A stretch of DNA of 64,000 nt from IMG/VR virus record IMGVR_UViG_3300035698_012408. One strand, written 5' to 3'. Shown here one piece after another: positions 1-64,000 of the stretch. This DNA comes from a virus. The notes under the pieces were generated by a model. The model searched no databases, had not been told where the DNA came from, and saw only the letters and a program-made list of their open reading frames with translations. The position numbers were made by a program, and so were the translations under genes. Positions within the stretch are counted from its first letter, which is position 1, and each line of letters opens with the position of its first letter.

Positions 1-80
1 ATCTCATCGCCGCTAAGCCCTTCCTCGGCACAGCGAAGAAGAAAGCCCATGCGGAACTGCTCTTTTGATGTTAGAGCCAT
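1..80 (-). CDS. hypothetical protein, N-terminal fragment (gene continues beyond the window start)
   Basis: ATG at 80..78 preceded by GGAG. It encodes MALTSKEQFRMGFLLRCAEEGLSGDE. The motif GFLLRCxExGL recurs near the N-terminus of the giant protein at 18163..22809. Confidence 0.4.
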   Translation of the reverse strand, partial: MALTSKEQFRMGFLLRCAEEGLSGDE

Positions 81-92
81 CCCTGGATCTCC

Positions 93-656
93 TTACAAAT
101 CGACGATAACACCACCGCGGCTCTTCTTGACAGGCCGCTTGTGGATCACGGGGAAGTCCCCGGCATGCACGTTAGGCGGAACAACAGCCTCATGGTCGAT
201 GGCTGCGGTCTTACCGGTCTTCTTGCCGAGTGGTACAACTGGTAATTCGGGGTAACCTTCCTTGTCGGAGCCGGCATGCACTCCAAGACGGATGGTGCTG
301 CTTCGGCGATGCCGTGACCACCATGCCTGCACGGCGGGGTCTGACGGGTCGCCCATATCACGAGCTTCACGGATGCACGCTACGACCGCATTGGCCCCGT
401 TGACCCGCTTTTCTTGTTCTTGTCGCTGCCACGGCTTCATTTCGCACGTGGCCTGCTTCATTCTGGTATTCTTCCGCATAACCGCATTGACACGCTTCTG
501 CATGTCGTTCGGCATCACAATGGTGGCTTCGCCCTCTTTTTTCCCGGGCCGCTCGTCAATAACGCAGATAAGCCCCTCACACGCGAAGACGGAGAGACCC
601 TGGAAACTACGAACAGGGCCTGTGCGGCCCCCAATTGCCCATGCTGGCTTAGTCAC
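93..656 (-). CDS. hypothetical protein
   Basis: Long ORF (track 93..686, TTG-initiated). An in-frame GTG at 656 lies 7 nt after AGGAG (668..664) and is taken as the start. No family recognised. Confidence 0.45.
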   Translation of the reverse strand: MTKPAWAIGGRTGPVRSFQGLSVFACEGLICVIDERPGKKEGEATIVMPNDMQKRVNAVMRKNTRMKQATCEMKPWQRQEQEKRVNGANAVVACIREARDMGDPSDPAVQAWWSRHRRSSTIRLGVHAGSDKEGYPELPVVPLGKKTGKTAAIDHEAVVPPNVHAGDFPVIHKRPVKKSRGGVIVDL

Positions 657-670
657 GACATTTCTCCTGC

Positions 671-684
671 GGTACTTAGAAACC
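671..684. promoter_or_regulatory. copy 1 of the 14-nt motif GGTTTCTAAGTACC (read on the minus strand)
   Basis: Exact 14-mer, 2 nt upstream of the SD of the 93..656 gene and downstream of a sigma70-like candidate promoter. Confidence 0.6.
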
Positions 685-698
685 AATTCCTACGTCTG

Positions 699-728
699 AT
701 TGTAACTGGTATTGCCCATAATAATCAA
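699..728 (-). promoter_or_regulatory. candidate sigma70-like promoter (TTGATT-18-TACAAT)
   Basis: On the minus strand the -35 is at 728..723 and the -10 at 704..699. The 14-mer follows 14 nt downstream. Confidence 0.3.
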
Positions 729-1189
729 GGGCAAGACTTCGCATAGCCTGATTGAACCATCAACTCGTTCAAGTTGACCACGTGCCCATTATCATCAGCC
801 CCGAGCAAAACTACCAGCCATCTGCCGTATTTTCCCGTCTTTTCCTTGGGCAGGCCGCCGAACCATTTGTTCGGAGCCTTCACACTTCGGATCTTCAAAT
901 GGTGGCCGATCGCCTCCACTGACTTGGGATCGTGGCGGTTCAGTGCGTATTTATGGATCAATTCCAGCAAATATGCCTTGGCCGCGAGGCCGTCCGAACG
1001 TGTTGCGAGCGGTCTGACCTCCACCGCGTAACAGTCTAGCAGTCTACCAGTCTGGAAGGCCGCCCACAACCCATATCCAAGCGCGGCATGGTAATAAACC
1101 GTGTCTCCGTCGTAGATGTCATGGATGTAACCATCCCTGACGTAGCTGTTTCGCAACTCAGCATCCATGTACTCTGGGAACTTTGGCAT
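725..1189 (-). CDS. staphylococcal (micrococcal) nuclease-like thermonuclease
   Basis: Motifs YDGDT, RLLDCYAVEVR, GKYGRWLVVLL and LNELMVQSGYAK are collinear with SNase IDGDT, RLLLVDTPE, DKYGRGLAYIY and VNEALVRQGLAK. The start is ATG 1189 or 1204. Confidence 0.6.
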   Translation of the reverse strand: MPKFPEYMDAELRNSYVRDGYIHDIYDGDTVYYHAALGYGLWAAFQTGRLLDCYAVEVRPLATRSDGLAAKAYLLELIHKYALNRHDPKSVEAIGHHLKIRSVKAPNKWFGGLPKEKTGKYGRWLVVLLGADDNGHVVNLNELMVQSGYAKSCP

Positions 1190-1206
1190 TCGATCGATCT
1201 CCATGT

Positions 1207-1239
1207 AAAAAAACCCGATCGGGTTACGGCCCGGTCGGG
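1207..1239 (-). terminator. rho-independent terminator
   Basis: The minus-strand RNA has a 10-bp stem (cccgaccggg / cccgaucggg, one mismatch) and a 6-nt loop, followed by U7. It sits downstream of the lipoprotein gene. Confidence 0.7.
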
Positions 1240-1280
1240 TTAGGGGGCCCACTGCGTAGGCATTCTGCTATTGCGTTCGA

Positions 1281-1676
1281 CTATTCACGCTGATTGTAGC
1301 GGTGGTATTCCACCTGTTCGCCACGGTTACCAAAGAGGCCGAAACGCTGGAGTCTGTAGATAAACCCTTCACCATCAGGTACTTGCTGTTGGCGGGTCTG
1401 TTGTGGGGCTTGACGCGGTTGATTCCAGGGGAGCAGATAGTGCCTAGCCGGGGTCGCGACCCTCGCGGGCAGTGCTGGCGTGTCCACGGTGATGACCATA
1501 TTGCTCGGGTATTGACCCGTCACGTACACCGTGCTCGACTCGATCGGTGCCGATCTTGCCGTCAGTACATCGCAACATGCTACCTGCGTGTTGGCACGAA
1601 TGCCAGCGGTCGACGCACAGCCCATGACCACGACGATCAATAGAACCGATGCGACGATTACGAAAGGTAATCTCAT
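1281..1676 (-). CDS. putative lipoprotein
   Basis: The N-terminus MRLPFVIVASVLLIVVVMGCAST has a hydrophobic signal and a lipobox-like VMGC. SD is AAAGGAGAGG. Confidence 0.55.
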   Translation of the reverse strand: MRLPFVIVASVLLIVVVMGCASTAGIRANTQVACCDVLTARSAPIESSTVYVTGQYPSNMVITVDTPALPARVATPARHYLLPWNQPRQAPQQTRQQQVPDGEGFIYRLQRFGLFGNRGEQVEYHRYNQRE

Positions 1677-1704
1677 CTTACCTCTCCTTTCAATTAGGGT
1701 TTCA

Positions 1705-2100
1705 CTACAGGTGTATCACGGAAGGAGGTACCGCCTCGGGCGACGTCTCCTCAGCTGGGATAGCCCCAGCTTCAACAAGGATCGCGTGGGCTCGCACGCC
1801 TAGCTCTTCCTTGAATCCCTGGTCCAATACAGCGGCCATGATAACTTTACTGGCCCACTGTGAATTTGTCAACATGATACGCTGATATTGTAAATTGGTA
1901 GCGTCCCCGCCGTCCGTATGCACGGTTGTGGGGTCCACACCACTAATACCTGCCCGCATGTCGTCCAGAATGCCCGTGAGCTCCGCATTCGCACGGATAT
2001 TCTGATTTCTTACATTGTCAATGCCCTGCTGAATAACCGCAGCTTCCTGCGGTAACTGCGGCGTTGCAGCCGCCAAAGGGATCTTGGTATCAACGGCCAA
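1705..2100 (-). CDS. hypothetical protein
   Basis: TTG start 8 nt after AGGAGGG. It abuts the upstream stop. Confidence 0.45.
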   Translation of the reverse strand: MAVDTKIPLAAATPQLPQEAAVIQQGIDNVRNQNIRANAELTGILDDMRAGISGVDPTTVHTDGGDATNLQYQRIMLTNSQWASKVIMAAVLDQGFKEELGVRAHAILVEAGAIPAEETSPEAVPPSVIHL

Positions 2101-2104
2101 TGGA

Positions 2105-3181
2105 TTACCCTCCTGCCGGAGGCAATGGAGTCGGTGACGGCATCGGAGCCGCCACGGGGTCTAGCGACGGAGACGTGGGCGGCGTTAGCAACGTGTTCTC
2201 CACACGCCGCATGACATCCTCTCGCAGCCCTGGGTCCATCTCGAACGCTTCGAGCACCCTGGACCCCAGTGGGGTGCGTGGTGCCGCCAACCCCTGCCCG
2301 TGCAGCACGGCCAAGGTGTCAGCCTCCGTCTCGATCACGATCGGATCAGGTGGCGTGACTTCAGGGTCACCGCCCGACAGCCACATGGCTGTTGCGGCGG
2401 CCAGCCCGGCCAATCCGGTACTCACACCGCCAACGCCGACGGCGTTACGGCGAAGCCACCCTGGCTTACGCTGCTCAGGTGCTGCCGGTGCCGGGTCCTC
2501 GACCTCTGGGCCTGTGATTCGAGCTAGTTCTGCTTGATGAGCCGCTTCTTGGGCCTGTCTTGTTTCTTCGGCCATTTCCTGCTCCCGTTGTCGGCGGGCT
2601 GCCGCGACAGCCTCCAACCGTTGTTGTTCATCCTGCTCTGCGCGTACTGCGGCTTCGCAGGCCTTTGCATCACGCCGCTGCTCATCAGCTGCGTCCTTTT
2701 CACGTTTGAGTCGTAAGATCTCGGCATCCCGCTCGGCCATCGCTCTCAAGTGAGCTGTCTGATCAACCGTCGGAGCCGCCGGTGGTGGCGTCACCACTGG
2801 TGGCGGAGTTTCCTGCGACCGTCGCAAGACTTCTTCCCGTACCTCGATCAGAGCTTCTCGTCTGGCCAGTTCCTCTCGTCGCTTCACCTCTTCGATGTCG
2901 ATGCCCTGGGTTGTTGCCGTCTGCTCGAATTCGACCTCAGAAGGCTCAGTACCAAGCACATTGCGTTCGATAGGTCCTGGCACGCCATGCTTACTCGCCG
3001 CGATCTGGCGGAACATGGCTGCTTGATCAAGACGCTCTTGCATAAACGCACGACGCTCTTCCGTCGAAAGCAGAGAGAGCAGATTCGTGCGTCGATACCG
3101 TTGGTGCGTCGTATTTGTCGGGCCGGCTACTACCTGACCCGCACCTTCCCCAACCGGTGGTGCATTGCTTGCGGTGTTCAC
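2105..3181 (-). CDS. coiled-coil (Glu/Arg/Ala-rich) protein with one C-proximal TM helix, TolA-like architecture
   Basis: GTG start after AAGGAG, with a GTGA overlap to the upstream stop. It has long E/R/A/Q heptad-like stretches and the TM segment GVSTGLAGLAAATAMWL. Confidence 0.5.
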   Translation of the reverse strand: MNTASNAPPVGEGAGQVVAGPTNTTHQRYRRTNLLSLLSTEERRAFMQERLDQAAMFRQIAASKHGVPGPIERNVLGTEPSEVEFEQTATTQGIDIEEVKRREELARREALIEVREEVLRRSQETPPPVVTPPPAAPTVDQTAHLRAMAERDAEILRLKREKDAADEQRRDAKACEAAVRAEQDEQQRLEAVAAARRQREQEMAEETRQAQEAAHQAELARITGPEVEDPAPAAPEQRKPGWLRRNAVGVGGVSTGLAGLAAATAMWLSGGDPEVTPPDPIVIETEADTLAVLHGQGLAAPRTPLGSRVLEAFEMDPGLREDVMRRVENTLLTPPTSPSLDPVAAPMPSPTPLPPAGG

Positions 3182-3459
3182 AATTGGAACTCCTTTTCCG
3201 GCTGGGTAGGGCGTACGGCGTCGAGGGCTCCCGATATTCCGCCACCCACAGCACCAGCGACGACGTCGGCCGGTACTGGCACGTCTACTGGGGCGTTCGG
3301 GTCAGCATTGAAGAGCATGTCCGCAGCCCGCATTTCATTAAATGCCAAAATCGAGGCGGCCGCGGTACCTATGTTGGCATCAGAGATAGCCTGTAGGTCT
3401 TCGCGTTCATCCCGCCGCGCTGTCTTCATCAATTTCAATTGTTCAAATGGGTCCTGCAT
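3178..3459 (-). CDS. hypothetical small protein
   Basis: ATG with an AGAGG SD. It is coupled to the downstream gene. Confidence 0.45.
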   Translation of the reverse strand: MQDPFEQLKLMKTARRDEREDLQAISDANIGTAAASILAFNEMRAADMLFNADPNAPVDVPVPADVVAGAVGGGISGALDAVRPTQPEKEFQL

Positions 3460-3473
3460 AACCGACCTCTGCT

Positions 3474-3803
3474 TTACTGCTGGATGGCGCCAGATCCCGG
3501 CGTGCCGACGCTGGTATTGAGGCCTGCCATGTGCGACGGGTCTTGTGAACCACGCAACTGTGCAGCCGCTGCTGCCTCCTGCGGGGACAATTCTGTGAGC
3601 TGCCGCTTGGAGGCGGCTTGATTTTGCATGACGCCAAGCGTCAACACAGCGGCCGGTGAAGCGGCATGTTGCCGACCGACTGCCGAATTAAGTTGGGCAT
3701 TCTGCTGCCCGGTGGCGACCGTCCGCATCGTGAGTTGTTCTGCTACGGCGGGATCAAGATCCGGTCGGTCATCGCCGATAACAACTGGAGTACGTTTTGC
3801 CAT
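3474..3803 (-). CDS. small Ala/Gln-rich protein, paralog B (conserved C-terminus SQDPSHMAGLNT..TP..GAI)
   Basis: It is clearly alignable with the 3926..4216 product (AAVLTLGV, EAAAAA, SQDPSH-AGLNT). SD is AAGGA. Confidence 0.6.
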   Translation of the reverse strand: MAKRTPVVIGDDRPDLDPAVAEQLTMRTVATGQQNAQLNSAVGRQHAASPAAVLTLGVMQNQAASKRQLTELSPQEAAAAAQLRGSQDPSHMAGLNTSVGTPGSGAIQQ

Positions 3804-3839
3804 GATTCTGCATCCTTATAAAAGTCCTGCTGACTGCTA

Positions 3840-3880
3840 AAAAAAGGAAGAGAGGCAACCGGGCCGTTTCCGACCCGGTT
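3840..3880 (-). terminator. candidate rho-independent terminator between the two paralogs
   Basis: 7-bp stem aaccggg/cccgguu (3857-3863 / 3874-3880) and a 10-nt loop, then a pyrimidine-rich tract ending in U6 (3845..3840). Confidence 0.45.
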
Positions 3881-3925
3881 ACCACCTCTTTGTACCTTCA
3901 CTACGCTTTCACGCAGCACAAGCAC

Positions 3926-4216
3926 TTAGCCAGTGATCGCACCAGCGCGAGGGGTGCTCGACGCGGTGTTCAAGCCGGCAAAGTGGCTCGGGTCCTGGCT
4001 CGATCGGACGTTGGCCGCAGCAGCAGCCTCCATCGGGTCAAGCGCGGTTTGCTGATTCAGAGCCGCAGCATTGATCTGCTGGACGCCGAGAGTAAGGACA
4101 GCCGCCGCGTTGGCAACCAGATTACGATCCAGCACTCCATTGAGCTGCTGGGCGTTCTGGGCCGACACGAGCGTCAGCTGCGAGAGCTGGTCCGCAATAG
4201 CGGAATCGAGTGCCAT
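3926..4216 (-). CDS. small Ala/Gln-rich protein, paralog A
   Basis: ATG 4216 after AGGAGG. 96 aa ending SQDPSHFAGLNTASSTPRAGAITG. A terminator follows, consistent with high expression. Confidence 0.6.
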   Translation of the reverse strand: MALDSAIADQLSQLTLVSAQNAQQLNGVLDRNLVANAAAVLTLGVQQINAAALNQQTALDPMEAAAAANVRSSQDPSHFAGLNTASSTPRAGAITG

Positions 4217-4282
4217 TTCGCACCTCCTGTGGTAAACGACGAGGAACCGGGTACTCCCCAGAAGCCTCAACTATTTGCGACT

Positions 4283-4304
4283 AGATTGTCGTACCTGACA
4301 ATCT
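4283..4304 (-). promoter_or_regulatory. perfect 8-bp inverted repeat (agattgtc-N6-gacaatct) in the leader of paralog A
   Basis: Seen directly. It lies between the protease stop (4320) and the paralog A start. Confidence 0.4.
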
Positions 4305-4319
4305 TCAAAGCCGCCCGGC

Positions 4320-6008
4320 TTATTCACCTCGCGACAACGCTTGGAGCTTTTTAGACACCGAGTCACTGCCTTTGATGATTACCGGAGGTTCATCCGGCAA
4401 CGCCGGATACACGACAAGCTGCGGTAGCTCCTTGAACTGGAGACCACGACTTGCTACGTCAAACAGTATGATAGCAGGAAACTTCTTCTGCGCCTCCTCA
4501 AATTCCGCTTTTAATCGCGGCCATGAGTCGAGCGACGAATTGGCTATCAATACAATATGATCTACGCCAGTGCCTTGCTGCAAGGCCCATAACACCGAAA
4601 CGTCAACGTAACTCGGTGAAATAAACTTTGGAGATCGGACCTGGATACTGATTTCTCTGTCGGCTGTGGCTATCTCGTCCACCTGTGTTCGTAAAGTGTC
4701 GAGAGCACTGAGCATGCCAGCCTGCCCTTGCTGAAGCACGGGAGCCATGCCCGCCAATGTCTCTTGACCTACGCCTAACCGGTCCTGGCCTGTGCTTAAC
4801 TGACCCTGCCCAGCGGACAGCCCTGTGAGCGATGCTGTGTGTTCGGCCTGCGTGGCCTGCACTGCGTTCATCGCCGTCTTCAGTTCGCCGATCGCCTCCA
4901 GCACTTCGTCGTGGCTGGTGTCCGGTAACGGAAGATCAACTGAGGCGGGTGGCGGCGGTCCGACGATCAGATCAGGCTGCGGCCGTGCCGGTGTTCTCGC
5001 TCGCACAGATACCCTGCTGCCCGCTGGTACGGAGATGCTGCTACCGTATTGCGGCTGACACTGCACCTGCGTCGGTGGACACTGTGGTTGACATTGCGAC
5101 TGTCCTTGCGACTGGCCACCGCGTTGGAAAAGACCACCGCCGAAGAGACCACCACCGCTGCGACTGCTACTGCAACCCCAACTGAACGTCTCGGGCAATT
5201 GGCTGTCGAGCAACGATTGGAGCGTGCCGGCGTAGGTTCCGTAGACGTTAGTCCCGCCACCTCCCCACAACACGCCAGCCAAACGATTATCGGTAGTCAG
5301 AATACCGCCCCCGCTGTCGCCCTTGTAAATGGGAATGCGAGTGAGGTAGACCTGATTCTTCCCGGTACTCTTATACCGCGTGGTGGTCCGGGAAGCCGGA
5401 ACTACCTTTTTGGTTGCACCGTCCCAACCGACAGATACGTAACCTTTGACGGGGCCTGACCGCGCACGGAACACACCGTCGGGTCCGAAGCCGGTGACAA
5501 CGCAGGACGCTCCAGCAGCCGGATGAACGGCCAACGGAGCGACCCTTTGTGCGTCGTCGACATACACAGCCCACACGCTTACATCATTGTCCCAATCCAC
5601 CAACAAGAGCTGTGCAGCCCGAGAAGTGGTATTGGCACCGATCGCGATGACGTTCGATCGCAACCTGCGACAGACTTCAGTCGACCAACCGGTTGGAAAG
5701 ATATGTGCTACCGTGGCTACCAGCCCGACGGTCTTCCCGCTAGCCAGCTTGTGTTTATTGAACACCGTGCCAGAGCCATACTCGTAATGACAAGTACCGT
5801 CAGTCAACGTGGTATGCACGCGGAGACGGCACGTTACAGCCCGTCGGAGCTCGAAGGTGCTGCCTTGTGATACCGACATGACCCGGAGTTCGGCAGGTGG
5901 CGTTACGCCAACCTTGGCCAGGGGTACGTCAATAGCAATAGCTTGGGTCGCTGTGAAACACGTGACGAACACAAGCACCATCGTGGTAAGAATAACTCGC
6001 ATCTTCAT
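4320..6008 (-). CDS. secreted S1 (trypsin/chymotrypsin-like) serine protease fused to a Cys/Gln-rich linker, a coiled region and a thioredoxin-fold-like C-terminal domain
   Basis: Signal peptide MKMRVILTTMVLVFVTCFTATQAIA. Triad contexts are TVAHIF (His), NDVSVWAV (Asp) and KGDSGGGIL (Ser). Confidence 0.7.
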   Translation of the reverse strand: MKMRVILTTMVLVFVTCFTATQAIAIDVPLAKVGVTPPAELRVMSVSQGSTFELRRAVTCRLRVHTTLTDGTCHYEYGSGTVFNKHKLASGKTVGLVATVAHIFPTGWSTEVCRRLRSNVIAIGANTTSRAAQLLLVDWDNDVSVWAVYVDDAQRVAPLAVHPAAGASCVVTGFGPDGVFRARSGPVKGYVSVGWDGATKKVVPASRTTTRYKSTGKNQVYLTRIPIYKGDSGGGILTTDNRLAGVLWGGGGTNVYGTYAGTLQSLLDSQLPETFSWGCSSSRSGGGLFGGGLFQRGGQSQGQSQCQPQCPPTQVQCQPQYGSSISVPAGSRVSVRARTPARPQPDLIVGPPPPASVDLPLPDTSHDEVLEAIGELKTAMNAVQATQAEHTASLTGLSAGQGQLSTGQDRLGVGQETLAGMAPVLQQGQAGMLSALDTLRTQVDEIATADREISIQVRSPKFISPSYVDVSVLWALQQGTGVDHIVLIANSSLDSWPRLKAEFEEAQKKFPAIILFDVASRGLQFKELPQLVVYPALPDEPPVIIKGSDSVSKKLQALSRGE

Positions 6009-6038
6009 GATTCGGCCTCCCGGCGTTGGCGCCGTGTG

Positions 6039-6278
6039 CTAACCTCCACCGCTCCGGGCCTGCTGCATAGTCCCACGCACTTGAAGAGCTGCGTTTTGGG
6101 CCTCGCCAGCCTGCCGAAGTGCAGTGAGCACAGGTGCAGGGTAATGAATCTGGTGCGGATGAGGTATCCGCCCAGGAGTTGCTGTAGATAGGCACGGACA
6201 ATCGACATAAGCTAGACAACCGCTAGGCTGTTTAGCCGGAACACGTCCGAATCCGCCGCATTGTGGGCAAGCTGCCAT
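6039..6278 (-). CDS. possible small Cys-rich protein (CPQCGGFG, DnaJ-type CxxCxGxG-like)
   Basis: ATG-initiated 79-aa ORF in an otherwise 340-bp gap. There is no clear SD and coding is uncertain. Confidence 0.25.
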   Translation of the reverse strand: MAACPQCGGFGRVPAKQPSGCLAYVDCPCLSTATPGRIPHPHQIHYPAPVLTALRQAGEAQNAALQVRGTMQQARSGGG

Positions 6279-6319
6279 TTTACTGCTTTTCTGCTATTAA
6301 ACTGAATCGGTCTTCAGAA

Positions 6320-6356
6320 TTACTATTATCATGACATTTCTGCCAAGTAATGTCAA
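6320..6356 (-). promoter_or_regulatory. candidate sigma70-like promoter in an AT-rich gap (TTGACA-17-CATGAT, or GATAAT at 19 nt)
   Basis: The only strongly AT-rich stretch in this region. The -35 TTGACA is at 6356..6351 on the minus strand. Confidence 0.3.
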
Positions 6357-7054
6357 GCCTCAACCTCAGGACAGCCGAATGCGTGCTCGTTACACGCCAC
6401 CAACGCGTCTATATTCGCGTTCGCCCGATACTTCTCCCGACACCAGTCGGTGGCGATGGTGAACTCATAATTGTAGAACAGCGACTCGGTTAGGTTCATC
6501 GGGGTGACCTGATAGTGCGGCCGTCTCGCGACCGGGTCCACCTCGCCGCCCAGATGCGTAGCCATGCTGACCGCGTGGGAGCAGAAGGGCTGACGGATGG
6601 ACTCGCCGTTCTGTGGCAGCCGATCATCTGTCGTGGGCGGGTAAAGCCGCCACAGCAGCGGCACACGCCGCACAAGCATGCGAAATAGGCCTAACCATCC
6701 GTAGTCACAGATGGTTAGGTCACGCATGGCGGCAACTGCGCCGGCAGGGTCGAATTCAGGCCACCTATTGTCCGCGTTCGGACTAAACACGTCAATCCGC
6801 CCAGGCTTCCGCATGTGGTAGGCAAACGGCTTCGTGCGACCACCGACACCCTCACGCAGCTCCAACATATCAACGTGATCATTCTCATCACGTCGAAACA
6901 TTGCCGAGTGTGAGTGGACTCCCTGCGTGCCCAACCGGATCAGCTGCGAGATGTAGGAATCACCCCGCAACTGGCAGATCCAAGCATTCTGGATCATCTC
7001 CTTGGCATATTCAGGGGACACCCACAACGGACTGCTGGTATCGAATTCCCGCAT
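6353..7054 (-). CDS. putative permuted papain-like (NlpC/P60, YiiX/C92-like) amidase
   Basis: The His-containing HSHSAMF precedes FCSHAV (Cys). This permuted order is typical of YiiX-like amidases. Confidence 0.4.
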   Translation of the reverse strand: MREFDTSSPLWVSPEYAKEMIQNAWICQLRGDSYISQLIRLGTQGVHSHSAMFRRDENDHVDMLELREGVGGRTKPFAYHMRKPGRIDVFSPNADNRWPEFDPAGAVAAMRDLTICDYGWLGLFRMLVRRVPLLWRLYPPTTDDRLPQNGESIRQPFCSHAVSMATHLGGEVDPVARRPHYQVTPMNLTESLFYNYEFTIATDWCREKYRANANIDALVACNEHAFGCPEVEA

Positions 7055-7065
7055 GACGGTTTCCT

Positions 7066-8064
7066 TTATTCTCCCACGTCGTCGCCATGAGGGACATCCT
7101 CATGGGTTTCGACGGCGGGTTCTTCCTTGGTGACTGGCGGATGCTCAATCACTTCTTCAATTCCAGCCGTGGTCAGCCCGACCTCGCCCTCCTCTGCTTC
7201 CTCCGCGTCGGCGGCATATTGCTTGGCCGGCGATTCGGTCATCTCTGGCAGCTTAACCACGATCGGTTCCGGCGTGGGTAGGACTGCCTGCGGCGGCTCC
7301 GGGGCTTCCCCGGTCTCGATCCACTCCTGGAGCTTCTTGAGGGCCGCTCCATAGAGCAACTCTTCCTGCGGCGCCAGTTGCAGCTCGATGCGTCGCAACG
7401 ACTTATTGTCATCGGCTGGGTTATTCTTCCACTCCTCACCGGGGGCGACACGCTCACGTTCGGGCTCGTCGTCATCTCGATTGAGATCCTGCACGATGAC
7501 GTACTGCTTGAGATTGATGAACTGTGTCATCACCCACTGCGACAATTGCACCTCGCGAGGCACAGGTCGGAGCTGCGACGGCTGCATGTGATTGCCCACC
7601 GCCGAGGCGTCACCGTGAGCCATGTTCCTGATGGCCTCCACGATGTGTGGCGGCATCTGGCCGCCGGTCATTCCGATCGGTTGTCCGTCCGGGCCGAGCT
7701 GGTACATCTGGAACGCACCTTCCGGCGGTCCATCCGGCCCTGTCGGCATCGACGGCATCGACGGCTGAAACGCGGGTGGCTCCGGGACCGCTTCCAGCTG
7801 CCCGCTACCTGCCCGCTTAATCAATTGAACACTCAGCTGCGGCTGCAAATGATCAACCTCCAGCATAAGCGGCTTGTCCAGCGCTTCCCCCATATCGATC
7901 ACGACACGTTGATAACCCTCTTCGGTCGGCTCTTCGTGAATTTCCAGAACTTCCCCGCCCGTCCGGGACGTGCCCTGGAGTTGGGAGAAAATGTCGGGAT
8001 GCTGCCGTGAAATTGCCATGAGTGTTGCACCGGTCAGTGCAACGGTATCACCTACTCGAAACAT
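7066..8064 (-). CDS. hypothetical protein with a Pro-rich middle and an acidic C-terminus
   Basis: ATG after AGGAG. No family recognised. Confidence 0.45.
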   Translation of the reverse strand: MFRVGDTVALTGATLMAISRQHPDIFSQLQGTSRTGGEVLEIHEEPTEEGYQRVVIDMGEALDKPLMLEVDHLQPQLSVQLIKRAGSGQLEAVPEPPAFQPSMPSMPTGPDGPPEGAFQMYQLGPDGQPIGMTGGQMPPHIVEAIRNMAHGDASAVGNHMQPSQLRPVPREVQLSQWVMTQFINLKQYVIVQDLNRDDDEPERERVAPGEEWKNNPADDNKSLRRIELQLAPQEELLYGAALKKLQEWIETGEAPEPPQAVLPTPEPIVVKLPEMTESPAKQYAADAEEAEEGEVGLTTAGIEEVIEHPPVTKEEPAVETHEDVPHGDDVGE

Positions 8065-8073
8065 GCTGCTCTC

Positions 8074-9924
8074 CTATCGAAGCCCTAAGACAGATCCTGC
8101 TACGCCTCGCATGAATCCACCCCAGATGCCAAGGTCTTGAAGTTTCGTCTGGCCGGCTGGCGTAAGCCCGCCCAATGCCCCAAGCACTCCACCAGCTATC
8201 CGCGCGGTGGCGAGATCCAGGCCGGCGTTAGCCAGCCCGGAGATAAAGTGCGTGGGTCGTAATATTGGAGCTCCACCATACATCTGCTGGACTCCAGTAA
8301 CAAGCCCTGACGCCGCAGCCGCAATGTACGGCGGCGTGTTGGGCGTCCCCATGCCGTACGGGTTCGCAGTTGAACTCTGCCGCCCGTTATGCACATCATT
8401 CCAAATCGCTCGATTGAACGAGTCTACCGGTACCTGTTTCAACGACACCCCTGCCGACCCACCATAGCCGGAGTAGGCCACCTTGCAAAATCCTTCAGCT
8501 GCTCGCATGAACAGCTCAGACGGCTGAGGCAACGCTGCCTTCGTCGCCTGCCAATCGCTCCCTTTGTAGAAATTATCCCGAAGCGTCAACTCATTCGGCG
8601 ACATCGGGACTTTCGCGTGTGGCGTCATCATCGTACCCATGAAACCCATCGGCTTCCCAGCCTCTCGGGCCATCCCAGCGTTTGCAAACGCTGGCGGGAC
8701 GCTGGACAACGCACCCATCCCTCCACCTAACATGGCCAACGTCCGACGAAGTCTGTTACGCCGAACGTACTTCTCGGGCAGCAGGTGCTCCAGCAGCGTT
8801 CCGCCGAGGTACCCTCCGCCCGCCCCGAGCAAGCCACCGACTATCGAATTGGTCAATGGCGAAGGCCCGCCTGTGGCGGCCCCAGCCCACTCATACGGCT
8901 TGTTCAAGATGCTCAATGCACCAGCCGCCGATTTGATCAACACCCAGTCATCCTGCCCGTGTGGGCCGTACTCCGACTCGGTTCTGACGCTATCCACGCC
9001 ACTGATGGCCTTCAACGCGTTAGCCCACTTCTGATGGACGTTGTCGCTGTCGCCATCCGACAAGATAGCCCAGAGCTGCTTTGTCTCGGGATTCCACCAC
9101 ACGTCACCATAACCGGGGTCAGATGATGCGGGCAGATACCTGATGACCTTCTTGACCGTCTTCTGGACCGTGGCCGCCTCTTTGTAGCGAGTAGCCACGA
9201 GCGCCGGGACAGCCATCCAGGCCTCCAGTTCTCCCTGCTTTTCGATACGTTGGATGGTCTCGTCTTGCACTTTCGACCATGCCTTCCTGGCGTCTACGCC
9301 GCGATCGTCAATGTAAATATCGGCAATCAGCTTATCGCTGGTGCCATCCGGCTGATCCGGGTTCTCGTTCACATAGTCCCACGGAATGTCGTGTTCGTCA
9401 AGATAGGTCTTCGTGAGTTCGTCATCTCCCCGCACCGTGTTAATGATAACACGCCAGCCGCGACCTTTGAACTCATCCAGAGCTTTTTTAGCCCCTGGAC
9501 GTGGCTTAGGGATGTCTTCGGGATCAAACTTATCATACATCTCTGCAATGGTCCCGTCCAGATCTACTGCCACGGTCGGGACCTTTTCACCGGCTTCTGC
9601 CTGCTTTATTGTATCATCCAGGCCAGCACTTCCATCCCATAGGCCGCGGAAGGCCGCCTGCCCAGCAATCCGCTGCGGAAGTCCTCCATCTGTAGATCGT
9701 AGGCCCGCCAGTGCTTTGCTACTGCTCTGCGTTGTTGCTGTGCGACCCACAACGCTCGACGCCTTTCTGCGCCCCGCGTTGCCTGCCGTTCTCGCTTCTG
9801 CCGTTTTTGCTGGCGTCGCGAGCAGCGTTCCGATTTGCCTTTGGACTTTCCCCGTTTGGTGACCCGTTCCTTTGGCTCGTCGCATCTCATGCGTCGTCTG
9901 TCTCCTATGTGTTGTGGCCATCAT
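8074..9924 (-). CDS. HAD-superfamily phosphatase domain (NT5C/deoxyribonucleotidase-like) fused to a large Gly-rich membrane-associated C-terminal region
   Basis: HAD motif I VAVDLDGTI, motif II IINTVR, motif IV IYIDDRG. The C-terminus has glycine-zipper-like helices (GGLLGAGGGYLGG, GGVLGALGG). Start ATG 9924 after GGGAG. Confidence 0.55.
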   Translation of the reverse strand: MMATTHRRQTTHEMRRAKGTGHQTGKVQRQIGTLLATPAKTAEARTAGNAGRRKASSVVGRTATTQSSSKALAGLRSTDGGLPQRIAGQAAFRGLWDGSAGLDDTIKQAEAGEKVPTVAVDLDGTIAEMYDKFDPEDIPKPRPGAKKALDEFKGRGWRVIINTVRGDDELTKTYLDEHDIPWDYVNENPDQPDGTSDKLIADIYIDDRGVDARKAWSKVQDETIQRIEKQGELEAWMAVPALVATRYKEAATVQKTVKKVIRYLPASSDPGYGDVWWNPETKQLWAILSDGDSDNVHQKWANALKAISGVDSVRTESEYGPHGQDDWVLIKSAAGALSILNKPYEWAGAATGGPSPLTNSIVGGLLGAGGGYLGGTLLEHLLPEKYVRRNRLRRTLAMLGGGMGALSSVPPAFANAGMAREAGKPMGFMGTMMTPHAKVPMSPNELTLRDNFYKGSDWQATKAALPQPSELFMRAAEGFCKVAYSGYGGSAGVSLKQVPVDSFNRAIWNDVHNGRQSSTANPYGMGTPNTPPYIAAAASGLVTGVQQMYGGAPILRPTHFISGLANAGLDLATARIAGGVLGALGGLTPAGQTKLQDLGIWGGFMRGVAGSVLGLR

Positions 9925-9943
9925 AAATCTCCCGTCCCTGGAG

Positions 9944-10672
9944 TTATTCGTCGAAATAGCACTCAAGGTCGGTGCCGGTAAACTCTTGCTTCAGTTCCGT
10001 GTAATTCTCAATCTGCGATGATAAGGATCTAATCCCTACCTTCACTGTATTGGTTGTAGGCGCCGGGCACAATGCCGGATCTACATCAAGATGCTCGTAG
10101 ATGCGACGCATATACCGCAGCGGGGCTGCACACAGCGACTCGTACGTCAAAACGAAAGAATCCGTATAAGCTAGGCCCGTGGTGGACTGGAGCTGACGAA
10201 TGGCGTCAATATCCTGACGCAACGCAGCAGAGTCCACAACCAGCCGCTGATTCCGAATACGCTCAGCTTTACGCCGCCACCCCGCCTGATGCCGTCGAAT
10301 CTGCCATTTCCTGTGATGATCACCCAATTGATGAGACACGAACCGCCGCAGCAGGTTCCACCGCTGAAGCACGATAACCTTCGTGTCTTGAGGTAACAGC
10401 TTAAACAGATCATTGTACTCACGTGGGTTAGTCCAATGAGGCTGCACCCCTTGCCAGCCGTGAAACATGTGCGCGACCGCCCCGGAGCCCTGTGTCGCCA
10501 ACGTCCGCTGAATGCGGGCACTCGTACTCATTCGCGGTCGACCCGCTTTCGCTCCAGGATTAAACACCTCGCCATCACACGCCAAGTCGGGATGAGAGTT
10601 GATCAAGCCGCGGAGCATGTGCGTGCCGCACCGTGGAAAGGTCAAGACTAAAAATCCCTTTGGTTTTGCCAT
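9944..10672 (-). CDS. sulfotransferase-family protein (paralog 1 of 4)
   Basis: 5'-PSB-like FPRCGTHMLRGLINSHP and 3'-PB-like RWNLLRRFVSHQL. C-terminus YFDE. Confidence 0.6.
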   Translation of the reverse strand: MAKPKGFLVLTFPRCGTHMLRGLINSHPDLACDGEVFNPGAKAGRPRMSTSARIQRTLATQGSGAVAHMFHGWQGVQPHWTNPREYNDLFKLLPQDTKVIVLQRWNLLRRFVSHQLGDHHRKWQIRRHQAGWRRKAERIRNQRLVVDSAALRQDIDAIRQLQSTTGLAYTDSFVLTYESLCAAPLRYMRRIYEHLDVDPALCPAPTTNTVKVGIRSLSSQIENYTELKQEFTGTDLECYFDE

Positions 10673-10688
10673 CTATTCAGTTCTCCGA

Positions 10689-11417
10689 CTATTCATTGAA
10701 ATAACACGCGATGTCAGTGTCTGCAAAACGCCTTTTCAATGACTCGTAATTGATTATCATGTCACGTAACGACCTACCCATATGCAGCGGTAGCGTCTCG
10801 GCTTCAATATTCTCGCAAGCATCCGGGTCCGCCCCGAGGTGCTCGTAAATGCGACGCATGTGAAACTCGGTGTGTAGACACAGCTGCTCATACGACACCC
10901 TGTAAGTATTTAGAAACTGGCAACCCCGCGTGGCTAGTATCACCCGAGCGGTGTGTATATCGCCTCGCAACCGCGCGGGGTCTAGCATCACACGTGCATC
11001 TCTTGCTTGCGTTACTAGAACCTGTGCATCACGCTTACTTCGCGTGACGTTCCATACGCTCTTCCTCGCCAACCGCCCCGACGCATACCGTCGCAATAGA
11101 TTCCACCGCTGAATGCACACGACTTTCGTGTCCAATGGTACTTGCTTGAACAAGTCGGCAAACCTAGTTCGTCGCCCTTTCGGCCAGCCGGTACAAGCAT
11201 GAGCTATCATACCAGTAAGCGGCCCCTGCCAATATTCATTTAGGCGAGCCTGCACGCCCCCTGATTCCTTGAACCTGCTAGGATCAAATACCTCATCATG
11301 ACACGTAATGGCTGGGTGTGCATTGAGCAGCGACCGTAAAAAATGACTGCCACTTCTCGGATACGAGAGTAACAGAAATCCTTGCTTACCTTCAGGGAAC
11401 ACCAAACGATCACTCAT
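10689..11417 (-). CDS. sulfotransferase-family protein (paralog 2 of 4)
   Basis: YPRSGSHFLRSLLNAHP and RWNLLRRYASGRL. The start ATG 11417 overlaps the upstream stop as ATGAGTGA. Confidence 0.6.
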   Translation of the reverse strand: MSDRLVFPEGKQGFLLLSYPRSGSHFLRSLLNAHPAITCHDEVFDPSRFKESGGVQARLNEYWQGPLTGMIAHACTGWPKGRRTRFADLFKQVPLDTKVVCIQRWNLLRRYASGRLARKSVWNVTRSKRDAQVLVTQARDARVMLDPARLRGDIHTARVILATRGCQFLNTYRVSYEQLCLHTEFHMRRIYEHLGADPDACENIEAETLPLHMGRSLRDMIINYESLKRRFADTDIACYFNE

Positions 11418-12159
11418 CAAAATAACACGCAAGGTCAGTGCCCGCAAAATGCTTCTTCACCTTTCCATAATTGGTCACTATCTCCCGGATCGGCCGATCC
11501 GCGTTAAGCACCATCGTCTTGGCCTTCACGTGCTTGCACGCATCCGGGTCAGCCCCGAGGTGCTCGTAAATCCGCCGAATATGTTCTTCAGTATTAGCTC
11601 GCAGCTGCTCGTACGTTACCAGATGAGTATTCACGAATTGCAGCCCGAGCGTGGCCAATATTGCTCTGGTGACATCTACATCCAGTCGCAACTTCACCAC
11701 GTCCACACGGATTGTCTGGGTTCTCGCAGCCTCCGCACGGGCTTCAGCGTTGTCCGAACCAGTCATCACCGTCCACTCGTTACTCGCCTGCGCCAGTAAA
11801 TGCGATACGTGCCGTCGAAACAGGTTCCACCGCTGGATGCACACGATCTTCGTGTCCAGCGGCAGCGTCGGGAATAATCCGGCGAAACCACTCTTTGCCC
11901 GCCACACGCAGTCACGCTCCCCACGCCAACCAATATACGCGTGGGCAATCATGCCCGTGAGCGGCCCTTTCCAATACTGGATCAGTCGCTGCTCTACATG
12001 CCCCGGTTCCGGGTAAAGTTCACGGTTAAATATCTCGCCGTGACACTTGATGTCCGGGTGCTCGTTGAGAAGCGATCGCAGGAAATGACTACCACTTCTC
12101 GGATACGAAAGTAGCAGAAATCCTTGCTTGTCTTTGGGAAATGCTAACCGATTACTCAT
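11410..12159 (-). CDS. sulfotransferase-family protein (paralog 3 of 4)
   Basis: YPRSGSHFLRSLLNEHP and RWNLFRRHVSHLL. The start overlaps the upstream stop as ATGAGTAA. Confidence 0.6.
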   Translation of the reverse strand: MSNRLAFPKDKQGFLLLSYPRSGSHFLRSLLNEHPDIKCHGEIFNRELYPEPGHVEQRLIQYWKGPLTGMIAHAYIGWRGERDCVWRAKSGFAGLFPTLPLDTKIVCIQRWNLFRRHVSHLLAQASNEWTVMTGSDNAEARAEAARTQTIRVDVVKLRLDVDVTRAILATLGLQFVNTHLVTYEQLRANTEEHIRRIYEHLGADPDACKHVKAKTMVLNADRPIREIVTNYGKVKKHFAGTDLACYFDE

Positions 12160-12901
12160 CGAAATATGGCTCCATGTCTGTACCCATGCACTGGGCTTTC
12201 AGCTCTTCGTAATTTGTTACCTGTTGACTAATCGGCACCCGGGCAAACCGCACTGACGTGGTCGTAGGATTTAACTGCTTACCAGGATCTACGCCAAGGA
12301 ACTTGTAAATATCCCACATGACCCGCTTGGGCGTGCTGCAAAGCTGCTCATAGGTAATGTGTATAGCATTTTGAAACCGTAGCCCGATCGTGGACTGTGC
12401 GGCTCTGGCCATGTCCACGCTGGTACGCAGAGCACCAAGCGGAATATTTACCGTAGTCCTGTCGTACTCATCCCGCCGAAACTTCCCTGGTGCGTTAGTC
12501 CTTGCCTCCCACGCCCTGCACTTCAATGCCATGCGGTCAGACACGTAGCGTCGCAACAGATTCCAGCGATGCAGCACCACGCAAACCTGCTCAGGCCTAA
12601 AGCTAACCAGCGGCTCGGCCTTCAACATATCGGCCACGCCCGTCTCTATCCACGCCGTCTTGTCAAGCGTGTACTGGCACGTCATGTGATGCGTGTAACC
12701 AACGTGCTTCCCAGCACTGTAATGCTCCAAGACGTTCGCCACCGTGTGAGGCTGTTTCACCTTTTTTGTGTAATGCGACAGCACATTGAACAGCTCGCCG
12801 TGACAGTGCAAGTCTGGATGCGAGTTAATGTAATCGCACATCAGATGCGTCCCAGAACGTGGGAGCGACAACAGCACAAATCCTCGTTTAGACCCTGCCA
12901 T
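12152..12901 (-). CDS. sulfotransferase-family protein (paralog 4 of 4, most divergent)
   Basis: LPRSGTHLMCDYINSHP and RWNLLRRYVSDRM. ATG 12901 overlaps the GT stop (TAATG). Confidence 0.55.
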   Translation of the reverse strand: MAGSKRGFVLLSLPRSGTHLMCDYINSHPDLHCHGELFNVLSHYTKKVKQPHTVANVLEHYSAGKHVGYTHHMTCQYTLDKTAWIETGVADMLKAEPLVSFRPEQVCVVLHRWNLLRRYVSDRMALKCRAWEARTNAPGKFRRDEYDRTTVNIPLGALRTSVDMARAAQSTIGLRFQNAIHITYEQLCSTPKRVMWDIYKFLGVDPGKQLNPTTTSVRFARVPISQQVTNYEELKAQCMGTDMEPYFDE

Positions 12902-13833
12902 TACAAATACTTCTCCAATAACTGCGCCCACTTCTTATGGAACGTCGCCAACCCGAATCGTTCACGTGCGATTTCGACATTTGGCGGTGAGCCTGCCAAT
13001 GCCTTCTTAACAAATCCTGCCAATACGTTCGCGGAAACTACTGCTCCGCGTTTCGGTGGAATCCTTGTCACCATGTCAGCGAACTCTTTGCAGCTGGCAC
13101 GTGCGGAAACCACCACCCGCTTACCCATGCACGCAGCTTCGAGCACACAGTATGGGAATGCTTCATTATGTGACGGCACGCACAACACATCAGTTGCACG
13201 ATAGACGTCGCCCGGCGTATCAGTGTACCCTTGCAACGTCGTCCACCGATTATTCAACCGCCGGGAGCCTGCGACACCCTGACCAGACAGCAGTGCCGGC
13301 TCCTGCAACTTCCGGGCAGCCTTGGCCACCGCAACGGCATTCTTCAGCCCCGAGTTTCTACCAACAAACCCCAACAGGAACTGCTCCCCGTACTTCTCGC
13401 GTAGGTCCTCGCCGACGCGGTCCAACCGCTCACAATCAACACCGTTCGTGATCGTCAACGGCTCTCGGCCGAGAGTCTTCCTCATGTTCCCCGCTACGGG
13501 TGACGAAACAGCGACCAACACGTCGGCGGCCTTCATAGCATCCACCCAGCCAGCGTGCCACTTGTTACGGTGATGCCGCACGCAGATCTGCACGCCGCCA
13601 ACCCGTTTGGTCACGCCGCCACTGGAATCGATGATCACCTTCGCGTCAGTGATAACACCTTGCTGCCACTCCAGCCCTGCCGCTGTAAGCCGCGCAAGTG
13701 CCGCGGGTAGAATCATCGGACCCTGAACACGGACACGCATACCGATAGACTGCAAGTAAGGGGCTAGGCTTAACACCCATGTGAGTCCCCCGCCGCAGTC
13801 CAATTTCTTGAATGCAAATGCTATATCGATCAC
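12901..13833 (-). CDS. GT-B glycosyltransferase (GT4/GT1-like), paralog 1
   Basis: C-terminal motif HNEAFPYCVLEAACMGKRVVVS (E-x7-E type). The N-terminus is homologous to the next gene. GTG 13833 overlaps the upstream TGA (GTGA). Confidence 0.6.
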   Translation of the reverse strand: MIDIAFAFKKLDCGGGLTWVLSLAPYLQSIGMRVRVQGPMILPAALARLTAAGLEWQQGVITDAKVIIDSSGGVTKRVGGVQICVRHHRNKWHAGWVDAMKAADVLVAVSSPVAGNMRKTLGREPLTITNGVDCERLDRVGEDLREKYGEQFLLGFVGRNSGLKNAVAVAKAARKLQEPALLSGQGVAGSRRLNNRWTTLQGYTDTPGDVYRATDVLCVPSHNEAFPYCVLEAACMGKRVVVSARASCKEFADMVTRIPPKRGAVVSANVLAGFVKKALAGSPPNVEIARERFGLATFHKKWAQLLEKYL

Positions 13834-14768
13834 AGATACTTCTCCAATAACTGCATCCACTTTTTGTAGAATAATGGCAGCCCGAAACGCTCTCGGGCTA
13901 CCGCAACGTCGGGAGGCGGGCCTGCCAATGCCTTCTTCACATGTGCTACTATTGCCTCTGCCGTCGGAGTAGTCCTGGCATGCTGCACTTCGATTCGCGT
14001 AACCATATCAGCGTACTCTTCGCAATGTGCGCGAGCTGATACCACCACACGTTTACCGAGACACAGAGCTTCTACCACCGAGAATGGGAAGGCTTCGTGC
14101 TTGGATGGCACGCACATGACGTCAGCGGCTCGATAGACATCGCCTATCGTGGTCGTGTAACCAATCAACTGCGTGTAGTCGTTCTTCAGTCGACTATCCC
14201 CAGCAATGTTACCGCCCGCAAAGATAGCATGGCGATTGAATAGCTTGGCCGCCTTGGCTATCTGTGCTGCGTTCTTCAACTGAGAGTTACGACCGACGAA
14301 CCCCATCAGAAACTCACGACCGAACTTTTTACGCAGGTCCACACCAACCTTGTCCAGACGGTCAATGTCCACGCCGTTGTTGATGACCACGGGCATTCGC
14401 CCAGTGTATCGACGGGTGTTATGAGCCACCGGGATAGACACGGCGACGATTTCATCCGCTTTCTTCGTAGCCTTCACCCAACCACTCAGCCACGTCCGCC
14501 GGCTATGCCGCACGGCGATGACAGGGCCATCATGCTCCCGTGCTACCTTGCAGCCACTGGAGTCGATCACGATGCGGGTATCCTTGATGACACCGATCTC
14601 GAACGGGATGCCCGCTGCTGTCAACGTGGCTATCGCCGTTGGAAACAGCTTCGGTCCCTGGACACGGACGGTCACGCCCTGTGACTGAAGATAAGAGGCG
14701 AGCGAGATTACCCAGGTAAGCCCACCGCCATTATTTAATCCGCGGAACGCGAACGTGATGTCGGTCAT
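13830..14768 (-). CDS. GT-B glycosyltransferase (GT4/GT1-like), paralog 2
   Basis: KHEAFPFSVVEALCLGKRVVVS. It ends LLEKYL like its paralog and has an ATGA overlap with the upstream gene. Confidence 0.6.
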   Translation of the reverse strand: MTDITFAFRGLNNGGGLTWVISLASYLQSQGVTVRVQGPKLFPTAIATLTAAGIPFEIGVIKDTRIVIDSSGCKVAREHDGPVIAVRHSRRTWLSGWVKATKKADEIVAVSIPVAHNTRRYTGRMPVVINNGVDIDRLDKVGVDLRKKFGREFLMGFVGRNSQLKNAAQIAKAAKLFNRHAIFAGGNIAGDSRLKNDYTQLIGYTTTIGDVYRAADVMCVPSKHEAFPFSVVEALCLGKRVVVSARAHCEEYADMVTRIEVQHARTTPTAEAIVAHVKKALAGPPPDVAVARERFGLPLFYKKWMQLLEKYL

Positions 14769-15319
14769 GCCTTCTCCAGATAGAAGATCGTTTCCTTCCG
14801 ATACGTATCCTCGTGGTGGATATGCCCTTTGAGCATCTCACGCAGATCCGCTTCGCATAACCGAATGTTTGGAATGATGTGGCCTTCCCAGTTATCGTCC
14901 CTGACGTTCGTGTCCGTCTCGGCCATTCGCAAGAACAACACCAACGTCATCCGTTTCGTGTAGGACTTGAGAGCGTTTTCGAGAATCTTCCGCCAGTTGA
15001 CGTTATGTTCCAACACGTGACGCATGTTGAGGCAGGGCACGCGGGAGGTGTAGACTTCGAGATCCTTCAGGTAATCACAGAATCCCGCAGTGCCATCAAC
15101 GCCGATATATTCCGGCCGATCGGCTGGGGGCACCATGTTGTGCAGCACCTTCTCGAAGTCGCGGCAACCGCAGCCCCAGTCTTCAATCATGCCGTTGCCT
15201 TCCAGCCACGCGACAGATCGCCGATAGGAAGTTTTGCGTCCGTAGTCCCGCCGATGCGCTCCGTCTTTATAACACGGCGACCACTTACCGGCTCCACTTT
15301 CTTCTCTTGACTTCCCCAC
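14765..15319 (-). CDS. class I SAM-dependent methyltransferase
   Basis: Motif I IEDWGCGCRDF, motif II YIGVDG, then MRHVLEHN. GTG start 7 nt after AAGGAG. Confidence 0.55.
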   Translation of the reverse strand: MGKSREESGAGKWSPCYKDGAHRRDYGRKTSYRRSVAWLEGNGMIEDWGCGCRDFEKVLHNMVPPADRPEYIGVDGTAGFCDYLKDLEVYTSRVPCLNMRHVLEHNVNWRKILENALKSYTKRMTLVLFLRMAETDTNVRDDNWEGHIIPNIRLCEADLREMLKGHIHHEDTYRKETIFYLEKA

Positions 15320-15329
15320 GCTACTCTCC

Positions 15330-16760
15330 TTAAATAATTCGACTTAGTAATTGTGCCACAGGCGATGCCTGCTTTACGAGAAATCCATCCGTGCCAGCCC
15401 CGACACGTGTCCCACCACTCCGCCCATTGTCTCCTGGGACATGAAGCCCATCCTGCCCGGCGGTTCCCGATCTGGAGCTCGCCCCACCACTTGGTCGTGA
15501 TCCTCCCGGAAACTCCGTGGTGCCAGCTCTCTTGGTGGTGGCATTAGGCCCTGCGGCAGGTCCTGCACCTCGTCCATGATCGGCGTGTTCGAGGTCACTC
15601 CGCGAATCCGATCGGCTGCACGTGACAGACCATGTGGCTGTCTTGGTTCGGGCAACGGCTCCAGCATTGCTGGCCGCGTGTGCAACTGCGGCGGTTCGTG
15701 AGACCGTGGCGGCTCCTGCTGGTACAGCGAATGGAACGACTGGAACGCGTGCTCCTGCGGCTCCACCGGCAGATCCCGACTTAGTTGCTCCACCTGCCGC
15801 CCGTCCTCCGTCATTATCCAAGACACTCCGATGAACCTCGGGTCGCTGTACATGTGCTTCCGTTGCGGTCGCGAGACGATCCACAGCGGACCCCCGGGCG
15901 GAGGTGGCGGGGTCCACAGTTGCGGCAGCGACAACACCCGGGACGGCGGCTCCACCAGCTTTGCTAGTGGCGGAGGTAACGGCTTCTCCGGTGGCAGCTT
16001 GATCAGACCCAAATCCCCCGACTTTATAACGCGGATCACGATATGATCGCCAGTCTCGGATCGCATCGAGGACTTGATTTCCTGTCTGAGCCTTCGACGC
16101 ATCCCCCGACTGGCTATCGGCTGCGTAACTGGTTGATTCACTTGCGTTTGTGTCATAGAAACTGCTCCCGCTCTTCCCAAAAACTGGTATGTTTTCGTGA
16201 ATTGGATCGGTACTTAGAAACCGTCCAGGGTTATGAATCAGGCTGCCCTTTTTGACATTGCCAGCCTGAAGGACTCGCTTCTTGCGAATCGCGAAGGTGC
16301 TATGGAACTTGAACTCGCCGTTCTTCGGCAGGCCGCTCAGTCCATAACTTTTACGTAGCTTCTCCAGCTCGGGGCTGTGGATTTCGATCATCCAACACTT
16401 GGAGACGTCATCCCAGCCGTGAGGTGATACTGCCCGCACTGGGCCCAACGTGTAACCGAAGGACTTACCACGTTCTGTTATCTTATCACCTCCACCGATT
16501 TCGTCAATCTCTTCTTTCCGCATTACCGAGACATGAGCCCTATAATTCCCAGAATCTTGCTTGGGTACCTCGGTCCCTGGCTCATTCAACGCTTGGAACG
16601 CACCATGCCCTAAGGCGTTCGGTACGTCCATCAGGAGCCACCCGGAGGCAGATAGGTAGAGTTTGCCCTGGAGCGAGTACGAAAGCTCAGGGGCAGCCGC
16701 AGCCATCTTGCGACCGCCCCGAGCTTCGCAACCTTGGCGGGTTGTATCAGTCATTGACAT
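15330..16760 (-). CDS. 2H phosphoesterase (LigT/cyclic phosphodiesterase/Acb1-like fold) N-terminal domain; 3' extent doubtful
   Basis: Two H-x-[ST]-x motifs (AHVSV and FHSTF) lie about 80 aa apart. The second sits in the LigT-like context ELEKLRKSYGL....FKFHSTFAI. There is no in-frame stop until 15330, but everything after about 16230 overlaps another plausible gene. Confidence 0.5.
   Translation of the reverse strand: MSMTDTTRQGCEARGGRKMAAAAPELSYSLQGKLYLSASGWLLMDVPNALGHGAFQALNEPGTEVPKQDSGNYRAHVSVMRKEEIDEIGGGDKITERGKSFGYTLGPVRAVSPHGWDDVSKCWMIEIHSPELEKLRKSYGLSGLPKNGEFKFHSTFAIRKKRVLQAGNVKKGSLIHNPGRFLSTDPIHENIPVFGKSGSSFYDTNASESTSYAADSQSGDASKAQTGNQVLDAIRDWRSYRDPRYKVGGFGSDQAATGEAVTSATSKAGGAAVPGVVAAATVDPATSARGSAVDRLATATEAHVQRPEVHRSVLDNDGGRAAGGATKSGSAGGAAGARVPVVPFAVPAGAATVSRTAAVAHAASNAGAVARTKTATWSVTCSRSDSRSDLEHADHGRGAGPAAGPNATTKRAGTTEFPGGSRPSGGASSRSGTAGQDGLHVPGDNGRSGGTRVGAGTDGFLVKQASPVAQLLSRII
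15374..16156 (-). CDS. hypothetical Pro-rich protein (alternative frame inside the 15330..16865 ORF)
   Basis: ATG 16156 lies 52 nt downstream of an exact 14-mer copy. Its composition is more protein-like than the Ala/Gly/Ser-rich tail of the overlapping frame. Its stop leaves a normal 54-nt leader before the next gene. Confidence 0.4.
   Translation of the reverse strand: MTQTQVNQPVTQPIASRGMRRRLRQEIKSSMRSETGDHIVIRVIKSGDLGLIKLPPEKPLPPPLAKLVEPPSRVLSLPQLWTPPPPPGGPLWIVSRPQRKHMYSDPRFIGVSWIMTEDGRQVEQLSRDLPVEPQEHAFQSFHSLYQQEPPRSHEPPQLHTRPAMLEPLPEPRQPHGLSRAADRIRGVTSNTPIMDEVQDLPQGLMPPPRELAPRSFREDHDQVVGRAPDREPPGRMGFMSQETMGGVVGHVSGLARMDFS
16209..16222. promoter_or_regulatory. copy 2 of the 14-nt motif
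   Basis: Exact GGTTTCTAAGTACC on the minus strand. Confidence 0.6.
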
Positions 16761-16765
16761 ACCTG

Positions 16766-17461
16766 TTATTCTTTGGATGGTGTGATTGTCGTGCGATCCA
16801 ACAACTGGGAATTGATTACATCCTGGGCCCCACGACTCTCCGCACCCCTTATGATCTGTGGCCACCGGCGATCCTGTTGCATCTGTATCGCCTCCACTTG
16901 TGTTTGCAGCCTACCGATCGACACCCACATTTCTCGACGATCAAGCTGACACTCATCCGTGATCCTATGGAGCTTCTCGACCTCGAAATGTGCATCCATC
17001 AACTGCACCTCTTCCCGTCCCAGCCGATCGATAACATCAGGATGCGCTGGCAGCGCCTCGTGCTCGCTGAGCATCTGACGCGTCTCGCCCACATCCACGC
17101 TTATCGGGGACATCGTCATGTTCACAAAGGCCACGAAGACCCCGCCAAGGGCCAATGAAGCCACGATGGCTGACATAACCAGCGGCCAGCTCACCTGACC
17201 ATGCTGCGATACTTCGTGTTGCTGTTCGTCGATTCGCCGGTGGATCTCAGCTGACCGTCCGGTCGCGCGTAAATCCGACTCCTGCATCATCCGCCGCGTC
17301 TCTTCAAACCCGGCTGTTACGGTGCGGTTTGTCTGCTCGACCATTTGCAACGTATGCTGCATGTCGCGCTCCAACCCGGTGACCCGACCTTCCAAATGTG
17401 CGTGTGCCTGGCCTGTAGCAACAGCGGCCTTCGCAGTCCCTGCTTCTTGTGTTCCAGCCAT
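16766..17461 (-). CDS. single-pass membrane protein with coiled-coil segments
   Basis: TM helix WPLVMSAIVASLALGGVFVAFV flanked by heptad-like regions. The start is uncertain (ATG 17461 or 17530; the track start at 17653 is GTG). Confidence 0.45.
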   Translation of the reverse strand: MAGTQEAGTAKAAVATGQAHAHLEGRVTGLERDMQHTLQMVEQTNRTVTAGFEETRRMMQESDLRATGRSAEIHRRIDEQQHEVSQHGQVSWPLVMSAIVASLALGGVFVAFVNMTMSPISVDVGETRQMLSEHEALPAHPDVIDRLGREEVQLMDAHFEVEKLHRITDECQLDRREMWVSIGRLQTQVEAIQMQQDRRWPQIIRGAESRGAQDVINSQLLDRTTITPSKE

Positions 17462-17734
17462 TATCTCGTCTTTCTTGCAGCCATCCAGGGCCGCTGTTAT
17501 CGTAAGTGCGTATCGAAGAACCCTTGTCATCCCCTGCGACAAGACCGGATAGCCACTAGGACTATCACAACGACGGCATCTTGGGACGCATCCGTCATTC
17601 CACCTCCCGCCTCGTTGGCTTTTACCATGAGACGGTTGCCAAGCAGTACCCACTCCATCTTGGTATGGGTACCGCCGCTAACCGACCAGCGTCTTGGTCA
17701 ATTCGTCGATACGCACTCGCGTGCTCGCTAAATT

Positions 17735-18043
17735 CTACCATCTCCGATCTGCTGTCGCAACACAAGAGGAGCAGCTAACAGCATCTGCTGCCCCGTTGGG
17801 CCTACTACTACGAATCATTATTGTACTCTGCGGGAGGGTCGACCGCAGGAGATCTCTTCGCGGAACTCCTTTGCCCACGGCAAGGTGAAGAACGTAACCT
17901 CGCATCTGTTGGTAGGACCCGTCCCTGAATGACGGTAGGAACCTGGCCAACGCCCGACCGAAACCCCTGGCTACCCAGGTGAACGCCCCGCCAACACTTC
18001 CGAGAGGCAGAGCGCGGGGTTTGAAGGTGTCCAGGCATATCAT
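17735..18043 (-). CDS. possible small basic protein
   Basis: ATG-initiated ORF filling the gap after the giant gene. Signals are weak. Confidence 0.2.
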   Translation of the reverse strand: MICLDTFKPRALPLGSVGGAFTWVARGFGRALARFLPSFRDGSYQQMRGYVLHLAVGKGVPRRDLLRSTLPQSTIMIRSSRPNGAADAVSCSSCVATADRRW

Positions 18044-18162
18044 GCTCTTACCTGTCCCTCCCGGGGACCGCACCACTCTCCGCAACCACCGTACTCGGCT
18101 CACCCGGTTTGTGAACTTGAGCTAGATCACGGCCGCCAGCACGTCCCGCACTCCCGCTGCTT

Positions 18163-21100
18163 TTACGTTGTCGCTGGTGCGACGTTAGCCGGCGTTGCCG
18201 CCGCCTGTGATGTTCGCCATTTGTACCAAAGATCCAAAAACTGATCCTGCTGCTCCGGCGCCACGATGTCCTCCATCATGCCAGATCGCAATCCGGTGAC
18301 GTCGCCCGCGAAGCCAATAACTGAATTACCCCAGCTGCCAAAGCCAGCAGCTCTGTCAAGTTGTTCCTGCTGATCAGGCCCGACCGCATTAAACACGGCC
18401 TCAAGTGCGTGTTCGCCGCCTTGGCCGCCGCGAAGTGCCATCGCCACCATCGGCTTCACTGCCGCCTTCATTGCGTCGGACATCGGCTCCGGTGGAGACA
18501 CCACGTCACTGCCCGCCTCGTACACCTCCTCGGCTCCTGGCTCGAACTGATCTCGCACGAAACCCTGGACGCCTTCTCCGAACATGCCTTGGCGTGCCAG
18601 CGGATAGGCTGCTCCGGCTAACCCTAGCAGGGCCATAAGCCAACTTCCAATACCGCCGCCGTCCTTGCTGGTCATCGCGGACACCAGACCGAGCAGACCA
18701 ACGCCTGCACCGCCATAGAGCAAGACCTGCTCCCAGGTGTCCATGCTTTCGAGCATCCCGCCCACTTCTTCCTCCGGTACGCCTTCAGCCACCAACGCGG
18801 CCGCTGCGTCGTCTGTGACCACCTGCGGTACCGGCTGATCATTTGCAACAGTCTGCACGATCGCCTGCTTATCGGGATCAGCAAATAGGCCAGTTATCGA
18901 CTCGCCAGCTTGATCCAGGTACTCTTGAGCCCTCTCCGGGAACTCGTTTACGAGGCCCGGTATGCCCATACTCTCAAACAGCCCTTCGATCGGGCGTAGC
19001 GGCAGATTCTGCTCTACCCCGGCTTCAGGCTGCTGTGGTCCTTGAACCGGTGCCCCAGGCTGCTGTGGTCCTTGAACCGGTGCCCCAGGCTGCTGTGGTC
19101 CTTGAACCGGCGCTCCGGGCTGCTGTGGTCCTTGCGCCGGCGCTCCGGGCTGTTGCGGACCTTGAACCGGCGCAGGTGGCGGCGTGGGCTGCGCAGGTGG
19201 CTGCGCAGGCTGCTGGGGTCCAGCCACCGGCGTGGCGGGTGTGTTAGGTGGTGTGGGTGTGTTAGGTGGTGTGGGTGTGGTAAGTGGTGCAGTCACCGGA
19301 GGTACCGACGAAACGGGTGGAGCCGCTACCGGCTCCACTGGTGGTGCTGCTGCGGGTGCGGCCGGCCCGGGCACGTTCGGCGTGGCACCAGGGAAGAACG
19401 TCTCCGTACCCTGCGGCAACGTCGTCGCCATCGGTACGTTGCCAAGCATCTCGGCCGGAGGCAGTGTCGCTGGTGGCGTCGGTACGCCTGCTGCCATCTT
19501 CACCCACGACTGTTGCTTCTCCCGCCCGTAGGCCCGGAGCAGGTCCTGCTGTGCTTGTTGCTGGGCTGCCATATCCGCAGCTTGCTCAATCTGAGCTTCG
19601 CTGATTCCCGGTTGGCCGCCGTACTGCTCTGTCAACATCACCTTATATTGCTTAGCGTATTCAGCCACCCGTTGCTCGCCACCCGTCTGCAACGCTTCAC
19701 GCGGTGTCGTGGCAAGTTGCTCTCGATCAAAATCTACAGCAAAGTCAGCGGGATTAGCAGGCTCTACCACTCCGGTGCGTTCCAGCCATCGCTGCGTACC
19801 GCCGCTCTGCTGCTGGTGATTTTCACGCATCCCCTGAACAGCGCCACCTCCGGCCGTCCACTTCAGTGGGATAGTCAGATCTTTAAGACCCTTGGTAACA
19901 GACGGATTCATTCCGGGAATCCTCTGCGACGCGCCAGACATACCACGAAGTGCCGCCCAGGACGGAAGATCTTCTACGACCCCGGCACCTGCCTCAGTAA
20001 GCATTCGCTGAGCTATATTTGCCCCGGGCTGGTTTCCTATCTCGCGAATGCGATCTGCCCCAAGCTGTTGGTAATCACCAAGATTACCGCCGCCGGGCAT
20101 CGGCACGCCATCGATACCGATCTGTATCCCTTCATACGCCGGTGCGAGTGCTTGATACTTAGCGAGCGTATTGAGTGTCGGTTGGAACCCTTTAATACCC
20201 TTCCCCAAACCCCCGAACGCCAGCGACTGAGCAACCTGTGGAGCTGCCTCGACACCGCGGCCAACCATCCGTTTAAGACCACGCCCGACGGGGCCACTCT
20301 CCAATGCCCCTTCCGACAAATCACGACGCGCGCCCGCCCGCCCGGTTCGCGTATCGCGAGCCAGCTGCCCAAGATACTTCATCCGCTGCAACATGTCTTC
20401 CCGAGATGCCTGCGGAAGACTCTGATCTATAGCCCCTTGCATAAGCCGCGGCGCACTGTACTCCGTTAGCTCGCTCATCTGATTCAGTTGTGTCTGGGCG
20501 TCAGCGTCGCCGGCACCAGCGGCTGCGCGTAGTTCATCCAGTCGGTCGCCATTGCTCAACATCTGTCGCGCATTGTGCGAGTTCCCGCGATTCACATCCT
20601 CCATCGCTAGGGTGCGTGCGAACTCTTCTGGATGGCGATTTGCTTCACGCATCTGACCACCGTAGTCGCCCAAGCTCCCCTGCGCGCTGTTCGGATGCAG
20701 CCCCACCCTTGCCGCGTGCGGATTGATACCTTCTCTCAGTGGTGTCAGAATGGGCGAGATAAGGTCATTCAAACCACCTAACGCTCCGGTGTCTGGATTT
20801 TCACCTGTAGCCGCAGCAGACATTCGACCCCCAAGCGGTCCGAGTGTCCTCAACGCGACCAGTGCCTGAGGTATATTTAGAGCGCCACGACCTACATTAG
20901 ATGCTATATCACGAGCCATATCCCCACCGGTACGTCGATCATTCGCCACCGCGTAGGAATTAGCTGCATACTGTGCTGCCTCATCGCCCAACGGCGCGAG
21001 ATTCAATATATGATTACCACGCTCTCCCCCCGGTGCCGTGGTCTTCTGCCCAAAGAAAAACCCGGCGCCTGGAGCTTGCCCGACCGGGATAGGTGCCAAG

Positions 21101-22809
21101 CCTCTGCGAAAAAGATCCTCCATTACCTTGGGATTACCGTGCAAACCAGTGTTACCCAGCCACCACCGCAGCCCGGAATTCACCGACGTATCAATGTTCT
21201 CCCGGAAGACACGAGACTTGTGATCACTGAGCAGCCCACGAACACGCTCATAAGGATCGTCGCCCGCCCCGACGGGTTTGTCATGCTGCGTCCGCAGCCG
21301 TACATTCCAAGCGTTCGGATTGGAGGTGCCAAAAAACGCCTCACCGCGAGGATCATCCTGAGCGTGGGCATAACCTGCCGGAATCTCTCGTATGTCCTGC
21401 CGTGGCTGTGCAGACCGTCCTTCTCCGTATTCTCCGTACATCTTGCTGGCGTGGTCGTACATGCCCACCTTCTGCCCGAAGTAGTTCGTAGAGAATGCGC
21501 GGAGTCGCCGCGTCACTTCCTCCGTGTCACCCCGGACCATCGGATCTGACATGATAGAGTCTGTCCGCTTCCTGAAATACCGATCAGTCTCACGCAGCTT
21601 CGTGAAGGTTGGCGTGAGTACACCGCCATTCTCAGCGTTCACGGTGTCCGCAAAAACGTCTTCAGTAGCCAGCCTTGCCATCTCCTCAGTAAAGTTGCCA
21701 GGGGCAAACGAATCAAAGGTCGGTGTTGGGTTCGAGCGAGGAGCGTTCCTCCGTGCATCCCGAGCTTTCACGCTGCGTTTCAGATAGTCCAAGCTGTTGG
21801 CATAATCATGCTTCTTGTACCCCGACAGCGCCATATTCAGGCTGTGAGGATTGTCACTGTCATCACGGGACTGATGCTCGACCATAGTCCGCCAAGCCTC
21901 TTGCGCCCCGTCGTTCCCTCTCGCTCGATAGTCGTCATCCCACAGCTTCCGGTTGTTCTGCCAATCCTTCCAAGGGCCTTCACGGTATGCGTCGAGTGCC
22001 GTGTGCTGCTCTGGGGTCATCCGCCCCTCAGGCTCTCTGAAACGTCCCGAGAAGGCCACCGAGGAGTGGTCGAACTCCGGCTTGGCTTGCCGGTTGCTGT
22101 TGTAGCCCAATAGTTGCTGGAGCTGCTCCGGCGGGGCCGGCGGCGTGTAGTAGCCCATCTCGCGGTTCAGCTGCGGCGGTGGCTGGAGCTGGTCAAGCGT
22201 CGCCGGGGAGAACTGCATAGACTCGTCCACATGAGACTGATCACGTAGATTACCCAGTTGCGCGCCTTGTGGCATGCTGCCTGTCTGGTCCAGGTAGGAC
22301 GACTGCTCTGGGGCCTGTGTTGGATTAGGGGCCCGCGGGATGGGTTGGTTCGGCTGCCCGGCCCAATTGGTCGCCGGAGGCTGCGGACCCTGCACCGGGG
22401 GCTGGGCCGGTAGGGAATCAGGGAGATTTGGCTTGTAATCAGGGGTTTGAGCGTCCGAAATAAGCCGATTCGCCGGTCTCACGCCGTCCAGATTGGGATT
22501 ACGCCACGGATGCGTGTCCGGGGTGTACGGCGACTTCCCCGCAGCGATATTGTCCTGCATGTAGGGCGGCGGACCGATCGCACACTTCTCGAACTCTGCC
22601 GCTACTGCGGGATGGAAGTCGATAGCGTGCTGAATGGCAGAAAAGACCTCCCGATCGCTGTTAAGCCCAGCTTCCTTGCAGCGCAGCAGAAAACCGGCTA
22701 CAAATGCGGACTTTTCAGGCGTTACAGCCCGTAAATTGATAGCCGCAGCTGCGGATTGCAGCTCAGCAGTGGTTTGGGTCGGACCAATCAATGAGAAAGC
22801 GCCAGCCAT
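18163..22809 (-). CDS. giant (about 1548 aa) protein with a Pro/Gln-rich tandem-repeat region and C-terminal TM helices; possible internal virion, ejection or tape-measure-like protein
   Basis: ATG 22809 after AAGGAGGG. N-terminal motif GFLLRCKEAGL, repeats (V)QGPQQPGAP x5, TM-like VLLYGGAGVGLLGLV and WLMALLGLAGAAYPLA. The function is inferred only from size and architecture. Confidence 0.5.
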   Translation of the reverse strand: MAGAFSLIGPTQTTAELQSAAAAINLRAVTPEKSAFVAGFLLRCKEAGLNSDREVFSAIQHAIDFHPAVAAEFEKCAIGPPPYMQDNIAAGKSPYTPDTHPWRNPNLDGVRPANRLISDAQTPDYKPNLPDSLPAQPPVQGPQPPATNWAGQPNQPIPRAPNPTQAPEQSSYLDQTGSMPQGAQLGNLRDQSHVDESMQFSPATLDQLQPPPQLNREMGYYTPPAPPEQLQQLLGYNSNRQAKPEFDHSSVAFSGRFREPEGRMTPEQHTALDAYREGPWKDWQNNRKLWDDDYRARGNDGAQEAWRTMVEHQSRDDSDNPHSLNMALSGYKKHDYANSLDYLKRSVKARDARRNAPRSNPTPTFDSFAPGNFTEEMARLATEDVFADTVNAENGGVLTPTFTKLRETDRYFRKRTDSIMSDPMVRGDTEEVTRRLRAFSTNYFGQKVGMYDHASKMYGEYGEGRSAQPRQDIREIPAGYAHAQDDPRGEAFFGTSNPNAWNVRLRTQHDKPVGAGDDPYERVRGLLSDHKSRVFRENIDTSVNSGLRWWLGNTGLHGNPKVMEDLFRRGLAPIPVGQAPGAGFFFGQKTTAPGGERGNHILNLAPLGDEAAQYAANSYAVANDRRTGGDMARDIASNVGRGALNIPQALVALRTLGPLGGRMSAAATGENPDTGALGGLNDLISPILTPLREGINPHAARVGLHPNSAQGSLGDYGGQMREANRHPEEFARTLAMEDVNRGNSHNARQMLSNGDRLDELRAAAGAGDADAQTQLNQMSELTEYSAPRLMQGAIDQSLPQASREDMLQRMKYLGQLARDTRTGRAGARRDLSEGALESGPVGRGLKRMVGRGVEAAPQVAQSLAFGGLGKGIKGFQPTLNTLAKYQALAPAYEGIQIGIDGVPMPGGGNLGDYQQLGADRIREIGNQPGANIAQRMLTEAGAGVVEDLPSWAALRGMSGASQRIPGMNPSVTKGLKDLTIPLKWTAGGGAVQGMRENHQQQSGGTQRWLERTGVVEPANPADFAVDFDREQLATTPREALQTGGEQRVAEYAKQYKVMLTEQYGGQPGISEAQIEQAADMAAQQQAQQDLLRAYGREKQQSWVKMAAGVPTPPATLPPAEMLGNVPMATTLPQGTETFFPGATPNVPGPAAPAAAPPVEPVAAPPVSSVPPVTAPLTTPTPPNTPTPPNTPATPVAGPQQPAQPPAQPTPPPAPVQGPQQPGAPAQGPQQPGAPVQGPQQPGAPVQGPQQPGAPVQGPQQPEAGVEQNLPLRPIEGLFESMGIPGLVNEFPERAQEYLDQAGESITGLFADPDKQAIVQTVANDQPVPQVVTDDAAAALVAEGVPEEEVGGMLESMDTWEQVLLYGGAGVGLLGLVSAMTSKDGGGIGSWLMALLGLAGAAYPLARQGMFGEGVQGFVRDQFEPGAEEVYEAGSDVVSPPEPMSDAMKAAVKPMVAMALRGGQGGEHALEAVFNAVGPDQQEQLDRAAGFGSWGNSVIGFAGDVTGLRSGMMEDIVAPEQQDQFLDLWYKWRTSQAAATPANVAPATT
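19026..19175 (-). repeat. five tandem 30-bp in-frame repeats (caggctgctgtggtccttgaaccggtgccc)
   Basis: Copies 1 and 2 are identical and copies 3 to 5 degenerate progressively. They encode GPQQPGAPVQ units. Confidence 0.9.
19237..19272 (-). repeat. 2 x 18-bp tandem repeat (gggtgtgttaggtggtgt) encoding TPTPPN
   Basis: Exact duplication seen directly. Confidence 0.85.
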
Positions 22810-22925
22810 CGCACACGCCCTCCTTGGGTGCAAAAGAGGTTGCTGCTGGGAACCAGCTTGGTCCCACGGTGTTAATCATACCCCAACTCTCACCGCAATG
22901 CGAGAGGAGTCAAGAATATCGCCCA

Positions 22926-23129
22926 TTAAGGGCGATCCACGTTGACAGCTCTGGGCCGCTCCCGTGATTCGTCAATCTCATAGACGACAGCGTCATCGAC
23001 CTCCAATTCGTCGAATAATGCCCGGTCCGCCACGCCTGTGGCGTGGAAAAAGACGTCCTTCCCACCGTCAGCCGGCTTCAGGAACCCAAACCCCTTCTCG
23101 TGGACTATCTTAACAATCGTGCCATTCAT
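22926..23129 (-). CDS. cold-shock domain protein (CspA family)
   Basis: MNGTIVKIVHEKGFGFLKP..GGKDVFFHATGV carries RNP1 KGFGF and RNP2 VFFHA. Confidence 0.8.
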   Translation of the reverse strand: MNGTIVKIVHEKGFGFLKPADGGKDVFFHATGVADRALFDELEVDDAVVYEIDESRERPRAVNVDRP

Positions 23130-23188
23130 TAGCTTATCATTCCCTCTTGGAACAGTTCCATTCCTGTTCTGCCGTTCCGACGACAGTA

Positions 23189-23905
23189 TCAATCAGTTTG
23201 CGGGGCCAACCCGCATTGTTCTATTTGGTCCGGTGCATACGGGCGGGTGGGACACATCAGGCTCGGCTTATCCGAGAAGCTCAGCAGCGGCGTCTTCGCC
23301 GTAAACATGTCGAACGTGTCCCAGTGATTCCGCAGCCACATGTCAACAGGGACGCGAGCGAACGCATACCCGTGATACAGCTTCTGCAACCTCCCCGTCC
23401 TGTTATAGAGATACCCCAAGCTGCCCCAGCCGTAAATACCAGAATACAGCAAACGCGTGGCCTCTTTTTTCCTGGGTCCCGACGTCCTGGGCTCCGGCCC
23501 TTCATTCCAGCCGTACTTGCGATCGAACAGGTTGATGGCGTCCCACGAGTCGAGCTGCTTAGCGTGTGCTATCAGCGTCAACAGCGATTTCCTGAACCCA
23601 ACAAGCGGGACCACGTCATCCTCCAGCACCACCAAGTGAGGCTGCTTGTATCGTGTGATAAAGTAGTACAACGCCTTCGAGTGCCCCTCCAGGCAGCTGC
23701 GACACCGCTGAAGATAATTGCTGTCTGTGATGTCGCCGCCCGGGCGGTCGTACATCCCCGTCATATAATTGCCATTGACCTGTTCCGGCGGCGGCGAACG
23801 GATGAAGTCGAAGGGCACGCCGACAGCCTTCATGTTCTCACGCATCATCTCTTGACGATCCGTGGCTCCCGGCACTGTCACAACTAATACTTTGCAATTC
23901 ATCAA
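23189..23905 (-). CDS. glycosyltransferase family 25-like (GT-A)
   Basis: N-terminus KVLVVTVPGATDRQEMMRENMKAVGVPFDFI and VVLEDDVVP are typical of LPS-type GT25 enzymes. Confidence 0.55.
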   Translation of the reverse strand: MMNCKVLVVTVPGATDRQEMMRENMKAVGVPFDFIRSPPPEQVNGNYMTGMYDRPGGDITDSNYLQRCRSCLEGHSKALYYFITRYKQPHLVVLEDDVVPLVGFRKSLLTLIAHAKQLDSWDAINLFDRKYGWNEGPEPRTSGPRKKEATRLLYSGIYGWGSLGYLYNRTGRLQKLYHGYAFARVPVDMWLRNHWDTFDMFTAKTPLLSFSDKPSLMCPTRPYAPDQIEQCGLAPQTD

Positions 23906-23943
23906 AATAACCTCCAGCGTCGCAGTGACGCCTGCCCCTTATT

Positions 23944-24951
23944 CTAACTTGCCCACCCCTGCACGTCGAGACGTGCTCGCACCGCAGGGATATATTTATA
24001 ACAAGCGTCTATGATGCACTTTGCAAAGTATTCGACATTGAGCCAATGCTTATCCATCGCCTTCAGGTACTCGTGGGCCGCCATAATGCGATCTCGCTGC
24101 AATAATTCCGGTGCTTCCTTGATGTCATCATAGAACAACGGGTAGCCCGTGCCAAGGTATTCTTCCAGTGCCGGCTTCCGATTTAGCAGGATTGGTGCTT
24201 CCCTCGCGATGCACTCAACCACCGTGTTCGTGGCCGTCACGCCCAGGTAATGGGCAAAGATCACGCTCGACGCTACCAGCTCATTGTACTCGGCATTCGG
24301 TATCCAGCCGTGCTCCTGCACCCGTGGAGGCCGTGGGCAGTCCCGATTGTGCTCCAAGCAGTGATGATGGGCGTTCCGCTGCCACGGGTACTGATGCTCC
24401 AGCAGACGATGCTTCTCGTAGCCGGGCGGCACCCGCATCGTGTAGATCTGCGACGTGTCGCGCAGGTACCAGCCGGTCTGCACTAGCCGCCGCTTCAGCT
24501 TGTCAGGGTCCCACTTCGGGACATCCAACCGCGTCGGATGCCTGATGGGCACGACTGGACACAGCCCCCACTTCTCCAGATGTGGTATCTGCGACTCGCT
24601 CATGGCGATGAGGAAGCTGCACTTCTCTCTCGCCGCGAACCAGCGATCCTGAATGGCCCCGGTGCATTTCGACCAATGCCCGAGCGGGTTGCACCACTGG
24701 TACCGTAGCGGGCGATCGGCCGGCAGATGGCAGACCCCGAACCACGTGTCGCACTGCGAACTATTCTGGAATATGCTCCAGTCAACCGGCAGCCCCAGCG
24801 TACGCTCCACTGCATCATCAAAGATCACCGTGCTGTCGACGTCGAACAGCGGTGCCAGATGCTTCTGAATCCAGGGCCACCCATCACAGTGGTCCCAATC
24901 CTTATGATGCGGATGATCCGGGACCTTCCGAAATATCTTCTCGACCGTCAT
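23944..24951 (-). CDS. putative glycosyltransferase (GT-B-like C-terminal half)
   Basis: The C-terminal TATNTVVECIAREAPILLNRKPALEEYLGTGYPLFY resembles a GT-B nucleotide-sugar-binding region. The assignment is weak. Confidence 0.3.
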   Translation of the reverse strand: MTVEKIFRKVPDHPHHKDWDHCDGWPWIQKHLAPLFDVDSTVIFDDAVERTLGLPVDWSIFQNSSQCDTWFGVCHLPADRPLRYQWCNPLGHWSKCTGAIQDRWFAAREKCSFLIAMSESQIPHLEKWGLCPVVPIRHPTRLDVPKWDPDKLKRRLVQTGWYLRDTSQIYTMRVPPGYEKHRLLEHQYPWQRNAHHHCLEHNRDCPRPPRVQEHGWIPNAEYNELVASSVIFAHYLGVTATNTVVECIAREAPILLNRKPALEEYLGTGYPLFYDDIKEAPELLQRDRIMAAHEYLKAMDKHWLNVEYFAKCIIDACYKYIPAVRARLDVQGWAS

Positions 24952-25426
24952 GCTCTCTGCTCCCTGCCATGCCTGCTGTTACTGTTTCAACGACGTTCTG
25001 CACTTCTCCAGCTTCGGGGATCTCCCCAGCCTCAACGATCATAACAGCCATCGTGAAGCCCTCACGCGATGACGAGGCCTCCAAGCAGCTGCGACCCTTC
25101 ACAGTATACCACTTGTTGTAAGACTCCTCCAGGAACTCGTTCAGATGCTTCGCACCGGCCTTCACGCCCTCAGTCTGCCACATGGCCATGAAGTCCGAGC
25201 ACATCGTCGCGGCCGCAACCTCTCCCATCCTTTCCGCACTTGGTGGGATGAGCCGTATCGAGATCTCATAACCGTTGAGCACCACGTTCAGCAGCAGCGA
25301 GTCGTACGGGTTGTCCCGTGACGTCACTGCCTCCAACATCATGCGATGCACGGCCCGATAGGTTACCTCCGCGAGTGCCCGCTCCTTCAACACCGCAATC
25401 TGTTCTTCAGTCGTCGTCATGATCAT
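24902..25426 (-). CDS. hypothetical protein
   Basis: ATG ORF. It overlaps the downstream start by 50 nt. Confidence 0.4.
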   Translation of the reverse strand: MIMTTTEEQIAVLKERALAEVTYRAVHRMMLEAVTSRDNPYDSLLLNVVLNGYEISIRLIPPSAERMGEVAAATMCSDFMAMWQTEGVKAGAKHLNEFLEESYNKWYTVKGRSCLEASSSREGFTMAVMIVEAGEIPEAGEVQNVVETVTAGMAGSREHDGREDISEGPGSSAS

Positions 25427-25468
25427 TCTCCTGCTATAGCACTGCTTATTACGTAACCACGACGGCTG

Positions 25469-26197
25469 CTATCGGCCCTCGGGGAAACACGCTTCCGCTA
25501 CACCATCATAGACTTCTTTCATCAGAAGGTCCACCACGGCTTGTTCAGTTCCGTCCAAGTCTCGTGAGCCCGGCTTGCGTTTCAGCACGTGCTTCTTCGA
25601 CCATGTGTTGTTGCCATGCCAGAACCGGCAGTAGAGCGCCGGGTCGTTGTTCAGCACCCGCAGGCGGCCCTGATTCTTGTACTTCAGGAGGAACTCGGTG
25701 TCCTCGTGCTTGCCAAGAGCAGGGAAGCGAATGCCGTCCAGGGGCCAGAGCATGGTACCAGCGAACCCACCCACCCGGGACGACTTGCCGTTGTTGACGA
25801 ACGCCGACCCGTCAAACAGGTTGATGTGGACCTCCCGGCGGAAGATCGTCACTTCCTGCGTCACGAAGTTGGTCTGGCCCCGCTGCCATGCGATCCGGTG
25901 CGGCGTGGCATGATCGTCGTCGTCCCACTGCATCATGTAGGGTGAATCCGCCGTATCCATCGCGAGGTTCCGCAGCTCGCCCAGGGTCATCCCCTGCTCG
26001 GCAACGTGCAGCTCCTCAACATTTTGGTCGGCAAACTCGTTCGGCTCCAGCAGGGGGATGGGGTTGTCGTTGACAATCAGCAGCTTGGCTGTGACCCCCA
26101 AGAGCTGTTGCGCTAGGAAAGCCCCCACGGCACATCTCGCCATCGGGTACCGATTGACCGTCTTGCCCGTCACCATTACGCATGTGATGTCTACCAT
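25469..26197 (-). CDS. glycosyltransferase family 2-like (GT-A)
   Basis: ITCVMVTGKTVNRYPMARCAVGAFLAQQ....LLIVNDNP and MMQWDDDDHATPHRI (DxD region). SD AGGAGG. Confidence 0.5.
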   Translation of the reverse strand: MVDITCVMVTGKTVNRYPMARCAVGAFLAQQLLGVTAKLLIVNDNPIPLLEPNEFADQNVEELHVAEQGMTLGELRNLAMDTADSPYMMQWDDDDHATPHRIAWQRGQTNFVTQEVTIFRREVHINLFDGSAFVNNGKSSRVGGFAGTMLWPLDGIRFPALGKHEDTEFLLKYKNQGRLRVLNNDPALYCRFWHGNNTWSKKHVLKRKPGSRDLDGTEQAVVDLLMKEVYDGVAEACFPEGR

Positions 26198-26969
26198 CCT
26201 CTTGTCCTCCTGGTTTGTGGATTATCCCGTTACCATCTGCTTGTTGGGCACACGCCCCACTGTTCGCAATTGCTGACCCGTATGACTCATCATGCTGGAA
26301 TAACGTCTGCGTCTCTTCCAGCACCAGGGTGTTCAGCCCGTTGGCCAAATACAGGTCACACGGCATCCCGCCGCCATCCTGGGCCGTGATCCATTTCTGC
26401 CTGCCGGTCTCACCAATTAGGTAGGCCAGACAGCCCTCGTGCCACTTCATGCCCGTCCTGGGCAGCTCACGCCAATGCGTAAAGTGTGTGACAGGATAGA
26501 GATAACACCCGCTGCCCGATGGCATCTCATCACTCTGTAGCTCCCCAAACCTCTTCCCAAATAACGTAGTCACTATTTTGAAGGTGCTCGGTTTCCTCAC
26601 GTGGAAGCTGACCGCCTCGTAGCGGCCGTTGGCCAGAAAGGCCTTGCAGCGGTTGACAATTCGTGTCCATTCCGCTGTTGGTACGGTGGGGTTGGCGTCA
26701 TCCTCGAAAATGAGCGTGTAGGGCGAGCTGGCGGCAGCGCACATGGCTTGGTGGCCTCGGAAGGCTCGATACTGCCGTAGAGCGTAGCCGTGGATGAATG
26801 GCCTGTCTGCGGTCCTGTCCATCAGGTTCTCTGGATGCGACTCGTAGAACTCCCAATCTGGGTTGCAGTGCTCGTTGTACGGGATGCCTGCGATGTCGAG
26901 CTGCTCCATCGTGATAGATGGCTTCTGCCCACAGGTCATCACAAATACTTCGATGTCCTTGTCTAGCAT
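26016..26969 (-). CDS. GT-A glycosyltransferase, GT25-like
   Basis: IEVFVMTCGQKPSITMEQLDIAGIPY and TLIFEDDANP. The last roughly 60 codons run through the SD and start of the next gene, so the 3' end is doubtful. Confidence 0.4.
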   Translation of the reverse strand: MLDKDIEVFVMTCGQKPSITMEQLDIAGIPYNEHCNPDWEFYESHPENLMDRTADRPFIHGYALRQYRAFRGHQAMCAAASSPYTLIFEDDANPTVPTAEWTRIVNRCKAFLANGRYEAVSFHVRKPSTFKIVTTLFGKRFGELQSDEMPSGSGCYLYPVTHFTHWRELPRTGMKWHEGCLAYLIGETGRQKWITAQDGGGMPCDLYLANGLNTLVLEETQTLFQHDESYGSAIANSGACAQQADGNGIIHKPGGQEDGRHHMRNGDGQDGQSVPDGEMCRGGFPSATALGGHSQAADCQRQPHPPAGAERVCRPKC

Positions 26970-26970
26970 C

Positions 26971-27384
26971 TCACACCTTCACTGCTTTTTTGAATAACAC
27001 CATGATGTCAGTTGTCAAGATCATCATATCCTCGATCGACGTGGCCATCCCGATCGCGGAGACAATTGGCCCTACCAATGCCAGCCGCTCTGCGGTATCC
27101 GCGTCTTGCAGATACAGTCGGCACCGTGGATGCCGCCTGTGTACCGGCAGAAATACTTCTTGCCAGTGATCCCACACGGGTGTCGGCATGATCAATCGAT
27201 TGATCTCGCAGACGGGCACCTTGTCTGGCGCACCGAGCCGCACGTACTCAGCCAGCCCGCCGGGCATCTCCCAGTCCACATGATCGCCGTCCCACCCGAT
27301 CCTCACCGTTGCAGTCCGAATCGCCATCGGGTACCGAACCCCTGGCACGCGGGTGCTTGCAAATGGTATCGTAATCGTGGGCAT
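26971..27384 (-). CDS. hypothetical protein
   Basis: ATG after GAGGAG. Confidence 0.45.
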   Translation of the reverse strand: MPTITIPFASTRVPGVRYPMAIRTATVRIGWDGDHVDWEMPGGLAEYVRLGAPDKVPVCEINRLIMPTPVWDHWQEVFLPVHRRHPRCRLYLQDADTAERLALVGPIVSAIGMATSIEDMMILTTDIMVLFKKAVKV

Positions 27385-27408
27385 CCAGGCTCTCCTCTAT
27401 CTACGAAC

Positions 27409-27431
27409 AAAGGCCGGAATATCCGGCCCTT
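27409..27431 (-). terminator. candidate terminator hairpin
   Basis: A 9-bp stem that is complete only on the minus-strand RNA (one G-U pair), a 5-nt loop and a U-rich tail uuuguu. Confidence 0.45.
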
Positions 27432-27497
27432 GTAGCTGCTTGGATTAGCTGCGTCTCGACCTGCTAGCTGTTAGCTTAACAAAAGTCGACGGGGTTG

Positions 27498-29252
27498 TCA
27501 TCCCCGTTCAGCGAACGAGGTAGCAAATTGCACAACATCCGCCTTCTTCGTCAGCTTCTTCAGCCGTCTGTTGTGCGGCTGCGGCATGGCCTTCTTGCCC
27601 GTCTTGTGCGTCATGGAGTAACGCGGGGCCTTGGCACAAGCAGCTGCTTGCTTCTCTTCGTCTTCCTCGTCGTCCGAGCCAAACGCACTGTAGAGCCCGT
27701 AGGCCCCTAATCCGCCGAGACCGAGAGCCGCTGGGCCAAGCCAGCCACTGTCGGAGAGCTGTCGCGTCCAGGCGTCCGGGGCTTCGCCGCCGAGGTTCTC
27801 GAACCACTTCCGAGCTGTGTCGATCGAGTTCGACATCCAACCCCGATCTTGATCCGTGCCTGGGCGTGGTGCGCGATTGGATGTCTGCTGCCCCGCCACC
27901 ATATACGGCTTCTTGGCGTAGAACAGCGAGGCCAGCCCTCGGTCATCCGGGACATCTGCCATGCTGTTGGCATACGTGATGCCCTTCGGCAATGCTGACC
28001 CGGGCGTGGGTGTCGAGCGGGCTTGCATGGCCTTCTCATAGTTCTTCCACAGCCCGGGCATGGGTGTTGGCGGTGGCGTGTCTACCGGCGGTGTGAACGT
28101 AGGCGCCCCTGGCACATAGTTCGGCTGCGGTGGTGCTTGCAATGGTGGTGGCGAGCCCGTCGGCGCTGCACCATCCATCACCGGGCCTGCTAGCTTAGTG
28201 AGAGTCATGTCATTCTCCATTCCCTGGAGTAATAGGTTTGATTTATGAGCAGCCGTCTTGAGCTCCGACTTCTCTTCTTCGTCGTCTTCTTCCTCGGCCC
28301 CGCCGCCCATGTGGAGGAGCTTGTAAATTCCTAGAAGCCCCGCAGCTGTCACGCCGAGGCCAGCGGCGGCTCTCCACGGGTTGATCTCCGGTGGAGCCAG
28401 CCCTTGCAGTTTGTTGTAATATTTCTGCGTGAAGGTTGGTGCCCCGGTCACTTTGCTCCACCCGTAGCGAGCCCAGCCTGGAACGCCTTCAACGAGCGCA
28501 TGTGGCCCACCGTCCACTGTAGCATCCCAATAATCCTTCAGCGTGTTGGAGCCGCCACCAGCTGGCTGCCCGCCATTGCGTGCGTTCTCCATCCGCTTCT
28601 TCAACAACACCATTGACATGCTGGGGAACTCGTCCTCGTGCATTGCCCAGTTAGCACCATGATTATGGATATGATGTTCGGTGTTCGGATGACGGTAGGT
28701 GGTAAGCTGCGACTGCCCTGTCTCCGGCACGGCCACAAGGCTCTCCACGAACCCCATGCGTTCGAGATCCTCCAGCCCGACACCGCGACCACGCGATGAA
28801 ATGCCTTGCGGCGACTTGGCTGCAAATGCCTCATGCAACGATGCGGGAGGAGCTGGAGCAGCTGGGTTCGCTGTTGGTGCTGCTGTCCCAAGCGATGGGG
28901 TTGTTGGTGCTGCCGGCGCCGGTGCCGGCGCCGATGCCGCCGCAGTATTCGGAAACAGCACTCGCGGTAACAACGGATCGGGTGCGTCAGGATCAGTGTC
29001 CAGTCGCTGTGCATGCTCACTCAAATTGTAAACAGGCGACTGCTCATCCGACGTCACGCCGAAACGCCGCATCACGCCCTCGGCCGACAGCGGAGAGACC
29101 GTCTCATTGTAAGCCTCCCGCCACGGTTCGATGACACCTTCCCCGGGCTGTACCTTGTGCCCTTCGGGTGCCACAATACGTGGATCGAGGTAGGACGCCG
29201 CACCAACGGCAGTCGAGGCCAAATTGAACCCTTGTAAGAGTTGCGGAAGCAT
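27498..29252 (-). CDS. Pro-rich membrane protein with an internally duplicated module (Gly-rich TM helix followed by an acidic run)
   Basis: AAAGLGVTAAGLLGIYKLL..GGGAEEEDDEEEK and PAALGLGGLGAYGLYSAFGSDDEEDEEK. Confidence 0.45.
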   Translation of the reverse strand: MLPQLLQGFNLASTAVGAASYLDPRIVAPEGHKVQPGEGVIEPWREAYNETVSPLSAEGVMRRFGVTSDEQSPVYNLSEHAQRLDTDPDAPDPLLPRVLFPNTAAASAPAPAPAAPTTPSLGTAAPTANPAAPAPPASLHEAFAAKSPQGISSRGRGVGLEDLERMGFVESLVAVPETGQSQLTTYRHPNTEHHIHNHGANWAMHEDEFPSMSMVLLKKRMENARNGGQPAGGGSNTLKDYWDATVDGGPHALVEGVPGWARYGWSKVTGAPTFTQKYYNKLQGLAPPEINPWRAAAGLGVTAAGLLGIYKLLHMGGGAEEEDDEEEKSELKTAAHKSNLLLQGMENDMTLTKLAGPVMDGAAPTGSPPPLQAPPQPNYVPGAPTFTPPVDTPPPTPMPGLWKNYEKAMQARSTPTPGSALPKGITYANSMADVPDDRGLASLFYAKKPYMVAGQQTSNRAPRPGTDQDRGWMSNSIDTARKWFENLGGEAPDAWTRQLSDSGWLGPAALGLGGLGAYGLYSAFGSDDEEDEEKQAAACAKAPRYSMTHKTGKKAMPQPHNRRLKKLTKKADVVQFATSFAERG

Positions 29253-29255
29253 CAG

Positions 29256-29675
29256 TTATTGCCTCCGACTGCGTAACGGCGACCTGAGGGGTGATTGCAG
29301 CCGCGAGAACATCCGCTCTCCATCGTCCTCGTCACCTTGGACCTGATCCATAAGATGACTGGTGCCCAGGTAGCCGGCACCGCCGCCAGCGATCATGGCA
29401 AGCACTCGCAGCCACGGGTTCTGGACTTTGTCGGTCAGAGCCCCGCCAAGCATCGCACCGACACCAGTGCCGGTACCCTTGGCTGCCCCACGAGTGACGT
29501 CTCGTAAGGTGTCGCCGGTGTTGCTGGCAAGAAGCCCGCCACCGAGTGCAGATGCGCCGATCATCCACGGGGCTGCCGCCCCAGCGTTCATCTCCTGGTC
29601 AGCAGCCTTCTCCAACGGAGCGGCGGCCAGATCTTGCGCCCACTTAATCATCAGCTGCGTGCCTGTGCTTGGCAT
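29256..29675 (-). CDS. glycine-zipper membrane protein
   Basis: IGASALGGGLLAS, GTGTGVGAMLGGAL and AMIAGGGAGYLG. ATG 29675 after GGAG. Confidence 0.45.
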   Translation of the reverse strand: MPSTGTQLMIKWAQDLAAAPLEKAADQEMNAGAAAPWMIGASALGGGLLASNTGDTLRDVTRGAAKGTGTGVGAMLGGALTDKVQNPWLRVLAMIAGGGAGYLGTSHLMDQVQGDEDDGERMFSRLQSPLRSPLRSRRQ

Positions 29676-29704
29676 TACGATCTCCAATCCCTGGAAACGT
29701 GTCG

Positions 29705-29899
29705 TTATCGTGCTTTGTCCGGCCAGTAGACCGTGCAACCGAGGTCGTGGTTATAGCAGCTGTTGAGCCGCTTCATCTGATGCTCATCTTGGCGCCAGTG
29801 CTTCTTCAACCATTCGTAGTCAGGTGTCTTGAGTCGCCCTGTCGCGATCGCGTCTGCTCTTGCCCGTGCTCTTGGGCCCATTACGGCGGTGTCAGCCAT
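29705..29899 (-). CDS. small hypothetical protein
   Basis: ATG 29899 lies 8 nt after AGGAG. It fills the gap between neighbouring genes. Confidence 0.45.
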   Translation of the reverse strand: MADTAVMGPRARARADAIATGRLKTPDYEWLKKHWRQDEHQMKRLNSCYNHDLGCTVYWPDKAR

Positions 29900-30246
29900 C
29901 GCAATAACTCCTGTCCGGTGAGTACCTCACCCGCTGCTTTGGTCTGCCGTAGCAAGACCGCTTTCCCTGTGGTAGCGTCGTAATCCACCAGGAACATCCT
30001 CGGTATCTTCGTGACACCATACTTAGTAAACGCCGAGTCGTCTGTTGCATTATCGGCATCATACGCCCAAATGGCAATACCATGTTGCCGAATTACGGCC
30101 TGAGCAGCCGCCGTGCGGAGGTGCGCTGACTGTGATTGACAGCCAGGGCACCACGCCGCACTAAACCTCATAACGACCGTTTCACCTGCTTGGCTCGATG
30201 ACATCAGAAACCATAAGAACATCAGGCACAACAGGTAACGTCGCAT
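29881..30246 (-). CDS. exported thioredoxin-like protein (WCPGC)
   Basis: Signal peptide MRRYLLCLMFLWFLMSSSQA, then FSAAWCPGCQ. Confidence 0.7.
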   Translation of the reverse strand: MRRYLLCLMFLWFLMSSSQAGETVVMRFSAAWCPGCQSQSAHLRTAAAQAVIRQHGIAIWAYDADNATDDSAFTKYGVTKIPRMFLVDYDATTGKAVLLRQTKAAGEVLTGQELLRWLTPP

Positions 30247-30250
30247 AATC

Positions 30251-30895
30251 TTACTCCCAGGCCCTCTTCTCGACCGGAACGCACGCCTCGCCCTGAGCCG
30301 CCAGCAGCAACGCCATGTCATCAAAGCTGATCTTGGCGTAGCCCTTCTTGCCCCAGTTCTCGCCCCAGGAGTTCTTGATCTTGAAGAACCCCTTGGTGAC
30401 GTTGACGCCGCAGCATAGGTAGGCGTGACCGCCGTGAATGGCCCCTGTGGCGTGGATGAAGCCCTTCTTGTCGGTCTCCATCATGCCCGCCATCCAGTTC
30501 GTGCCCAAGACAATAGGGCCGATCTCCAGCAGTGTGTCGACCATCTCCTGTAACGTCTTGGCCCACCAATACGACTCGACCATGCCGAGACGCTGGGCTA
30601 CCTTGACGCCAGCACGCACCGACGTCCCGTCGTAGCTCTCGCCCACCCACTCGTCATTCTGCTGTGCGAAGGCATAGATGCCATTCGGGTTCAGCATCTG
30701 GCGGATCGGGTGGGCAGCCAGGAAGTGAGCAACCGAGAAGCCCACACAACGAGGCGTGGAGCCTTGGTCGCCAGTCCACCAGCCGGTGTTCCAGTAACGG
30801 TAGGTCCGCGCGTCCAAAGCGACGGCCCAAGTAGGTATGCGGAACTTCTCGTCACGCTTATCGGGAGCGTAATGACGTGCGAATTGACGAATCAT
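30251..30895 (-). CDS. papain-like cysteine protease (peptidase C1 family)
   Basis: DQGSTPRCVGFS (Gln/Cys), GGHAYLCCG (His) and KIKNSWGENWGKKGYAKI (Asn-Ser-Trp-Gly) are collinear with papain. Confidence 0.7.
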   Translation of the reverse strand: MIRQFARHYAPDKRDEKFRIPTWAVALDARTYRYWNTGWWTGDQGSTPRCVGFSVAHFLAAHPIRQMLNPNGIYAFAQQNDEWVGESYDGTSVRAGVKVAQRLGMVESYWWAKTLQEMVDTLLEIGPIVLGTNWMAGMMETDKKGFIHATGAIHGGHAYLCCGVNVTKGFFKIKNSWGENWGKKGYAKISFDDMALLLAAQGEACVPVEKRAWE

Positions 30896-30908
30896 CTGAT
30901 TCTCCAGG

Positions 30909-31760
30909 TTATAGTTTGACTTTGGTCATCCCTAGTGTTCCCACTGGGATGTTGACAGCTTGTTCTTTGCCGAGCAGGATGCCCCCGGCGACCACCCAGG
31001 CGAAGGCCTCGAACATGTAGGCCTGCTTAGCGGCGTAGACCTCGATCGGCTTCCGCTGCTTCACCTCGACAATCGTCTCACCCTTGCCGCGGGTGGTACG
31101 CATGTGTTTTCGGGCAGTCTTGGTCTTGGCGTTTAGCTCCTGGGCAATGCCTATGAGCATCTGGGCCAGCAGGTCTGCCAAAGCATAGCAGTCCAGCTCC
31201 TCCAGGTCTATGCAGTAACGGGCCGAGACGATGCGATCCTTCTTAATTCCCGGCTGTCCGAACTGCCTGGGCAGCTGGGTCGTAATCTCGTCCACCAGTG
31301 TCCAATCGCCGCGACGCTGGCGAGTAGCCCGAGAGCTCCATGTCTGCAAGACGGCTTGGATCTCCGCCTGCCCGCCATGTGCGAGCACCGGCAGCAGTAG
31401 AGTATGAATCTTCGGCTCAGGCACGTGCCGATTGAGTTCCTTATCGGTCCGCAGATACACGTTGATGGGGATCGTGGCGAACGGGATGCTCATGGCCACG
31501 TCGCGAGCAGGGCCCCCACGTCTGCCTCTTCGGTTGCGGTGCCGAGTACAGCGGGTCACATACCAGTCCAGCTCGCGGATGATCTGATCAATCTCCTGCT
31601 TGGTCAGTGTGGACGGTAGGCGGCCACGCATTATCGCCTCGTGGTCCTGCCGGACTCCGTGCGTCGGATTAGGCTCTGGATGTCCTGCCAGTGTGTCGGC
31701 ACCGATAACTGCAAAAGCGGCCGAAGCCGCCACACCCGTGATCATGTCTCTGCGTTTCAT
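30909..31760 (-). CDS. hypothetical protein with a Tat-like signal peptide
   Basis: MKRRDMITGVAASAAFAVIGADTLA (RR followed by a hydrophobic h-region). Confidence 0.4.
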   Translation of the reverse strand: MKRRDMITGVAASAAFAVIGADTLAGHPEPNPTHGVRQDHEAIMRGRLPSTLTKQEIDQIIRELDWYVTRCTRHRNRRGRRGGPARDVAMSIPFATIPINVYLRTDKELNRHVPEPKIHTLLLPVLAHGGQAEIQAVLQTWSSRATRQRRGDWTLVDEITTQLPRQFGQPGIKKDRIVSARYCIDLEELDCYALADLLAQMLIGIAQELNAKTKTARKHMRTTRGKGETIVEVKQRKPIEVYAAKQAYMFEAFAWVVAGGILLGKEQAVNIPVGTLGMTKVKL

Positions 31761-31776
31761 CTCTCTGCCTTTCTAC

Positions 31777-32205
31777 TTAATCTGCATATAAATCCAACGG
31801 ATACCGATGCAGCAGCTGCACACACTCCTTTGTAACCATCGCATCACGGAGATTGTAAGCACTCCAAATAAACTCAGATGAATCAGGGTGCAGGCCCCAC
31901 GTAAAGGTGTGGATGCCGGCAGCTCTCGCCTCGTCGTAATCCATGAAATCTATTTCTTCATCCGACTCCCAGTCATTCGAGCACGCCGGGGCATCGAAAA
32001 GATCACAACCCAGGACAGCGTCCCATTCATCCCCGTGCTCCACGAGATAACGAACAAGGACGCCAAGAAACACTGCTTCTACCCCCGCGAAATCCATATT
32101 CCCGAAAGGTCCAGCCGTCCTTGCCTGCTCACGGGTCAGTATCTCCGACGGCTTCAATAACCCCTGCGATCGCCTGTCTTCACTACTCACGGCGTCGGCC
32201 ATCAT
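31777..32205 (-). CDS. hypothetical protein
   Basis: ATG ORF. A 14-mer and a candidate promoter lie upstream. Confidence 0.45.
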   Translation of the reverse strand: MMADAVSSEDRRSQGLLKPSEILTREQARTAGPFGNMDFAGVEAVFLGVLVRYLVEHGDEWDAVLGCDLFDAPACSNDWESDEEIDFMDYDEARAAGIHTFTWGLHPDSSEFIWSAYNLRDAMVTKECVQLLHRYPLDLYAD

Positions 32206-32250
32206 ATTCCTGCTTTCTACGTTGTACGAATCCCTGCCACTGTCTCATTC

Positions 32251-32264
32251 GGTTTCTAAGTACC
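32251..32264. promoter_or_regulatory. copy 3 of the 14-nt motif (opposite orientation)
   Basis: Exact GGTTTCTAAGTACC on the plus strand, 4 nt downstream of the -10 of a candidate minus-strand promoter. Confidence 0.6.
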
Positions 32265-32268
32265 AATT

Positions 32269-32297
32269 ATCATACCCGAGCAGCTGCCCAGGCTCAA
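32269..32297 (-). promoter_or_regulatory. candidate sigma70-like promoter TTGAGC-17-TATGAT
   Basis: On the minus strand the -35 is at 32297..32292 and the -10 at 32274..32269. Confidence 0.35.
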
Positions 32298-32302
32298 TAG
32301 CG

Positions 32303-33412
32303 CTACCGTACCTGCACGCCAGCCCTCCCACGCGGGTCAGCCGGCAGATCTGGACGGACCACCAAAGGTGGTATCCACTTCACCGTGTAACCCTTCTTTG
32401 TGTGGTATCCGTGGAAATGCCCGCTCCGCACATGCGAGTGAGACAACTCACGGGTCTGCTCACTGTCAAGATACTTGACTCGCCGCTGTTCTGCAAGCTC
32501 CAGTAGCCGCTCACTGCGGCCCACCGTGTAGCCTTTGCCCTCGTTCCGTCGCCTAGTGGCTCGAAGATGCAGCTTCACCATTGTTTCGGCATCTGCACCC
32601 TTGAGCTTCTGGATGTCCTTGCTTAGCACGTCCGCCTGCACCAGCCGGTCCTCGCCGGTGATCAGGAACGAGAGCGAAAATATGAGCCGCCACAGTTTAT
32701 CCCGAGTGATCGCCCGATCTGCGGCTTGCGCGTCATTGAGACCCGAATGGCGCAACAGCCGTTCATGGGTGTTGATTATCGCCTCTTCAACCGTCTTTCT
32801 CTTATCCACTACCAGGATCTCTCCACACGCCTTCATTGGGTCCGCGGTATCATGCTCGTCCCGATAATGTATGTTCAGCTCCAGCAGCTCACCCTGGTGC
32901 TCTAGTTCCACGTCGAACATCCGCGACATGGTATCCGTGAACGTCGTAGACCCTGACATTGTGAACGGCGCAAAAGTGTCACAATGCCACGGCTGCGGGT
33001 CCCACACCGCCTCACATCTGTAAATCAACACGCTCGTCACGTAACAGCCCGGGCGGCCCATCGAGATTGCTCCCTTCGGTACCCGCACTTCCCAAGCGTC
33101 GAACGGTGACTTGAAATACTCGCCCGGCACGTCAATACGTGTGCGGCATAGGGAGTCAAGCAAGCTGGAATACACTTTGTAATATGGCCGGCCAAGGTCC
33201 CAGAAACGCTGATTAGACGCCGCCAGCCGTGCCATGCCAGCAGTCTCCGCATCCGGTCTGCTGTGACCTGTCCTGACGTCGTCATCCTTAATGATTCTAT
33301 CAAAGAGTTCGCTAAACATCTGCGTCCGACCCGCCGGGGTCGTCGCTGTCTTCCCGTGCAACATTCCAAGCACTGTCTTATACGCAATAAACTCGTCGCC
33401 TTTTCCGTTCAT
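32303..33412 (-). CDS. hypothetical protein
   Basis: ATG 33412 after AGGAGAAG. The His-rich C-terminus is SHSHVRSGHFHGYH. No family recognised. Confidence 0.45.
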   Translation of the reverse strand: MNGKGDEFIAYKTVLGMLHGKTATTPAGRTQMFSELFDRIIKDDDVRTGHSRPDAETAGMARLAASNQRFWDLGRPYYKVYSSLLDSLCRTRIDVPGEYFKSPFDAWEVRVPKGAISMGRPGCYVTSVLIYRCEAVWDPQPWHCDTFAPFTMSGSTTFTDTMSRMFDVELEHQGELLELNIHYRDEHDTADPMKACGEILVVDKRKTVEEAIINTHERLLRHSGLNDAQAADRAITRDKLWRLIFSLSFLITGEDRLVQADVLSKDIQKLKGADAETMVKLHLRATRRRNEGKGYTVGRSERLLELAEQRRVKYLDSEQTRELSHSHVRSGHFHGYHTKKGYTVKWIPPLVVRPDLPADPRGRAGVQVR

Positions 33413-33431
33413 CTGCTTCTCCTGCTTCTGC

Positions 33432-34211
33432 TTATCTGATGCCCAGGGCACGACTACACCACGCCTTGCCGTAAATGTAGATCAGCCACCGTCGTACGAT
33501 GTCCGCGTCCTTCGCACTCTGAAGATTATACAACCAAGCGTGGCTCGACGCCATATCCCCCGCTCTGTGCTTCTTCCCCAGGAGGTACAGCCTGATTGTC
33601 CGCTCGGCTTGATACTTCACCAGGGCACGCAGATGCTTCGTGTCGTAGGCCCAGGTGGGCTGTTTGAGCTTCCGATGCTCTACGACAGCCAGCAGATGAA
33701 ATGAATACCCCATCATCTCCATCATCTGCTGCATGTCCCCGTAGTTCCCTGCCCCTGTCTCCACATTATGTTGGGCAGAGCTAAGATAGGCCGACCACTC
33801 GTCCAGGACGTAGGCAGGCTCGTTGTTCCAGTCCCTCTGCTGATCGAGCATGTAGAGCTTGTAACTCATGCCCCGGAGGCTCTGTGGCACTGCCGCGGCC
33901 ACGTTGGCGAGCGTTACGGGTTTCGGCTCCAACAAGACGTAGGAGCGGCCCCAACCGCCGTAGCTGGCGTTGTACTGGCTCGTCCCGCTGCCATAGCGGT
34001 TCCGCACCTCGCTGTTCATCTGGTGCGTGGTCTCATGGATGCGGGTGGTTTCCTCCCCAGTACGGTGCGGCTGCTTCGTTCTGGCCATCACGTCAGCATA
34101 GGCTCCCCGTCCCTGGGGAGTTCGGTACTCTGGTACTGTCACCCATTGCGCGGCAGCGGGGGACGCCAGGAGGAAAAACGCAATCAACTTCACGCCTGCA
34201 CGTGAAAACAT
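33432..34211 (-). CDS. secreted protein with an HExxH motif (putative zinc metallopeptidase)
   Basis: Signal peptide MFSRAGVKLIAFFLLASPAAAQ, and IHETTHQ. Confidence 0.35.
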   Translation of the reverse strand: MFSRAGVKLIAFFLLASPAAAQWVTVPEYRTPQGRGAYADVMARTKQPHRTGEETTRIHETTHQMNSEVRNRYGSGTSQYNASYGGWGRSYVLLEPKPVTLANVAAAVPQSLRGMSYKLYMLDQQRDWNNEPAYVLDEWSAYLSSAQHNVETGAGNYGDMQQMMEMMGYSFHLLAVVEHRKLKQPTWAYDTKHLRALVKYQAERTIRLYLLGKKHRAGDMASSHAWLYNLQSAKDADIVRRWLIYIYGKAWCSRALGIR

Positions 34212-34242
34212 ATCCTTGTTCCTTAGATAAAGCGGCTTTACC

Positions 34243-34848
34243 TTAGCCTAGATCGATCTCTCGTAACTCCCGTACTGCCGCTAAGTTCTTATAGCAATCT
34301 CCCAACCACGCACTCGCGCCGTCGCAGAAACTCTTGGTATCATCCAGCTTTCGTAATTTGCGCTTAGCGTGGCCGATAGCTGCCTGCGTGTTCGCCGCGT
34401 CGTCAATGACCGCCTGCGTCTCGGCAATCTCCATTCCGACCTTTCCTAAGTCACGCAATACTTGGTTGCGCAGGGCCTTCACCGTATCCAGCTCAGCCGT
34501 CCCGATTCGCGAGAGTAATCCATCGATCTCGGTGTGCAGCTCCGTGATCTCCTGCTCTTGCTCCAGCAGCACCTCGTCGGTCAGGTCACACGTCAGCTCG
34601 TCATGGTTCTCCATCCGCTCCTTCCAGATGCGGGCCTGATAAGCTGCATGGGGGCGACTGTAGCCCTTAACGTCCACGATCGAGTCCTGGAGTGTCATCC
34701 CCTTCGCCACTCGATGTGCGATCTTGATCATCGCGAGGCGGTAACGGCTGCCCGTCGGGAGCTGGGCGGCTGCGGCCACGAGTCGGCGACTCATCTTGGC
34801 CCAGCCGCATCGCTTACACTTGATTTCTTTGTCTGTTAGACTTGTCAT
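34243..34848 (-). CDS. hypothetical coiled-coil protein
   Basis: ATG 34848 lies 1 nt after the upstream TAA. Confidence 0.4.
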   Translation of the reverse strand: MTSLTDKEIKCKRCGWAKMSRRLVAAAAQLPTGSRYRLAMIKIAHRVAKGMTLQDSIVDVKGYSRPHAAYQARIWKERMENHDELTCDLTDEVLLEQEQEITELHTEIDGLLSRIGTAELDTVKALRNQVLRDLGKVGMEIAETQAVIDDAANTQAAIGHAKRKLRKLDDTKSFCDGASAWLGDCYKNLAAVRELREIDLG

Positions 34849-34849
34849 C

Positions 34850-35158
34850 TTATCCTGCTTTCCGCGATGCTTGCGCTTCACTAATTTTACGTTCTTCCTT
34901 CCAACGCTTGGTTGTCAACCAGTATGACAAACCGAGATGAAAACAATGTCGACTTTCCGCAAGCTCCTTCAGGCCCTCCGCCACTGCCCTTGCGTGCGAC
35001 GAGAGGCTTTCGTCCTTACTCTGTGTCGTGAATTTATCAACATACCATAGGACCTCAGATATATCCTCCAGTGCGTCGTCCGCTAACTCCTTCAGCATAG
35101 CTAATCTCGCCGCATCCTCGGCGTCACGTATTTGTTGCGACTGCTCTTGGCCCATCAC
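34850..35158 (-). CDS. hypothetical protein
   Basis: ATG ORF in the array. Confidence 0.4.
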   Translation of the reverse strand: MMGQEQSQQIRDAEDAARLAMLKELADDALEDISEVLWYVDKFTTQSKDESLSSHARAVAEGLKELAESRHCFHLGLSYWLTTKRWKEERKISEAQASRKAG

Positions 35159-35175
35159 ACTGCTTTCTGCTTGGG

Positions 35176-35730
35176 TTAGCCCCTGACGCGGCGAGCCACG
35201 TCAAGGTCGTAAGTATTCTGACCTGTTTGATTCGATACCGGGCGTCGCCACGTGTCCGCAGCGTTGCATCGGACCATATCATCTGCGTATACCCAGTCAG
35301 CGTTGTAAACGCGATCGTAACCCGCTGGTGTGTCCGTGTCTACGACCGGCTGCACTATCGGAGGTGGCAACACCGCAGGGCCGGGTGTCGTAAACAGGTC
35401 AGATGCGGCTGCCTGCAACGTAAACCGACTGGTCTGTTGTTGCTGCCGTAACCACTGATCCAGCCATAACAGACACTGCTCCGCCTTCTTCAGCTTGGTA
35501 CGCATTTTAGCTGTCGGACGGTTGTTTAACTGTCGTCGCGCCGTCGTAAGATCGGCGGCCCTGGTGCGCTGCAACTCCTCGAACAAACCATCGCGGAGCT
35601 CTTGGGCCTGTGCGATCGGCACCGGGCTCTGCTGTTGTGTCGGTTGCGTCCTTGGCATCGTGATGCCTGCGGGTATCCCGACACCAACGCCCTGCGGTTG
35701 ATAACCGCCGCCTGGAAGTGTATTATCCAT
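35176..35730 (-). CDS. hypothetical protein
   Basis: ATG ORF in the array. Confidence 0.4.
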   Translation of the reverse strand: MDNTLPGGGYQPQGVGVGIPAGITMPRTQPTQQQSPVPIAQAQELRDGLFEELQRTRAADLTTARRQLNNRPTAKMRTKLKKAEQCLLWLDQWLRQQQQTSRFTLQAAASDLFTTPGPAVLPPPIVQPVVDTDTPAGYDRVYNADWVYADDMVRCNAADTWRRPVSNQTGQNTYDLDVARRVRG

Positions 35731-35741
35731 GTCTCTGCTTT

Positions 35742-36380
35742 CTAGTCTAAGTCCGGTTCAATAAAGTCACTAGGCAAGCCACCGTGTGTCTCTGCCTGCT
35801 GCTCTGCCGCAATCAGTCGCGGCCGTAACCAGTCCGTGACGTGCGTGAACTTGATAGCTTCACCTGCCGCCCTGTTCTGCTCCGCCCCGGCATCAATCAC
35901 CAGATCTTCCTCCGACCCGTCTGCGGATAAAGCTGTAAACTGTGACGCTGCCGCCGCGAGGTTATCACATGCCACCACGCGCTCCGCCTCCGCCGTGGCA
36001 ATCAACGACCTAAGCAAGCGAGGGTGTTCGTCGCGGATAAGATAGTCCATACGGCGTGTATTTTCGAGATAACTCGACAGCATCTCCCCAAGCACTACGC
36101 ATGAGATGCGAAGGTCATCGTCGACCGCCTGCAACCAGCCACAAGCTCTAGCTCTCAGATGCTCGCTAAAATCGGGTATGTCCGGCATGTTGGCATCGTC
36201 GGCATACGCCTTAACGAGGCCATCCAACAAACTGCCACCAGCCTCCACGAAGACTGCGACGGCGGTGATCTTCTCGCCAAAGTCGAACTCGTCCGGGATC
36301 ACTGAACATGCCTCCCGTAGCCCGTGGCACACCATAGCGTACCGTGGGTCATTGCACCTAGATGGATCGATAGAAGACAT
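35742..36380 (-). CDS. hypothetical protein
   Basis: ATG ORF in the array. Confidence 0.4.
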   Translation of the reverse strand: MSSIDPSRCNDPRYAMVCHGLREACSVIPDEFDFGEKITAVAVFVEAGGSLLDGLVKAYADDANMPDIPDFSEHLRARACGWLQAVDDDLRISCVVLGEMLSSYLENTRRMDYLIRDEHPRLLRSLIATAEAERVVACDNLAAAASQFTALSADGSEEDLVIDAGAEQNRAAGEAIKFTHVTDWLRPRLIAAEQQAETHGGLPSDFIEPDLD

Positions 36381-36383
36381 CTG

Positions 36384-36998
36384 CTACTCCTGATTAGTTA
36401 ATAACCTTGCCACCTGGAAATTGCGAATATTCGTTATGCCGCATAGATGTGCCGGTATTTCTCGCCACGCCTCCGTGTCGTCTTTCCGCACCATGTCACT
36501 GGCGTGGAGCATTTGAGGCGACCGGCAAAAGAAACACCCCTCTGGGACATCTTGCTGGGCGCCTGCCGTGTAGTCTGACGTCTGGCCCAATAGGGTACCG
36601 CATCGCGGGCAGCGAGTGTCCGGGTCATTGTAATCCTGAATACCGGTGCGGCCACATTGTAGGCACGTGACACCTGGGGCGGCTTCCTGCGTACGCAGCA
36701 AAAATGCCGTCTCTTCCGGCGTATCGACCCCGAACCACTCCTCGAACAGCCGACATGCGGGCGTGTACGCGCTCACTATCGGGTAGCGTTCATGAATGGC
36801 CCGCGGATCAGCACCCGGAGCGTACCACGGCGGCGCCGCGAGGCACATGCCTATCTCTGGATGCGGCACCTCCTGCGATGAATCACACTCGTGCTCACCG
36901 CTTGTCGGGTGATACGCATTACACTCGCAACACGTCTTACTTAGGAACAATTGACGAGGTACTCGCGATAGCGGTGCCTCAGGGGGTTGGGTGCTCAT
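36384..36998 (-). CDS. Cys-rich protein with zinc-ribbon-like CxxC pairs
   Basis: CLQCG...CPRCG plus further Cys clusters. The start ATG 36998 is chosen to minimise overlap. Confidence 0.4.
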   Translation of the reverse strand: MSTQPPEAPLSRVPRQLFLSKTCCECNAYHPTSGEHECDSSQEVPHPEIGMCLAAPPWYAPGADPRAIHERYPIVSAYTPACRLFEEWFGVDTPEETAFLLRTQEAAPGVTCLQCGRTGIQDYNDPDTRCPRCGTLLGQTSDYTAGAQQDVPEGCFFCRSPQMLHASDMVRKDDTEAWREIPAHLCGITNIRNFQVARLLTNQE

Positions 36999-37422
36999 TG
37001 TCTCTGCTTTCTGCTGCTGCTTCGACCACGGTGTCCCCACCGGGCCGTTTCGGAAATATGAAGATGTATTTCCAATCCTTGGAAGATCCGGCGAGTCCAT
37101 CGCCGGTTGGATGCGGATCAAAGAAGATGTCTCCATTATACCCAATCACGGTGTGGTTGCAACCGCCACGGGGTGAAGGACCAGAAATAATATGCAAACC
37201 CCAGAGTTCACTGAAGCCATCCAGCTTACCGGGCTTGGCGTCCACCCGTGCCAGATCACGCTCCTCCAGCCACTGATAGAAGTTGATCGGCCACTCGGGC
37301 TCCGATCGCCAGTGTGGGAGCTGGACGATCGGTATCTGGAGCAACGTAGCCACGCATGCCCGCAGACAGTCACCAAACGTGTCACTGGACGAGAGTACCT
37401 GCTGCTGGTAAACGCGTAACAT
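36979..37422 (-). CDS. possible Cys-His peptidase-like protein
   Basis: N-terminal GDCLRACVATLL, later NHTVIGY and FFDPHP could form a Cys/His/Asp arrangement. This is speculative. Confidence 0.25.
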   Translation of the reverse strand: MLRVYQQQVLSSSDTFGDCLRACVATLLQIPIVQLPHWRSEPEWPINFYQWLEERDLARVDAKPGKLDGFSELWGLHIISGPSPRGGCNHTVIGYNGDIFFDPHPTGDGLAGSSKDWKYIFIFPKRPGGDTVVEAAAESRDNEHPTP

Positions 37423-38005
37423 CGAGAGCCCTCTGGTGTGCTGTCTGGGGATCGTAAGTCCAAACGTAGCTGGATGGATGCTTCCATCCGTACAACGTCA
37501 GGTCCAATGCCGCCTGCACGCTCCTGCGATTAGCGTCATGCCCCGCCAGCAGCCCCGTTGGGGACAGCAATGGCAACCACGCCCTGATGTCTGCTACTAC
37601 TTCATCGGTTGTGTGCCCTCCATCAATGAAGATGAAGTCAAATAGACCGAGAGGAGCCAGCAACCGTGCTGCCTCCTCACTTGATGTCGGTACGAACTCC
37701 ACGATGCCGGCATCCACCCACTGTGCTAGGTTCCGCTTGGCATGGCGGATGAAGTTGGTATCGCTCACTGCCTCCTTATGTGATGTCAACTGCTCCGTCG
37801 CTGATCCTCGGAAGTGATCCACGGCCCAGATATGCCCTCGGGCAAACTCTGCCATGCACGCGGTACTCTTCCCCTTCCACACTCCGATCTCCACGCAGTT
37901 CACATGCTGCGAGGCCTGCTCTGCTACGAACTGCATAGCTGCTGGGTCGAACCAGCCTTCGATACGTGCAGCCTTGTAAGTTGAGGGGACACGAATGTCA
38001 GCCAT
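37382..38005 (-). CDS. class I SAM-dependent methyltransferase (Methyltransf_24/TylF-like)
   Basis: VEIGVWKGKST, IWAVDHF and FIFIDGGHTTDEV. Confidence 0.55.
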   Translation of the reverse strand: MADIRVPSTYKAARIEGWFDPAAMQFVAEQASQHVNCVEIGVWKGKSTACMAEFARGHIWAVDHFRGSATEQLTSHKEAVSDTNFIRHAKRNLAQWVDAGIVEFVPTSSEEAARLLAPLGLFDFIFIDGGHTTDEVVADIRAWLPLLSPTGLLAGHDANRRSVQAALDLTLYGWKHPSSYVWTYDPQTAHQRALDVTRLPAAGTLVQ

Positions 38006-38366
38006 CTGCTGGTCCACCTTCGGAATAGTCAGTTGCCCAGTCGCACTTGTCCAGGTACTCGCAGATCTGTGCCTTCAGCTCCGTGAGTCGTGTCTTCCTG
38101 CGGTTGTCCTTCCCCAACGGTACCACAGTGATAGGCGCGTCATCGGCACCGAGTAAGCGCTTGGCCTGCGGTACCAACTCGGCGGGGTAATCAATAACGG
38201 CCACAACGTCGACCAAAGCAGATGCTGCCTTGATGGCTCGACGGTGGCCGATACCTAACGCACAGGCCTTGTGGCCCCGATCATTGAGAAGTTCTGCTAT
38301 TACTGCCGAGCGTCCTTCGCCCGATGGTCCAATACACAATATCCGCTGCGGCTGCTTTGACATCAT
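37998..38366 (-). CDS. hypothetical protein
   Basis: ATG(ATG) 38366 after AAGGGAG. See the rejected LMW-phosphatase idea. Confidence 0.4.
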   Translation of the reverse strand: MMSKQPQRILCIGPSGEGRSAVIAELLNDRGHKACALGIGHRRAIKAASALVDVVAVIDYPAELVPQAKRLLGADDAPITVVPLGKDNRRKTRLTELKAQICEYLDKCDWATDYSEGGPADG

Positions 38367-38374
38367 TGTCTCCC

Positions 38375-38857
38375 TTAGCGTAAATGCCGTGGGATGAAAT
38401 GTTCCCACACGATCTCGAACTCACCACCCTGCTTGTCCCACCAATAGGTATTATCGCAGCCGTTGTGGTTGCACTTCCCCTCCTTACCTTCGGTGTAGAG
38501 ATTCAATGGCCATCCGCACGCCGGGCACACTGGTCCGTCATGCTCGTCGCCATCATCATGTCGTATCGCTCCCGACATCGTGTCCTGCATCTTTCCGCCT
38601 GCTTCCGGCGACTGCTCTTCCAGTATGATTAGATCCGGTACCGGACACCCTTCAGGTCCGCATACCGGTGCAACAGGTGTTGCGGGCGTAACGCCCATGC
38701 CCCGCTGTGCCTCGATCGATATGTTATCGATCCGGTCATGCACTGCATCAAGCTCGAACTTCACGAACACGGTCATGAAGATGCCTGCGCAGATGACGAT
38801 AAATATGGTCAGCCAGAGAGCTGCCATGTGTTGCTGCTGTCTCGGGTTACTGGCCAT
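38375..38857 (-). CDS. single-pass membrane protein with a Cys-rich C-terminal domain
   Basis: TM helix AALWLTIFIVICAGIFMTVFV, and CPACGW...CNHNGC. ATG 38857 after GGAGGG. Confidence 0.45.
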   Translation of the reverse strand: MASNPRQQQHMAALWLTIFIVICAGIFMTVFVKFELDAVHDRIDNISIEAQRGMGVTPATPVAPVCGPEGCPVPDLIILEEQSPEAGGKMQDTMSGAIRHDDGDEHDGPVCPACGWPLNLYTEGKEGKCNHNGCDNTYWWDKQGGEFEIVWEHFIPRHLR

Positions 38858-38928
38858 TGGTGAATCCCTCCACTTGTTTGGCTTCCCATTTAGACTTGTG
38901 TAATCCGATAAACCACCGGTCGCTAACA

Positions 38929-39225
38929 TTAACATGGTGTCCCCTGCTTGTTCTTGTTGGCTGCTCTACGATCCAACAGCTTGTGAATCCAACCGCCCCA
39001 CCTGCCGAAGCAGCACCCGAACCAGTGACCCAGCTCATGTGGTAAGTCGCGGAGCCCTCTGTCCTTCTTCAGGAAGATGGCGTTGTAAAAAGGGCTGTAG
39101 GCGGCAGTGCTCGACGACGTGATCCAGTCAGGGAGCTCTTCGCTCTGATAGATCTTGGGCAGCCGCCACCGTGATCCTTTGTACCACGGCTCGCTGCTCC
39201 AGTCTACAGCGTCGGCATCCCGCAT
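38929..39225 (-). CDS. small HExxH metallopeptidase-like protein (ImmA/IrrE M78-like?)
   Basis: AIFLKKDRGLRDLPHELGHWFG. ATG 39225 lies 7 nt after GAGGA and 12 nt after a 14-mer copy. Confidence 0.35.
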   Translation of the reverse strand: MRDADAVDWSSEPWYKGSRWRLPKIYQSEELPDWITSSSTAAYSPFYNAIFLKKDRGLRDLPHELGHWFGCCFGRWGGWIHKLLDRRAANKNKQGTPC

Positions 39226-39237
39226 GCTGCTATCCTC

Positions 39238-39251
39238 GGTTTCTAAGTACC
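39238..39251. promoter_or_regulatory. copy 4 of the 14-nt motif
   Basis: Exact GGTTTCTAAGTACC on the plus strand, between a structured terminator-like element and the SD of 38929..39225. Confidence 0.6.
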
Positions 39252-39341
39252 AAAAGAAAATAACGCGTGCCCGGCCAATCTTAACCCAGGCATGCAACCC
39301 GCAATCGGAGAAATCTTGCCAAGTTGCACGTTACGCGTTAT
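39252..39341 (-). terminator. compound stem-loop, candidate terminator
   Basis: 9-bp closing stem auaacgcgu/acgcguuau (39341-39333 / 39268-39260) enclosing a nested 6-bp stem (tgcaac/gttgca), followed by uuucuuuu. Confidence 0.4.
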
Positions 39342-39347
39342 CGTAGT

Positions 39348-42008
39348 CTACGCTCCGCCGGGCTTGCCGATCAGTTTCTCAAGACCCTGATCAGGCTGAG
39401 CCGCACTGAAGCCAGTGAGCGGCGGCTTGTTGGGAGTAGGCGGTGGTGTGGTCATCCCCGGAGGCTTGGGTGTCAGGGCCGCAGCGCTGGCTCCCAGGCC
39501 GCCCGGCTTCGCAGTCGGGGGCATCGGAGGTGTTGCGGTCGAAGGGCCGCCAGGAGGCGGTACGGGCGCCCCTACGGTTGGCTTCGGTGGCGTACCTGTT
39601 GGTGCCGCCCCGGATAACAGATCCATCGCACCACCGAGTGCCGGAGGCTTACCACCGCCGAACATCGGTTGCGGTGTCGCACCACCTTGATAGTGCTGGG
39701 CCATCTGCGACCCGAACGACGGAGATGCCGGAGGAGCTGCTGGACCGGCGGGTGCTCGCGACATGCCCGGAGTCGGGGCGGCTCCAACCGCACCTGCTCC
39801 TGGAGTCGGAGCTCCACGCCTTGCCGCGGCACCGGGTGCCGTTGGCGTGGGTGGTCGATTCGCCTGGAAGGTCGGGGAGACCGGCTCACGCCCTGGGGCC
39901 TGGATCGGTTGAACTTCGTCCGGCAGCCCGGCGATCGGCGACGATTGTCGCACAGGTCCGGCAGGTGCTGGCTTCACTTCATCAGGCAGCGAGGCTATCT
40001 GGGGAGCTGGCTGGCGTTGCGGGCCGACCGGTGCCGGCCTCACTTCGCCGGGCAGCGATGCCATCGGAGCCGCAGGCTTCCGCTGCGGGGCTCCACCCGT
40101 CGTGGAGGGCTGCGTCATGGAAGCTGCCCCGGCCATGCCTGCTGGTGACGGCAGCGGCGTGGCTGAGTTCACCATGCTCCCTGCCTGCCCCAGTGGGCTT
40201 GGCGCCGATGCTGCGTTCGCAATGTTACCTGCCTGCCCCAGCGTGCCAGGGGCCTTCGCCGACGACACGATGTTACCAGCCTGCCCCATCTGACTCGGAG
40301 CCTTCGCAGCGTTCACGATGTTACCAGCCTGCCCCAGCGTGTTAGGAGCCGCCCCACCCAGCAATGCTGCCAGCGGCGGAGCCGGCTGTTGTGCCGCGGG
40401 TGGCTTGACTGGCGCCGGTCCGCCGCTCGACGCGATCGTTGGAGTCGGCCCTGTGATATTCGACGGCTTGGAAGCAGCCCCGGACCCTGGGCTCGTGGTC
40501 CCAGAGCCCGAGCCTGCAACCTGGGAGGGACGCGACCGGCCTCGGCCACCACGGCCTCCGCCTTTCCCTCGTCCCTTACCTCGTCGGGTAGACTTGGCTG
40601 TGGCGGTCGGCGACGGAGCAGCTGGTGATCCGATGCCAGCCGCTGCTGCTCTCGCAGCCGCTGCTGACTGATATGCTCCACCCATCTGATCCGGGGACGG
40701 CTTGTTCCCCACTGTCCACGGTGGTGTGGCGCCATCGTCGTTCAAGATGTCTCGATCGCGTGTGGCTTGATTGCGGGCGTCATGTGCCCTGACCAACGCT
40801 TCGTACTGCGGCGTGCCCGGTTTGGGAGCCGCCAGCTTCTCAAAGAGCTGTGAGGAGCCACACAGCGACTTAGCTGGTGCTTGCGAGCTGTGAGACGTTT
40901 CACAGCCGCTTATCTTCTCACGGAGCTGTGAGGCGTTTAACAGCGTCGAAGCAACGAACACGGTGCTGTCAGAGCTCTCACAGCTTCCTTGGCTCGCTTG
41001 CTTGTCTCGCATCGTGCTCAGGAGCCTCTCGCCGTCTCGGCCAGTGGTCATGCCCAACGATGTCAGCAGACCCATCACGCCCTCGGTCGGCAGAGTTGGG
41101 TGCTGCGAGGCTACGACTTCACGCAGTTCGCTCTCCACAGTCTTGTCCTGTGACCACGAAGCCACCTTGAAACCCTTGGCCACGCCCGTAGCGTGGTTGC
41201 CGTCGATTGTATTATTCACGGGATCGAGCCCTCCGTTAGAGTCAATGGGGTTAGCCGCGATGGCACTGCCAGCACCAGGAAACGACGGAGCTTTCTGGCC
41301 ACCTGCCGGTAGTCCTATCTGCATCGGGCCGAAGCCCGCCATCTGGGGCTTACCACTCGGTGGTTGCAGGAACTGTTGCATTCCTGCCATCGCCTGTGGC
41401 ATAGCAAATGACGACGATTGTGGCGACTGCATATTTGGCGACATTGGAGGCTGCATACCAGGAACTGCCGCTGTCTTGTCGCGGCCCTCCAACTTGGAGC
41501 CGTCGGGGAGCAGGAATGGGAAAAAGTCACGGATGACCCCTGCTGCTTTAAGTCGTGTGCTATCAAGGATTTGCCGCTTATTGGGGCTCGCAGGCACGCT
41601 GGCTAAGTTGCTGTCAGAGCTCTCACAGCCCGTCACAGCAGATAAACCAGGACGTCCCAAGGCACCCAAATCAATAAAACCTGCCTGTTTTGGCACCCTA
41701 TTGGGGTAAACCGTGCCCAAAACACCCCCTGAATCCACTTTACCCCGCGCCGCGTATAACGTACTTAGGTGTCGTGTTTTGGCAAGTTCGCTGTGAGCTT
41801 TCTTCTCTTTCCGCTCCCTGTCGTCCTTTTTATTTGGCAATTTGTCGTGTTTCGTTCTCGCGAAATTGCTCGCGAGATTGCTGGCGCCAGGTGGCTTGAT
41901 TGACGACGCAACAGACTTTACAATGGCTGGCGGGTGGGATGGCTCTGCCTTCTGGTGAGCTCGCACCATGCCAAACAACCGCTGCTGTGGTTTAGACTTT
42001 GCTGGCAT
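39348..42008 (-). CDS. 886-aa low-complexity Pro/Ala/Gly-rich protein with a DUF3008-like N-terminus
   Basis: The N-terminus MPAKSKPQQRLFGMV...FARTKHDKLPNKK resembles DUF3008 (recalled from memory). It contains several in-frame tandem repeats and the embedded inverted-repeat array. Confidence 0.5.
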   Translation of the reverse strand: MPAKSKPQQRLFGMVRAHQKAEPSHPPAIVKSVASSIKPPGASNLASNFARTKHDKLPNKKDDRERKEKKAHSELAKTRHLSTLYAARGKVDSGGVLGTVYPNRVPKQAGFIDLGALGRPGLSAVTGCESSDSNLASVPASPNKRQILDSTRLKAAGVIRDFFPFLLPDGSKLEGRDKTAAVPGMQPPMSPNMQSPQSSSFAMPQAMAGMQQFLQPPSGKPQMAGFGPMQIGLPAGGQKAPSFPGAGSAIAANPIDSNGGLDPVNNTIDGNHATGVAKGFKVASWSQDKTVESELREVVASQHPTLPTEGVMGLLTSLGMTTGRDGERLLSTMRDKQASQGSCESSDSTVFVASTLLNASQLREKISGCETSHSSQAPAKSLCGSSQLFEKLAAPKPGTPQYEALVRAHDARNQATRDRDILNDDGATPPWTVGNKPSPDQMGGAYQSAAAARAAAAGIGSPAAPSPTATAKSTRRGKGRGKGGGRGGRGRSRPSQVAGSGSGTTSPGSGAASKPSNITGPTPTIASSGGPAPVKPPAAQQPAPPLAALLGGAAPNTLGQAGNIVNAAKAPSQMGQAGNIVSSAKAPGTLGQAGNIANAASAPSPLGQAGSMVNSATPLPSPAGMAGAASMTQPSTTGGAPQRKPAAPMASLPGEVRPAPVGPQRQPAPQIASLPDEVKPAPAGPVRQSSPIAGLPDEVQPIQAPGREPVSPTFQANRPPTPTAPGAAARRGAPTPGAGAVGAAPTPGMSRAPAGPAAPPASPSFGSQMAQHYQGGATPQPMFGGGKPPALGGAMDLLSGAAPTGTPPKPTVGAPVPPPGGPSTATPPMPPTAKPGGLGASAAALTPKPPGMTTPPPTPNKPPLTGFSAAQPDQGLEKLIGKPGGA
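40174..40365 (-). repeat. 4 x 48-bp in-frame tandem repeat
   Basis: Anchors atgttacc at 40222, 40270 and 40318, and atgctccc at 40174. It encodes GQAGNIV..AKAP... x4. Confidence 0.85.
40847..40984. repeat. phased array of four 20-bp inverted repeats GCTGT-N10-ACAGC
   Basis: Elements at 40847-40866, 40887-40906, 40925-40944 and 40965-40984, with spacing 40/38/40 bp. Arms are 6-7 of 8 complementary. Confidence 0.85.
41610..41629. repeat. fifth copy of the 20-bp inverted repeat (identical to 40965-40984)
   Basis: gctgtcagagctctcacagc is repeated exactly. Confidence 0.85.
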
Positions 42009-42109
42009 CCTAGTACCTTTCATCGTGAACTGGTATGATCGCTGCCTGCTTGTTATCATTAGTGTAGCCTGATGACCGTCACTATTGCAACCCCGTAAGG
42101 AAGAGATTC

Positions 42110-43153
42110 ATGTCAACACACGCAGATCAGCCATTCGCTGATGCTCCCAGTCCCGAAGCGTACGCTATCGCCCCGCCAGAGCCTTTCGCTCAACTCATGC
42201 CAGGACTGATAGTCATGGAGGGGGACATCCGCCTCGGGCTCGACCACCTGGGTGATGGTTGGAATGAAGTCACCCAAGGGTACGTCGGTATCACCGTGCC
42301 TGATGCTCAGGTGGCTTATGCTCGCTTGATCATGCCCGAGAACTTCTCTCGACTCGTCAATGGGACCTTCGTTCATCCCCGTGATCAGCTCTGGCGGAGT
42401 GGTGAGCCTCGCTGGGTGCCGGTACCGGCTGAGTGGATCGCTCGTGGCATGACCGTTGATGGTATCCGGGAGGAACTCGCGGAAGAAGCCCAGCTCTACA
42501 TCTGCCGTCCTGACTTCGATGCTCCTGATCACCGAGTGTTGCCCATTCCGCCCCATCACCGAGCCCTTGCAGCTGCCGAACCGATCCGATATGGCGATAA
42601 AGCCATCCACGCAGGGCTCGATGACTGGCAAACTGTCGCTGTTGGGCTCCGTGGGCAGGAATGTGGTGAACCGTGCGAACCGAACAAGTTCGTCCGCTAC
42701 TGCCGGCCTATCCACCCCCAAGCCCAGAACTGGTATGTTGACCTTCGACCCGATCGAGGTGACGATACCGGCCCCGGATCAGCCGTCACACCCTTCGCAA
42801 CGCTCGAAGGTGGCCAAAATGCGATCGAAAAGGCCTCCCAAGACGCCAATATCACCGTCTATGGCGTGATTTGGGAGGTTCGAGGCACCCCGCTGGTCGC
42901 TTATGACCTCCCTGAGCCTCAAAAACAGGGTTATCAGGCCCCAATACTCGAATGTGACCCTGCTGAAGAGGCCGATCGAGCTCGGCTGAGCGCCCTGGCA
43001 CCCAAAATACCGATCGAACCGACCGGTGCGGCCGAAAAGACCGCTGCTACCCCTAAATTGCAAAAAGAACACATCAAGGCGATGATCCAGAGCCTCGAAC
43101 AAGCACTTCTGGTAGCTCATACCATGCTAGCGGAGATTGAGAGCGGAGAATGA
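42110..43153 (+). CDS. hypothetical protein (first of the only two plus-strand genes)
   Basis: ATG after AAGGAAGAG. 347 aa, no family recognised. Confidence 0.5.
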   Translation: MSTHADQPFADAPSPEAYAIAPPEPFAQLMPGLIVMEGDIRLGLDHLGDGWNEVTQGYVGITVPDAQVAYARLIMPENFSRLVNGTFVHPRDQLWRSGEPRWVPVPAEWIARGMTVDGIREELAEEAQLYICRPDFDAPDHRVLPIPPHHRALAAAEPIRYGDKAIHAGLDDWQTVAVGLRGQECGEPCEPNKFVRYCRPIHPQAQNWYVDLRPDRGDDTGPGSAVTPFATLEGGQNAIEKASQDANITVYGVIWEVRGTPLVAYDLPEPQKQGYQAPILECDPAEEADRARLSALAPKIPIEPTGAAEKTAATPKLQKEHIKAMIQSLEQALLVAHTMLAEIESGE

Positions 43154-43563
43154 CCATGCGTGACCGAATTATCGACCTAGATGGTGCCGATGACAAGCCT
43201 ACGCGGGCTGAGCGGAGCTACACCGTCTATTGCGAGTGCGAAAACTGCGGAGAGCTCGAATATATCGAGATCGAACGCGGTATTCTCATCACCAACGCCG
43301 TCTGCCCCTTCTGTGACTGCATGTCGCTCATCCGAGCGGCTGAACCGGGCAGTCTCGAAGAGTTCGAGGACCTCGAAGACGACCCATTGGACACCGGGGT
43401 GGACTTTCAGACGATTGTGGACTCCCTGGAGCTCCAAAAAGCGAGGGAATCACAAGAAGGCATGCCTCACATGCCGATCAGCCCGTTCGATCGCTCGGTA
43501 GCTGAGTTGGCACGGCAGGTACGTGAGGAACAACGACACGGGAGCAGGCAAGACGCTGGCTGA
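43150..43563 (+). CDS. zinc-ribbon protein with an acidic C-terminal half
   Basis: ATGA coupling to the upstream gene. CECENCG...CPFCDC. Confidence 0.5.
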   Translation: MTMRDRIIDLDGADDKPTRAERSYTVYCECENCGELEYIEIERGILITNAVCPFCDCMSLIRAAEPGSLEEFEDLEDDPLDTGVDFQTIVDSLELQKARESQEGMPHMPISPFDRSVAELARQVREEQRHGSRQDAG

Positions 43564-43573
43564 GACGCCAAGC

Positions 43574-43587
43574 GGTACTTAGAAACC
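43574..43587. promoter_or_regulatory. copy 5 of the 14-nt motif
   Basis: Exact copy, 10 nt after the plus-strand stop, overlapping the 5' arm of the terminator hairpin by 4 nt. Confidence 0.6.
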
Positions 43588-43626
43588 ACCTGGATCGGAC
43601 TTTCCGGCCCAGGTGGTTCTTTTTTT
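43584..43626 (+). terminator. rho-independent terminator at the convergent junction (possibly bidirectional)
   Basis: Perfect 10-bp stem aaccacctgg/ccaggtggtt and a 15-nt loop, then cTTTTTTT. An A-run lies on the other side for the minus strand. Confidence 0.75.
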
Positions 43627-43631
43627 AGCTA

Positions 43632-45176
43632 TTAGTCAGCTGGGTCGCGAGGAGGTCCGTCCGATTCCCAACCACTCTCTCGCGGAGTCCTGGGCACGTC
43701 CATGTAAGCACGCGGATCGAGCGTTTCACCAGCTGTCGGGCGGCCTATCGCGGGATGTGAGACGACTTCTCCCCAATTCTCCCTACGATTGGACCTACAC
43801 ACGCCGTGGACATCCACATAAGTATCAGGCTCTTGTACAGGTCTTACCGCCGCCCCGCCTACCTCGAACGTGTCAGATCGCACATACTCTGATCCGGCAT
43901 CGGCCATGAGCAGCGACGGGTCGTCAGGGTCCCGGGGTCGCCCGGATCGCGTTGGCCGGTTGCCGTTCTGATCCACGGGATGTTCTTCATCCCGATCGGC
44001 AGCCGCCAACACCGACGGATCGATCCCGCCGGGTCGTTGTGTGACCAGCAACGCCGGATCGACGCCATTTGCTGCCGCATCACGTGCTTCCAGCTGTTGA
44101 GCACGACGCCTCCGGTGCCCCTCCAGTCGATTGTCTTCTGGGGTGCCGCAACCAGGAGGTGGTGTCTCGCCAATGGCCATGCCCGGAGATGGCGTGGGCC
44201 GCATCCTGACCTGCTCGTCGTGCATCCGCTGCATTTCCTCTTCGAGATCCAAGCCGAGTGACGCCGCCCGGCTGCTAGAAGACATGCCAGGAACGTCCAT
44301 CATTAGTGCAGAAGCGCTGTTGGCCGCGGAGAGTGAGGAGGACGAAGAGGCGGAAGAAGACGATGATTCGGCGGTCGGAGGATTAAGCGAAATCATGGCC
44401 AACGCCGCACTTATGTTGAAATTATAGGCATGTGCAACACTCGCGACAGCATCCGTGCCCATTGCCCGGTAGACCGCCCGGGCCGTCCGCACCAGCTGCC
44501 GAGCTTCGCCGCCGTCAACGTGGCCGCGGTCCTCAATGCTATTTGCGAGCCGCTGCGCCATGTCGTACGCCGCGATGGCGGCCGCTAGGTCTTCGCAGAG
44601 TGAGTCAGCCCACTCATCCTCTTCATTGGGTACCGGCGCCGGGGCGTCTGGATCATGCAGGGAGACCCCTGACGAGCGTATATCGAAGATGCCCTGTTGA
44701 TGCAACGCCTCGTCGGCCTCAACAACCGCAGGTATGGTGGGAGCGGTGCTAGGTTGTGTTCCAGGCTCGTCGAGGTCAATCACACGCTCCTGCCGACCCG
44801 TGTCAGCCACCACAGCGTGAGATAGCCGTATCTCGTCCATCCACAGATGATACCCCTCGAATTCCAGCTCGGTCAAGAGGAGACTAGGGTATGTGTCAGG
44901 CCGCTGCCCGTGAAGCCGTGTGAATATCCCAGAAGCTGCTATGTAGGCCAGTCTCGCCGAGTCCTCTTCGTAGAAGTCACAAAGCGTGACGGTTTGTGCC
45001 CTCCTTAACATTATCGGGTCCGTGGGCTGCGGACCTGATGGTTGCGATCGCGCCACCAGCGACCACGGCGGCGTCCTTGCATCGTCCGTCTGCTTCACGT
45101 GCTCGACCAACTGGATGCTCGTCAGATTGTCATAACTGACAGTGCTGTCCCGCCTGACCACAATGAATGGGTTCAT
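43632..45176 (-). CDS. hypothetical protein with a Ser-rich low-complexity centre
   Basis: ATG ORF of 514 aa. Confidence 0.45.
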   Translation of the reverse strand: MNPFIVVRRDSTVSYDNLTSIQLVEHVKQTDDARTPPWSLVARSQPSGPQPTDPIMLRRAQTVTLCDFYEEDSARLAYIAASGIFTRLHGQRPDTYPSLLLTELEFEGYHLWMDEIRLSHAVVADTGRQERVIDLDEPGTQPSTAPTIPAVVEADEALHQQGIFDIRSSGVSLHDPDAPAPVPNEEDEWADSLCEDLAAAIAAYDMAQRLANSIEDRGHVDGGEARQLVRTARAVYRAMGTDAVASVAHAYNFNISAALAMISLNPPTAESSSSSASSSSSLSAANSASALMMDVPGMSSSSRAASLGLDLEEEMQRMHDEQVRMRPTPSPGMAIGETPPPGCGTPEDNRLEGHRRRRAQQLEARDAAANGVDPALLVTQRPGGIDPSVLAAADRDEEHPVDQNGNRPTRSGRPRDPDDPSLLMADAGSEYVRSDTFEVGGAAVRPVQEPDTYVDVHGVCRSNRRENWGEVVSHPAIGRPTAGETLDPRAYMDVPRTPRESGWESDGPPRDPAD

Positions 45177-45177
45177 G

Positions 45178-45828
45178 TTAGAACTCCGTCTTGATAACTC
45201 GCCTGAACCTCTTGTTCTTGTTGCAGGCCGCTCGAACGTCCAGCAGCACCTGCTTCAGAGGCTGATTTCCATCCACGACCGGATAACCTAAGTTCTCAGC
45301 AGCCTCCAGGTAGGCCTCGCGAAGCCGCGTCCGCCACTCAAGGTCTCGAACCTCGAATCGATCGAGCGGCATCCCGCCACGCCCATCTGTATTACGCTTG
45401 CGGTGGATTCCCGTCTCCGGGTCGACGTCCAACACGATGTAGACGTCGGGATTGACGCCAACGAGCCTGTCGTGCAGCCACCGAATGAGGCTTTTGTCCG
45501 CGTACTCAAGCATACCCTGGTACACATAAGTTGACAAGACCCAGCGGTCTGCGACCACGTCACCACCGTCATGCAGATGCGCGATGATCCCTGGGGTAAG
45601 CGAGTGACGTGCTGTCGTGTAGAGCAGAACCTGCTCTGTCGGTGTAAGATCAAGGTCTTGATCTAAGATAATCGGCCGTAGCCGTTTTCCGAGCTCTGAT
45701 GTCCCGGGGTCATGTACCAGTTCGACACGAGGCCGCTGGTAAGCTGTCAGACGACGCTTGAGCGCCTCTGCCACAGTTGTTTTGCCGCATCCGTCGATTC
45801 CTTCCACACAAATAAACAAACCACGCAT
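45178..45828 (-). CDS. tmk: thymidylate kinase
   Basis: P-loop FICVEGIDGCGKTT, the DRW(V)LSTYVYQG region, and LID-like RKRNTDGRGG. SD GGAGGA. Confidence 0.85.
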   Translation of the reverse strand: MRGLFICVEGIDGCGKTTVAEALKRRLTAYQRPRVELVHDPGTSELGKRLRPIILDQDLDLTPTEQVLLYTTARHSLTPGIIAHLHDGGDVVADRWVLSTYVYQGMLEYADKSLIRWLHDRLVGVNPDVYIVLDVDPETGIHRKRNTDGRGGMPLDRFEVRDLEWRTRLREAYLEAAENLGYPVVDGNQPLKQVLLDVRAACNKNKRFRRVIKTEF

Positions 45829-45865
45829 TGGATCGATCCTCCATTTCCAATCCCCCCTTGACTAA

Positions 45866-45914
45866 TCAAACAAAAAGCAATCGGCTGACACCAATCCCTT
45901 GGCAGTCAGCCGAT
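45866..45914 (-). terminator. rho-independent terminator
   Basis: Perfect 11-bp stem aatcggctgac/gtcagccgatt with an inner ccaa/ttgg extension, followed on the minus strand by gcUUUUUgUUUg. Confidence 0.8.
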
Positions 45915-45989
45915 TACGCCACTCATTGGCAAAGAGCCGGTAGCATCATGCTACCTTCGTCAGTCCCTTGACGGAGTCCTCCCAGCCAG

Positions 45990-46448
45990 TCAGGCCGGCA
46001 GTGTCGATGGAGGCTGCGTGGCAGGGTCATCCCCAGCACACTCAGGCGCCTCCGATTTATCACTCTCCTCCACAGCACACGGCTGCGAAGCGTCGCAATG
46101 ATCACATTCATCATCGCACGTGTCGAGTGGCGGGTCTTCCGTACCTTCTTCCGCCTTGTCGCAGCTGCACGCCGTCTCGGGCAGCGAGTTAATCGCATCA
46201 GCTGCGGCGGGTGTCGCAACCTCGGCCGGTGGTGCTGGGGAGCTCAGAGGGGGTGCCGGGTTTTCCGCCATCGCTTCTACCCGGAGAATTGCCCGGTGCT
46301 CCTGCCCGTCCGCGTCCCGCACTGTCAGTTTGATGTGATCACCACAACCTGAGGCCGCTACGATATGCGAGCCATCAGGTTGACTGACCCCGGCGATGAT
46401 ACCCTCCGCAATTGATAAATTGGTGAGGGCGATAAACAATCCTTGCAT
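45990..46448 (-). CDS. hypothetical protein with an acidic Cys-containing C-terminus
   Basis: ATG 46448 after AAGGAG, with a TAATG overlap to the upstream stop. Confidence 0.45.
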   Translation of the reverse strand: MQGLFIALTNLSIAEGIIAGVSQPDGSHIVAASGCGDHIKLTVRDADGQEHRAILRVEAMAENPAPPLSSPAPPAEVATPAAADAINSLPETACSCDKAEEGTEDPPLDTCDDECDHCDASQPCAVEESDKSEAPECAGDDPATQPPSTLPA

Positions 46449-46945
46449 TAACCTACTCCTTGTGTACAAATAACCTTGGCCACGTCGTGAAAATAGATGA
46501 GCGCCTTGGCACCGTCACTGAGCGTGAGGTACACTCCCTGCTCTTCATGGGGCTGGCCGGGGCCTTGATAGATGCCGTCCCAATGATTGTTGGCACGATC
46601 CGTCGTGCGGTAACGTAATCCCACTACCATGTTAGATATTGAGATAATCCGCTGGTCATGCGGAGGTGAGTCGTCGCCGCGAACTCGGAAAGAAATGAGT
46701 TCGCCGGCGTCGAACATCGCTTCGATGAGCGGTTCGCCCTTGTCTAAAAGGCCGTTTACCAAACCGAGCGAACCAACCGCAAAGTCTACTGATGGGTTGT
46801 CTACGATGGGTACCACGATAATGGTCTCGTGCTGAGCCAGCTGCTCATTGCACCCATGCCTCGCCTCGATAAGCCGCTGCATCGCTTGCCAGTCACGACG
46901 CACTGCGTCATTTAGTATCTCCACAACTTTCGATGCTTTGACCAT
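46448..46945 (-). CDS. hypothetical protein
   Basis: ATG ORF in the array. Confidence 0.45.
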   Translation of the reverse strand: MVKASKVVEILNDAVRRDWQAMQRLIEARHGCNEQLAQHETIIVVPIVDNPSVDFAVGSLGLVNGLLDKGEPLIEAMFDAGELISFRVRGDDSPPHDQRIISISNMVVGLRYRTTDRANNHWDGIYQGPGQPHEEQGVYLTLSDGAKALIYFHDVAKVICTQGVG

Positions 46946-47276
46946 CGGGCGTATCCCCCTGCTTGCTGGCGTGTGTATCCCTGGCTGCTTCAGCCCTGTG
47001 ATGAACGGCTGCTCTTCGTGACGCCGCTTCCGTTGTGGCCTGGGTGTAGAGTTCCTCAGTCCCTAAGGTCTGAAGATGTTCGGCGATGGCCTTCGATTGC
47101 TTGTTTAAGATAGCAATCGTCGCCGGTCCTTCTTCGGAGACAGAAATGATGTTGTCTTTGTCGACCTCTTGAGGCTCGATCATAAGACTTGCTACGGTAC
47201 CATCCGAGTACATGACACGTGCCAGAAGACTGACCGTGGCCACTTTAGGTTTGGTATTTACTGCTGATTCAGCCAT
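46908..47276 (-). CDS. hypothetical protein
   Basis: ATG after GGAGAGGA. Confidence 0.45.
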   Translation of the reverse strand: MAESAVNTKPKVATVSLLARVMYSDGTVASLMIEPQEVDKDNIISVSEEGPATIAILNKQSKAIAEHLQTLGTEELYTQATTEAASRRAAVHHRAEAARDTHASKQGDTPDGQSIESCGDTK

Positions 47277-47321
47277 TCATTCCTCTCCGTTTGATACTTA
47301 GATATTACATGCAGCAGGTGT

Positions 47322-48443
47322 CTACGTCAATAGTTCTTCGGCAGCTTTCTGTAATTCCTCCGCTAAAACTGCTCGAACCGTCGTAAAATCCCTGACGCCG
47401 GTGCCATAGGTCGTCATACCGGCGATGAAACGATCGAGGACAAACGCCACGTCACCGCCGTAGCTATTCATCAGCTCCCGTGTGGCCAGCGTGAACTCAT
47501 ATTGGGCGCTATGCTGCGATTGCTCCACTGAACTGGCAGCTGCCCGCTGTAATGCTCTTGCCGACTCTTCGTTGATACCGTGCAACGCTGTCAGTGCGGC
47601 CATGCCATTATCCGAGGTGGCATCCACAGGGCGTCCCAACCGTGGAACCTCCGGTGACACCTCCGGTGACAGCCCCAACGCCTCCAGCAGCGATCGGGAT
47701 GATGCAGCTTGACCCGCCTGGGCGTCATTTATCAGACTCCTAACCTCTGCGGCTGCTTCTGCCTGTCGCTCGGTGTCTGGTGACGCCTGTAAAGCGCCAA
47801 CCCAATTGTCCGCAAAGTTGAGGGCTGCGTCTGACCCGGGGATGTTTGAACGCCGCAAGAGCTCAAACACCCGACCGTGGGAGTTGGGTGGTGCGAAGTT
47901 GCGAGCCTCTCTCGCCCTTGCCGCCTGCCGCACAGTCTTCGCTGCCGCATTTAGAGATGGTTCATGGCCACGCAGCACCTGAACGATAACATCCTGCGCC
48001 ACCTCGTGATCCTGCAACCCTGCCACCAACTCCGCTGCCTCTTCATACCTCGCTTCACGGCGTTCCGTCTCCAACCGGTGTGTTACCACCGCACGTTCCG
48101 CGGCCTCCCGCTCACGCACTATGTTATTGGCTACACGCTCCTCTTCTCGCTGTCTCGCCAAGGTCACGTACGCTTCCACCGTCTCCACAACGTGCAGCAT
48201 CGTGGGCGGGTTGCCGCGTCTCGGCATTATATGCCCTTGAAGACGAAACTCTTCAATATTGGCAATGGCGTCAGCTAGTCGCGCACCAATATATTCGTTG
48301 GCCATGTGGTCATCGTTAATATCGGCCCACGGCAGCTCCGCCAAAAATGCCTCGGCCTGAGCCTCCGACGTTACGTCTGAAAGCTCAACCCGAAACATGA
48401 TTTGACGCTCTGCGCGGTCATTATCATCACTGTTGTGGCTCAT
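47322..48443 (-). CDS. hypothetical helical protein
   Basis: ATG ORF of 373 aa. Confidence 0.45.
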   Translation of the reverse strand: MSHNSDDNDRAERQIMFRVELSDVTSEAQAEAFLAELPWADINDDHMANEYIGARLADAIANIEEFRLQGHIMPRRGNPPTMLHVVETVEAYVTLARQREEERVANNIVREREAAERAVVTHRLETERREARYEEAAELVAGLQDHEVAQDVIVQVLRGHEPSLNAAAKTVRQAARAREARNFAPPNSHGRVFELLRRSNIPGSDAALNFADNWVGALQASPDTERQAEAAAEVRSLINDAQAGQAASSRSLLEALGLSPEVSPEVPRLGRPVDATSDNGMAALTALHGINEESARALQRAAASSVEQSQHSAQYEFTLATRELMNSYGGDVAFVLDRFIAGMTTYGTGVRDFTTVRAVLAEELQKAAEELLT

Positions 48444-48807
48444 TCATCCCCCAGGTTGGAGTCGCCACCGTGCTGCCCTTGCCGCCGCGTGGTCGCTTGT
48501 CTGGCGTAACCGCCATACTGCCGTCGTTGCCGCCCACGCCCGACATGCCCGTGTCAACGTCACAGAACGTCAACGCCGTCCCATCCTGGAACCGCAGGCC
48601 GAGGTTACTGCCGAGGAAATCCAACGCGATCGGCGCGTTCTCGGTAAACAGCTCACGAGCCTTCGCGATGAAGTCGCTAGCCATCAGGATCTGCCCTGGC
48701 TTCTCTTCAGCCAGCTTCTTCATGACAAAATCAAACACGTCGCTGTACACGCCTTCCGTCGCCGGTGCGTTGATAGGGATGCCAGCGTCTGTGGGGTCAA
48801 TACTCAT
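48427..48807 (-). CDS. hypothetical protein
   Basis: ATG 48807 lies 5 nt after AAGGAGG. Confidence 0.45.
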   Translation of the reverse strand: MSIDPTDAGIPINAPATEGVYSDVFDFVMKKLAEEKPGQILMASDFIAKARELFTENAPIALDFLGSNLGLRFQDGTALTFCDVDTGMSGVGGNDGSMAVTPDKRPRGGKGSTVATPTWGMNEPQQ

Positions 48808-49153
48808 CAGAACCTCCTTCAATTACAATGGGTCGCAAAACTTTATGGTACTCGAAACCGTCCAGCTCCTGCTGGATAACGGCATGCACCACATCAATGT
48901 CTGCGTTCGTGCTGCGATCCTTCACGTTCAAGCGAAAGACGCCGGGTGAGTCACAGACCACGGAAACCTCTTCCACGTATTTCCCTACATTATGCGTCAT
49001 GTCCACGCTACGCACTGCACGAATGATGGCCCGTGCCATCTCCGTAATTGCCCTGGTAGCTACGACGTCACGCCCTGCTGCAATATTATTCATCGCATGC
49101 GCTGTGTCTTCGTCAGATGGCCCATCTACTTCTGGATCATACTCTTCGCTCAT
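48797..49153 (-). CDS. hypothetical protein
   Basis: ATG after GAGGTGG, with an ATGA overlap. Confidence 0.45.
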   Translation of the reverse strand: MSEEYDPEVDGPSDEDTAHAMNNIAAGRDVVATRAITEMARAIIRAVRSVDMTHNVGKYVEEVSVVCDSPGVFRLNVKDRSTNADIDVVHAVIQQELDGFEYHKVLRPIVIEGGSDEY

Positions 49154-50202
49154 TTTTCCACCTCAATATCATCTAACTGAATAACGCGATGCTCACGCTC
49201 CACCGGCAATTTGCTGTCTCGTATACTTATCTCGCCATGTGGCTCGGGATCGAAGAACAGCTCCGCCCCGTTATGCACTACCAACCATCTAATCAGCATG
49301 GTGCCAGGGTCCATGCTCTGCACCAACACGAGCTGATCAGAAATCGGGTAACGCATGCGAACGCTGTATCGTTTATCCGTCACACTGGCAGCTTGTGCGA
49401 AGTTCATCGTGAAGTCGAACTCGCCCAGCGACACTGGCTCATCGTGCAGCCGCATGACAGCAGTGTGTAACGCCTGTAGCACGCATTGGAGCCCAAAATC
49501 GTGTGTCTGCATATTCTGCTGCTGCGCGAACAACACCGTTGACGTAAATGCCGCCTTGGTACTGCTTGGCAACCGCATCCCGTGCGTCTCATGCCCTCTC
49601 GCGAAGTTGGCGGTATTGCCTGACCAATGTCTTGGGATATTACTACGCAACTGGGACGGGTCCATGCCGGTCATGCCGGTAGGTCCGTACCCGGAAGGTC
49701 CGTACCCGGAAGCACCCATAGGGCGATCGTAACCTGAACCACCAGCAGCCGCACCCGGGGAATCAGTACCAGACGAACTATCTCCATGCTCAAATGACCA
49801 GTCCTCAGCATCGGAGTCAAGGTGGTGTGGTCTAGCCTCTTCCGCAGCAGGCACACCGACAGGCCCAGGCTCGCCTACCTCGCCGGTCGGACAGCCTTCA
49901 GGTCCCGAGGGCTCACCCGCTGCCCTGTCGCGTAACGCGTCCACCGTTGCACTCACCGCGTCGTTGATTTCCGTCATTTGTGACTCCACACCTGTCATCC
50001 TATCCGCTAACTCATCCGACCTCTGATGCCGCTGCCGCTGCTCCTCTCGTAAATTATCTACCTCTCGCGATCGCGTCTCTATATCTGCCAAATCTGCCAA
50101 CGCCGCATGACTACGCCGTCGCTGTATGCGTATCCGCAACCAGTGATACACGATGAATGCACCGATTACCCATAGACACAGTAAAAATGACGTCAAACTC
50201 AC
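49150..50202 (-). CDS. N-terminally anchored membrane protein with a coiled coil and a Gly/Tyr/Pro-rich linker
   Basis: GTG start. TM helix SFLLCLWVIGAFIVYHWL. It is the first gene after the tubulin terminator. Confidence 0.45.
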   Translation of the reverse strand: MSLTSFLLCLWVIGAFIVYHWLRIRIQRRRSHAALADLADIETRSREVDNLREEQRQRHQRSDELADRMTGVESQMTEINDAVSATVDALRDRAAGEPSGPEGCPTGEVGEPGPVGVPAAEEARPHHLDSDAEDWSFEHGDSSSGTDSPGAAAGGSGYDRPMGASGYGPSGYGPTGMTGMDPSQLRSNIPRHWSGNTANFARGHETHGMRLPSSTKAAFTSTVLFAQQQNMQTHDFGLQCVLQALHTAVMRLHDEPVSLGEFDFTMNFAQAASVTDKRYSVRMRYPISDQLVLVQSMDPGTMLIRWLVVHNGAELFFDPEPHGEISIRDSKLPVEREHRVIQLDDIEVEK

Positions 50203-50220
50203 TACATTCTCCCGCTACAC

Positions 50221-50258
50221 GAAAAAAGGCGGCCGGGCGCTAAGCCTCAGCCGCCTTT
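50221..50258 (-). terminator. rho-independent terminator after the tubulin-like gene
   Basis: 9-bp stem aaaggcggc/gccgccuuu followed by U6 on the minus strand. Confidence 0.8.
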
Positions 50259-50291
50259 CCCTGGCGTCCGATTCATGTTTGATTATCTGAA

Positions 50292-51455
50292 TTATACACC
50301 AAGGAAGTCTGCGACGCTATCCCGGGTCTCCCCGGCTTTCACCGCAAGCTCCTGAAGACGTTCCAACGGCATCGGCAAGTTCCCCACCATTGCGAGAATC
50401 TTGATGCCGTCGCCCCCGCTGGCCGGGTAGACGCCTGGGAACACTGCGGAATCGGCCGGAGTAAGGATACGATTCATCATCTCGGTGCCGTGGTCCAGCA
50501 CGCCAACCGTGATAGGCTCCGGCCCGGACCAAGCTGCGCCACTCACGACGTAGATGAGCCCGGCGACGTTGCCCTGGGTGAGATCGATCGTAGCCAACAC
50601 ATTCCGGCGAAGCTGATCACGGATGGGCGTACTGACGTCGCTCGGCTCCGCCCACTTCGTGATATTGCAAGCTGCAAAGGCCACAATTCCACTGTCCATG
50701 ATCTTGCTGAAATCGGCCGGATCGAATGTCGTACCACCCACATCCTCGCTCTCCGTGCCGGCGAGCCGGTTGAAGGTATGGAGGATCTGAGCCGTACTCT
50801 GGTTAGATGCCGGTTTCTCTTGTGGTACTGGCACCTTGGCACCATAGAGCGTTTTGAACTTCTCGTTGTCGATGAAGATCACAGGGCTCACCTTGAGCTT
50901 GTTCAGCACCTTCGCCGAGTGGAGAATGTTCTTTGCGCTACGCTGGCCTTCGGAGTCCTTTGGCATGGCCATGATGACACCAACACGCGGAGGTCGCTTC
51001 TTCTCCTGCATGTAGCGCTTGGCTACCTGGACCACCTTAGCGAACGCCCCGGCACCCGTACCGCCCGCCCCAGAGAGGCAGACAAACACGTAATCCGGGT
51101 CCTCGCCCCAGCAGCGCTGGAAGAGATCATAGAGATCCTCGTCCTTATCCGCTACCAGTCGAGCCGCCGTGTGCGGATCTTTACCTGCACCCCGCGCCTG
51201 CCCCACATCGAGCTTGGCGGTGTCCGGGAACGTCTTCAGCTCGGCCAAGTCGGCAATCGCCGTGTTGACCGCACAGACTCGGGTGTACCCGATTTCCTGA
51301 AACGTCTTGGCTATCCGCCCGCCAGCTTGTCCGACACCCACAAACGCGAATTTGTAAGCTACCGGATGATCAAACTTGTCGGCGATAGTCATCCCCGTAG
51401 GGCTCTCAGGAACCTCTGGTAGGTCCCCAATGTTGAGATGGATGTCATCACTCAT
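50292..51455 (-). CDS. tubulin/FtsZ-superfamily GTPase, TubZ/PhuZ-like
   Basis: T1 loop FVGVGQAGGRIA. T4 loop SGAGGTGAG matches the tubulin signature [SAG]GGTG[SA]G. AVNTA, GAGKDP and VIFIDNE are collinear with the TubZ segments AVNFA, GAARTP and VIVNDN. Confidence 0.75.
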   Translation of the reverse strand: MSDDIHLNIGDLPEVPESPTGMTIADKFDHPVAYKFAFVGVGQAGGRIAKTFQEIGYTRVCAVNTAIADLAELKTFPDTAKLDVGQARGAGKDPHTAARLVADKDEDLYDLFQRCWGEDPDYVFVCLSGAGGTGAGAFAKVVQVAKRYMQEKKRPPRVGVIMAMPKDSEGQRSAKNILHSAKVLNKLKVSPVIFIDNEKFKTLYGAKVPVPQEKPASNQSTAQILHTFNRLAGTESEDVGGTTFDPADFSKIMDSGIVAFAACNITKWAEPSDVSTPIRDQLRRNVLATIDLTQGNVAGLIYVVSGAAWSGPEPITVGVLDHGTEMMNRILTPADSAVFPGVYPASGGDGIKILAMVGNLPMPLERLQELAVKAGETRDSVADFLGV

Positions 51456-51475
51456 AATATCACTGGACTCCCTGG

Positions 51476-52018
51476 TTACTCCGGGACCGATGCGATCTGG
51501 GTAAGGTCAAACCCGTCGTCCTCGGCACCAGCATTTTCATCCTGAACGTCGTCGGCTGCCATCTTGTTGAGCTCTACGACGACCTCATTGTACAGAGGCA
51601 GATTCGCCGATTGCAGCTCGACCAGAGCTGTATTGTAATCATCCGCACCCATTGATGCAAGGCTTTCCGCCGTGACGCGAGCCTGCGAAGGCCTCTCCGA
51701 GATGGTGGAATCGCCGAGTTGTAGCTCGGCAGTGCCGGCCTGCGCCGGCGCGGGGTCCTGCGTGGCAGGTCTCGCGACGGTTGCCGCAACCTCGGCCGTC
51801 ACGACCGGATCGATGACAATCGCCGGCTCCGGCAACGGCTCCGGTGTCGGTGACGGTGGAGCAACCACAGCCGCCGCAACAGGCTCCTTGGGAAAATGAT
51901 TCGCGACAGGCAACGCCCTGGGTTTCGCACCCGCGACGCCGACTGGCGTGAAATTCTTCTGTGAAGACGGTGGCGGCTCTCTGTCCCGCAGTCGCTTACG
52001 GTACTTGATTTGACTCAT
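51476..52018 (-). CDS. Pro/Ala-rich, acidic C-terminus protein directly upstream of the tubulin gene
   Basis: ATG after AAGGAG. It is largely low-complexity, with a short structured-looking C-terminal part. Confidence 0.45.
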   Translation of the reverse strand: MSQIKYRKRLRDREPPPSSQKNFTPVGVAGAKPRALPVANHFPKEPVAAAVVAPPSPTPEPLPEPAIVIDPVVTAEVAATVARPATQDPAPAQAGTAELQLGDSTISERPSQARVTAESLASMGADDYNTALVELQSANLPLYNEVVVELNKMAADDVQDENAGAEDDGFDLTQIASVPE

Positions 52019-52032
52019 CGCTAAATCTCCTT

Positions 52033-53085
52033 TTAAGCAAATATCCGTCGAATATTAGACCCAAAGGTCTCACGACGGAGGTGAAGGCCCTTCGACACGC
52101 TTTGCTGCAACGAATACAGCCGCTCCGTGTCTAAGGCGTCATTCCGAAATACATCATCCATGAGAGCATAATCAGGAGCAGCACAAGGCAACCCTATATT
52201 ATTCTTCTCTTCGGACGTGTCAACCAGAATCCCGTGAACACCGTTCACAAACATCTCGGACATCGGCTGACAGTTAAATGTCACAACAGGTGTCCCCATT
52301 GTCACCGATAACAGCCCTACCATACAAGTGCTTTCCCAGTGTGTTGGCCAGAAAGTTACATCATGCTGACGGAAGAGCAGCGGCCGGGACGCTGGATGCA
52401 CCCCCTTATATAATGAAAGTCGACCCGGGAATTGCTTCTTCAATTGCTTCAGTAAGCGCTTCCCAGGCGACGCAATTGTTGACGAATTATAAACCACGCT
52501 GAGCGAGGCTTTCGGACATCCCTCTAAGGCTCGTCCGGCCACTTCCAGGGCTGTCAATTCTACACGCCTCGCCACGCCGTCGTATATCGGCATGAGTATC
52601 TTTGGTGCGGTCGGCTGGTAGTCCTGCGGCTTCTTGCAGATTGGCAAACCCACGTCCCAAGGAACCACAACCACGTTATCCAGTTTCCATTGATAGCCGA
52701 GAAACTGTGCCGCCGCCATCGTTGGCGCGATCACCATGTCAGCTGCCTGTAAGGCTGCCCGGTCAGCTACCCGCGACTCCATGCTCAGCTCATGCCACAG
52801 CACAAAAATACATGTGCGACGCTGCTGTTTCTTCGCATACTTGACTTGCTGCGGGTGCGGGATACTCGTCCACAAGACGATGTCGCACTGTTGCAGCCAC
52901 TTCGTAAATTTAAGGTCACGGCTTCGCCGAACCTGTGCATCCCACTTGTTCGACACGCGACGCGGTGTGTCAGTCATTGTTAATATCGACACGTCATGCC
53001 CATGTGCGACAGCCGAATCCGCAATGCGTAATCCTGCATAAGTCGCTTCATGAAAACAGTAACGGGTACAGATGCCTAGATTCAC
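52033..53085 (-). CDS. GT-B glycosyltransferase (GT1/GT4-like)
   Basis: ESTCMVGLLSVTMGTPVVTFNCQPMSEMFVNGVHGILVD matches the E..lEA.a.G.PVv....E.v..g..G pattern. GTG start. Confidence 0.55.
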   Translation of the reverse strand: MNLGICTRYCFHEATYAGLRIADSAVAHGHDVSILTMTDTPRRVSNKWDAQVRRSRDLKFTKWLQQCDIVLWTSIPHPQQVKYAKKQQRRTCIFVLWHELSMESRVADRAALQAADMVIAPTMAAAQFLGYQWKLDNVVVVPWDVGLPICKKPQDYQPTAPKILMPIYDGVARRVELTALEVAGRALEGCPKASLSVVYNSSTIASPGKRLLKQLKKQFPGRLSLYKGVHPASRPLLFRQHDVTFWPTHWESTCMVGLLSVTMGTPVVTFNCQPMSEMFVNGVHGILVDTSEEKNNIGLPCAAPDYALMDDVFRNDALDTERLYSLQQSVSKGLHLRRETFGSNIRRIFA

Positions 53086-53088
53086 AGC

Positions 53089-53925
53089 TCAACCCTTGAA
53101 AGCCTTCACACTATCTGCCATAGCGTACGGGGGATTGACATAAAAACCAATGCGACCCTTGGAGCCCCGATGCCACGTGCGTCGAGGACGTACCAATGAA
53201 ACCACACCAAAATGCTGACACACAAACGGCACCAATAACCCTGCCCAGAGTCCGTTCCGCGATGCTGCTTTCTTCAATTGATCATCAAACTTCTGTTTTG
53301 TATTATGCTTGCGCCTGAAGAAATTATCAAGCGTAGTAAACCCTTCCCGTGTTACGTACAAACACTGCGCGGTGATCCCGCCCTCGCGCACACGCTGCTT
53401 ATCGCAGTTCTTTATTTTCTTGTTCAGATGCAGTCCCGAGAGGATTGCCAGCGGTTTAGCGAATAATAACTCATCCGCCGCCACCTGCGTCAAGCGTTCG
53501 TACCAATCCTCTTTGAATATCACATCATCTTGTAGCAAGATGACCCCAGGAGCATCAGGATATTTGTCGAACATGCGACAGACAGCTTGGCAGGACGCAT
53601 TGACCACGCCAGCCGGCTTCTTCCCTAGCCGCACGACACCGACACGTCCACGCAATCCTACAGGTGGCTTCGCACTTTTGTTGATTACGTCAAGCCCCAA
53701 CTTCTTCCACATGGCATGTTGTGGCCACTTGTGTTCCGACCCTGTCCCTCGGGCGGTAGTGTAGTACGTTCGGGCCTCCGTGGTGTCGCTGGCATCATCA
53801 AACACAGTCAGCGGCACAGCTTCAGGAAGCCGTGTCGCCGACAATGATCGTAAGGTCACGTCAAGGTAATGAATACGGTTACGTGATATGATGCCAATCG
53901 GCACCAGTTTACCAACTTCTGCCAA
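53089..53925 (-). CDS. GT-A glycosyltransferase (GT2-like)
   Basis: IGIISRNRIHYLDVTLRSL....PLTVFDDASD and ILLQDDVIF. TTG start 7 nt after AGGAG. Confidence 0.5.
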   Translation of the reverse strand: MAEVGKLVPIGIISRNRIHYLDVTLRSLSATRLPEAVPLTVFDDASDTTEARTYYTTARGTGSEHKWPQHAMWKKLGLDVINKSAKPPVGLRGRVGVVRLGKKPAGVVNASCQAVCRMFDKYPDAPGVILLQDDVIFKEDWYERLTQVAADELLFAKPLAILSGLHLNKKIKNCDKQRVREGGITAQCLYVTREGFTTLDNFFRRKHNTKQKFDDQLKKAASRNGLWAGLLVPFVCQHFGVVSLVRPRRTWHRGSKGRIGFYVNPPYAMADSVKAFKG

Positions 53926-53935
53926 TTCTCTGCTC

Positions 53936-56053
53936 CTAGTTTAAGTCGATAAACCTGCTCTGCTTACCGAATTCCCGTTGAATGTCCGCTTCCTTCCTTC
54001 CGTGATACCACGCCATGAGCTGCTGCTCCGCGGAGGAGACGTCTCTTGGCGTGTTCTCCTCCAGCACTCGCAACACGGGATTGTCGACCGCCGCGGCCTG
54101 CTTCCCATACTGCTGCTGCAACACCATCTCTCGCCCTTGCAGTGACGCGTCTCGTTTGATCTCGTCCATCTGGGACTTGACCAACGCATGAATCGTCGGA
54201 TCTTCCTGCTTGAGCTGAATGAGGAAGGAATCCTTCTGTGACTCTGGCATGGCTATGGCCTGCTGGGCCAACGTGGACGCCGTGGTATTCATCTCCTCGA
54301 CAGACTGTGGCTTGTTAGGCAGCAATGGCTGCCCGGCCATGAACGCATACACGGCACCCTGCGGGCCTTGCGGCTGACCCATAGCGCCCATCGGCGGAGC
54401 AGGCTGCCCACCCGGGGCAGGTGCGGCTGGAGCGCCACCGCCCGGCATCGCGCCGGGCATTCCCTGCATGGCTGGCATCTGCCCACCCGCGGCTGCCGGA
54501 TCTCCACCAGGAGGTGGTTGAGGCAGTGCCATCTCATCCATGACGGCTGACTGCTCCATCTCTTCCTGCATATCCTGCGTGGCCTCGGCCGTGATCCGTT
54601 CTTCTTCCAGCTTGCGTCGCTCTTCTTCGGCGTACTCGATGCCGACGCTGGCGAGCCCGGTGGTTCGACTGACCTGTCCACCCATCATGAGCTGGAGCTT
54701 GGCCATCTGACGATTCAAGTCGTCCGCATGGGTGACCCGCTGCAATCGAGCGTTCACAGGTTCCCACGACATGACTTGACTGATCTTATCAACGAGCTTG
54801 TTGAGGAAGCGATTCAGATTATGTACGAGGTGACTCCAGTTGGCCTCAAACAGCCGCAGCGCGGCTGGAGCCGACTGAACGCTCAATGAGCCCTTGTAGA
54901 GCTCCACAGGGATACCGATGGACGTCAGCAGCGTATCCATGCCCAATTCCAGCAAGTCCTTCGGAGCGAGCTGTGTAGCGTCACCACCGAGGGCCTGATA
55001 ATCGATCGGGAACGGCAAGATGTTCCAGCGAGCTGGATCTCGTCGCCGCTGCTTGAGCATGTTATTCACACGCCCTGTGAACGACCCGAGATTGATGCTT
55101 AGGACTGGGTCATTGACCTCGCCACCCTGGCCTGGGCGTGGCTGCGGAGTGATCACGCGGAACGGGATCACGTAATCCAAGGCGATCGCTTCATTGTAGC
55201 GATGAAGCACCTGGACGTACCACGCCTGTCGGAAGTTGGCCAGCACACGCGAAATACCCCAGCCGCGATTTCTCACGCCGGCCAAGGCTTGTTCTTTCAT
55301 GTGGTAGACAACGTCGTTGTCAAACAGCAAGGCCTGATTATTCTGCACGGCCTCGACGATCTCCCAACTGGCCCGCTCCAGATGGAACAGATGACCCTTG
55401 CGCACCAGATTCTGGTAATCCTCGGGGATTCGCCAGATGAACGACGCGTCGTCCGTGTGCGGGTCCCACAGCACGTCTATCTCGTGTGGGTTCCATCGTT
55501 TGATCTTGATCTGGCCATTCTCGCCAGATCGACGATCGATATGCTCCCAGGCCCCTGTGTAATCACACTCGGGACATTTCGCGTTGAACTGATACCCAGT
55601 CCACGAGAAATTGAACATGTCCGTGTTGTAAACTCGCTTCAGCGGTAACTCCAGCCCGCAGTCGGGGCAGGCAAGATACCTGCGGAATGGGACCAGCAGA
55701 CTGGTGAAGCTGTTACCGTATACCAGATAGTCCAGAGCGACGGTGGCCAGCACGTCCTTGATACCCAGGGTATCGTTGAGGAAATCCTCGTACTTCTTCT
55801 TCTCCTCGCGGCCGATCCGTTCATCTCCGTCACCCGCTGACACGATCTCAATGTCGGTCAGGAAGTATGAGATGATCCGAGCAAGCGCAGAACGATATGG
55901 CCCATTGGCCATAGCGATATACTCACACCAGCGTAATGCGTCCCTGATAGTCGTGGGCATGGCCGTGGAGGCCACATCACAAAACGGGTCAGGAAAACGA
56001 TCGTCAGCGTGCGTATTACTCCCTTGTGTGGGAGAACTAAATAGGTTGGCCAT
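53936..56053 (-). CDS. portal (head-tail connector) protein, podovirus T7-type-like, with a zinc-ribbon insertion
   Basis: The segments DYLVYGNSFTSLLVPF and RGWGISRVLANFRQAWYVQVLHRYNEAIALDYVIPFRVITPQ parallel T7 gp8 QLVVAGNVLLYLP and ESYGRSYIEEYLGDLRSLENLQEAIVK...GLVNP. The C-terminus is Gly/Met/Pro/Ala/Gln-rich. The assignment is from memory, not a search. Confidence 0.55.
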   Translation of the reverse strand: MANLFSSPTQGSNTHADDRFPDPFCDVASTAMPTTIRDALRWCEYIAMANGPYRSALARIISYFLTDIEIVSAGDGDERIGREEKKKYEDFLNDTLGIKDVLATVALDYLVYGNSFTSLLVPFRRYLACPDCGLELPLKRVYNTDMFNFSWTGYQFNAKCPECDYTGAWEHIDRRSGENGQIKIKRWNPHEIDVLWDPHTDDASFIWRIPEDYQNLVRKGHLFHLERASWEIVEAVQNNQALLFDNDVVYHMKEQALAGVRNRGWGISRVLANFRQAWYVQVLHRYNEAIALDYVIPFRVITPQPRPGQGGEVNDPVLSINLGSFTGRVNNMLKQRRRDPARWNILPFPIDYQALGGDATQLAPKDLLELGMDTLLTSIGIPVELYKGSLSVQSAPAALRLFEANWSHLVHNLNRFLNKLVDKISQVMSWEPVNARLQRVTHADDLNRQMAKLQLMMGGQVSRTTGLASVGIEYAEEERRKLEEERITAEATQDMQEEMEQSAVMDEMALPQPPPGGDPAAAGGQMPAMQGMPGAMPGGGAPAAPAPGGQPAPPMGAMGQPQGPQGAVYAFMAGQPLLPNKPQSVEEMNTTASTLAQQAIAMPESQKDSFLIQLKQEDPTIHALVKSQMDEIKRDASLQGREMVLQQQYGKQAAAVDNPVLRVLEENTPRDVSSAEQQLMAWYHGRKEADIQREFGKQSRFIDLN

Positions 56054-56075
56054 CCCTAGCTCCTGGATATATTTT

Positions 56076-56089
56076 GGTACTTAGGAACC
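56076..56089. promoter_or_regulatory. copy 6 of the 14-nt motif (one mismatch: GGTTCCTAAGTACC on the minus strand)
   Basis: 22 nt upstream of the portal ATG. Its internal TAA is the stop codon of the upstream gene. Confidence 0.55.
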
Positions 56090-56257
56090 AGATGGGTCGA
56101 CGCGTCCCGCCACTTGATCCGCCAAGCGATGTGTCACGTCGTCATCCAGATTCTGGGTCTGTGAAGCTGCGGTAGCCTGCTTTTCTCCTGGTCGTTGGAC
56201 ATTCCGATCTTCGACATCGGGTGTCTGACCCGGCTCTACAACGGCTCGCTTTTCCAT
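56081..56257 (-). CDS. small hypothetical protein
   Basis: ATG 56257 after GGAGGG. Confidence 0.4.
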   Translation of the reverse strand: MEKRAVVEPGQTPDVEDRNVQRPGEKQATAASQTQNLDDDVTHRLADQVAGRVDPSGS

Positions 56258-56277
56258 CGGCGTACCCTCCTTCTGGG

Positions 56278-57405
56278 TTACTCTGGCGGCAGCGCACCGG
56301 TTTCCGTGATCATCAGAGTACAATGCTCCAAATGACCAACGGCGTACTGCACACCCGTTGTTTGTACCCGATAAACCTCCTCCGTACCAGTGACATTCAT
56401 GGCCAACGGTGGAGGATTATCACTTTCGGCCACCGGCGGGAACCACCGAGGCCCCTGGTATCGATTGTCGTAAACGAGAATGATAAATCCAGGCTGCACG
56501 ATCACGTCATGGTAATACGCCCTGTTCGTGCCATACCCTTCCATCTCGAAGACGACCTCGATCGTCGGCTGCGCCGGCCCTGCCTGAGCGCGAGAACCAG
56601 CTGGGGCTTCGTCACGCAGATCGATTGCCCTGAGCTCACGAGTGGGTTCGGGTGCTGGCGGCTGCTGGTTAAAGGCTGCCAGAGGAGCTACACGGCGCTG
56701 CGGGGCTGCGTGGGCCGCGGTTTGAAGCGTTGGAGCAGGAATCTCCTGCTGTACCGCAGGTTGCGGTGCAAACTGTTGTACAGCCACAGGTTGCTGTGCC
56801 TGCGGCGGCATCGGTTGAACGGGTTGTGCAACATACGGCTGCACGGGCTGCTGTGATTGATGGTGCATAACCGGTTGCTGTGCAACAGGTTGAGCCATCT
56901 CAAGCGGCTGCTCTTGCAACGCCGGGCCTGCCCCCGCGACAGTTGCGGCGATACCGTGCATGGTTGCCGCCCCTCGCAGTCGCAACGTCTCGATGCTCGT
57001 CGGTTCCGGTGTGACGTCGCGGGCCATAGCGATCCCAGCGGCCACAGTCTGCTGATTGATGTCGCCAAGCCGGACGCGTGAGCTCTGCCCGGCAATATGC
57101 GGATCAATCACGACCTCGATGTCGCTGGTTACGTGTGGGGACGTGCCCTGAGGGATGCCTCCCATCGTGGAACGTGGGATAATGGTACCATTCAACCCTG
57201 CGGGTCCGGGTCGCATTACGCCTGTCACAGGCGTGCCAGCAGCCGTACGCTCACCCGCGGCTGGGCGGTACCCATATTGCGTCTCAGGCGTAACAGGTCG
57301 GCCGGTGTCACGCTGGGGTAGAGGCTGTGCATCTCCATAGCCTCCGGTCTCTCCGTCGAAAAACGGGTCCAGCTGCACAATCCTATTGCGTTCTGTCATT
57401 ATCAT
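56278..57405 (-). CDS. hypothetical protein with a Gln/Pro-rich centre
   Basis: ATG ORF of 375 aa. It is the first gene after a strong terminator. Confidence 0.45.
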   Translation of the reverse strand: MIMTERNRIVQLDPFFDGETGGYGDAQPLPQRDTGRPVTPETQYGYRPAAGERTAAGTPVTGVMRPGPAGLNGTIIPRSTMGGIPQGTSPHVTSDIEVVIDPHIAGQSSRVRLGDINQQTVAAGIAMARDVTPEPTSIETLRLRGAATMHGIAATVAGAGPALQEQPLEMAQPVAQQPVMHHQSQQPVQPYVAQPVQPMPPQAQQPVAVQQFAPQPAVQQEIPAPTLQTAAHAAPQRRVAPLAAFNQQPPAPEPTRELRAIDLRDEAPAGSRAQAGPAQPTIEVVFEMEGYGTNRAYYHDVIVQPGFIILVYDNRYQGPRWFPPVAESDNPPPLAMNVTGTEEVYRVQTTGVQYAVGHLEHCTLMITETGALPPE

Positions 57406-57499
57406 ACCTTTCTGCGATTACACTGCTTATCTGCTCTGACGGGTAACAACTATAGCTTACCCCGTCAGCCACGAAAGGGCAACAGGGCTTCCAATAGCT

Positions 57500-57544
57500 A
57501 AAAAAAAGTCTACGACCGACCCGGGGTCACCCCCGAGCCGATCG
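57500..57544 (-). terminator. rho-independent terminator
   Basis: A 14-bp stem that is fully paired only on the minus-strand RNA (three G-U pairs) and a 4-nt loop. After a 5-nt spacer comes U8. Confidence 0.8.
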
Positions 57545-57552
57545 CACACGTA

Positions 57553-57876
57553 TCATTCCCATGAATCGGGAGCTAGTCCTGGGACCACTCCAGCATCCAC
57601 AAGTGTCAATCTCGGAACGCGGAAAAACAACACACCAACGCTGTCAAGCCCGTGTGAAAAATTACACAGTGCATCGGCCTGGGCTGGTTGAACCAGCACA
57701 AACCCACGGGCGTGGGCCTCGGCATGCGTATCGAAGTCCTCGACAACACAGGCTACCAGTGCCATTCGGCGACCGGGCCATCGCGGTAACACCCGCGGTT
57801 TGCCATCATACCGTGCGAGCCACGACTCTACCGGCTCGGCGCCGGTATTGAGTTCGTAGTTAGACGGTGACTTCAT
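57553..57876 (-). CDS. small hypothetical protein
   Basis: ATG 57876 after GAGGAG. It is the C-terminal part of track ORF 57553..58293. Confidence 0.4.
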   Translation of the reverse strand: MKSPSNYELNTGAEPVESWLARYDGKPRVLPRWPGRRMALVACVVEDFDTHAEAHARGFVLVQPAQADALCNFSHGLDSVGVLFFRVPRLTLVDAGVVPGLAPDSWE

Positions 57877-59218
57877 CTCGCTTCTCCTCTTTCTGTTCCT
57901 GCTGCTTGGTCTGCGGCTGGTGGGCCCAACCACTGGACGCCGGCCAGAAATTGGCTGACACCCGCTCACGTTCGAGCGTGTGGCTATCGAACCGCAGGGC
58001 GTCCTCCAGGTCGAGCCGCGTGTCGCGATAGAGCACCTGCAAGCGGTGCATCTTACTCGCGAACAAGGGTTTCCCGGGGCTGCGAGCAGCCGCCAAGAGA
58101 TCCTCATCCGTGCAAAGCGGAGAGAGTGCCGGCTTGGTCGTCTCAATATGGTGACGCACCAGCGCGACGGACTCTTTGTCCGACAGGACCGCAAGGAAGC
58201 GTGACGGGGCCTGAAGCGGCTTGTCATGCTCCACGATCGCCAAGTCAATGGCTGCATCGTCGAAGATCGCGGACGCCGGCCCGAGGGCCTCACGCACAGC
58301 GATCACCAACGCCAAGAGGCGATCATCTTCGCCAGCTCGTTCGAGCTCTTCCCGCAGGTCAAACCCAGCGGCTGCCGCACAAGCGGCGGCAGGGTTCGGG
58401 AACTCGAAGCCCGACATATCCCTGACGGGATTGTGGACCTCTTGCCCCTGAAGATGCCGATGGTCCTCCAGAACCTTCACGGCGCGTGCCACGGACGCGG
58501 GGTCCGCCACGTACCGATGATCGATCGCCCACAGGTTTGTGGGATTCTCCTCCGACTGCGGGGGGAGCCAAAGCTCCGGCCACTCAGTCTGAGCGAGCAT
58601 GTTGAGCGTATCCCCGTGCATCTGTCGCATCTCTTTGGGCGACTTGCCCATGTGAAGGCGGATGCGTTCAACGATCGCCGGGGTCACCTCTGCGTCGATA
58701 CTCGACATGTCCTGATAACACAGGAGGAAATGCGGGAGCTCCGGCACGACGCCGAGCTTCCAATTCTGCTCCGCCGCGCGGACGCGGGCAGCGTCCATGT
58801 CGAGGGCCAACGACACCCAGTCCCCGTTGGGGCGGTCGCCGGCCTTCACGCCATCCGTCGCGTAACGCGGATCGAGGATTCGACCACGAGCGCCAGGATG
58901 CGGGCCTCGGTGAAAATCATGCGACATCCTGACACAAGCGTAATCAACGCTCGCGCTGTGGACATCCAGTTGGGCTGTGATGCAACCCAGCTCAATAGCC
59001 TCGCGGCCGTCGTTCTCCCAGGACACCTGGATCTGGGCACTTGCCGTGCCGATAGGGACGACCGATCGTCCCTTCAGGTTCCACGTGATTCCCCACACGG
59101 GGAACAGACGCTTCGCCCGATGATACGGGCGTTTCGTGATCCGGGAGAAGTGGCGCTTGGCCAGGGGGTTGCTGGTCCTTGCGGACTTGCGAGTACGGGT
59201 GTTCGTGTTCTTCGACAT
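57860..59218 (-). CDS. hypothetical protein with a basic N-terminus
   Basis: ATG after AGGAG. 452 aa with no Walker A motif, so not called terminase. Confidence 0.45.
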   Translation of the reverse strand: MSKNTNTRTRKSARTSNPLAKRHFSRITKRPYHRAKRLFPVWGITWNLKGRSVVPIGTASAQIQVSWENDGREAIELGCITAQLDVHSASVDYACVRMSHDFHRGPHPGARGRILDPRYATDGVKAGDRPNGDWVSLALDMDAARVRAAEQNWKLGVVPELPHFLLCYQDMSSIDAEVTPAIVERIRLHMGKSPKEMRQMHGDTLNMLAQTEWPELWLPPQSEENPTNLWAIDHRYVADPASVARAVKVLEDHRHLQGQEVHNPVRDMSGFEFPNPAAACAAAAGFDLREELERAGEDDRLLALVIAVREALGPASAIFDDAAIDLAIVEHDKPLQAPSRFLAVLSDKESVALVRHHIETTKPALSPLCTDEDLLAAARSPGKPLFASKMHRLQVLYRDTRLDLEDALRFDSHTLERERVSANFWPASSGWAHQPQTKQQEQKEEKRDEVTV

Positions 59219-59248
59219 CGTTCGGTCTCCTATGAGAAGCCATATTCA

Positions 59249-59458
59249 TTACGATACCGGGACAAGTTTGCGTAGATCTTCAGCCCTGGTGGACTCGACC
59301 TCCTCGATCGCCCCAAGCTGGTCCCACTCAGCTTGAGAGATAGTTAATTGCCTGCCCGGCTTTCCCTTCTCCCGACTGTAAAGAGTCAGGAGGAGTCCAC
59401 CGGGTACCCGTCGCATGCGCTTGACGGGCTTGCCTTCGTAGAATCGTGTTTTAGGCAT
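59249..59458 (-). CDS. small hypothetical protein
   Basis: ATG 59458. An AT-rich region lies upstream. Confidence 0.35.
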   Translation of the reverse strand: MPKTRFYEGKPVKRMRRVPGGLLLTLYSREKGKPGRQLTISQAEWDQLGAIEEVESTRAEDLRKLVPVS

Positions 59459-59599
59459 CAGTTCGCTTTCATGGTACGGTCCTCCATAAAGTAGAATAAG
59501 CGAAAATTCGCACGGGGCCACGGCCTAAATGTGGTAACCCAAAACGTAAGTACAAGTCTTCATGTTATATGACGTGTAATACGCCTGGATTTAGCACCT

Positions 59600-60439
59600 T
59601 TAGTCATCGAACATCGGCGTGTCGCCGGTGCTGACTATCGCAGGTGGCCCCGGCACATTTTCACCATCGACAGCGTCACCGCCGTCGGCCGTCTCGTCTG
59701 ATTCGTCGGTCTCTTCGTCGTCGAAGTCTTCTTCCAGCGGATCTGTCGGTGCCACGTTCTTATCCAGTGACGGACCGACCCAGCCGAATTCTTCATCGTC
59801 GAGCGAGTCACCTTCGGGTATCTCGAATAACGGCAATGCACCCAATGGAGTACGAAGGAATCTATTTGGTCCTCTAGTAACAATCAATCGCTGCCCGAGG
59901 AACGGGAACAAGTGACACGACGTACCAAGCAGCTCCCGCACTACGGTGATCAGCTCGGTCACACACTCGAACGCTTCCACACGCGGCCAGTCATCCTCGG
60001 GAATGACGACGAGATGATACATCTGGTCCGTCTGCCGCTGCTGGTTCAACAGTGCCGCCAACAACGTCTGTGCCGCTGGTGGTATCAACGCATCGCCCGG
60101 ACTTGGCGCGCGGGGCGGCGGAGTCACGGCCGCAACAGGTTGCTCCCCTGCTTCGACTACCGGTGCCGTCTTAGGTCGAACCCGAGGCTTCGGTTTCGGC
60201 GGCATCGACGGCGGGGGTGGCGGCGTCCTCTTCTGCTGTGGAGACTGGGACTGCCCGTCGTCCTTCTTCTTCCTCGGACCCCCGCCCGTCAGTGGCGCTC
60301 CCACCATTGCCCCAGGCTCCGGCTTGGACGGTGCCGGAACCCGCGGTGGCATTACCGGGGTCGACACCTTCGCCGGTGCAGTCGGCGTGGGGGATTGGAC
60401 CGTTTCGGAGGGCGGCGTCTGTTTGTTGTTGTCCGGCAT
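59600..60439 (-). CDS. hypothetical protein with a Pro-rich N-terminal half and an acidic C-terminus
   Basis: ATG 60439 lies 8 nt after GGAG. Confidence 0.45.
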   Translation of the reverse strand: MPDNNKQTPPSETVQSPTPTAPAKVSTPVMPPRVPAPSKPEPGAMVGAPLTGGGPRKKKDDGQSQSPQQKRTPPPPPSMPPKPKPRVRPKTAPVVEAGEQPVAAVTPPPRAPSPGDALIPPAAQTLLAALLNQQRQTDQMYHLVVIPEDDWPRVEAFECVTELITVVRELLGTSCHLFPFLGQRLIVTRGPNRFLRTPLGALPLFEIPEGDSLDDEEFGWVGPSLDKNVAPTDPLEEDFDDEETDESDETADGGDAVDGENVPGPPAIVSTGDTPMFDD

Positions 60440-60710
60440 TCTGTGGCTCCACGTAAAGTACGGTTAGCCCAAGTGTCACGCACTTGAGCTGGTACGGGTC
60501 TTCTTTACTCCCATGCCATGCTGTGTGCATACCCAGCTGGCCAGGGTGAATAATAAGATAACCTGTCTTGTTTACCCACTCGTTGACCTGGGCATCCAAG
60601 GACAGGCTTTCTTCCTTAGTCTCCTCGCGGGAGACCTCAACGAACACACTGGGTGACTCGCGTCTATACCAGCGGTTCTCTGCAAACGTCTTAGTCCGAC
60701 GCAGTTGCAT
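60171..60710 (-). CDS. hypothetical protein; 3' end doubtful
   Basis: The N-terminal ~90 aa look protein-like. The remainder runs 269 nt into the next gene in another frame. Confidence 0.35.
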   Translation of the reverse strand: MQLRRTKTFAENRWYRRESPSVFVEVSREETKEESLSLDAQVNEWVNKTGYLIIHPGQLGMHTAWHGSKEDPYQLKCVTLGLTVLYVEPQNAGQQQTDAALRNGPIPHADCTGEGVDPGNATAGSGTVQAGAWGNGGSATDGRGSEEEEGRRAVPVSTAEEDAATPAVDAAETEASGST

Positions 60711-61053
60711 CTACGGCCTCCTTTTGTGGTTGTTGGTTAGCTCGTCGCGACTGCTGCCCTCGCTTACCAGCGGTTGATCGCCCCTGTCGCTTCTTGGCGA
60801 ACTCCCCGGCTGGCATGTCGAAGTCAAACTGTACCGGTGCTCCATCCCGTCGCTGCACTGTGAACTCGCCGGTGTTAGCATTGAATAGCACCACGGCCTT
60901 ACTCTCCGCCCCGCCAGCGCCGGTGGCTGTCAGATAAGCAGCCTTGACAATATGCTGCCCCCGTAACGTGACGGGCGTAGCATCAATAGCCCTGACCTGC
61001 ATCTGCACATCCACGACTTCCAGTTCTTGCGGCGGTTCAATCTTGAATTTCAT
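60691..61053 (-). CDS. hypothetical protein with a basic C-terminus
   Basis: ATG 61053 after GAAGGA. Confidence 0.45.
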   Translation of the reverse strand: MKFKIEPPQELEVVDVQMQVRAIDATPVTLRGQHIVKAAYLTATGAGGAESKAVVLFNANTGEFTVQRRDGAPVQFDFDMPAGEFAKKRQGRSTAGKRGQQSRRANQQPQKEAVDATASD

Positions 61054-61057
61054 CACG

Positions 61058-61786
61058 TCAATCCTTCTTCGGTAACAGCTGCTCTGGCGACGGTGGTGGT
61101 CCTATCACGGACGCACCCTCTAGCACCATATCAGCCTTTGGGTCCTCATGAACAAGGGTTGGTAACCCTGGGTAAACCATCGGCCGGATGTACGAGAACG
61201 CTCGTGTGCTCGACACCCCGAACACCGTCAGTGGTACAGTGGGGATCTGCTCAATTACCGCCATCCGTTTGATCGCAGGAACATCCAGCATCTGCATCTC
61301 ATAAAAGTTGACCCTGCCGTAGAAATTGGTAGCCCGCTCCATGACAGCTATGCCAGCCACCGTGTTGCGAAGCAGATCCCACCGCTCTCGCACTATCCCA
61401 CATAATCGATGATCCCAGTTCACGGGTCGACCAGCACACAGGCCGATACCCAACCCCGCGAAAAATGGATCTACATAATCCAATACAAAAGGCAGCTCCG
61501 CCGGATTGTCCGACGGATGCAGCCTATTGAACTCTTCAAGCGGGTCACGGTCGAACCGCCCCGCCGTGCAAATGACAGCAGTGGTAAAGAACTCAAATTC
61601 CTGGGCCATCTCTGCAAGCGTATAAACCTTGCGGACTTGTGTGCCATCGCCGTCTCCAGGCCTGCCGGCATCATGTTGCTCCACCCCTTTGACAGGAAGA
61701 CCTTTACGGCCCATCTGCTCCAGGTTGAACTCCGCCATAAGGTCTTCGTTCACGACGATCTTAGGTTTTTGTGGCTCTTCGGACAT
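61058..61786 (-). CDS. hypothetical protein
   Basis: ATG 61786 after AAGGA. The upstream portion of the track ORF was rejected because it overlaps the preceding gene. Confidence 0.45.
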   Translation of the reverse strand: MSEEPQKPKIVVNEDLMAEFNLEQMGRKGLPVKGVEQHDAGRPGDGDGTQVRKVYTLAEMAQEFEFFTTAVICTAGRFDRDPLEEFNRLHPSDNPAELPFVLDYVDPFFAGLGIGLCAGRPVNWDHRLCGIVRERWDLLRNTVAGIAVMERATNFYGRVNFYEMQMLDVPAIKRMAVIEQIPTVPLTVFGVSSTRAFSYIRPMVYPGLPTLVHEDPKADMVLEGASVIGPPPSPEQLLPKKD

Positions 61787-61802
61787 TACTGCTAATCCTT
61801 TG

Positions 61803-62489
61803 CTACACTGGGAACAAGTTGGCGGCCAATGCGATATGCCGGGCCAAGTCAGCCTGAAGCCGTGGGTCGGTATCGATGTTGGCATCTTGCGGCAACTCAA
61901 TACCGAGGAACTGAGCCAATCCGTCGAACGGGATGTCATTCCGATTCTCGGATGGGATGGCCGCGTCGTACGGATCACACCACGGAGCGGGCGCGAAGGG
62001 TCTATGATACCACAACCCGACCGGAATAGCCGATGTGGGCAGCCCTTCACCCGCACAATACCGCAGCGCGTCCATAGCCATCACGCGCAACCGGTCACGA
62101 ATACGCAGCCCGAACAGGCGGACCTGCACGTCATGATCCGCCGAGTTGCCGGAATAAAAGCCGCCATCGTCGAGCAGTTCAGCGATCTGTCGCATCGCAT
62201 TCCAAGCGACTTCGCCTTCCGGCGTACCGAACCCGGCAGCCAACGAGAATACCTCGTCGCCAGCCTCATCCAGCACGACACAGCTCGATACCGTGCCGGC
62301 AACCGGGAGGAAGTGCGCTGTCTCTTCGCGCTTAGCTTCCTTCTCCGCCACTTCCTTCTCCACGCTCTCCGGCTTCTTGCTCCGTGTCGCCACACACGGG
62401 GCGAAGAACTGTTCCCAGTTCGTCCGGCGTCCCAGCGTCACTCCCAGGAAGTACCTGGGCGTCTTCTTCAGTTGGTTTATCTGTGTCAT
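61803..62489 (-). CDS. hypothetical protein, possibly DEDD-type exonuclease-like
   Basis: VVLDEAGDE, GNSADHDVQV and ADLARHIALA could be ExoI-III-like motifs. The assignment is weak. Confidence 0.25.
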   Translation of the reverse strand: MTQINQLKKTPRYFLGVTLGRRTNWEQFFAPCVATRSKKPESVEKEVAEKEAKREETAHFLPVAGTVSSCVVLDEAGDEVFSLAAGFGTPEGEVAWNAMRQIAELLDDGGFYSGNSADHDVQVRLFGLRIRDRLRVMAMDALRYCAGEGLPTSAIPVGLWYHRPFAPAPWCDPYDAAIPSENRNDIPFDGLAQFLGIELPQDANIDTDPRLQADLARHIALAANLFPV

Positions 62490-62856
62490 CCTTCTCTACC
62501 TCTTTTTGCATTTGGACAAAAATGTCGATGATGGGGACAACAGTATCCAGCACTTGCAACTGGAGCTCTGCCGGTGTCCCCGGTTCCGCCACCGCCATCT
62601 CCTGAGCACTCATGCCAAGGGTCTGGAGAACAAGCTCGGGACTTTGGATGTCCCAACCCTGCTCCATCTCCTGGGACAGCGCACCCCGGACAAGGAGGAA
62701 TAGCCGCCGCGCGATGATGTCGACCATCACGAGCTTCGGTATGATGGGGCTCTCGGCCATGAGGATTCGGGCATCTTCAGCCGCATCCTCTAACTTCTTC
62801 TTCGAGAGATCCTCAAGATTGGCCCCGACGATCGGGGACGGTGTATTTTCTGACAT
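62332..62856 (-). CDS. hypothetical acidic protein
   Basis: ATG after AAGGA. It overlaps the downstream start by 158 nt. Confidence 0.4.
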   Translation of the reverse strand: MSENTPSPIVGANLEDLSKKKLEDAAEDARILMAESPIIPKLVMVDIIARRLFLLVRGALSQEMEQGWDIQSPELVLQTLGMSAQEMAVAEPGTPAELQLQVLDTVVPIIDIFVQMQKEVEKDDTDKPTEEDAQVLPGSDAGTPDELGTVLRPVCGDTEQEAGERGEGSGGEGS

Positions 62857-62896
62857 GACAATTATCCTTACTAAAATCGTACATGAAAATCAACGA

Positions 62897-63136
62897 TCAG
62901 GCAATACTCAATGCTATCGATGGCCTAATCACGGTATGCGGAAACTTCTTAGCGAACGCCTCACGCGCGGCGACTTCTTTAATCGCCCCAGCTTCGGTCT
63001 TATGGTACGTCCGTAGGAACGAACCACCATACGCCTCCCACTGCTGAATGTCAATATATTCGGGCCACTCATGGCCACTGATCGGGTTTTTGTGCCATTT
63101 CGTCTTATGCGACTGACAATAGCCAATACCGGCCAT
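62897..63136 (-). CDS. small hypothetical protein
   Basis: ATG ORF of 79 aa. Confidence 0.4.
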   Translation of the reverse strand: MAGIGYCQSHKTKWHKNPISGHEWPEYIDIQQWEAYGGSFLRTYHKTEAGAIKEVAAREAFAKKFPHTVIRPSIALSIA

Positions 63137-63137
63137 A

Positions 63138-63815
63138 CTAATCTCCCAGAACTCGTTTCCAGCTTGCGTCGTAGAAATGGAAGCCGTGGGCCTCCGGGTA
63201 CTCGGTCATCAGGGTCTCAATTGACTTACCCTGCAACCGCTCACGCTCTTCGTAGGTCACCGGCGACATTGCCTCGCGTGGCAACATCCGTAAAAACTCA
63301 AAATTACCGCAGACCCATTCATCGTAAATAAGGGTATATGCCATCCAGTCACGCACCACCGGCGTAAATATCATTGGCCCGCCCCGCAGATGGGGCATAC
63401 CATTCGCAGTGCTCTCCCACGTGCTCGCGAGCTTCGCCATCATGGCACCCACCACAGGGTGCTCCGGTACTGATGCGATAAAACTGGTAGCCACGAAATC
63501 CTCTGTCTCGAAAGCCACCACCATCGCGGCGTCACACAGCAGCGACTCAATGTTGCGAACACACAGATGATCCGTATCCAGATACACACCACCATACGTG
63601 GACAGCAACTCGAACCGCATTATATCAGCTTTTTCTGACGGCGTCCTCGCTACGTCGTACAAGCGTTGCAGCCGCAACGGTGGGCGATTATTCTCCGTCC
63701 ACAGCCGCGACTCCCACCCAGGGTGAAGCGACAACGTCATGTCACGCCACTCTTGGAACTGCGCTGGGAAGGGGTCATCACCAAGCCAAATATGGTGAAA
63801 TATTTTCGGAATCAT
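63138..63815 (-). CDS. glycosyltransferase, GT32 / DXD sugar-binding family
   Basis: MIPKIFHHIWLGDDPFP...LHPGWESRLWTE...LLSTYGGVYLDTD is typical of the Gly_transf_sug domain. ATG 63815 lies 1 nt after the upstream stop. Confidence 0.75.
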   Translation of the reverse strand: MIPKIFHHIWLGDDPFPAQFQEWRDMTLSLHPGWESRLWTENNRPPLRLQRLYDVARTPSEKADIMRFELLSTYGGVYLDTDHLCVRNIESLLCDAAMVVAFETEDFVATSFIASVPEHPVVGAMMAKLASTWESTANGMPHLRGGPMIFTPVVRDWMAYTLIYDEWVCGNFEFLRMLPREAMSPVTYEERERLQGKSIETLMTEYPEAHGFHFYDASWKRVLGD

Positions 63816-63816
63816 A

Positions 63817-64000
63817 CTAACCACCTTGTGGTAAGGGTCCGTCGAGCGGATCGCCCAGCTTCGCCGCGTCAATACGGCGACGAGCTGCGACCGCGAACTT
63901 TTCAGATAACTCAAAACCAATATACTGCCGGTCGAGCTTCTTCGCTACCGCCAGCGTCGTACCAGATCCGGCCATCGGGTCCAGCACCACGTCACCGGGA
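63817..64000 (-). CDS. N6/N4 DNA methyltransferase, C-terminal fragment (continues beyond the window end)
   Basis: My own translation reads PGDVVLDPMAGSGTTLAVAKKLDRQYIGFELSEKFAVAARRRI. This is the AdoMet motif DPxxGSGTT of the N6_N4_Mtase family. Stop TAG at 63819..63817. Confidence 0.85.
   Translation of the reverse strand, partial: PGDVVLDPMAGSGTTLAVAKKLDRQYIGFELSEKFAVAARRRIDAAKLGDPLDGPLPQGG

What the first reader, a model, noticed from the sequence alone, without database searches (positions are those of the whole stretch)
15330..16865. 2H phosphoesterase (LigT/Acb1-like) whose ORF lacks a stop and reads about 800 nt through a second plausible gene
Residues encoded between about 16650 and 16290 carry the two H-x-[ST]-x motifs (AHVSV, FHSTF) at LigT-like spacing and in LigT-like context. 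Phage 2H enzymes include Acb1, which degrades cyclic-oligonucleotide immune signals, and RNA-repair ligases or phosphodiesterases.

Downstream of the domain the frame stays open to 15330, but it becomes Ala/Gly/Ser-rich low complexity. An exact copy of the 14-mer (16209-16222) lies in this region.

Another frame (15374..16156) starts with ATG 52 nt after the motif. It has a more ordinary composition, and its stop leaves a normal leader before the next gene.

An A5 run (minus strand, 16251..16247, GTC AAA AAG) lies just before the motif. A 1-nt change there would terminate the 2H gene within 2 to 5 codons, upstream of the motif.

So this is one of three things: an assembly indel, a programmed frameshift site, or a genuine long dual-coding overlap.
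Basis: partly seen in the sequence, partly recalled or inferred. Interest (0 to 1): 0.65.

Follow-up and report, generated by a model that had tools for sequence, protein, structure and literature searches.

The report
Stop-less 2H phosphoesterase overlapping another gene
A large salt-lake phage carries a real 2H-family phosphoesterase gene that has no stop codon where its relatives end and reads about 300 more codons through a neighbouring gene in another frame; the sequence is correct, so this is a true gene overlap, possibly maintained by selection, and not an assembly error.

Summary
The minus-strand ORF 16865..15330 encodes a 2H phosphoesterase of Pfam family 2H-SAK (PF22547), probably starting at ATG 16760 or 16754. 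Both H-x-S/T motifs are present and the AlphaFold core is confident.

Here the frame runs 305 more codons. The true A5 coordinates are 16253..16249.

Assembly error is refuted: contigs from eight runs and five public assemblies are identical, with no indel. No canonical frameshift signal is present.

The second frame (ATG 16156..15374) has genome-typical codon usage, a GGGAG ribosome-binding site, and an upstream 14-mer that is otherwise strictly intergenic.

The 2H frame nevertheless has 0 stops across that gene, against about 5 expected (P about 0.003). It ends in KQASPVAQLLSRII*, which resembles the C-terminal "LL" helix of tail-bearing relatives (post-hoc P about 0.01-0.03).

Best reading (about 0.45): a genuine dual-coding overlap. 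Main rival (about 0.3): accidental stop loss with a functionless tail. No relatives or RNA data exist to decide. Public gene calls keep one gene and drop the other.

The parts
16248..16760 (-). Catalytic part of the 2H-SAK phosphoesterase gene. It runs from ATG 16760 (or ATG 16754) to the family-conserved Lys codon AAG at 16250-16248.
   Evidence: Pfam PF22547, E=3.1e-8. There are 51 homologs at 44-61% identity, and alignment A2 loses similarity right after this Lys. The AF2 model has pLDDT above 93 for residues 31-160. Codon usage is coding in this frame.
16524..16538 (-). First catalytic motif, AHVSV (H-x-S).
   Evidence: Coordinates. The His and Ser are invariant in A2.
16293..16307 (-). 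Second catalytic motif, FHSTF (H-x-T).
   Evidence: Coordinates. The His is invariant and the Thr nearly invariant in A2.
16246..16253 (-). The A5G3 run (AAAAAGGG) at the point where family similarity ends. A5 is 16253-16249.
   Evidence: It is identical in 8 runs and 5 assemblies. It lies in the loop of a predicted hairpin, CAGGCUG/CAGCCUG.
16231..16240 (-). Stops in the two other frames just after the domain: TGA 16240-16238 (the frame of the second gene) and TAA 16233-16231.
   Evidence: Read directly. They would end the 2H protein 3-6 codons after the Lys if the ribosome or the DNA shifted by one base.
16209..16222 (-). The 14-mer GGTTTCTAAGTACC, read as G-R-F-L-S-T in the 2H frame.
   Evidence: There are 5 exact and 1 near copy, against 0.11 expected, and the flanks are unrelated. 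The other five copies all lie in spacers between genes. Four of them are 12-45 nt upstream of a minus-strand start.
16165..16169 (-). Shine-Dalgarno-like GGGAG, 8 nt before ATG 16156.
   Evidence: Most genes of the window show GGAG/GGGAG at this spacing.
15374..16156 (-). Second gene (260 aa, Pro/Arg/Gln-rich, orphan), lying entirely inside the long ORF in another frame.
   Evidence: Its stop-free codon score is 0.172, against 0.151 +/- 0.052 for real genes. Its second-position composition is typical. JGI and Logan called it as a gene. No true homologs were found. The single-sequence AF2 model has pLDDT 41, which is uninformative.
15375..16247 (-). Ala/Gly/Ser/Thr-rich extension of the 2H frame (291 codons), predicted to be disordered.
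   Evidence: It has 0 stops. About 5.1 are expected across the second gene, P(0)=0.002-0.004. There are no homologs except itself and no tandem repeats. Synonymous usage is off-frame-like.
15330..15374 (-). Last 14 codons of the long ORF, KQASPVAQLLSRII, plus TAA. Apart from the first base of the Lys codon they lie outside the second gene. They resemble the C-terminal LL helix of tail-bearing 2H-SAK proteins.
   Evidence: The best local match is the whole tail of P0046, KAASALAELLANV*. None of 265 other 20-mers of the tail score as well, and 1-3% of the other controls do. LL occurs within the last 9 residues in 12 of 27 tail-bearing homologs, against 7% of six-frame ORFs. A K-anchored PSSM test was negative.
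14765..15319 (-). Next gene (184 aa, unknown function). Its AAGGAG ribosome-binding site overlaps the TAA of the long ORF.

Best explanation
The sequence is correct, and two genes truly overlap on the same strand.

The first gene encodes a 2H-SAK-family phosphoesterase. I infer that it is a metal-independent hydrolase of 2',3'-cyclic phosphate or related phosphodiester ends, used for RNA-end healing or for destroying a nucleotide signal.

It has no stop where its relatives stop. Translation from ATG 16760 or 16754 would give a protein of about 474 aa, made of three parts:
- a folded 2H core of about 170 aa;
- a disordered Ala/Gly/Ser/Thr-rich linker of about 290 aa;
- a short C-terminal helix, KQASPVAQLLSRII, of the kind that ends many tail-bearing relatives.

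The linker is encoded on the same DNA as an independently signalled orphan gene (ATG 16156 to TAA 15374) in another frame. That gene has its own ribosome-binding site and an upstream 14-mer.

What is shown:
- the domain and its family;
- the correctness of the sequence;
- the coding-type composition of the second frame;
- the absence of stops in the 2H frame beyond chance.

What is inferred:
- both frames are translated;
- selection keeps the 2H frame open so that the C-terminal helix stays attached;
- the substrate.
For: Domain:
- PF22547 matches above its cutoff.
- There are 51 homologs with invariant catalytic residues.
- The AF2 core is confident and the tail disordered.
- The only credible fold matches are 2H enzymes.

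Sequence:
- It is identical in contigs of 8 runs and in 5 assemblies.

Second frame is coding:
- Its codon score is typical of genes, as is its second-position composition.
- The four-fold sites of the 2H frame look like an off-frame.
- GGGAG sits 8 nt before the ATG.
- The 14-mer is otherwise strictly intergenic and usually lies just upstream of starts.

2H frame kept open:
- It has 0 stops against 5.1-5.2 expected, P=0.002-0.004.
- The shuffle null is calibrated, with observed/expected 1.01 over 27 genes.
- T is in third position at 0 of 47 at-risk junctions, against 28 of 213 elsewhere.
- The longest open +2 run in 27 control genes is 144 codons, against 260 here.
- The 30-codon spacer is also open, P=0.18.

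C-terminal end:
- It matches family tails.
- Relatives carry real C-terminal extensions of 40-140 aa.
Against: - Neither the second protein nor the tail has any relative. No conservation or synonymous-constraint test is therefore possible.
- No RNA runs are available.
- Apart from the missing stops, the 2H frame shows no extra signal. Its somewhat raised codon score is fully explained by the amino-acid sequence of the other frame (z=-0.97).
- The C-terminal similarity was noticed post hoc. It is short, and a K-anchored PSSM test failed.
- A genome of at least 215 kb is under no obvious pressure to overlap genes.
- This case was picked out because the ORF is long. That selection weakens the P value for the missing stops.
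Confidence: 0.45

Rival explanations
1. Accidental stop loss. The ancestral 2H gene ended a few codons after the conserved Lys. For example, ...NVKKAA-TGA would result if one G of the GGG at 16248-16246 is a later insertion.

A 1-nt indel, or the insertion of the cassette made of the 14-mer, ribosome-binding site and orphan gene, removed the stop. The frame then happened to be open through the next gene. On this view the long tail is made but has no function, and only the 2H core and the separately translated second gene matter.
For: - Twenty of 47 homologs stop within 5 residues of the Lys.
- Removing one base from the A5G3 run gives KAA or RAA followed by a stop, which fits the common K-A-A continuation.
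- The 14-mer marks the stretch as spacer-like.
- No signal beyond the missing stops supports selection on the tail.
- The population is nearly clonal, with 2 SNPs in 18 kb, so a mildly harmful change could persist.
Against: - It needs a chance event of about 0.003 across the second gene, times 0.18 for the spacer.
- It does not explain why the long ORF ends in a family-like LL helix.
- The same sequence appears in runs listed under several years and samples.
Confidence: 0.3
2. Recoding. A share of ribosomes slips -1 on C_AAA_AAG and terminates at TAA 16233, giving ...VKKGQPDS. This would yield a family-sized 2H enzyme in the way dnaX yields gamma. The read-through form would be a by-product or a second isoform.
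For: - A_AAG is a known shift-prone A-site sequence in bacteria (general knowledge).
- Stops follow within 3-6 codons in both other frames.
Against: - The heptamer is not X_XXY_YYZ.
- The A run sits in the loop of the predicted hairpin, and the next hairpin starts about 20 nt downstream, not 5-9 nt.
- No homolog needs recoding, because all have ordinary stops.
- Recoding does not explain the open frame.
- A5 is too short for transcriptional slippage.
Confidence: 0.07
3. Only the long ORF is a gene. The 260-aa second ORF is a chance open frame inside a GC-rich low-complexity linker.
For: - Given the tail protein, the second frame is open in 7.5% of synonymous shuffles, and its codon score follows from the tail's sequence.
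- The second protein is an orphan without a confident fold.
- ENA and one JGI annotation called only the long ORF.
Against: - The tail's own codon score (-0.044) is below every real-gene control, whose minimum is 0.052.
- Its four-fold sites are far from genome usage, with G3 at 0.20 against 0.38, and look like second positions of the other frame.
- A real low-complexity protein of the same genome keeps positive scores.
- A ribosome-binding site, an ATG and the intergenic-type 14-mer all sit in the right places.
Confidence: 0.07
4. Assembly or sequencing indel at the homopolymer run.
For: None found. The only support is the a-priori suspicion attached to a homopolymer at the critical point.
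Against: - Contigs of eight runs from eight samples cover 16218-16271 with no indel.
- Two further loci align without gaps, with 2 mismatches, both elsewhere.
- Three more assemblies encode the exact 474-aa product.
Confidence: 0.02

Closest known systems
Pfam PF22547, 2H-SAK (2H phosphoesterase domain named after 'Swiss Army Knife' RNA-repair proteins; Burroughs and Aravind 2016, cited in PMC7824862 and PMC9503650)
   Same: It passes the family's gathering score. It is 44-61% identical to 51 members. Both H-x-S/T motifs and 24 invariant columns are shared.
   Different: Members are mostly 166-232 aa. This one runs to 474 aa, with an orphan tail that overlaps another gene. No RNA ligase, kinase or HAD partner lies in the 64-kb window. 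As far as I could find, the family has no assayed member.
Acb1 (phage anti-CBASS 2H nuclease; PDB 7t26, 7t27)
   Same: It is a phage-encoded 2H-fold enzyme of similar size. It appears among the few credible fold hits.
   Different: Foldseek E is 0.05-0.8 and TM 0.3-0.45. There is no sequence similarity, and no PADLOC or NCBIfam hit. It is not a member.
LigT/ThpR 2',3'-cyclic phosphodiesterase and the viral 2',5'-phosphodiesterases (MHV ns2; PDB 4z5v)
   Same: There are two H-x-S/T motifs about 77 residues apart, and it belongs to the 2H superfamily.
   Different: There is no Pfam LigT-type hit at E<=1, and the fold match is weak (E 0.07).
dnaX tau/gamma -1 frameshift at A_AAA_AAG
   Same: AAA AAG is followed by an early stop in the -1 frame, so a slip would give a shorter product.
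   Different: The first base is C, not A. There is no upstream SD-like enhancer of note and no hairpin at the usual distance. No conservation can be shown.
Overprinted (dual-coding) same-strand gene pairs of viruses, such as phiX174 D/E and lambda Rz/Rz1
   Same: One gene lies wholly inside another in a different frame. The subordinate frame is rich in four-fold-degenerate small residues and predicted to be disordered.
   Different: The overlap is far longer (260 codons), and the genome of at least 215 kb has no evident need for compaction. Expression of both frames has not been shown.

Membership tests
2H phosphoesterase superfamily | Two H-x-T/S motifs in the conserved context | tested here: met
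   AHVSV at 16538-16524 and FHSTF at 16307-16293. The His residues are invariant across 23 aligned sequences.
2H phosphoesterase superfamily | 2H fold | tested here: inconclusive
   The AF2 core is confident. PDB matches to 2H enzymes are weak: ns2, Acb1 and the BCSR5 phosphodiesterase, at E 0.07-0.5. BFVD matches include 2'-5' RNA ligase and Acb1 entries at E 0.006-0.2. The better matches (E 8e-7 to 7e-4) are to uncharacterised viral proteins.
Pfam 2H-SAK (PF22547) | Score above the curated gathering threshold | tested here: met
   34.3 bits against 27, covering profile positions 13-122 of 124. All 51 homologs carry PF22547.
Pfam 2H-SAK (PF22547) | Association with RNA-repair partners (ligase, kinase, HAD phosphatase) | tested here: not met
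   None was found among about 40 proteins of the window that were scanned. The homolog contexts seen are varied: epimerase, PAS, response regulator, NUDIX.
LigT/ThpR family | Match to LigT-type profiles | tested here: not met
   The only Pfam hit at E<=1 is 2H-SAK. There is no NCBIfam hit.
Acb1 anti-CBASS nucleases | Sequence or close structural similarity to Acb1 | tested here: not met
   No sequence hit to PDB chains. Foldseek E is 0.05-0.8 and TM 0.3-0.47.
Acb1 anti-CBASS nucleases | Cleavage of cyclic oligonucleotide signals | not testable with these tools
   This needs an enzyme assay.
Programmed -1 ribosomal frameshift (dnaX type) | X_XXY_YYZ slippery heptamer | tested here: not met
   The sequence is C_AAA_AAG.
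Programmed -1 ribosomal frameshift (dnaX type) | Stimulatory structure 5-9 nt downstream | tested here: not met
   The A run lies in a hairpin loop, and the next hairpin starts about 20 nt downstream.
Programmed -1 ribosomal frameshift (dnaX type) | Conservation of the site among relatives | not testable with these tools
   There are no relatives with this arrangement. All homologs have ordinary stops.
Dual-coding (overprinted) gene pair | Both frames open over the whole overlap, beyond chance | tested here: met
   The 2H frame has 0 stops against about 5 expected, P 0.002-0.004, with a calibrated null.
Dual-coding (overprinted) gene pair | Coding signature in both frames | tested here: inconclusive
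   The second frame is typical. The 2H frame is intermediate, but the other frame's protein sequence explains that.
Dual-coding (overprinted) gene pair | Reduced synonymous variation across relatives | not testable with these tools
   There are no diverged relatives. The population is nearly clonal.
Dual-coding (overprinted) gene pair | Both products expressed | not testable with these tools
   No RNA runs are listed, and no proteomics is available.

The most novel reading that the evidence does not exclude
A jumbo phage keeps a 260-codon same-strand dual-coding overlap. A 2H-SAK enzyme is tethered through a disordered linker of about 290 aa to a conserved C-terminal LL helix. The linker's DNA also encodes a separately regulated orphan protein in another frame. 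A minor -1 slip at A_AAG could additionally release a family-sized short isoform.
Probability: 0.45. Interest if true: 0.65.

Novelty: new variant of a known kind. Interest (0 to 1): 0.45.

Why it matters
If both frames are used, this would be one of the longest same-strand overlaps in a large dsDNA phage. Such a genome has no need to save space, which makes the case useful for studying how new genes arise by overprinting.

There is also a practical consequence. Gene callers can keep only one of two long overlapping ORFs. Two public records here lack the 2H enzyme, and three lack the orphan gene. Surveys of phage RNA-repair or counter-defence genes can therefore miss such enzymes.

The recurrent C-terminal LL motif in tail-bearing 2H-SAK proteins is a testable lead on how this unassayed family is targeted or regulated.

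Tried and rejected
- **Assembly error.** Rejected from 8 runs and 5 assemblies.
- **Comparative test of the overlap.** Not possible. The second protein and the tail match only themselves among 5.8 billion proteins. An exhaustive HMMER search gave only repeat-driven, low-complexity hits. IMG/VR holds no relative of the second gene or of either neighbour. I saw no synteny with homolog loci.
- **RNA evidence.** No runs are listed.
- **"Intermediate" codon score of the 2H frame as independent evidence.** Rejected. The whole-codon score is partly driven by stops, and synonymous shuffles reproduce the stop-free score.
- **K-anchored PSSM for the C-terminal helix.** Negative.
- **Linker expansion by tandem repeats.** None found.
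- **Other searches of this stretch.** The sigma-70 promoter and intrinsic-terminator scans found one match of each kind, no more than shuffles give. Rfam found nothing.
- **PADLOC, NCBIfam, PHROGs and PDB sequence searches.** Nothing for the 2H core, the tail (not scanned against PHROGs) or the second protein.
- **AF2 of the second protein without an alignment.** pLDDT 41, uninformative.
- **The paper defining the SAK family (PMC5062991).** It is not held in the library. I used secondary citations instead.
Full report
**Where the window comes from.** The stretch is held by salt-lake metagenome runs and lies on public contigs of up to 215,361 nt. Genes run almost entirely on the minus strand, and GC is about 57%. 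Recognisable proteins include:
- a tubulin/FtsZ-like protein;
- thymidylate kinase;
- a trypsin-like peptidase;
- a phosphoheptose-isomerase-like domain;
- many glycosyl- and sulfotransferases.

Most other proteins are orphans. There is no DNA match in 50,697 phage records. I read it as an undescribed jumbo-phage-like virus. Most genes have GGAG-type ribosome-binding sites, which suggests a bacterial host.

**The observation.** One correction is needed: the A5 run is at 16253..16249, not 16251..16247.

The long ORF (GTG 16865 to TAA 15332-15330) overlaps the upstream gene by about 100 nt. Its realistic start is ATG 16760, five nt after that gene's TAA, or ATG 16754, which ENA and one JGI annotation used to give 474 aa.

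**The enzyme.**
- Pfam gives one hit, PF22547 2H-SAK, above its curated threshold.
- A search of 5.8 billion proteins returned 51 homologs at 44-61% identity, all carrying PF22547. Most are 166-232 aa.
- In a 23-sequence alignment, both catalytic His residues, the Ser of motif 1 and 21 other columns are invariant.
- AlphaFold2 models residues 31-160 at pLDDT above 93. Everything after residue about 170 is modelled as disordered.
- Foldseek finds no strong PDB neighbour. The credible weak hits are all 2H enzymes: MHV ns2, Acb1, the Burkholderia phage BCSR5 phosphodiesterase and ASCC1.
- In BFVD the best matches are uncharacterised proteins of giant viruses and phages, followed by "2'-5' RNA ligase" and Acb1 entries.

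It is therefore a 2H-superfamily enzyme of the 2H-SAK family, not LigT or Acb1.

The literature places phage 2H enzymes in the clean-up of 2',3'-cyclic phosphate RNA ends. It uses the name "Swiss-army-knife" for RNA-end-processing proteins (PMC7824862; PMC9503650). No ligase or kinase partner lies in this window. One homolog is fused to NUDIX and another sits next to a NUDIX protein. The substrate remains an inference.

**Where relatives end.** Similarity stops at a nearly invariant Lys, which is the AAG of GTC AAA AAG. Of the 47 homologs that could be anchored on this Lys, 20 stop within 5 residues of it. The other 27 carry unrelated tails of 11 to about 140 residues, including a Zn-ribbon and a NUDIX domain. 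In the two long-tailed relatives whose loci were complete enough to judge, the tail does not overlap the next gene by more than 44 nt. C-terminal additions are thus tolerated in the family, but the arrangement here is unique.

**Not an assembly error.**
- JGI 3300025736 and Logan SRR5459189 contigs align to the window over 18.5 and 11.4 kb without gaps. They show two mismatches, at 16869 and 12261.
- Contigs from eight runs, each from a different sample, cover 16218-16271 with no indel.
- Three further assemblies encode the exact 474-aa product.
- Caveat: these are contigs, so rare read-level variants would not show.

**Which frames look coding.** I trained a codon model on 27 long genes of the window.

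| Frame over 16156-15374 | Stop-free score per codon | Control distribution (37 chunks) |
|---|---|---|
| Second gene's frame | 0.172 | real genes 0.151 +/- 0.052 |
| 2H frame | -0.044 | off-frames -0.168 +/- 0.050, maximum -0.066 |
| Third frame | -0.384 | off-frames -0.185 +/- 0.060 |

- The 2H frame is coding from about 16780 to about 16260. The other frame is coding from about 16070 to about 15470. The stretch 16250-16070 is ambiguous.
- Second positions of the second frame match the genome's second-position composition almost exactly. The same sites, read as third positions of the 2H frame, have G 0.20 against a genome third-position mean of 0.38.
- Within four-fold codon boxes, the 2H frame deviates from genome usage like an off-frame (G/n 0.49; genes 0.24 +/- 0.09). 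The second frame deviates mildly (0.37), being G-rich and T-poor.
- The second ORF also has GGGAG 8 nt before its ATG, as most genes here do.

The second gene is therefore very probably real.

The raised score of the 2H frame is not independent evidence. Synonymous shuffles that keep the second protein reproduce it (z = -0.97).

**Is the open 2H frame chance?**
- Across the 260 codons of the second gene, the 2H frame has 0 stops.
- Synonymous shuffles within the gene expect 5.1-5.2 stops and give zero in 0.2-0.28% of trials. Codon-order shuffles give zero in 0.36%. Resampling with genome codon usage gave zero in 0 of 5000.
- The null is calibrated. Over 27 control genes, observed/expected stops in that frame are 528/524.9.
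- T occupies the third position at 0 of 47 junctions where it would create a stop, against 28 of 213 elsewhere.
- The longest open run in that frame in any control gene is 144 codons.
- The 30-codon spacer before the second gene is also open (P about 0.18).
- In the reverse direction, given the tail protein, the second frame is open in 7.5% of shuffles.

The open frame is thus unlikely by chance, at roughly 5e-4 to 3e-3. This finding was selected because the ORF is long, however, so the figure overstates the evidence.

**The end of the long ORF.** Its last 14 codons, KQASPVAQLLSRII, lie after the second gene's stop, apart from the first base of the Lys codon.
- Many tail-bearing relatives end in a short helix with Leu-Leu. 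LL occurs within the last 9 residues in 12 of 27, against 7% of six-frame ORFs of this window and 5 of 48 of its genes (binomial P 1.4e-7).
- The best local match of the window's last 20 residues is the entire tail of P0046, from its conserved Lys to its last residue: KAASALAELLANV.
- None of 265 other 20-mers of the tail scores as well.
- Only 1.3% of shuffles, 1 of 48 real C-termini and 3.4% of random 20-mers score as well.
- A simpler K-anchored PSSM test was negative.
- The idea arose after looking at the data. I count it as modest support, a likelihood ratio of perhaps 6-20.

**The 14-mer.** GGTTTCTAAGTACC occurs five times exactly and once with one mismatch, against 0.11 expected. The flanks are unrelated.
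- The other five copies all lie in spacers between genes.
- Four of them lie 12-45 nt upstream of a minus-strand start, in either orientation.
- One lies in a convergent spacer.

It behaves like an operator-type site. Its presence 52 nt before ATG 16156 marks the second gene as a separately controlled unit. It is read without a stop in the 2H frame.

**Frameshifting.**
- A -1 slip on C_AAA_AAG would end the protein at TAA 16233, and a +1 slip would end it at TGA 16240.
- The heptamer is not canonical.
- The A run sits in the loop of a predicted hairpin, and the next hairpin is about 20 nt away.
- No homolog needs recoding.
- Rfam finds nothing.
- Low-level slippage on A_AAG cannot be excluded. 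Nothing indicates a programmed site.

**Synthesis.** The following points are settled:
- the 2H-SAK identity;
- the correctness of the sequence;
- the physical overlap;
- the coding character of the second frame.

Whether the 305-codon extension is maintained is not settled. My estimates are:

| Reading | Probability |
|---|---|
| Genuine dual coding with a tethered C-terminal helix | about 0.45 |
| Accidental stop loss with a functionless tail | about 0.30 |
| Recoding as the main mechanism | about 0.07 |
| Second ORF spurious | about 0.07 |
| Sequence error | about 0.02 |
| Something not considered | the rest |

A plausible route to dual coding is that the orphan frame arose inside a pre-existing, weakly constrained linker. 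Insertion of a ready-made cassette would have had to be open in the 2H frame by luck.

**Limits.** There are no diverged relatives, no RNA or peptide data and no raw reads. All statistics on the overlap are single-sequence and partly post hoc.

Noticed in passing
window 671-684(-), 16209-16222(-), 32251-32264(+), 39238-39251(+), 43574-43587(-), 56076-56089(-): GGTTTCTAAGTACC has five exact copies and one 1-mismatch copy, with unrelated flanks. Apart from the copy inside the long 2H ORF, every copy lies in a spacer between genes. Five of the six lie 12-52 nt upstream of a minus-strand start codon, in either orientation. The ends GGT...ACC are palindromic. It looks like a regulator-binding site or a cassette boundary.
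   Followed up: partly
window 15330-16865; loci L001, L002, L006-L008: Public annotations of the same sequence disagree. JGI 3300025736 and Logan SRR5459189 call only the 260-aa second gene and no 2H gene. ENA ERZ27315525, ENA ERZ27316532 and JGI 3300005935 call only the 474-aa long ORF.
   Followed up: yes
homologs P0004-P0052: In 12 of 27 tail-bearing 2H-SAK proteins, Leu-Leu falls within the last 9 residues, whatever the tail length (11 to 115 aa). This suggests a conserved C-terminal short motif in an otherwise variable tail.
   Followed up: partly
window 50292-51455 (-): A tubulin/FtsZ-family GTPase (Pfam Tubulin, E 3e-11), as found in PhuZ/TubZ-carrying jumbo phages. The source contig is at least 215 kb.
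   Followed up: no
window 7687-14768 (-), also 23944-24951, 52033-53085, 63138-63920: There is an unusually dense set of glycosyltransferase and sulfotransferase genes: four sulfotransferase-like genes in a row, two GT4 genes, and a 630-aa protein with a phosphoheptose-isomerase-like domain. This suggests virus-encoded glycan synthesis or modification.
   Followed up: no
window 39348-42059 (-): A 903-aa protein with long Ala/Gly/Pro/Ser-rich low-complexity stretches and repeated GQAGNIV..AKAPS units. It still has normal codon usage in its own frame, so I used it as a control.
   Followed up: partly
window 16869 and 12261: These are the only two differences between the window and the JGI/Logan contigs over 18.5 kb. 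At 16869 the minus strand has G where they have A (CGC to CAC, Arg to His in the upstream gene). One other run also shows it. The population is nearly clonal across samples.
   Followed up: partly
window 16238-16276 (-): A predicted hairpin, CAGGCUG/CAGCCUG, encloses the A5 run in its loop. The 151-nt stretch folds better than all 200 shuffles (z -3.5). Its meaning is unknown.
   Followed up: no

What the first reader, a model, noticed from the sequence alone, without database searches (positions are those of the whole stretch)
40847..41629. Phased array of GCTGT-N10-ACAGC inverted repeats inside a coding gene, conserved as DNA rather than as peptide
There are five 20-bp elements, at 40847, 40887, 40925, 40965 and 41610. 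The last two are identical (gctgtcagagctctcacagc). All share perfect outer arms GCTGT/ACAGC and 6-7 of 8 arm complementarity.

Four of them are spaced 40/38/40 bp, roughly four helical turns, so they lie on one face of the helix.

Relative to the 39348..42008 reading frame, the elements start at codon position 2 (40906, 40984, 41629) or codon position 3 (40866, 40944). They therefore encode unrelated peptides: CESSDS and CETSHS versus LLNASQL and LCGSSQL. Selection is thus acting on the nucleotide sequence.

A pattern with 10 fixed bases is expected well under once in 64 kb.

Arrays of phased dyad sites are typical of several elements:
- partition centromeres (parS, parC, tubC);
- replication-origin iterons;
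- pac sites;
- multi-operator regulatory regions.

A TubZ-like partition or positioning GTPase is encoded 9 kb away, with no recognisable TubR or tubC next to it.
Basis: partly seen in the sequence, partly recalled or inferred. Interest (0 to 1): 0.8.

Follow-up and report, generated by a model that had tools for sequence, protein, structure and literature searches.

The report
Conserved palindromic binding sites inside phage gene
Five copies of a 20-base palindrome sit inside one gene of a large phage and are kept letter-for-letter in distant relatives whatever the reading frame, so they are almost certainly docking sites for an unidentified nucleic-acid-binding protein rather than protein-coding repeats.

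Summary
Exactly five GCTGT-N10-ACAGC elements occur in the 64 kb (0.13 expected by chance). All lie in one minus-strand gene (39348..42008) and are read in two frames.

They are copies of a 20-bp palindrome whose family consensus is GCTGTGAGAGCTCTCACAGC. Phage homologues with only 30-59% protein identity carry the same element in the same gene, in all three reading frames. It also occurs just outside the called ORFs. In ten genomes I counted 21 copies in 11 kb of gene against 3 in 95 kb of flank.

Codon choice is forced by the element: Cys is always TGT, the last Ser always AGC, and the Ser of 'SQL' is TCA in 12 of 14 cases.

There is no base-pair covariation and changes are uncompensated, so the constraint is on sequence rather than on RNA structure.

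The identical 20-mer is the only invariant block in a non-coding stretch of a Planctomycetaceae genomic-island family. That family carries ParB-like and MerR-like genes and defence genes.

Best reading: an array of operator-type sites for an unidentified, probably dimeric, DNA-binding protein. The role (transcription control, centromere or origin) is unresolved. The link to the tubulin gene 8.7 kb away has no support.

The parts
41610..41629 (.). Solitary upstream copy of the palindrome (GCTGTCAGAGCTCTCACAGC on the + strand). It encodes CESSDS and lies between the N-terminal basic motif and the conserved central domain of the gene.
   Evidence: An equivalent upstream copy occurs in relatives: L010 312, L024 669, L025 332, and a degenerate one at L007 5348.
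40965..40984 (.). First copy of the four-site array, identical to the copy at 41610. It encodes CESSDS.
   Evidence: It is orthologous to dyad A in alignment A2.
40925..40944 (.). Second copy of the array, read in the other frame (LLNASQL). The left half is weakened (GTTAA), which avoids the in-frame TGA that the perfect palindrome would create.
40887..40906 (.). Third copy of the array (CETSHS). It contains an exact TGTGA-N6-TCACA core.
   Evidence: The same 20-mer occurs at L006 561.
40847..40866 (.). Fourth copy of the array, read in the other frame (LCGSSQL).
41790..41797 (+). Isolated half-site GCTGTGAG in the same gene.
   Evidence: (I10)
39348..42008 (-). Host gene, 886 aa from the MPAKSKP start (the ORF runs up to 42059). 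It has three parts:
- an N-terminal basic motif that matches PHROG families of unknown function;
- a conserved Gly/Pro-rich central domain;
- a long P/A/G-rich low-complexity tail.
The product is largely predicted to be disordered.
42110..43153 (+). Divergently transcribed neighbour of unknown function (347 aa). It is syntenic with the dyad-bearing gene in all relatives, and its promoter region is shared with that gene.
   Evidence: homologues in L007, L008, L012, L016, L021, L024; no family match

Best explanation
The five elements are copies of one 20-bp palindromic recognition site. The family consensus is GCTGTGAGAGCTCTCACAGC, and the best-conserved half is CTCACAGC. The site is recognised by a sequence-specific nucleic-acid-binding protein, most likely a dimer that binds double-stranded DNA.

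One site lies upstream of the segment that encodes the gene's conserved central domain. A four-site array with about 40-bp spacing lies 645 bp downstream of that site. The coding sequence has adapted around the sites: it uses whichever frame is available and bends the palindrome only where it would create a stop codon.

Inferred mechanism: cooperative binding to the array, possibly with looping to the upstream site, builds a nucleoprotein complex on phage DNA at the end of the conserved part of this gene. In most relatives that position is the 3' end of the gene, 30-100 nt before the next gene. The most likely job is therefore control of transcription through this point, as an operator or roadblock array. 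Seeding of a segregation or replication complex is a less likely alternative.

The binding protein is not identified. No HTH or ParB domain was recognised among the window ORFs scanned. The identical 20-mer is an invariant non-coding block in a Planctomycetaceae island family. The binding factor is therefore probably host-encoded, island-encoded, or a phage protein that the island also responds to.

Shown here: the sites exist, they are constrained as nucleotide sequence, and they are shared with the bacterial island. Inferred: binding as double-stranded DNA, a dimeric binder, and a regulatory role.
For: (1) Five matches against 0.13 expected, all in one gene.

(2) Homologues found by an exhaustive profile-free search carry the same element in their DNA. 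Six of them (L006, L007, L008, L010, L011, L019) carry 15 exact GCTGT-N10-ACAGC copies. These include perfect 20-nt palindromes, in three reading phases: CE..[DH]S, L[WLC]..SQL and AV.ALTA. One copy lies 8 nt after a stop codon.

(3) Over ten genomes there are 21 exact copies in 11.2 kb of this gene against 3 in 95.5 kb of flanks. Two of those three lie within 100 nt of the ORF.

(4) Codon choice is forced by the element:
- Cys is TGT in 12 of 12 cases (background 0.34-0.44).
- The terminal Ser is AGC in 12 of 12 (background 0.20-0.29).
- The Ser of 'SQL' is TCA in 12 of 14 (background 0.07-0.13; P about 2e-9).

(5) In the alignment of the array region, the dyads are conserved blocks and the spacers diverge.

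(6) Over 23 distinct copies, 86% of cells pair, but covariation does not exceed shuffles (235-251 of 500 shuffles reach the observed values). Departures are unpaired, not compensated. RNA hairpin energies of the five window copies range from -5.2 to -14.9 kcal/mol. The central 4-mer, which could not pair in a hairpin, is itself palindromic in 12 of 25 distinct copies.

(7) The perfect 20-mer occurs 9 times in 596 Gb of prokaryotic genomes (my estimate of the chance expectation is about 0.5). Six of those hits are in Planctomycetaceae MAGs. These six are homologous non-coding loci in which the 20-mer is the only invariant block. One locus has four copies within 200 nt, beside ParB_N and MerR-like genes.

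(8) More distant relatives (L012, L013) carry 9-11 direct repeats of the half-site CTCACA immediately after the homologous gene. An array of this motif at the gene's 3' end is therefore an old feature, and the half-site is the unit of recognition.
Against: - No binding protein is identified. Pfam finds no HTH or ParB among the 73 window ORFs scanned.
- A palindrome cannot tell DNA recognition from RNA recognition by itself.
- The sense-strand 3' half is better conserved than the 5' half, and the direct repeats in L012 are all on the sense strand. This would also fit a strand-specific reader of RNA or single-stranded DNA.
- In frame b the stop-avoiding change is most often A to G, which keeps a G-U pair in the mRNA.
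- In this window the array is 1.5 kb from the next gene, which is awkward for a simple operator role.
- The Planctomycetaceae link rests on one island family, that is, one evolutionary origin.
Confidence: 0.5

Rival explanations
1. The elements act as RNA. Each forms a hairpin of 8 bp with a tetraloop in the gene's mRNA, and a protein or nuclease recognises it. The hairpins would stabilise, process or pause the transcript or its translation at the end of the conserved part of the gene.
For: - The consensus folds at -16.8 kcal/mol, and the 190-nt array region has a z-score of -3.1.
- The array sits at the 3' end of the gene in most relatives.
- Six A-to-G changes keep G-U pairs on the sense strand.
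- The sense-strand half CTCACAGC is the better conserved one, and the repeats in L012 are all on the sense strand.
- The window encodes a cold-shock-domain protein.
Against: - There is no covariation beyond shuffles, and departures are uncompensated.
- One window copy folds no better than shuffles (-5.2 kcal/mol, 5-bp stem), yet it keeps the conserved sequence.
- The central 4-mer is often palindromic, although it would be the loop.
- There is no Rfam match.
- The same 20-mer in the bacterial island shows uncompensated one-sided variants.
Confidence: 0.25
2. One reading: the array is a partition centromere (of tubC or parS type) used by the tubulin-like GTPase 8.7 kb away or by another segregation system.
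For: - A tubulin-family gene is present.
- Arrays of short repeats are typical of centromeres (established knowledge of parC, tubC and the omega-protein heptad arrays of inc18 plasmids).
- In the bacterial island, four copies lie next to a ParB_N gene.
- In L012 the half-sites form direct-repeat arrays.
Against: - No adaptor gene (TubR, ParB or ParR type) is recognised in the window.
- The array is not adjacent to the tubulin gene.
- In relatives the array is linked to this gene and its divergent neighbour, not to a tubulin.
- Tubulins of large phages (PhuZ) are known to work without a centromere (established knowledge).
Confidence: 0.08
3. The array is a replication origin of the lambda-ori type: iterons that lie inside the gene of the protein that binds them.
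For: - There are four dyad-symmetric repeats inside a linker-coding part of a gene, and they always travel with that gene. This is the arrangement of lambda ori within gene O (established knowledge).
Against: - There is no AT-rich region near the array; GC is 55-64%.
- There is no GC-skew inflection.
- The gene product has no recognisable DNA-binding or initiator domain and is predicted to be mostly disordered.
- The same site is conserved in an island that lacks this gene.
Confidence: 0.08
4. The elements are a short mobile or recombination-prone palindromic repeat (REP or MITE type, or a tandem-duplication relic) with no function of their own, tolerated in a disordered protein region.
For: - TRF detects a 38-nt period.
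- Copy number and position vary among relatives.
- Other hairpin repeats have colonised the same gene in L018.
- The protein region is disordered.
Against: - The copies occupy orthologous positions in lineages whose synonymous sites are saturated, and they are kept exact while the spacers diverge.
- None is found elsewhere in 95 kb of phage flanks.
- Codon choice is forced.
- In the island the element is a single invariant block, not a dispersed family.
Confidence: 0.05
5. The array is a packaging (pac) recognition site.
For: Known pac sites lie inside coding genes and consist of repeated short motifs (P1 pacA and P22 gene 3; established knowledge).
Against: The gene and its neighbours show no terminase similarity. 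Read termini cannot be examined here.
Confidence: 0.03

Closest known systems
Lambda ori iterons inside gene O (lambdoid phages)
   Same: Several dyad-symmetric protein-binding repeats are embedded in the linker-coding part of a gene. They are read as an unremarkable flexible peptide and are inherited together with that gene.
   Different: There is no AT-rich unwinding element and no skew signal. The gene product has no recognisable DNA-binding domain. Spacing is about 40 bp rather than about two turns. The same site also occurs in a bacterial island without the gene.
Dispersed or intragenic operators of global plasmid and phage repressors (KorB operators of RK2; 'stoperators' of cluster A mycobacteriophages)
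   Same: These are short conserved sites for one DNA-binding protein that are tolerated inside coding sequence, and they act on transcription passing through them.
   Different: Those sites are spread over the whole replicon and their binder is encoded on it. Here all copies are in one gene and no binder is recognised in 64 kb.
CRP/FNR-type operator (TGTGA-N6-TCACA)
   Same: The consensus palindrome contains an exact TGTGA-N6-TCACA core, and so does the window copy at 40887.
   Different: The flanks are an invariant GC instead of A/T-rich. The conserved positions extend to GCTGTGAG. The sites are intragenic and clustered rather than promoter-proximal. The resemblance is recalled from established knowledge and was not tested by binding.
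Centromeres made of short repeat arrays (tubC/TubR, parC/ParR, omega-protein heptads)
   Same: The half-site unit is used in inverted or direct orientation in arrays (this window compared with L012). A tubulin gene is present in the genome.
   Different: No adaptor gene is present. The array is not adjacent to the tubulin gene, and there is no synteny with it in relatives.
Helper-phage cis elements copied by satellites or islands (P2/P4 late-promoter dyads, shared cos or pac sites)
   Same: An identical cis element is shared between a phage family and a chromosomal island that have no homologous proteins in the stretches held here (one weak 30% match aside).
   Different: No evidence was seen that the island is a satellite: no capsid or packaging genes were recognised. 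It carries defence-type genes instead.

Membership tests
tubC/TubR/TubZ type III partition system | Repeat array immediately upstream of a tubR-tubZ operon | tested here: not met
   The array lies 8.7 kb from the tubulin gene, inside an unrelated gene. In relatives it is syntenic with that gene, not with a tubulin.
tubC/TubR/TubZ type III partition system | Small winged-helix TubR gene next to tubZ | tested here: not met
   The ORFs flanking 50292..51455 have no Pfam or PHROG DNA-binding match. Distant homologues could be missed.
ParB/parS centromere | ParB-family protein encoded on the same replicon near its palindromic sites | tested here: inconclusive
   No ParB_N is found in the 64-kb window, but the genome is incomplete. 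In the bacterial island, a ParB_N gene lies 0.8-1 kb from four copies.
Iteron origin of lambda-ori type | Four or more repeated binding sites inside the initiator gene | tested here: inconclusive
   The sites are inside a gene and always travel with it. The product has no initiator or DNA-binding signature.
Iteron origin of lambda-ori type | Adjacent AT-rich unwinding region and strand-skew inflection | tested here: not met
   GC is 55-64% around the array. Cumulative GC skew is monotonic across the window.
pac site | Located in or next to the small-terminase gene; packaging-derived read termini | tested here: not met
   No terminase similarity is found in the gene or its neighbours. Read termini are not testable with these tools.
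CRP/FNR-type operator | TGTGA-N6-TCACA core | tested here: met
   The core is exact in the family consensus and in the copy at 40887. The other four window copies have one mismatch.
CRP/FNR-type operator | A/T-rich flanks and promoter-proximal position; binding by a CRP-family protein | tested here: not met
   The flanks are an invariant GC and the sites are intragenic. Binding is not testable here.
LexA SOS box of gamma- and beta-proteobacteria (CTGT-N8-ACAG) | 8-nt spacer between CTGT and ACAG | tested here: not met
   The spacer is 10 nt in all copies. No N8 matches occur in the window.
Structured RNA element | Base pairs maintained by compensatory change | tested here: not met
   86% of cells pair, but covariation equals shuffles and departures are unpaired. 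There is no Rfam hit.
Intrinsic terminator | GC-rich hairpin followed by a U run on the transcribed strand | tested here: not met
   Only the copy at 40887 scores, weakly and on the antisense (+) strand. The count does not exceed shuffles.
REP/MITE-type dispersed palindromic repeats | Many copies dispersed through the genome, mostly intergenic | tested here: not met
   There are 0 copies outside the gene in 61 kb of the window, and 3 in 95 kb of flanks over ten genomes.

The most novel reading that the evidence does not exclude
The palindrome is a shared signal between a family of large phages, probably of Planctomycetaceae, and a chromosomal island of the host that carries defence genes. Two versions are possible. 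In the first, the island carries the phage's own operator, so that a phage DNA-binding protein switches the island on at infection. In the second, the replicating phage uses its five-site intragenic array as a decoy that titrates the island's MerR-like or ParB-like regulator. Either would be a cis-element-level arms race written into a coding sequence in three reading frames.
Probability: 0.12. Interest if true: 0.85.

Novelty: new variant of a known kind. Interest (0 to 1): 0.66.

Why it matters
The finding is a clean natural example of dual coding. A 20-bp recognition site is held exact inside a protein-coding gene across phages whose proteins have drifted to 30% identity, and the protein sequence yields to the DNA.

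It gives a precise, synthesisable bait (GCTGTGAGAGCTCTCACAGC) for pulling down an unknown regulator.

It gives a first host clue (Planctomycetaceae) for an uncultured lineage of large phages.

It also gives a testable link between a phage cis element and a host defence island.

Tried and rejected
- **Peptide repeat.** Rejected: three frames are used, codon choice is forced, and copies occur outside ORFs.
- **Chance.** Rejected.
- **Evolutionary comparison with the close relative.** The JGI contig L001 and the ENA contig L002 are essentially the same phage and gave no information.
- **Phage and viral collections.** INPHARED phages and IMG/VR gave no close relative. A two-dyad pattern scan of IMG/VR gave only unrelated low-GC hits. 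A GCTGTGAG-N4-CTCACAGC scan of IMG/VR gave 7 loci, which I estimate to be near chance level. One phage (L038) has several AAWT-centred sites and no identifiable regulator.
- **Genome-collection scan for relatives of the protein.** It found none.
- **Known RNA families, tRNAs and terminators.** None found.
- **Structure prediction.** The model of the protein's first 453 residues was of low confidence (pLDDT 57), so no fold search was run.
- **Island proteins.** The 533-aa and MerR-like proteins gave no informative PDB matches.
- **Alternative palindromes in distant relatives.** None found.
- **Literature.** The motif gave no hit in the literature search. SDBU01 turned out to be a whole sediment metagenome assembly and carries no taxonomic information.
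- **DGR, CRISPR-like, protelomerase, Xer and invertase sites.** Considered and dropped on anatomy. There is no RT and no template/variable repeat pair in the window, and the repeat and spacer sizes and the core spacing do not fit.
Full report
**1. The observation**

The window contains exactly five matches to GCTGT-N10-ACAGC, at 40847, 40887, 40925, 40965 and 41610. Dinucleotide-preserving shuffles expect 0.13, and none of 100 shuffles reaches five. No other spacer length between 0 and 30 is enriched. Allowing one mismatch adds only two unrelated hits, which is near expectation.

The last two copies are identical over 21 nt. Tandem Repeats Finder reports a 38-nt period across the cluster.

All five lie in the minus-strand ORF 39348..42059. 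The likely start is the MPAKSKP methionine at 42008, which is the start called on a near-identical JGI contig.

The tubulin-family gene at 50292..51455 is real.

The 'one face of the helix' argument is weak. At 10.5 bp per turn, 40 and 38 bp correspond to 3.8 and 3.6 turns.

**2. The genomic setting**

The window looks like part of a large phage. Genes are densely packed and nearly all on the minus strand. Recognisable content includes a tubulin, a thymidylate kinase, a cold-shock-domain protein, a papain-like protease, thioredoxin, several sulfotransferases and glycosyltransferases, and a Methyltransf_24 protein.

It has no close relative in INPHARED or IMG/VR.

The dyad-bearing gene has three parts:
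- an N-terminal basic motif shared with PHROG families of unknown function;
- a strongly conserved Gly/Pro-rich central segment (PGxxGxAAxNxIDxxGGLDPxGxTxDGNxAxGVxKGFK);
- a 500-residue P/A/G-rich tail.

AlphaFold gives a low-confidence, largely disordered model (pLDDT 57). The dyads fall in low-confidence linker segments.

A divergently transcribed gene of unknown function (42110..43153) is syntenic with it in every relative examined.

**3. Relatives decide the DNA-versus-peptide question**

The word-indexed protein search found only the same phage again (98% identity; identical DNA in the dyad region). An exhaustive phmmer search with residues 18-470 found homologues down to 30% identity.

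Their proteins contain both peptide types:
- CE[ST]x[DH]S;
- L[WF]xxSQL.

Their DNA, fetched from the encoding contigs, shows why. The same palindrome GCTGTGAG-N4-CTCACAGC is present in every one:
- L006 has three copies with the same 40/38 spacing as the window.
- L007 has two copies.
- L008 has two, one a perfect palindrome with a CCGG centre.
- L010 has four. Three are the perfect palindrome GCTGTGAGAGCTCTCACAGC, one is read in the third frame as AVAALTA, and one lies 8 nt after the called stop.
- L011, L019 and L024 each carry exact copies. L023 and L025 carry only near copies with 1-4 mismatches to the 16-base consensus.

The perfect palindrome would give an in-frame TGA in frame b. That is exactly where frame-b copies deviate (GTGAG becomes GTGG, GTTA, GTGT or GTCA). 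The weakened left halves in the window are thereby explained.

Over ten genomes there are 21 exact copies in 11.2 kb of this gene and 3 in 95.5 kb of flanks. Two of those three lie within 100 nt of the ORF.

Codon choice is dictated by the element:
- Cys is TGT in 12 of 12 cases (background 0.34-0.44).
- The terminal Ser is AGC in 12 of 12 (background 0.20-0.29).
- The Ser of SQL is TCA in 12 of 14 (background 0.07-0.13; binomial P about 2e-9).

Even counting one event per lineage, the TCA result alone gives about 5e-6. In the multiple alignment of the array region, the dyads are conserved blocks and the roughly 20-nt spacers diverge.

The conclusion that selection acts on the nucleotide sequence is therefore solid. 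The peptides are conserved only as its shadow.

**4. Anatomy conserved across the family**

One or a few copies lie upstream of the central-domain coding segment and an array lies downstream. The two are 450-700 nt apart: 645 in the window, 693 in L010, 571 in L024, 457 in L025 and 614 in L007.

In most relatives the ORF stops within 30-100 nt after the array, or within it. The array is thus basically a 3'-end or intergenic feature. In this window and in L008 it has been swallowed by a low-complexity C-terminal extension.

A more distant clade (L012/L022 and L013/L017) lacks the palindromes. It has, starting on the stop codon of the homologue with a truncated palindrome GCTGTGAGCTCTCACA, a 410-560-nt non-coding array. 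That array holds 9-11 direct repeats of the half-site CTCTCACA at a 14-nt period.

The unit of recognition is therefore the half-site CTCACA(GC). An array of it at this position is older than the palindromic arrangement. Still more distant homologues have neither.

**5. DNA site or RNA hairpin?**

The consensus would make a good RNA hairpin (-16.8 kcal/mol), and the array region folds better than shuffles (z = -3.1). Several results argue against a structural constraint:
- On 23 distinct copies, 86% of cells pair, yet every covariation measure equals its shuffle control (235-251 of 500). Departures are overwhelmingly unpaired rather than compensated.
- The window's own copies range from -14.9 down to -5.2 kcal/mol. 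The weakest is no better than shuffles but still keeps the conserved letters.
- The central tetranucleotide would be the loop, yet it is palindromic in 12 of 25 distinct copies: AGCT, ACGT, CCGG and GCGC.
- No Rfam family matches.

These points favour sequence-specific recognition of a symmetric duplex.

Some evidence points the other way:
- The sense-strand 3' half is more conserved than the 5' half.
- The commonest stop-avoiding change keeps a G-U pair.
- The direct repeats in L012 are all on the sense strand.

I therefore keep the RNA reading as a serious rival, at about 0.25.

**6. The same 20-mer in bacteria**

The perfect palindrome occurs nine times in the GTDB species-representative genomes; my estimate of the chance expectation is about 0.5. 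Six of the nine are in Planctomycetaceae MAGs, including contigs of 225 kb and 313 kb.

These six are homologous loci of one island family and not relatives of the phage. In their alignment the 20-mer is the only invariant block, 20 of 20 columns, within non-coding flanks of about 52% identity. One locus (L030) has four copies within 200 nt, whose variants are one-sided and uncompensated.

The islands encode:
- a MerR/excisionase-like HTH protein;
- a ParB_N protein;
- an unknown protein of about 530 aa;
- variably, a reverse transcriptase of defence type, an E1-E2/JAB pair and an rve transposase.

The element is thus a conserved cis site in non-coding bacterial DNA. This supports a protein-binding DNA site, suggests Planctomycetaceae as the host lineage, and raises the possibility of cross-talk between phage and island. 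It is one evolutionary origin, so the host inference is a lead and not a proof.

**7. What it most likely does**

No HTH or ParB domain is recognisable among the 73 window ORFs scanned. The binder is therefore encoded elsewhere in the phage, in the host or in the island.

The specific roles compare as follows:
- **Origin.** Disfavoured: there is no AT-rich region, no skew inflection and no initiator-like product.
- **Pac site.** Disfavoured: there is no terminase context.
- **Tubulin centromere.** Nothing speaks for it beyond the presence of a tubulin gene 8.7 kb away. The array is linked to this gene, not to the tubulin, in relatives.
- **Operator or roadblock array.** The position fits this best: at the end of the conserved gene, just before the next genes in relatives, with a second site about 600 bp upstream. 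Such an array would control transcription through this point, possibly by looping.

I commit to the operator or roadblock reading at moderate confidence (0.5 for 'protein-bound DNA site array', with the regulatory role as the favoured sub-reading).

The consensus contains an exact TGTGA-N6-TCACA core, the CRP-type half-site arrangement. However, it has invariant GC flanks and an intragenic location, so membership of that operator class is not established.

**8. Novelty**

Protein-binding repeats inside coding sequence are known: lambda ori in gene O, P1 pac in pacA, KorB operators and mycobacteriophage stoperators.

Three things are unusual here:
- the degree of dual-coding constraint, a 20-bp palindrome kept exact in three frames across proteins of 30-59% identity;
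- its strict confinement to one gene;
- its identity with an invariant non-coding block in a host island family.

I rate it a new variant of a known kind, of good but not exceptional interest. It has a low-probability, high-interest reading as a shared signal or decoy between phage and island.

Noticed in passing
window 671-683, 16209-16221, 43574-43586 (+); 32252-32264, 39239-39251 (-); near copies at 56076 and 10905: The 13-mer GGTACTTAGAAAC occurs five times exactly and twice nearly, against 0.6 expected. The copies sit at gene boundaries. One lies about 100 nt after the stop of the dyad-bearing gene, and one lies between convergent genes. It may be a phage promoter or terminator motif.
   Followed up: partly
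window 40167-40350: A 48-nt tandem repeat (3.8 copies) lies in the low-complexity tail of the same gene. The near-identical JGI contig (L001) carries one more unit, so copy number is polymorphic.
   Followed up: partly
window about 19026-19150: A 30-nt tandem repeat (4-5 copies, CTGCTGTGGTCCTTGAACCGG...) lies inside the 1556-aa ORF 18163..22833.
   Followed up: no
L012 5304-5700 (also L022, L013, L017): A non-coding array lies directly after the homologous gene. It has direct repeats CTCTCACA(TATAC) at a 14-nt period. These alternate with a stem-loop that carries a T-loop-like GGGTTCGAA loop, and the unit recurs about five times.
   Followed up: partly
L018 450-2930: More than 20 copies of another hairpin repeat occur every 56-71 nt. 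The repeat is (A)AGCCACTCCCRGG-CTTYGTA-YGGGAGG, with compensatory stem variants such as CTCTCG/CGAGAG. The copies lie inside the homologue's ORF (peptide PGxxTGG) and continue 1.4 kb into non-coding DNA.
   Followed up: partly
L031 2730-2965, L034 2155-2390, L032 1351-1604: A block of about 240 nt is 88-90% identical between Planctomycetaceae MAGs and lies about 0.6 kb from the palindrome. It has no Rfam or tRNA match. It overlaps a conserved ORF of about 220 aa.
   Followed up: partly
L030 639-1016, L030 1073-4309, L032 2724-7323, L034 3160-5592: The island family that carries the palindrome encodes a MerR-like HTH protein, a ParB_N protein, an unknown protein of about 530 aa and a defence-type reverse transcriptase. 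One member also has an E1-E2/JAB pair. L030 has four palindromes interleaved with a second repeat (GGAACACATCCCC).
   Followed up: partly
window 40963-41709 (+): An antisense ORF of 248 codons opposite the conserved central domain stays open and 'conserved' in relatives by tblastn. This is most likely a by-product of the sense-strand constraint.
   Followed up: no
window 42110-43563 (+): In this stretch of the window, the only two convincing plus-strand genes form a divergent pair with the dyad-bearing gene. The 347-aa one is syntenic in all relatives and has no family match.
   Followed up: partly

Follow-up and report, generated by a model that had tools for sequence, protein, structure and literature searches.

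Two paradigms exist for phage tubulins: PhuZ provides the chimallin nucleus with a spindle, and TubZRC segregates plasmid prophages. TubZ carries a long C-terminal tail that binds TubR. The tubulin gene described here lies in a window of 64,000 nucleotides (the whole stretch of DNA that was analysed), and its source genome is that of an uncultured tailed phage of ~215 kb, apparently lytic. It belongs to a third large group of phage tubulins besides PhuZ and TubZRC. This group fits neither paradigm, because no shell protein was seen, no TubR or centromere was found and the genomes look lytic.

50292..51455, minus strand: tubulin/FtsZ-superfamily GTPase, 387 aa (Pfam PF00091, AF2 model, Foldseek, invariant T1-T7 residues)

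The 387-aa product is a tubulin/FtsZ-fold GTPase in which the GTP-binding loops T1-T6 and the T7 catalytic aspartates are intact. The preliminary description had recognised it by the motifs GVGQAGG and SGAGGTGAG, and both were located (residues 40-46, T1, and residues 128-136, the T4 signature). In the Pfam search PF00091 (Tubulin) matched at E 3e-11 with 44.4 bits, above the cut-off of 33. Across 41 homologues, down to 25% identity, the invariant residues are G40, G42 and G45 (T1), N64 and T65 (T2), G89 and G91 (T3), G131-G136 (T4), P165 (T5), D196 and N197 (T6), N218 (H7) and D245; D248 is nearly invariant, being kept in at least 90% of sequences. The catalytic and GTP-contact residues are thus not degenerate. 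D245 and D248 fall within 'TFDxADF', where the T7 loop of RepX ('hFDasEF') aligns.

The AF2 model (pLDDT 89.4, pTM 0.88) has the two-domain tubulin fold, with a chain that stops ~25 residues past the last strand. Its comparison with solved structures, proposed earlier, bore out the tubulin/FtsZ fold: the best Foldseek PDB matches are CetZ2, TubZ-Bt and TubZ-Bc (E ~1e-21, TM up to 0.75-0.80), followed by FtsZ. There are 1068 PDB matches at E<=1e-3, the top 50 being CetZ, TubZ or FtsZ throughout. The initial label of TubZ/PhuZ-like therefore stands in part. TubZ-Bc/RepX, CetZ and archaeal FtsZ are the closest solved structures, but PhuZ is outside the top matches (absent from the top 60 PDB profile matches of the tubulin family) and undetectable by tblastn. 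The TubZ-like C-terminal domain (PF22453) was unreported for the window tubulin at E<=0.1 and scores above its cut-off in the distant family members P0100, P0112, P0241 and L033. The best explanation is a divergent, virus-specific superfamily member, equidistant from TubZ and CetZ/FtsZ.

The usual homing targets of inteins are conserved, selected sites. In other members of the family, inteins that carry homing endonucleases are inserted precisely at T1, within the T4 signature and immediately ahead of T7. These positions are taken as a sign of selection on the family. A short acidic-hydrophobic-Pro motif ('DLP') lies ~29 residues ahead of T1; it was found in 133 of 248 family members, against 4% of control windows. 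N-terminal extensions vary within the family.

At the extreme C-terminus the clade of the window tubulin conserves the peptide D-x-V-A-x-F-L-G-V, which recalls the FtsZ C-terminal motif D-I-P-x-F-L. The tubulin might accordingly be a host-takeover factor that disturbs FtsZ-dependent division in the host or takes its place, or that changes cell shape in the manner of CetZ; one possible route would be a peptide of this kind competing for FtsA/ZipA-type anchors. The structural likeness to CetZ and FtsZ, which equals that to TubZ, agrees with such a takeover of the host, and annotation pipelines label relatives 'cell division GTPase FtsZ'. It is nevertheless an unlikely role. Identity to FtsZ is only 16-18%, and the TIGR00065 (ftsZ) score of 35.8 bits is far under the cut-off of 295.2, making co-polymerisation with host FtsZ unlikely. 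In addition, the C-terminal peptide is missing from more distant members, and the tubulin gene is found beside packaging/head or DNA-metabolism genes, not early host-takeover genes.

Clustering at 50% identity divides the family (E<=1e-30) into 439 clusters. In IMG/VR the tubulin has more than 465 relatives, on hundreds of contigs whose samples include marine and freshwater ones, and the family is found on viral contigs of ~200-235 kb, with lengths clustering at 205-235 kb. A search of 50,697 GenBank phage records returned no member and one remote relative, phage G gp138, and no member was found in 185,579 bacterial and archaeal species (one genome each, GTDB). These searches show a virus-restricted family, nearly confined to uncultured ~200-kb phages. 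The lone match in cellular genomes, at 28% identity, represents a different family and lies inside a kinase/PP2C/VWA island.

Within the lineage, tubulin identity tracks portal identity (tubulin/portal pairs of 78/71, 72/72, 60/50, 54/45 and 50/36%), which indicates a vertical history. Relatives with 57-58% identical portals show the order portal, glycosyltransferase, 258 aa, 110 aa, TMK, without tubulin. Since the gene is missing from some relatives that share the backbone, the tubulin is accessory, that is, dispensable for the lineage. Among the loci compared, no partner protein was kept across the whole family. The 64-kb window contains no integrase, Par or Rep genes, in line with a lytic virus.

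Around the tubulin, the genes and signals upstream and the terminator after it are as follows.

57511..57546, minus strand: intrinsic terminator, upstream bound of the unit, closing the preceding unit (scanner: 16-bp stem and U8)
56278..57405, minus strand: conserved backbone gene, 375 aa, first of the unit (homologues upstream of portal)
56081..56323, minus strand: small ORF just upstream of portal, 80 aa as listed (58 aa by the source's gene caller)
53936..56053, minus strand: portal protein, 705 aa (Foldseek of AF2 model; tblastn to Arash gp204)
53089..53925, minus strand: 278-aa protein, conserved in the nearest relatives only (L005, 50% identity)
52033..53085, minus strand: GT4-type glycosyltransferase, Glycos_transf_1 / Glyco_trans_1_4 (Pfam and phrog_2170)
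51476..52018, minus strand: 180-aa protein, candidate adaptor, ending 20 nt ahead of the tubulin start
50221..50258, minus strand: intrinsic terminator ending the unit (stem AAAGGCGGCUG...CGGCCGCCUUU, then U-run)

The tubulin had been described as its own terminated unit. It instead closes a unit of ~7.3 kb that includes the portal gene and is bounded by the two terminators, in the order 375 aa, 80 aa, portal, 278 aa, glycosyltransferase, 180 aa, tubulin. No terminator lies between the tubulin and the upstream genes, where the gaps measure 20, 14, 3 and 10 nt. The strong terminator reported at 50221-50258 is real: it has a stem and a U-run, and the 96-nt region around it folds at -36.3 kcal/mol (z -3.0). 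It escaped the consensus scanner owing to a loop-length rule, and it is specific to the source genome, with no conservation among relatives. The upstream terminator folds at -36.8 kcal/mol (z -3.6), and none of 200 shuffles was equally stable. The unit has no match to a sigma-70-type promoter.

Homologues of the 375-aa product, which has no match in Pfam, NCBIfam or the PDB, precede the portal in all relatives examined, tubulin-bearing or tubulin-less. L005 and L096 keep the small 80-aa ORF in position and sequence. Of the glycosyltransferases reported nearby, the gene at 52033..53085 is confirmed (two Pfam matches over the cut-off, E 4e-8 and 2e-7) and comes after the portal throughout the lineage, also where the tubulin is missing. 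The adjacent 278-aa ORF, however, has no detectable glycosyltransferase signature and no Pfam, NCBIfam or PHROG match.

The 705-aa neighbour, 2.5 kb upstream of the tubulin, is a true portal, as had been proposed, and the tubulin does lie in a tailed-phage genome. The top 50 Foldseek PDB matches of its model are all phage portals (best E 2e-7), the model being of moderate confidence (pLDDT 64) with a TM of 0.25-0.31 on the query. By tblastn it matches Salmonella phage Arash gp204 at 27% identity (E 1e-56), a protein that carries a portal annotation and that mass spectrometry found in virions (PMC10585845). The portal has more than 1000 homologues. Its tblastn matches are limited to Arash and three Vibrio phages and include no Chimalliviridae portal.

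The neighbourhood of this copy was initially considered unusual, a view which the wider comparison did not sustain. A portal/glycosyltransferase neighbourhood is the standard context of the window tubulin's clade, and adjacency to TerL and portal recurs in two other family clades, where 38 of 83 loci have the order TerL-portal-tubulin or TerL-tubulin-portal. In marine clades the tubulin is placed between the portal and a putative major capsid protein, a slot usually filled by protease and scaffold genes. In further clades it adjoins DNA ligase, SbcD-like exonuclease or helicase genes. Because genomic contexts differ between clades, the portal linkage may simply be a permissive insertion site.

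Membership of a portal operon could also mean that the tubulin is a morphogenetic protein, forming a polymer in or at the procapsid (an assembly scaffold, a portal-organising centre or an internal body). The transcription unit common to tubulin and portal, the marine-clade slot and the module which the adjacent 180-aa protein shares with the portal C-terminus are all compatible with such a function. It is very improbable, however: the tubulin is missing from close relatives whose head genes are the same, other clades have it among DNA-metabolism genes, and the conserved T7 hydrolysis loop favours dynamic filaments over a static scaffold. The remote relative in phage G also went undetected in the virion proteome (PMC12484599).

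The 180-aa protein has a basic N-terminus, a Pro/Ala-rich linker, a helical module of ~50 aa and an acidic DDGFDL tail, and is mostly low complexity. The helical module resembles the C-terminal module of the portal: the portal HMM matches 180-aa orthologues at E 1e-7 and 2e-6, and hhalign gives a probability of 54% (E 1.3e-4). Orthologues were found only in L005 and L007, and the protein is not conserved between clades. Its only family match is a weak one to a PHROG of head-tail adaptors (E 0.006); Pfam and NCBIfam gave none, and there is no HTH/winged-helix or TubR signature, so that the earlier statement that TubR is not recognisable here is upheld. Two further neighbours lie downstream of the tubulin.

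49150..50202, minus strand: 350-aa protein, first gene of the next unit downstream (read from sequence)
48427..48822, minus strand: 131-aa protein, co-occurring with tubulin in four sublineages

The former had been called a membrane-anchored coiled-coil protein, and its sequence agrees: an N-terminal hydrophobic segment (membrane anchor) is followed by a basic stretch (SLTSFLLCLWVIGAFIVYHWLRIRIQRRR), a charged heptad-like helical stretch, a Gly/Pro-rich linker and a C-terminal globular part. Homologues are found only in L005 and L007, and there is no Pfam, NCBIfam or PHROG match. The 131-aa protein has homologues in L005, L007 and L008, immediately after tubulin in L008, and no match in the tubulin-less relatives L094-L096.

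Several observations recall a type III partition system like TubZRC, in which a phage genome maintained outside the chromosome, plasmid-like or pseudolysogenic, would be segregated by the tubulin, with the 180-aa protein as non-canonical TubR and the dyads at 40847-41629, or similar ones, as centromere. Of the solved structures, TubZ-Bc/RepX gives the best match in sequence, and distant family members pass Pfam TubZ-like_C. Most clades, and phage G, have a small ORF directly upstream of tubulin, often overlapping its start, which mimics the tubR-tubZ order. A 20-bp palindrome has five copies in the window against 0.5 expected. The dyad array noted earlier is indeed real, but nothing connects it with the tubulin: it is 9 kb distant, within an ORF of low complexity, and was not seen in the only close relative whose retrieved locus covers the orthologous ORF. 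The operon has no neighbouring repeat array; in a scan of 50000-57600 no tandem or iterated array was found, and the only repeat noted is a coding 15-nt one at 49676-49712. The upstream ORF lacks an HTH/winged-helix signature and is not kept between clades, the tubulin shares its unit with the portal and not with replication or maintenance genes, and it appears to have no long TubR-binding C-terminal tail of the TubZ kind. Finally, and as indirect evidence, the family is missing from the 185,579 cellular genomes, where plasmid prophages would show. Partition is thus a rather unlikely function, and a TubZRC system as such was rejected for want of a TubR-like HTH protein, an adjacent centromere array and any cellular member.

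The reading preferred here, with a probability of about one half, is a GTP-driven cytomotive filament that would organise phage DNA or procapsids during lytic infection. The tubulin would bind GTP and polymerise head-to-tail, giving dynamic filaments, since each subunit's T7 loop would complete the active site of the next subunit. It would be made together with head-assembly proteins, and the filaments would position or move phage DNA and/or procapsids in the infected cell, a role analogous to that of PhuZ without a chimallin nucleus and without TubR or a centromere. Coupling to cargo may proceed via the short conserved peptides, the N-terminal 'DLP' and the clade's C-terminal D-x-V-A-x-F-L-G-V, and lineage-specific small proteins (the 180-aa and 131-aa products) may join in it. 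That the gene is repeatedly linked to terminase/portal or DNA-repair genes gives a hint of the possible cargo.

A more specific version of the filament reading is tentative and somewhat doubtful: a third, mechanistically distinct cytoskeleton of jumbo phages that form no nucleus, coupled to packaging (terminase/portal) or to replicating DNA, with cargo bound via the N-terminal 'DLP' and lineage-specific adaptors. The 'DLP' peptide would here replace the C-terminal tail, and the 180-aa adaptor would copy the portal's C-terminal module. If this were true, tubulin-driven trafficking of procapsids or portals would have evolved independently of the chimallin nucleus and would be widespread in environmental phages. 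If the tubulin polymerises, many uncultured jumbo phages would organise infected cells with their own cytoskeleton and without a nucleus. The claim is a moderate one, because phage tubulins are already known and the function is inferred from the sequence, the fold and the genomic context. The family is also a new source for the study of tubulin evolution, being equidistant from TubZ, CetZ and FtsZ, with variable N-termini and with inteins in GTPase motifs.

Compared with TubZ (TubZ-Bt of pBtoxis, TubZ-Bc/RepX of pXO1-like plasmids, Clostridium phage c-st), the window tubulin has the same fold (TM up to 0.75), and TubZ-Bc/RepX scores 118 bits with the family profile. A small ORF directly upstream is a shared feature, and distant members of the family carry TubZ-like_C. 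Identity is only 17-18%, however, and unlike TubZRC the window locus has no TubR-type HTH protein and no adjacent tubC-like iterons. The family is carried by lytic-type jumbo phage genomes and is absent from GTDB-represented cellular genomes and plasmids, and the window tubulin lies in a portal operon.

PhuZ (201phi2-1 gp59, phiKZ gp39) is likewise a tubulin-superfamily GTPase of a >200-kb phage. Identity with PhuZ was rejected: tblastn detects phiKZ PhuZ in neither the window nor the family loci (E>1), and PhuZ-type proteins reach a TM of only 0.48-0.55 with the tubulin model (Foldseek, BFVD). The search for chimallin-like shell proteins proposed earlier gave no similarity in the 64-kb window or the family loci, ~72 kb of the 215-kb genome (the window and 8 kb of flank) being readable, and the window has no msRNAP or other Chimalliviridae core families. 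Unlike PhuZ, the window tubulin has no acidic C-terminal tail, and in phiKZ PhuZ is not beside the portal. Both are accessory, PhuZ being so in its own lineage (PMC10299810), and the role proposed here, organising the cell interior in lytic growth, would be analogous.

CetZ and archaeal FtsZ match as well as TubZ by Foldseek E (CetZ2 4b45: E 2e-21, TMt 0.80), with profile scores of 102-105 bits. They differ in their identity of 19-22%, and the context of the window tubulin is viral, not archaeal chromosomal.

The family is uncharacterised, and no cultured member nearer than ~25% identity was found. The nearest cultured relative is Bacillus phage G gp138, an uncharacterised 'putative FtsZ-like cell division protein' (23-26% identity; hhalign probability against the family profile 99.6%, E 1.5e-24). 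Like the window locus it has a small ORF just upstream, but it belongs to a 498-kb Firmicute megaphage, in a nucleotide-metabolism neighbourhood and not beside a portal. The best structural match among predicted viral proteins is UniProt A0A6J5RW92 of an uncultured Caudovirales phage (E 5e-31, TMq 0.82, 24% identity, 452 aa), automatically named 'FtsZ Cell division GTPase', which probably belongs to the same viral tubulin family.

The 387-aa product of ORF 50292..51455(-) has the motifs GVGQAGG (residues 40-46) and SGAGGTGAG (residues 128-136). Its match to Pfam Tubulin/FtsZ (PF00091) has an E-value of 3e-11 and scores 44.4 bits, where the cut-off is 33. In a phmmer search of PDB sequences TubZ-Bc/RepX (4ei7, 4e-11) ranked ahead of CetZ (4b45, 3e-9) and many FtsZ proteins. 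An AlphaFold2 model built with 41 homologues as input (pLDDT 89.4, pTM 0.88) was matched by Foldseek to CetZ2, TubZ-Bt and TubZ-Bc, then FtsZ (E about 1e-21), with TM-scores of up to 0.75-0.80 at just 16-22% identity. In an alignment of the 41 homologues (lowest identity 25%) the invariant residues include G40, G42 and G45 (T1), N64 and T65 (T2), G89 and G91 (T3), G131, G132, T133, G134 and G136 (T4), P165 (T5), D196 and N197 (T6) and N218 (H7). In the segment TFDxADF, which phmmer aligned with the T7 loop of RepX, D245 is invariant and D248 nearly so. The invariant columns correspond to the predicted nucleotide-contact positions. By homology and by its model the protein is a member of the tubulin/FtsZ superfamily, with a GTPase fold predicted to be intact. 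The tubulin identity proposed in the preliminary description is thus borne out by Pfam, phmmer, structure prediction and residue conservation alike: because the fold was matched and the catalytic positions are invariant or nearly so, neither a missing fold nor degenerate catalytic residues were found.

The protein is part of a widespread, unstudied viral branch of the tubulin superfamily. A word-indexed search recovered 113 homologues, of which many come from 205-229-kb contigs, and a pattern scan of IMG/VR more than 465 relatives. When 1.84 billion cluster representatives were searched exhaustively with an HMM, 439 clusters passed E<=1e-30; every one of the top 150 scored >250 bits, whereas the best TubZ of solved structure reached 118 bits. 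Among 185,579 bacterial and archaeal species (one genome each) there was a single match, at 28% identity, and it proved to belong to another family, in a kinase/PP2C/VWA/integrase island. The family is thus essentially viral and not carried by prophages, in keeping with the phage origin first proposed. The region holding the cellular gene (locus L092, 6780-15918, in a Candidatus Zymogenaceae MAG) also encodes a HerA-like ATPase, a winged-helix protein, a protein kinase, a VWA protein, a PP2C phosphatase and an integrase, and looks like a mobile conflict/defence island and not like a phage.

No family member was found in 50,697 GenBank phage records by tblastn with the window tubulin or a member of the marine clade, and megablast of 20 kb found no close relative among GenBank phages. 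The sole query, of those tried, to reach Bacillus phage G was a tubulin of the L033 clade. The phage G protein, gp138 ("putative FtsZ-like", 23-26% identity), is the closest cultured relative and is unstudied; proteomics of phage G virions did not detect it (PMC12484599). A literature search of incomplete coverage found no published description of the family, and an earlier one is possible.

Within the family the stretch preceding T1 varies in length, with a median of 41 aa, and exceeds 80 aa in 50 of the 248 members compared. In 133 of these 248 an acidic-hydrophobic-Pro motif ("DLP") lies some 29 residues ahead of T1, against 4% of control windows. The tubulins of the window's own clade share a conserved peptide, D-x-V-A-x-F-L-G-V, at the extreme C-terminus. 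Inteins interrupt T1 in member P0241, the GGG|TG signature in P0264, P0287 and P0323, and the region just before T7 in P0257; Pfam detected LAGLIDADG homing endonuclease domains in P0241 and P0264, the two that were scanned. We know of no report of inteins in tubulin/FtsZ-family proteins.

The window corresponds, in reverse complement, to about positions 87,432-151,431 of a metagenomic contig of 215,361 bp (ENA ERZ27316532 k141_715151), and almost every gene lies on the minus strand. The features around the tubulin gene are:

50221-50258, minus strand: terminator, 3' end of the unit, confirmed as real
52033..53085, minus strand: GT4-type glycosyltransferase, from Pfam and PHROG family matches
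57511-57546, minus strand: terminator, upstream bound of the unit (16-bp stem followed by U8, -36.8 kcal/mol, z -3.6)

The strong terminator reported after the tubulin gene is therefore genuine; in relatives it is not conserved. The tubulin had been described as its own terminated unit, which does not hold. The gaps separating it and the four genes upstream are short (20, 14, 3 and 10 nt), no terminator was found among these genes, and the next one lies at 57511-57546, so that the tubulin is the final gene of a unit of ~7.3 kb with a terminator at each end: 375aa - 80aa - portal - 278aa - glycosyltransferase - 180aa - tubulin. A search for a sigma-70-type promoter of this unit gave no match. 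Between the upstream terminator and the first gene an inverted repeat, CTGACGGGGTA...TACCCGTCAG, at 57406-57470(-) overlaps a TATAGT box; it may serve as an operator or form a 5' RNA hairpin.

The 705-aa ORF 53936..56053(-) is a portal, as first proposed. It has >1000 strongly conserved homologues, and its AlphaFold2 model, for which the alignment was built from database homologues, is of moderate confidence (pLDDT 64); phage portals nevertheless make up all 50 of the top 50 Foldseek matches in the PDB (best E 2e-7). In GenBank phages tblastn found the portal only in Vibrio phages D69, D181 and D148 and in Salmonella phage Arash; the Arash homologue, gp204, bears a portal annotation, and mass spectrometry detected it in virions (PMC10585845). 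A wider kinship with Arash was rejected: the portal alone is common to both, 74 other window proteins had no tblastn match, and an identity of the 1556-aa window protein with the 1525-aa RNAP subunit of Arash was ruled out. A search of the window for TerL and the major capsid protein left a 452-aa and a 375-aa candidate, neither with a Pfam, PHROG or PDB match.

Downstream of the tubulin, the 350-aa protein (49150..50202(-)) has an N-terminal membrane anchor, as described before, followed by a charged helical stretch, and is conserved in the nearest relatives only. Upstream, the 180-aa protein (51476..52018(-)) is largely of low complexity. Its single conserved helical module (residues ~108-159) resembles the conserved C-terminal module of the portal (residues 583-637; EEM..A..LAQQ...MPESQKDS.LI.LK..DPT.HALV). 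Orthologues of the 180-aa protein are hit by the portal HMM (E-values 1e-7 and 2e-6), and the hhalign probability is 54% (E 1.3e-4), which makes a possible homology a lead.

This 180-aa protein shows no HTH signature, in agreement with the earlier view that a recognisable TubR is missing. Nor was a centromere array found next to the unit. The dyad array noted at 40847-41629 is real: the 20-bp palindrome GCTGTSAG-N5-TCACAGC occurs in five copies (40847-40984 and 41610-41629), four of them 38-40 nt apart and the fifth 645 nt beyond, with 11 strand-matches in the window against 0.5 expected. Its proposed link to the tubulin, and a centromere role, were rejected, as the array is distant from the gene, lies within the low-complexity 903-aa ORF 39348..42059(-), where it encodes GCESSDS-like peptides, and was not found in L005, a close relative with a locus that spans the orthologous ORF. 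A TubZRC-like segregation system working through a non-canonical adaptor is thus an unlikely use of the tubulin, with neither an HTH signature nor an adjacent centromere found and with the family missing from cellular genomes.

To compare gene neighbourhoods, ORFs were called and clustered in 86 loci; the NJ tree of the family, rooted on PhuZ, is crude. The window clade keeps the backbone 375aa - small ORF - portal - (0-2 genes) - glycosyltransferase - small variable ORF - tubulin. Across this clade tubulin/portal identities fall together (78/71, 72/72, 60/50, 54/45 and 50/36%), and this parallel drop points to vertical inheritance. The tubulin is missing from relatives that share 57-58% portal identity, including one on a contig of 213 kb; there the order is portal - glycosyltransferase - 258aa - 110aa - thymidylate kinase. 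The tubulin is therefore an accessory gene. It lies in a variable island (45829-52032), between the glycosyltransferase and thymidylate kinase (45178..45828), that holds ten genes in the window and two small genes in loci L094-L096. A morphogenetic or virion-internal role is the least likely of the readings considered, given that close relatives share the head genes yet lack the tubulin.

In a large marine/freshwater clade, with tubulins 35-39% identical to that of the window, TerL is followed by a portal of another type (matching SPbeta YonE and the portal of Bacillus phage Slash), directly by the tubulin and, five genes beyond it, by a probable capsid gene. A separate clade has the order TerL - tubulin - portal. 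A common origin of the two tubulin-adjacent portal types (A3 and A4) is unproven, as hhalign gave a probability of just 8.5%. In other clades the tubulin adjoins GTP cyclohydrolase I, DNA ligase, an SbcD-like exonuclease or a helicase. For example, in L033 (about 8767-11107) and 13 similar IMG/VR loci GTP cyclohydrolase I and a conserved 178-aa protein precede the tubulin and divergently transcribed genes follow it. A family-wide partner was sought by iterating HMM searches from the 180-, 350-, 131-, 118- and 373-aa neighbours, and these reached nearest relatives only. What the neighbourhoods have in common is DNA handling and packaging, with no one fixed partner, and the surroundings of the window tubulin, once thought unusual, are typical of its family.

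The 812-aa member P0320, in which an N-terminal Glycos_transf_1 domain is fused to the tubulin, parallels the order glycosyltransferase - small ORF - tubulin of the window clade, and may be either a genuine fusion or an artefact of gene calling. It was rejected as a Rosetta stone for the window glycosyltransferase and is only a hint, since the two share a Pfam family yet no significant pairwise similarity. Over its whole length the window encodes four sulfotransferase-family genes, several glycosyltransferases, methyltransferases, and papain-like and trypsin-like peptidases. About 8 kb of flank beyond position 64000 (L097) add ThyX, a dUTPase/dCTP-deaminase (DCD) fusion, an N6/N4 methyltransferase and a glycosyltransferase; together these enzymes suggest modification of DNA or of surfaces. 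The window has few recognisable structural genes of the classical families, and the lineage is therefore very poorly annotated. A tRNA search of the window, as a clue to the host, found none.

It is established for FtsZ, TubZ and PhuZ that the T7 loop contributed by one subunit triggers GTP hydrolysis by its neighbour. By analogy with these proteins, the window tubulin would assemble into dynamic head-to-tail filaments, and these may spatially organise phage DNA and/or procapsids, as PhuZ does, in this case without a chimallin compartment. We give this reading a probability of about 0.5; spatial organisation is the likeliest use because lytic-type jumbo phages encode the tubulin together with head/packaging or DNA-metabolism genes. 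That it interferes with the division or shape of the host cell is unlikely, on a par with partition, as the similarity to FtsZ is very low and the genomic context speaks otherwise.

The family is not PhuZ, and the "PhuZ-like" label of the preliminary description has to be dropped: PhuZ-type proteins match the tubulin model only at a TM-score of about 0.5, and PhuZ is absent from the top 60 PDB profile matches of the family. Neither PhuZ nor chimallin of phiKZ showed similarity to the window or any family locus; for a shell protein or an adaptor, the part of the 215-kb genome covered is 64 kb and about 8 kb of flank. CetZ and archaeal FtsZ obtain profile scores nearly equal to that of TubZ. Some distant family members pass Pfam TubZ-like_C, and for this reason "TubZ-like" is the nearest label.
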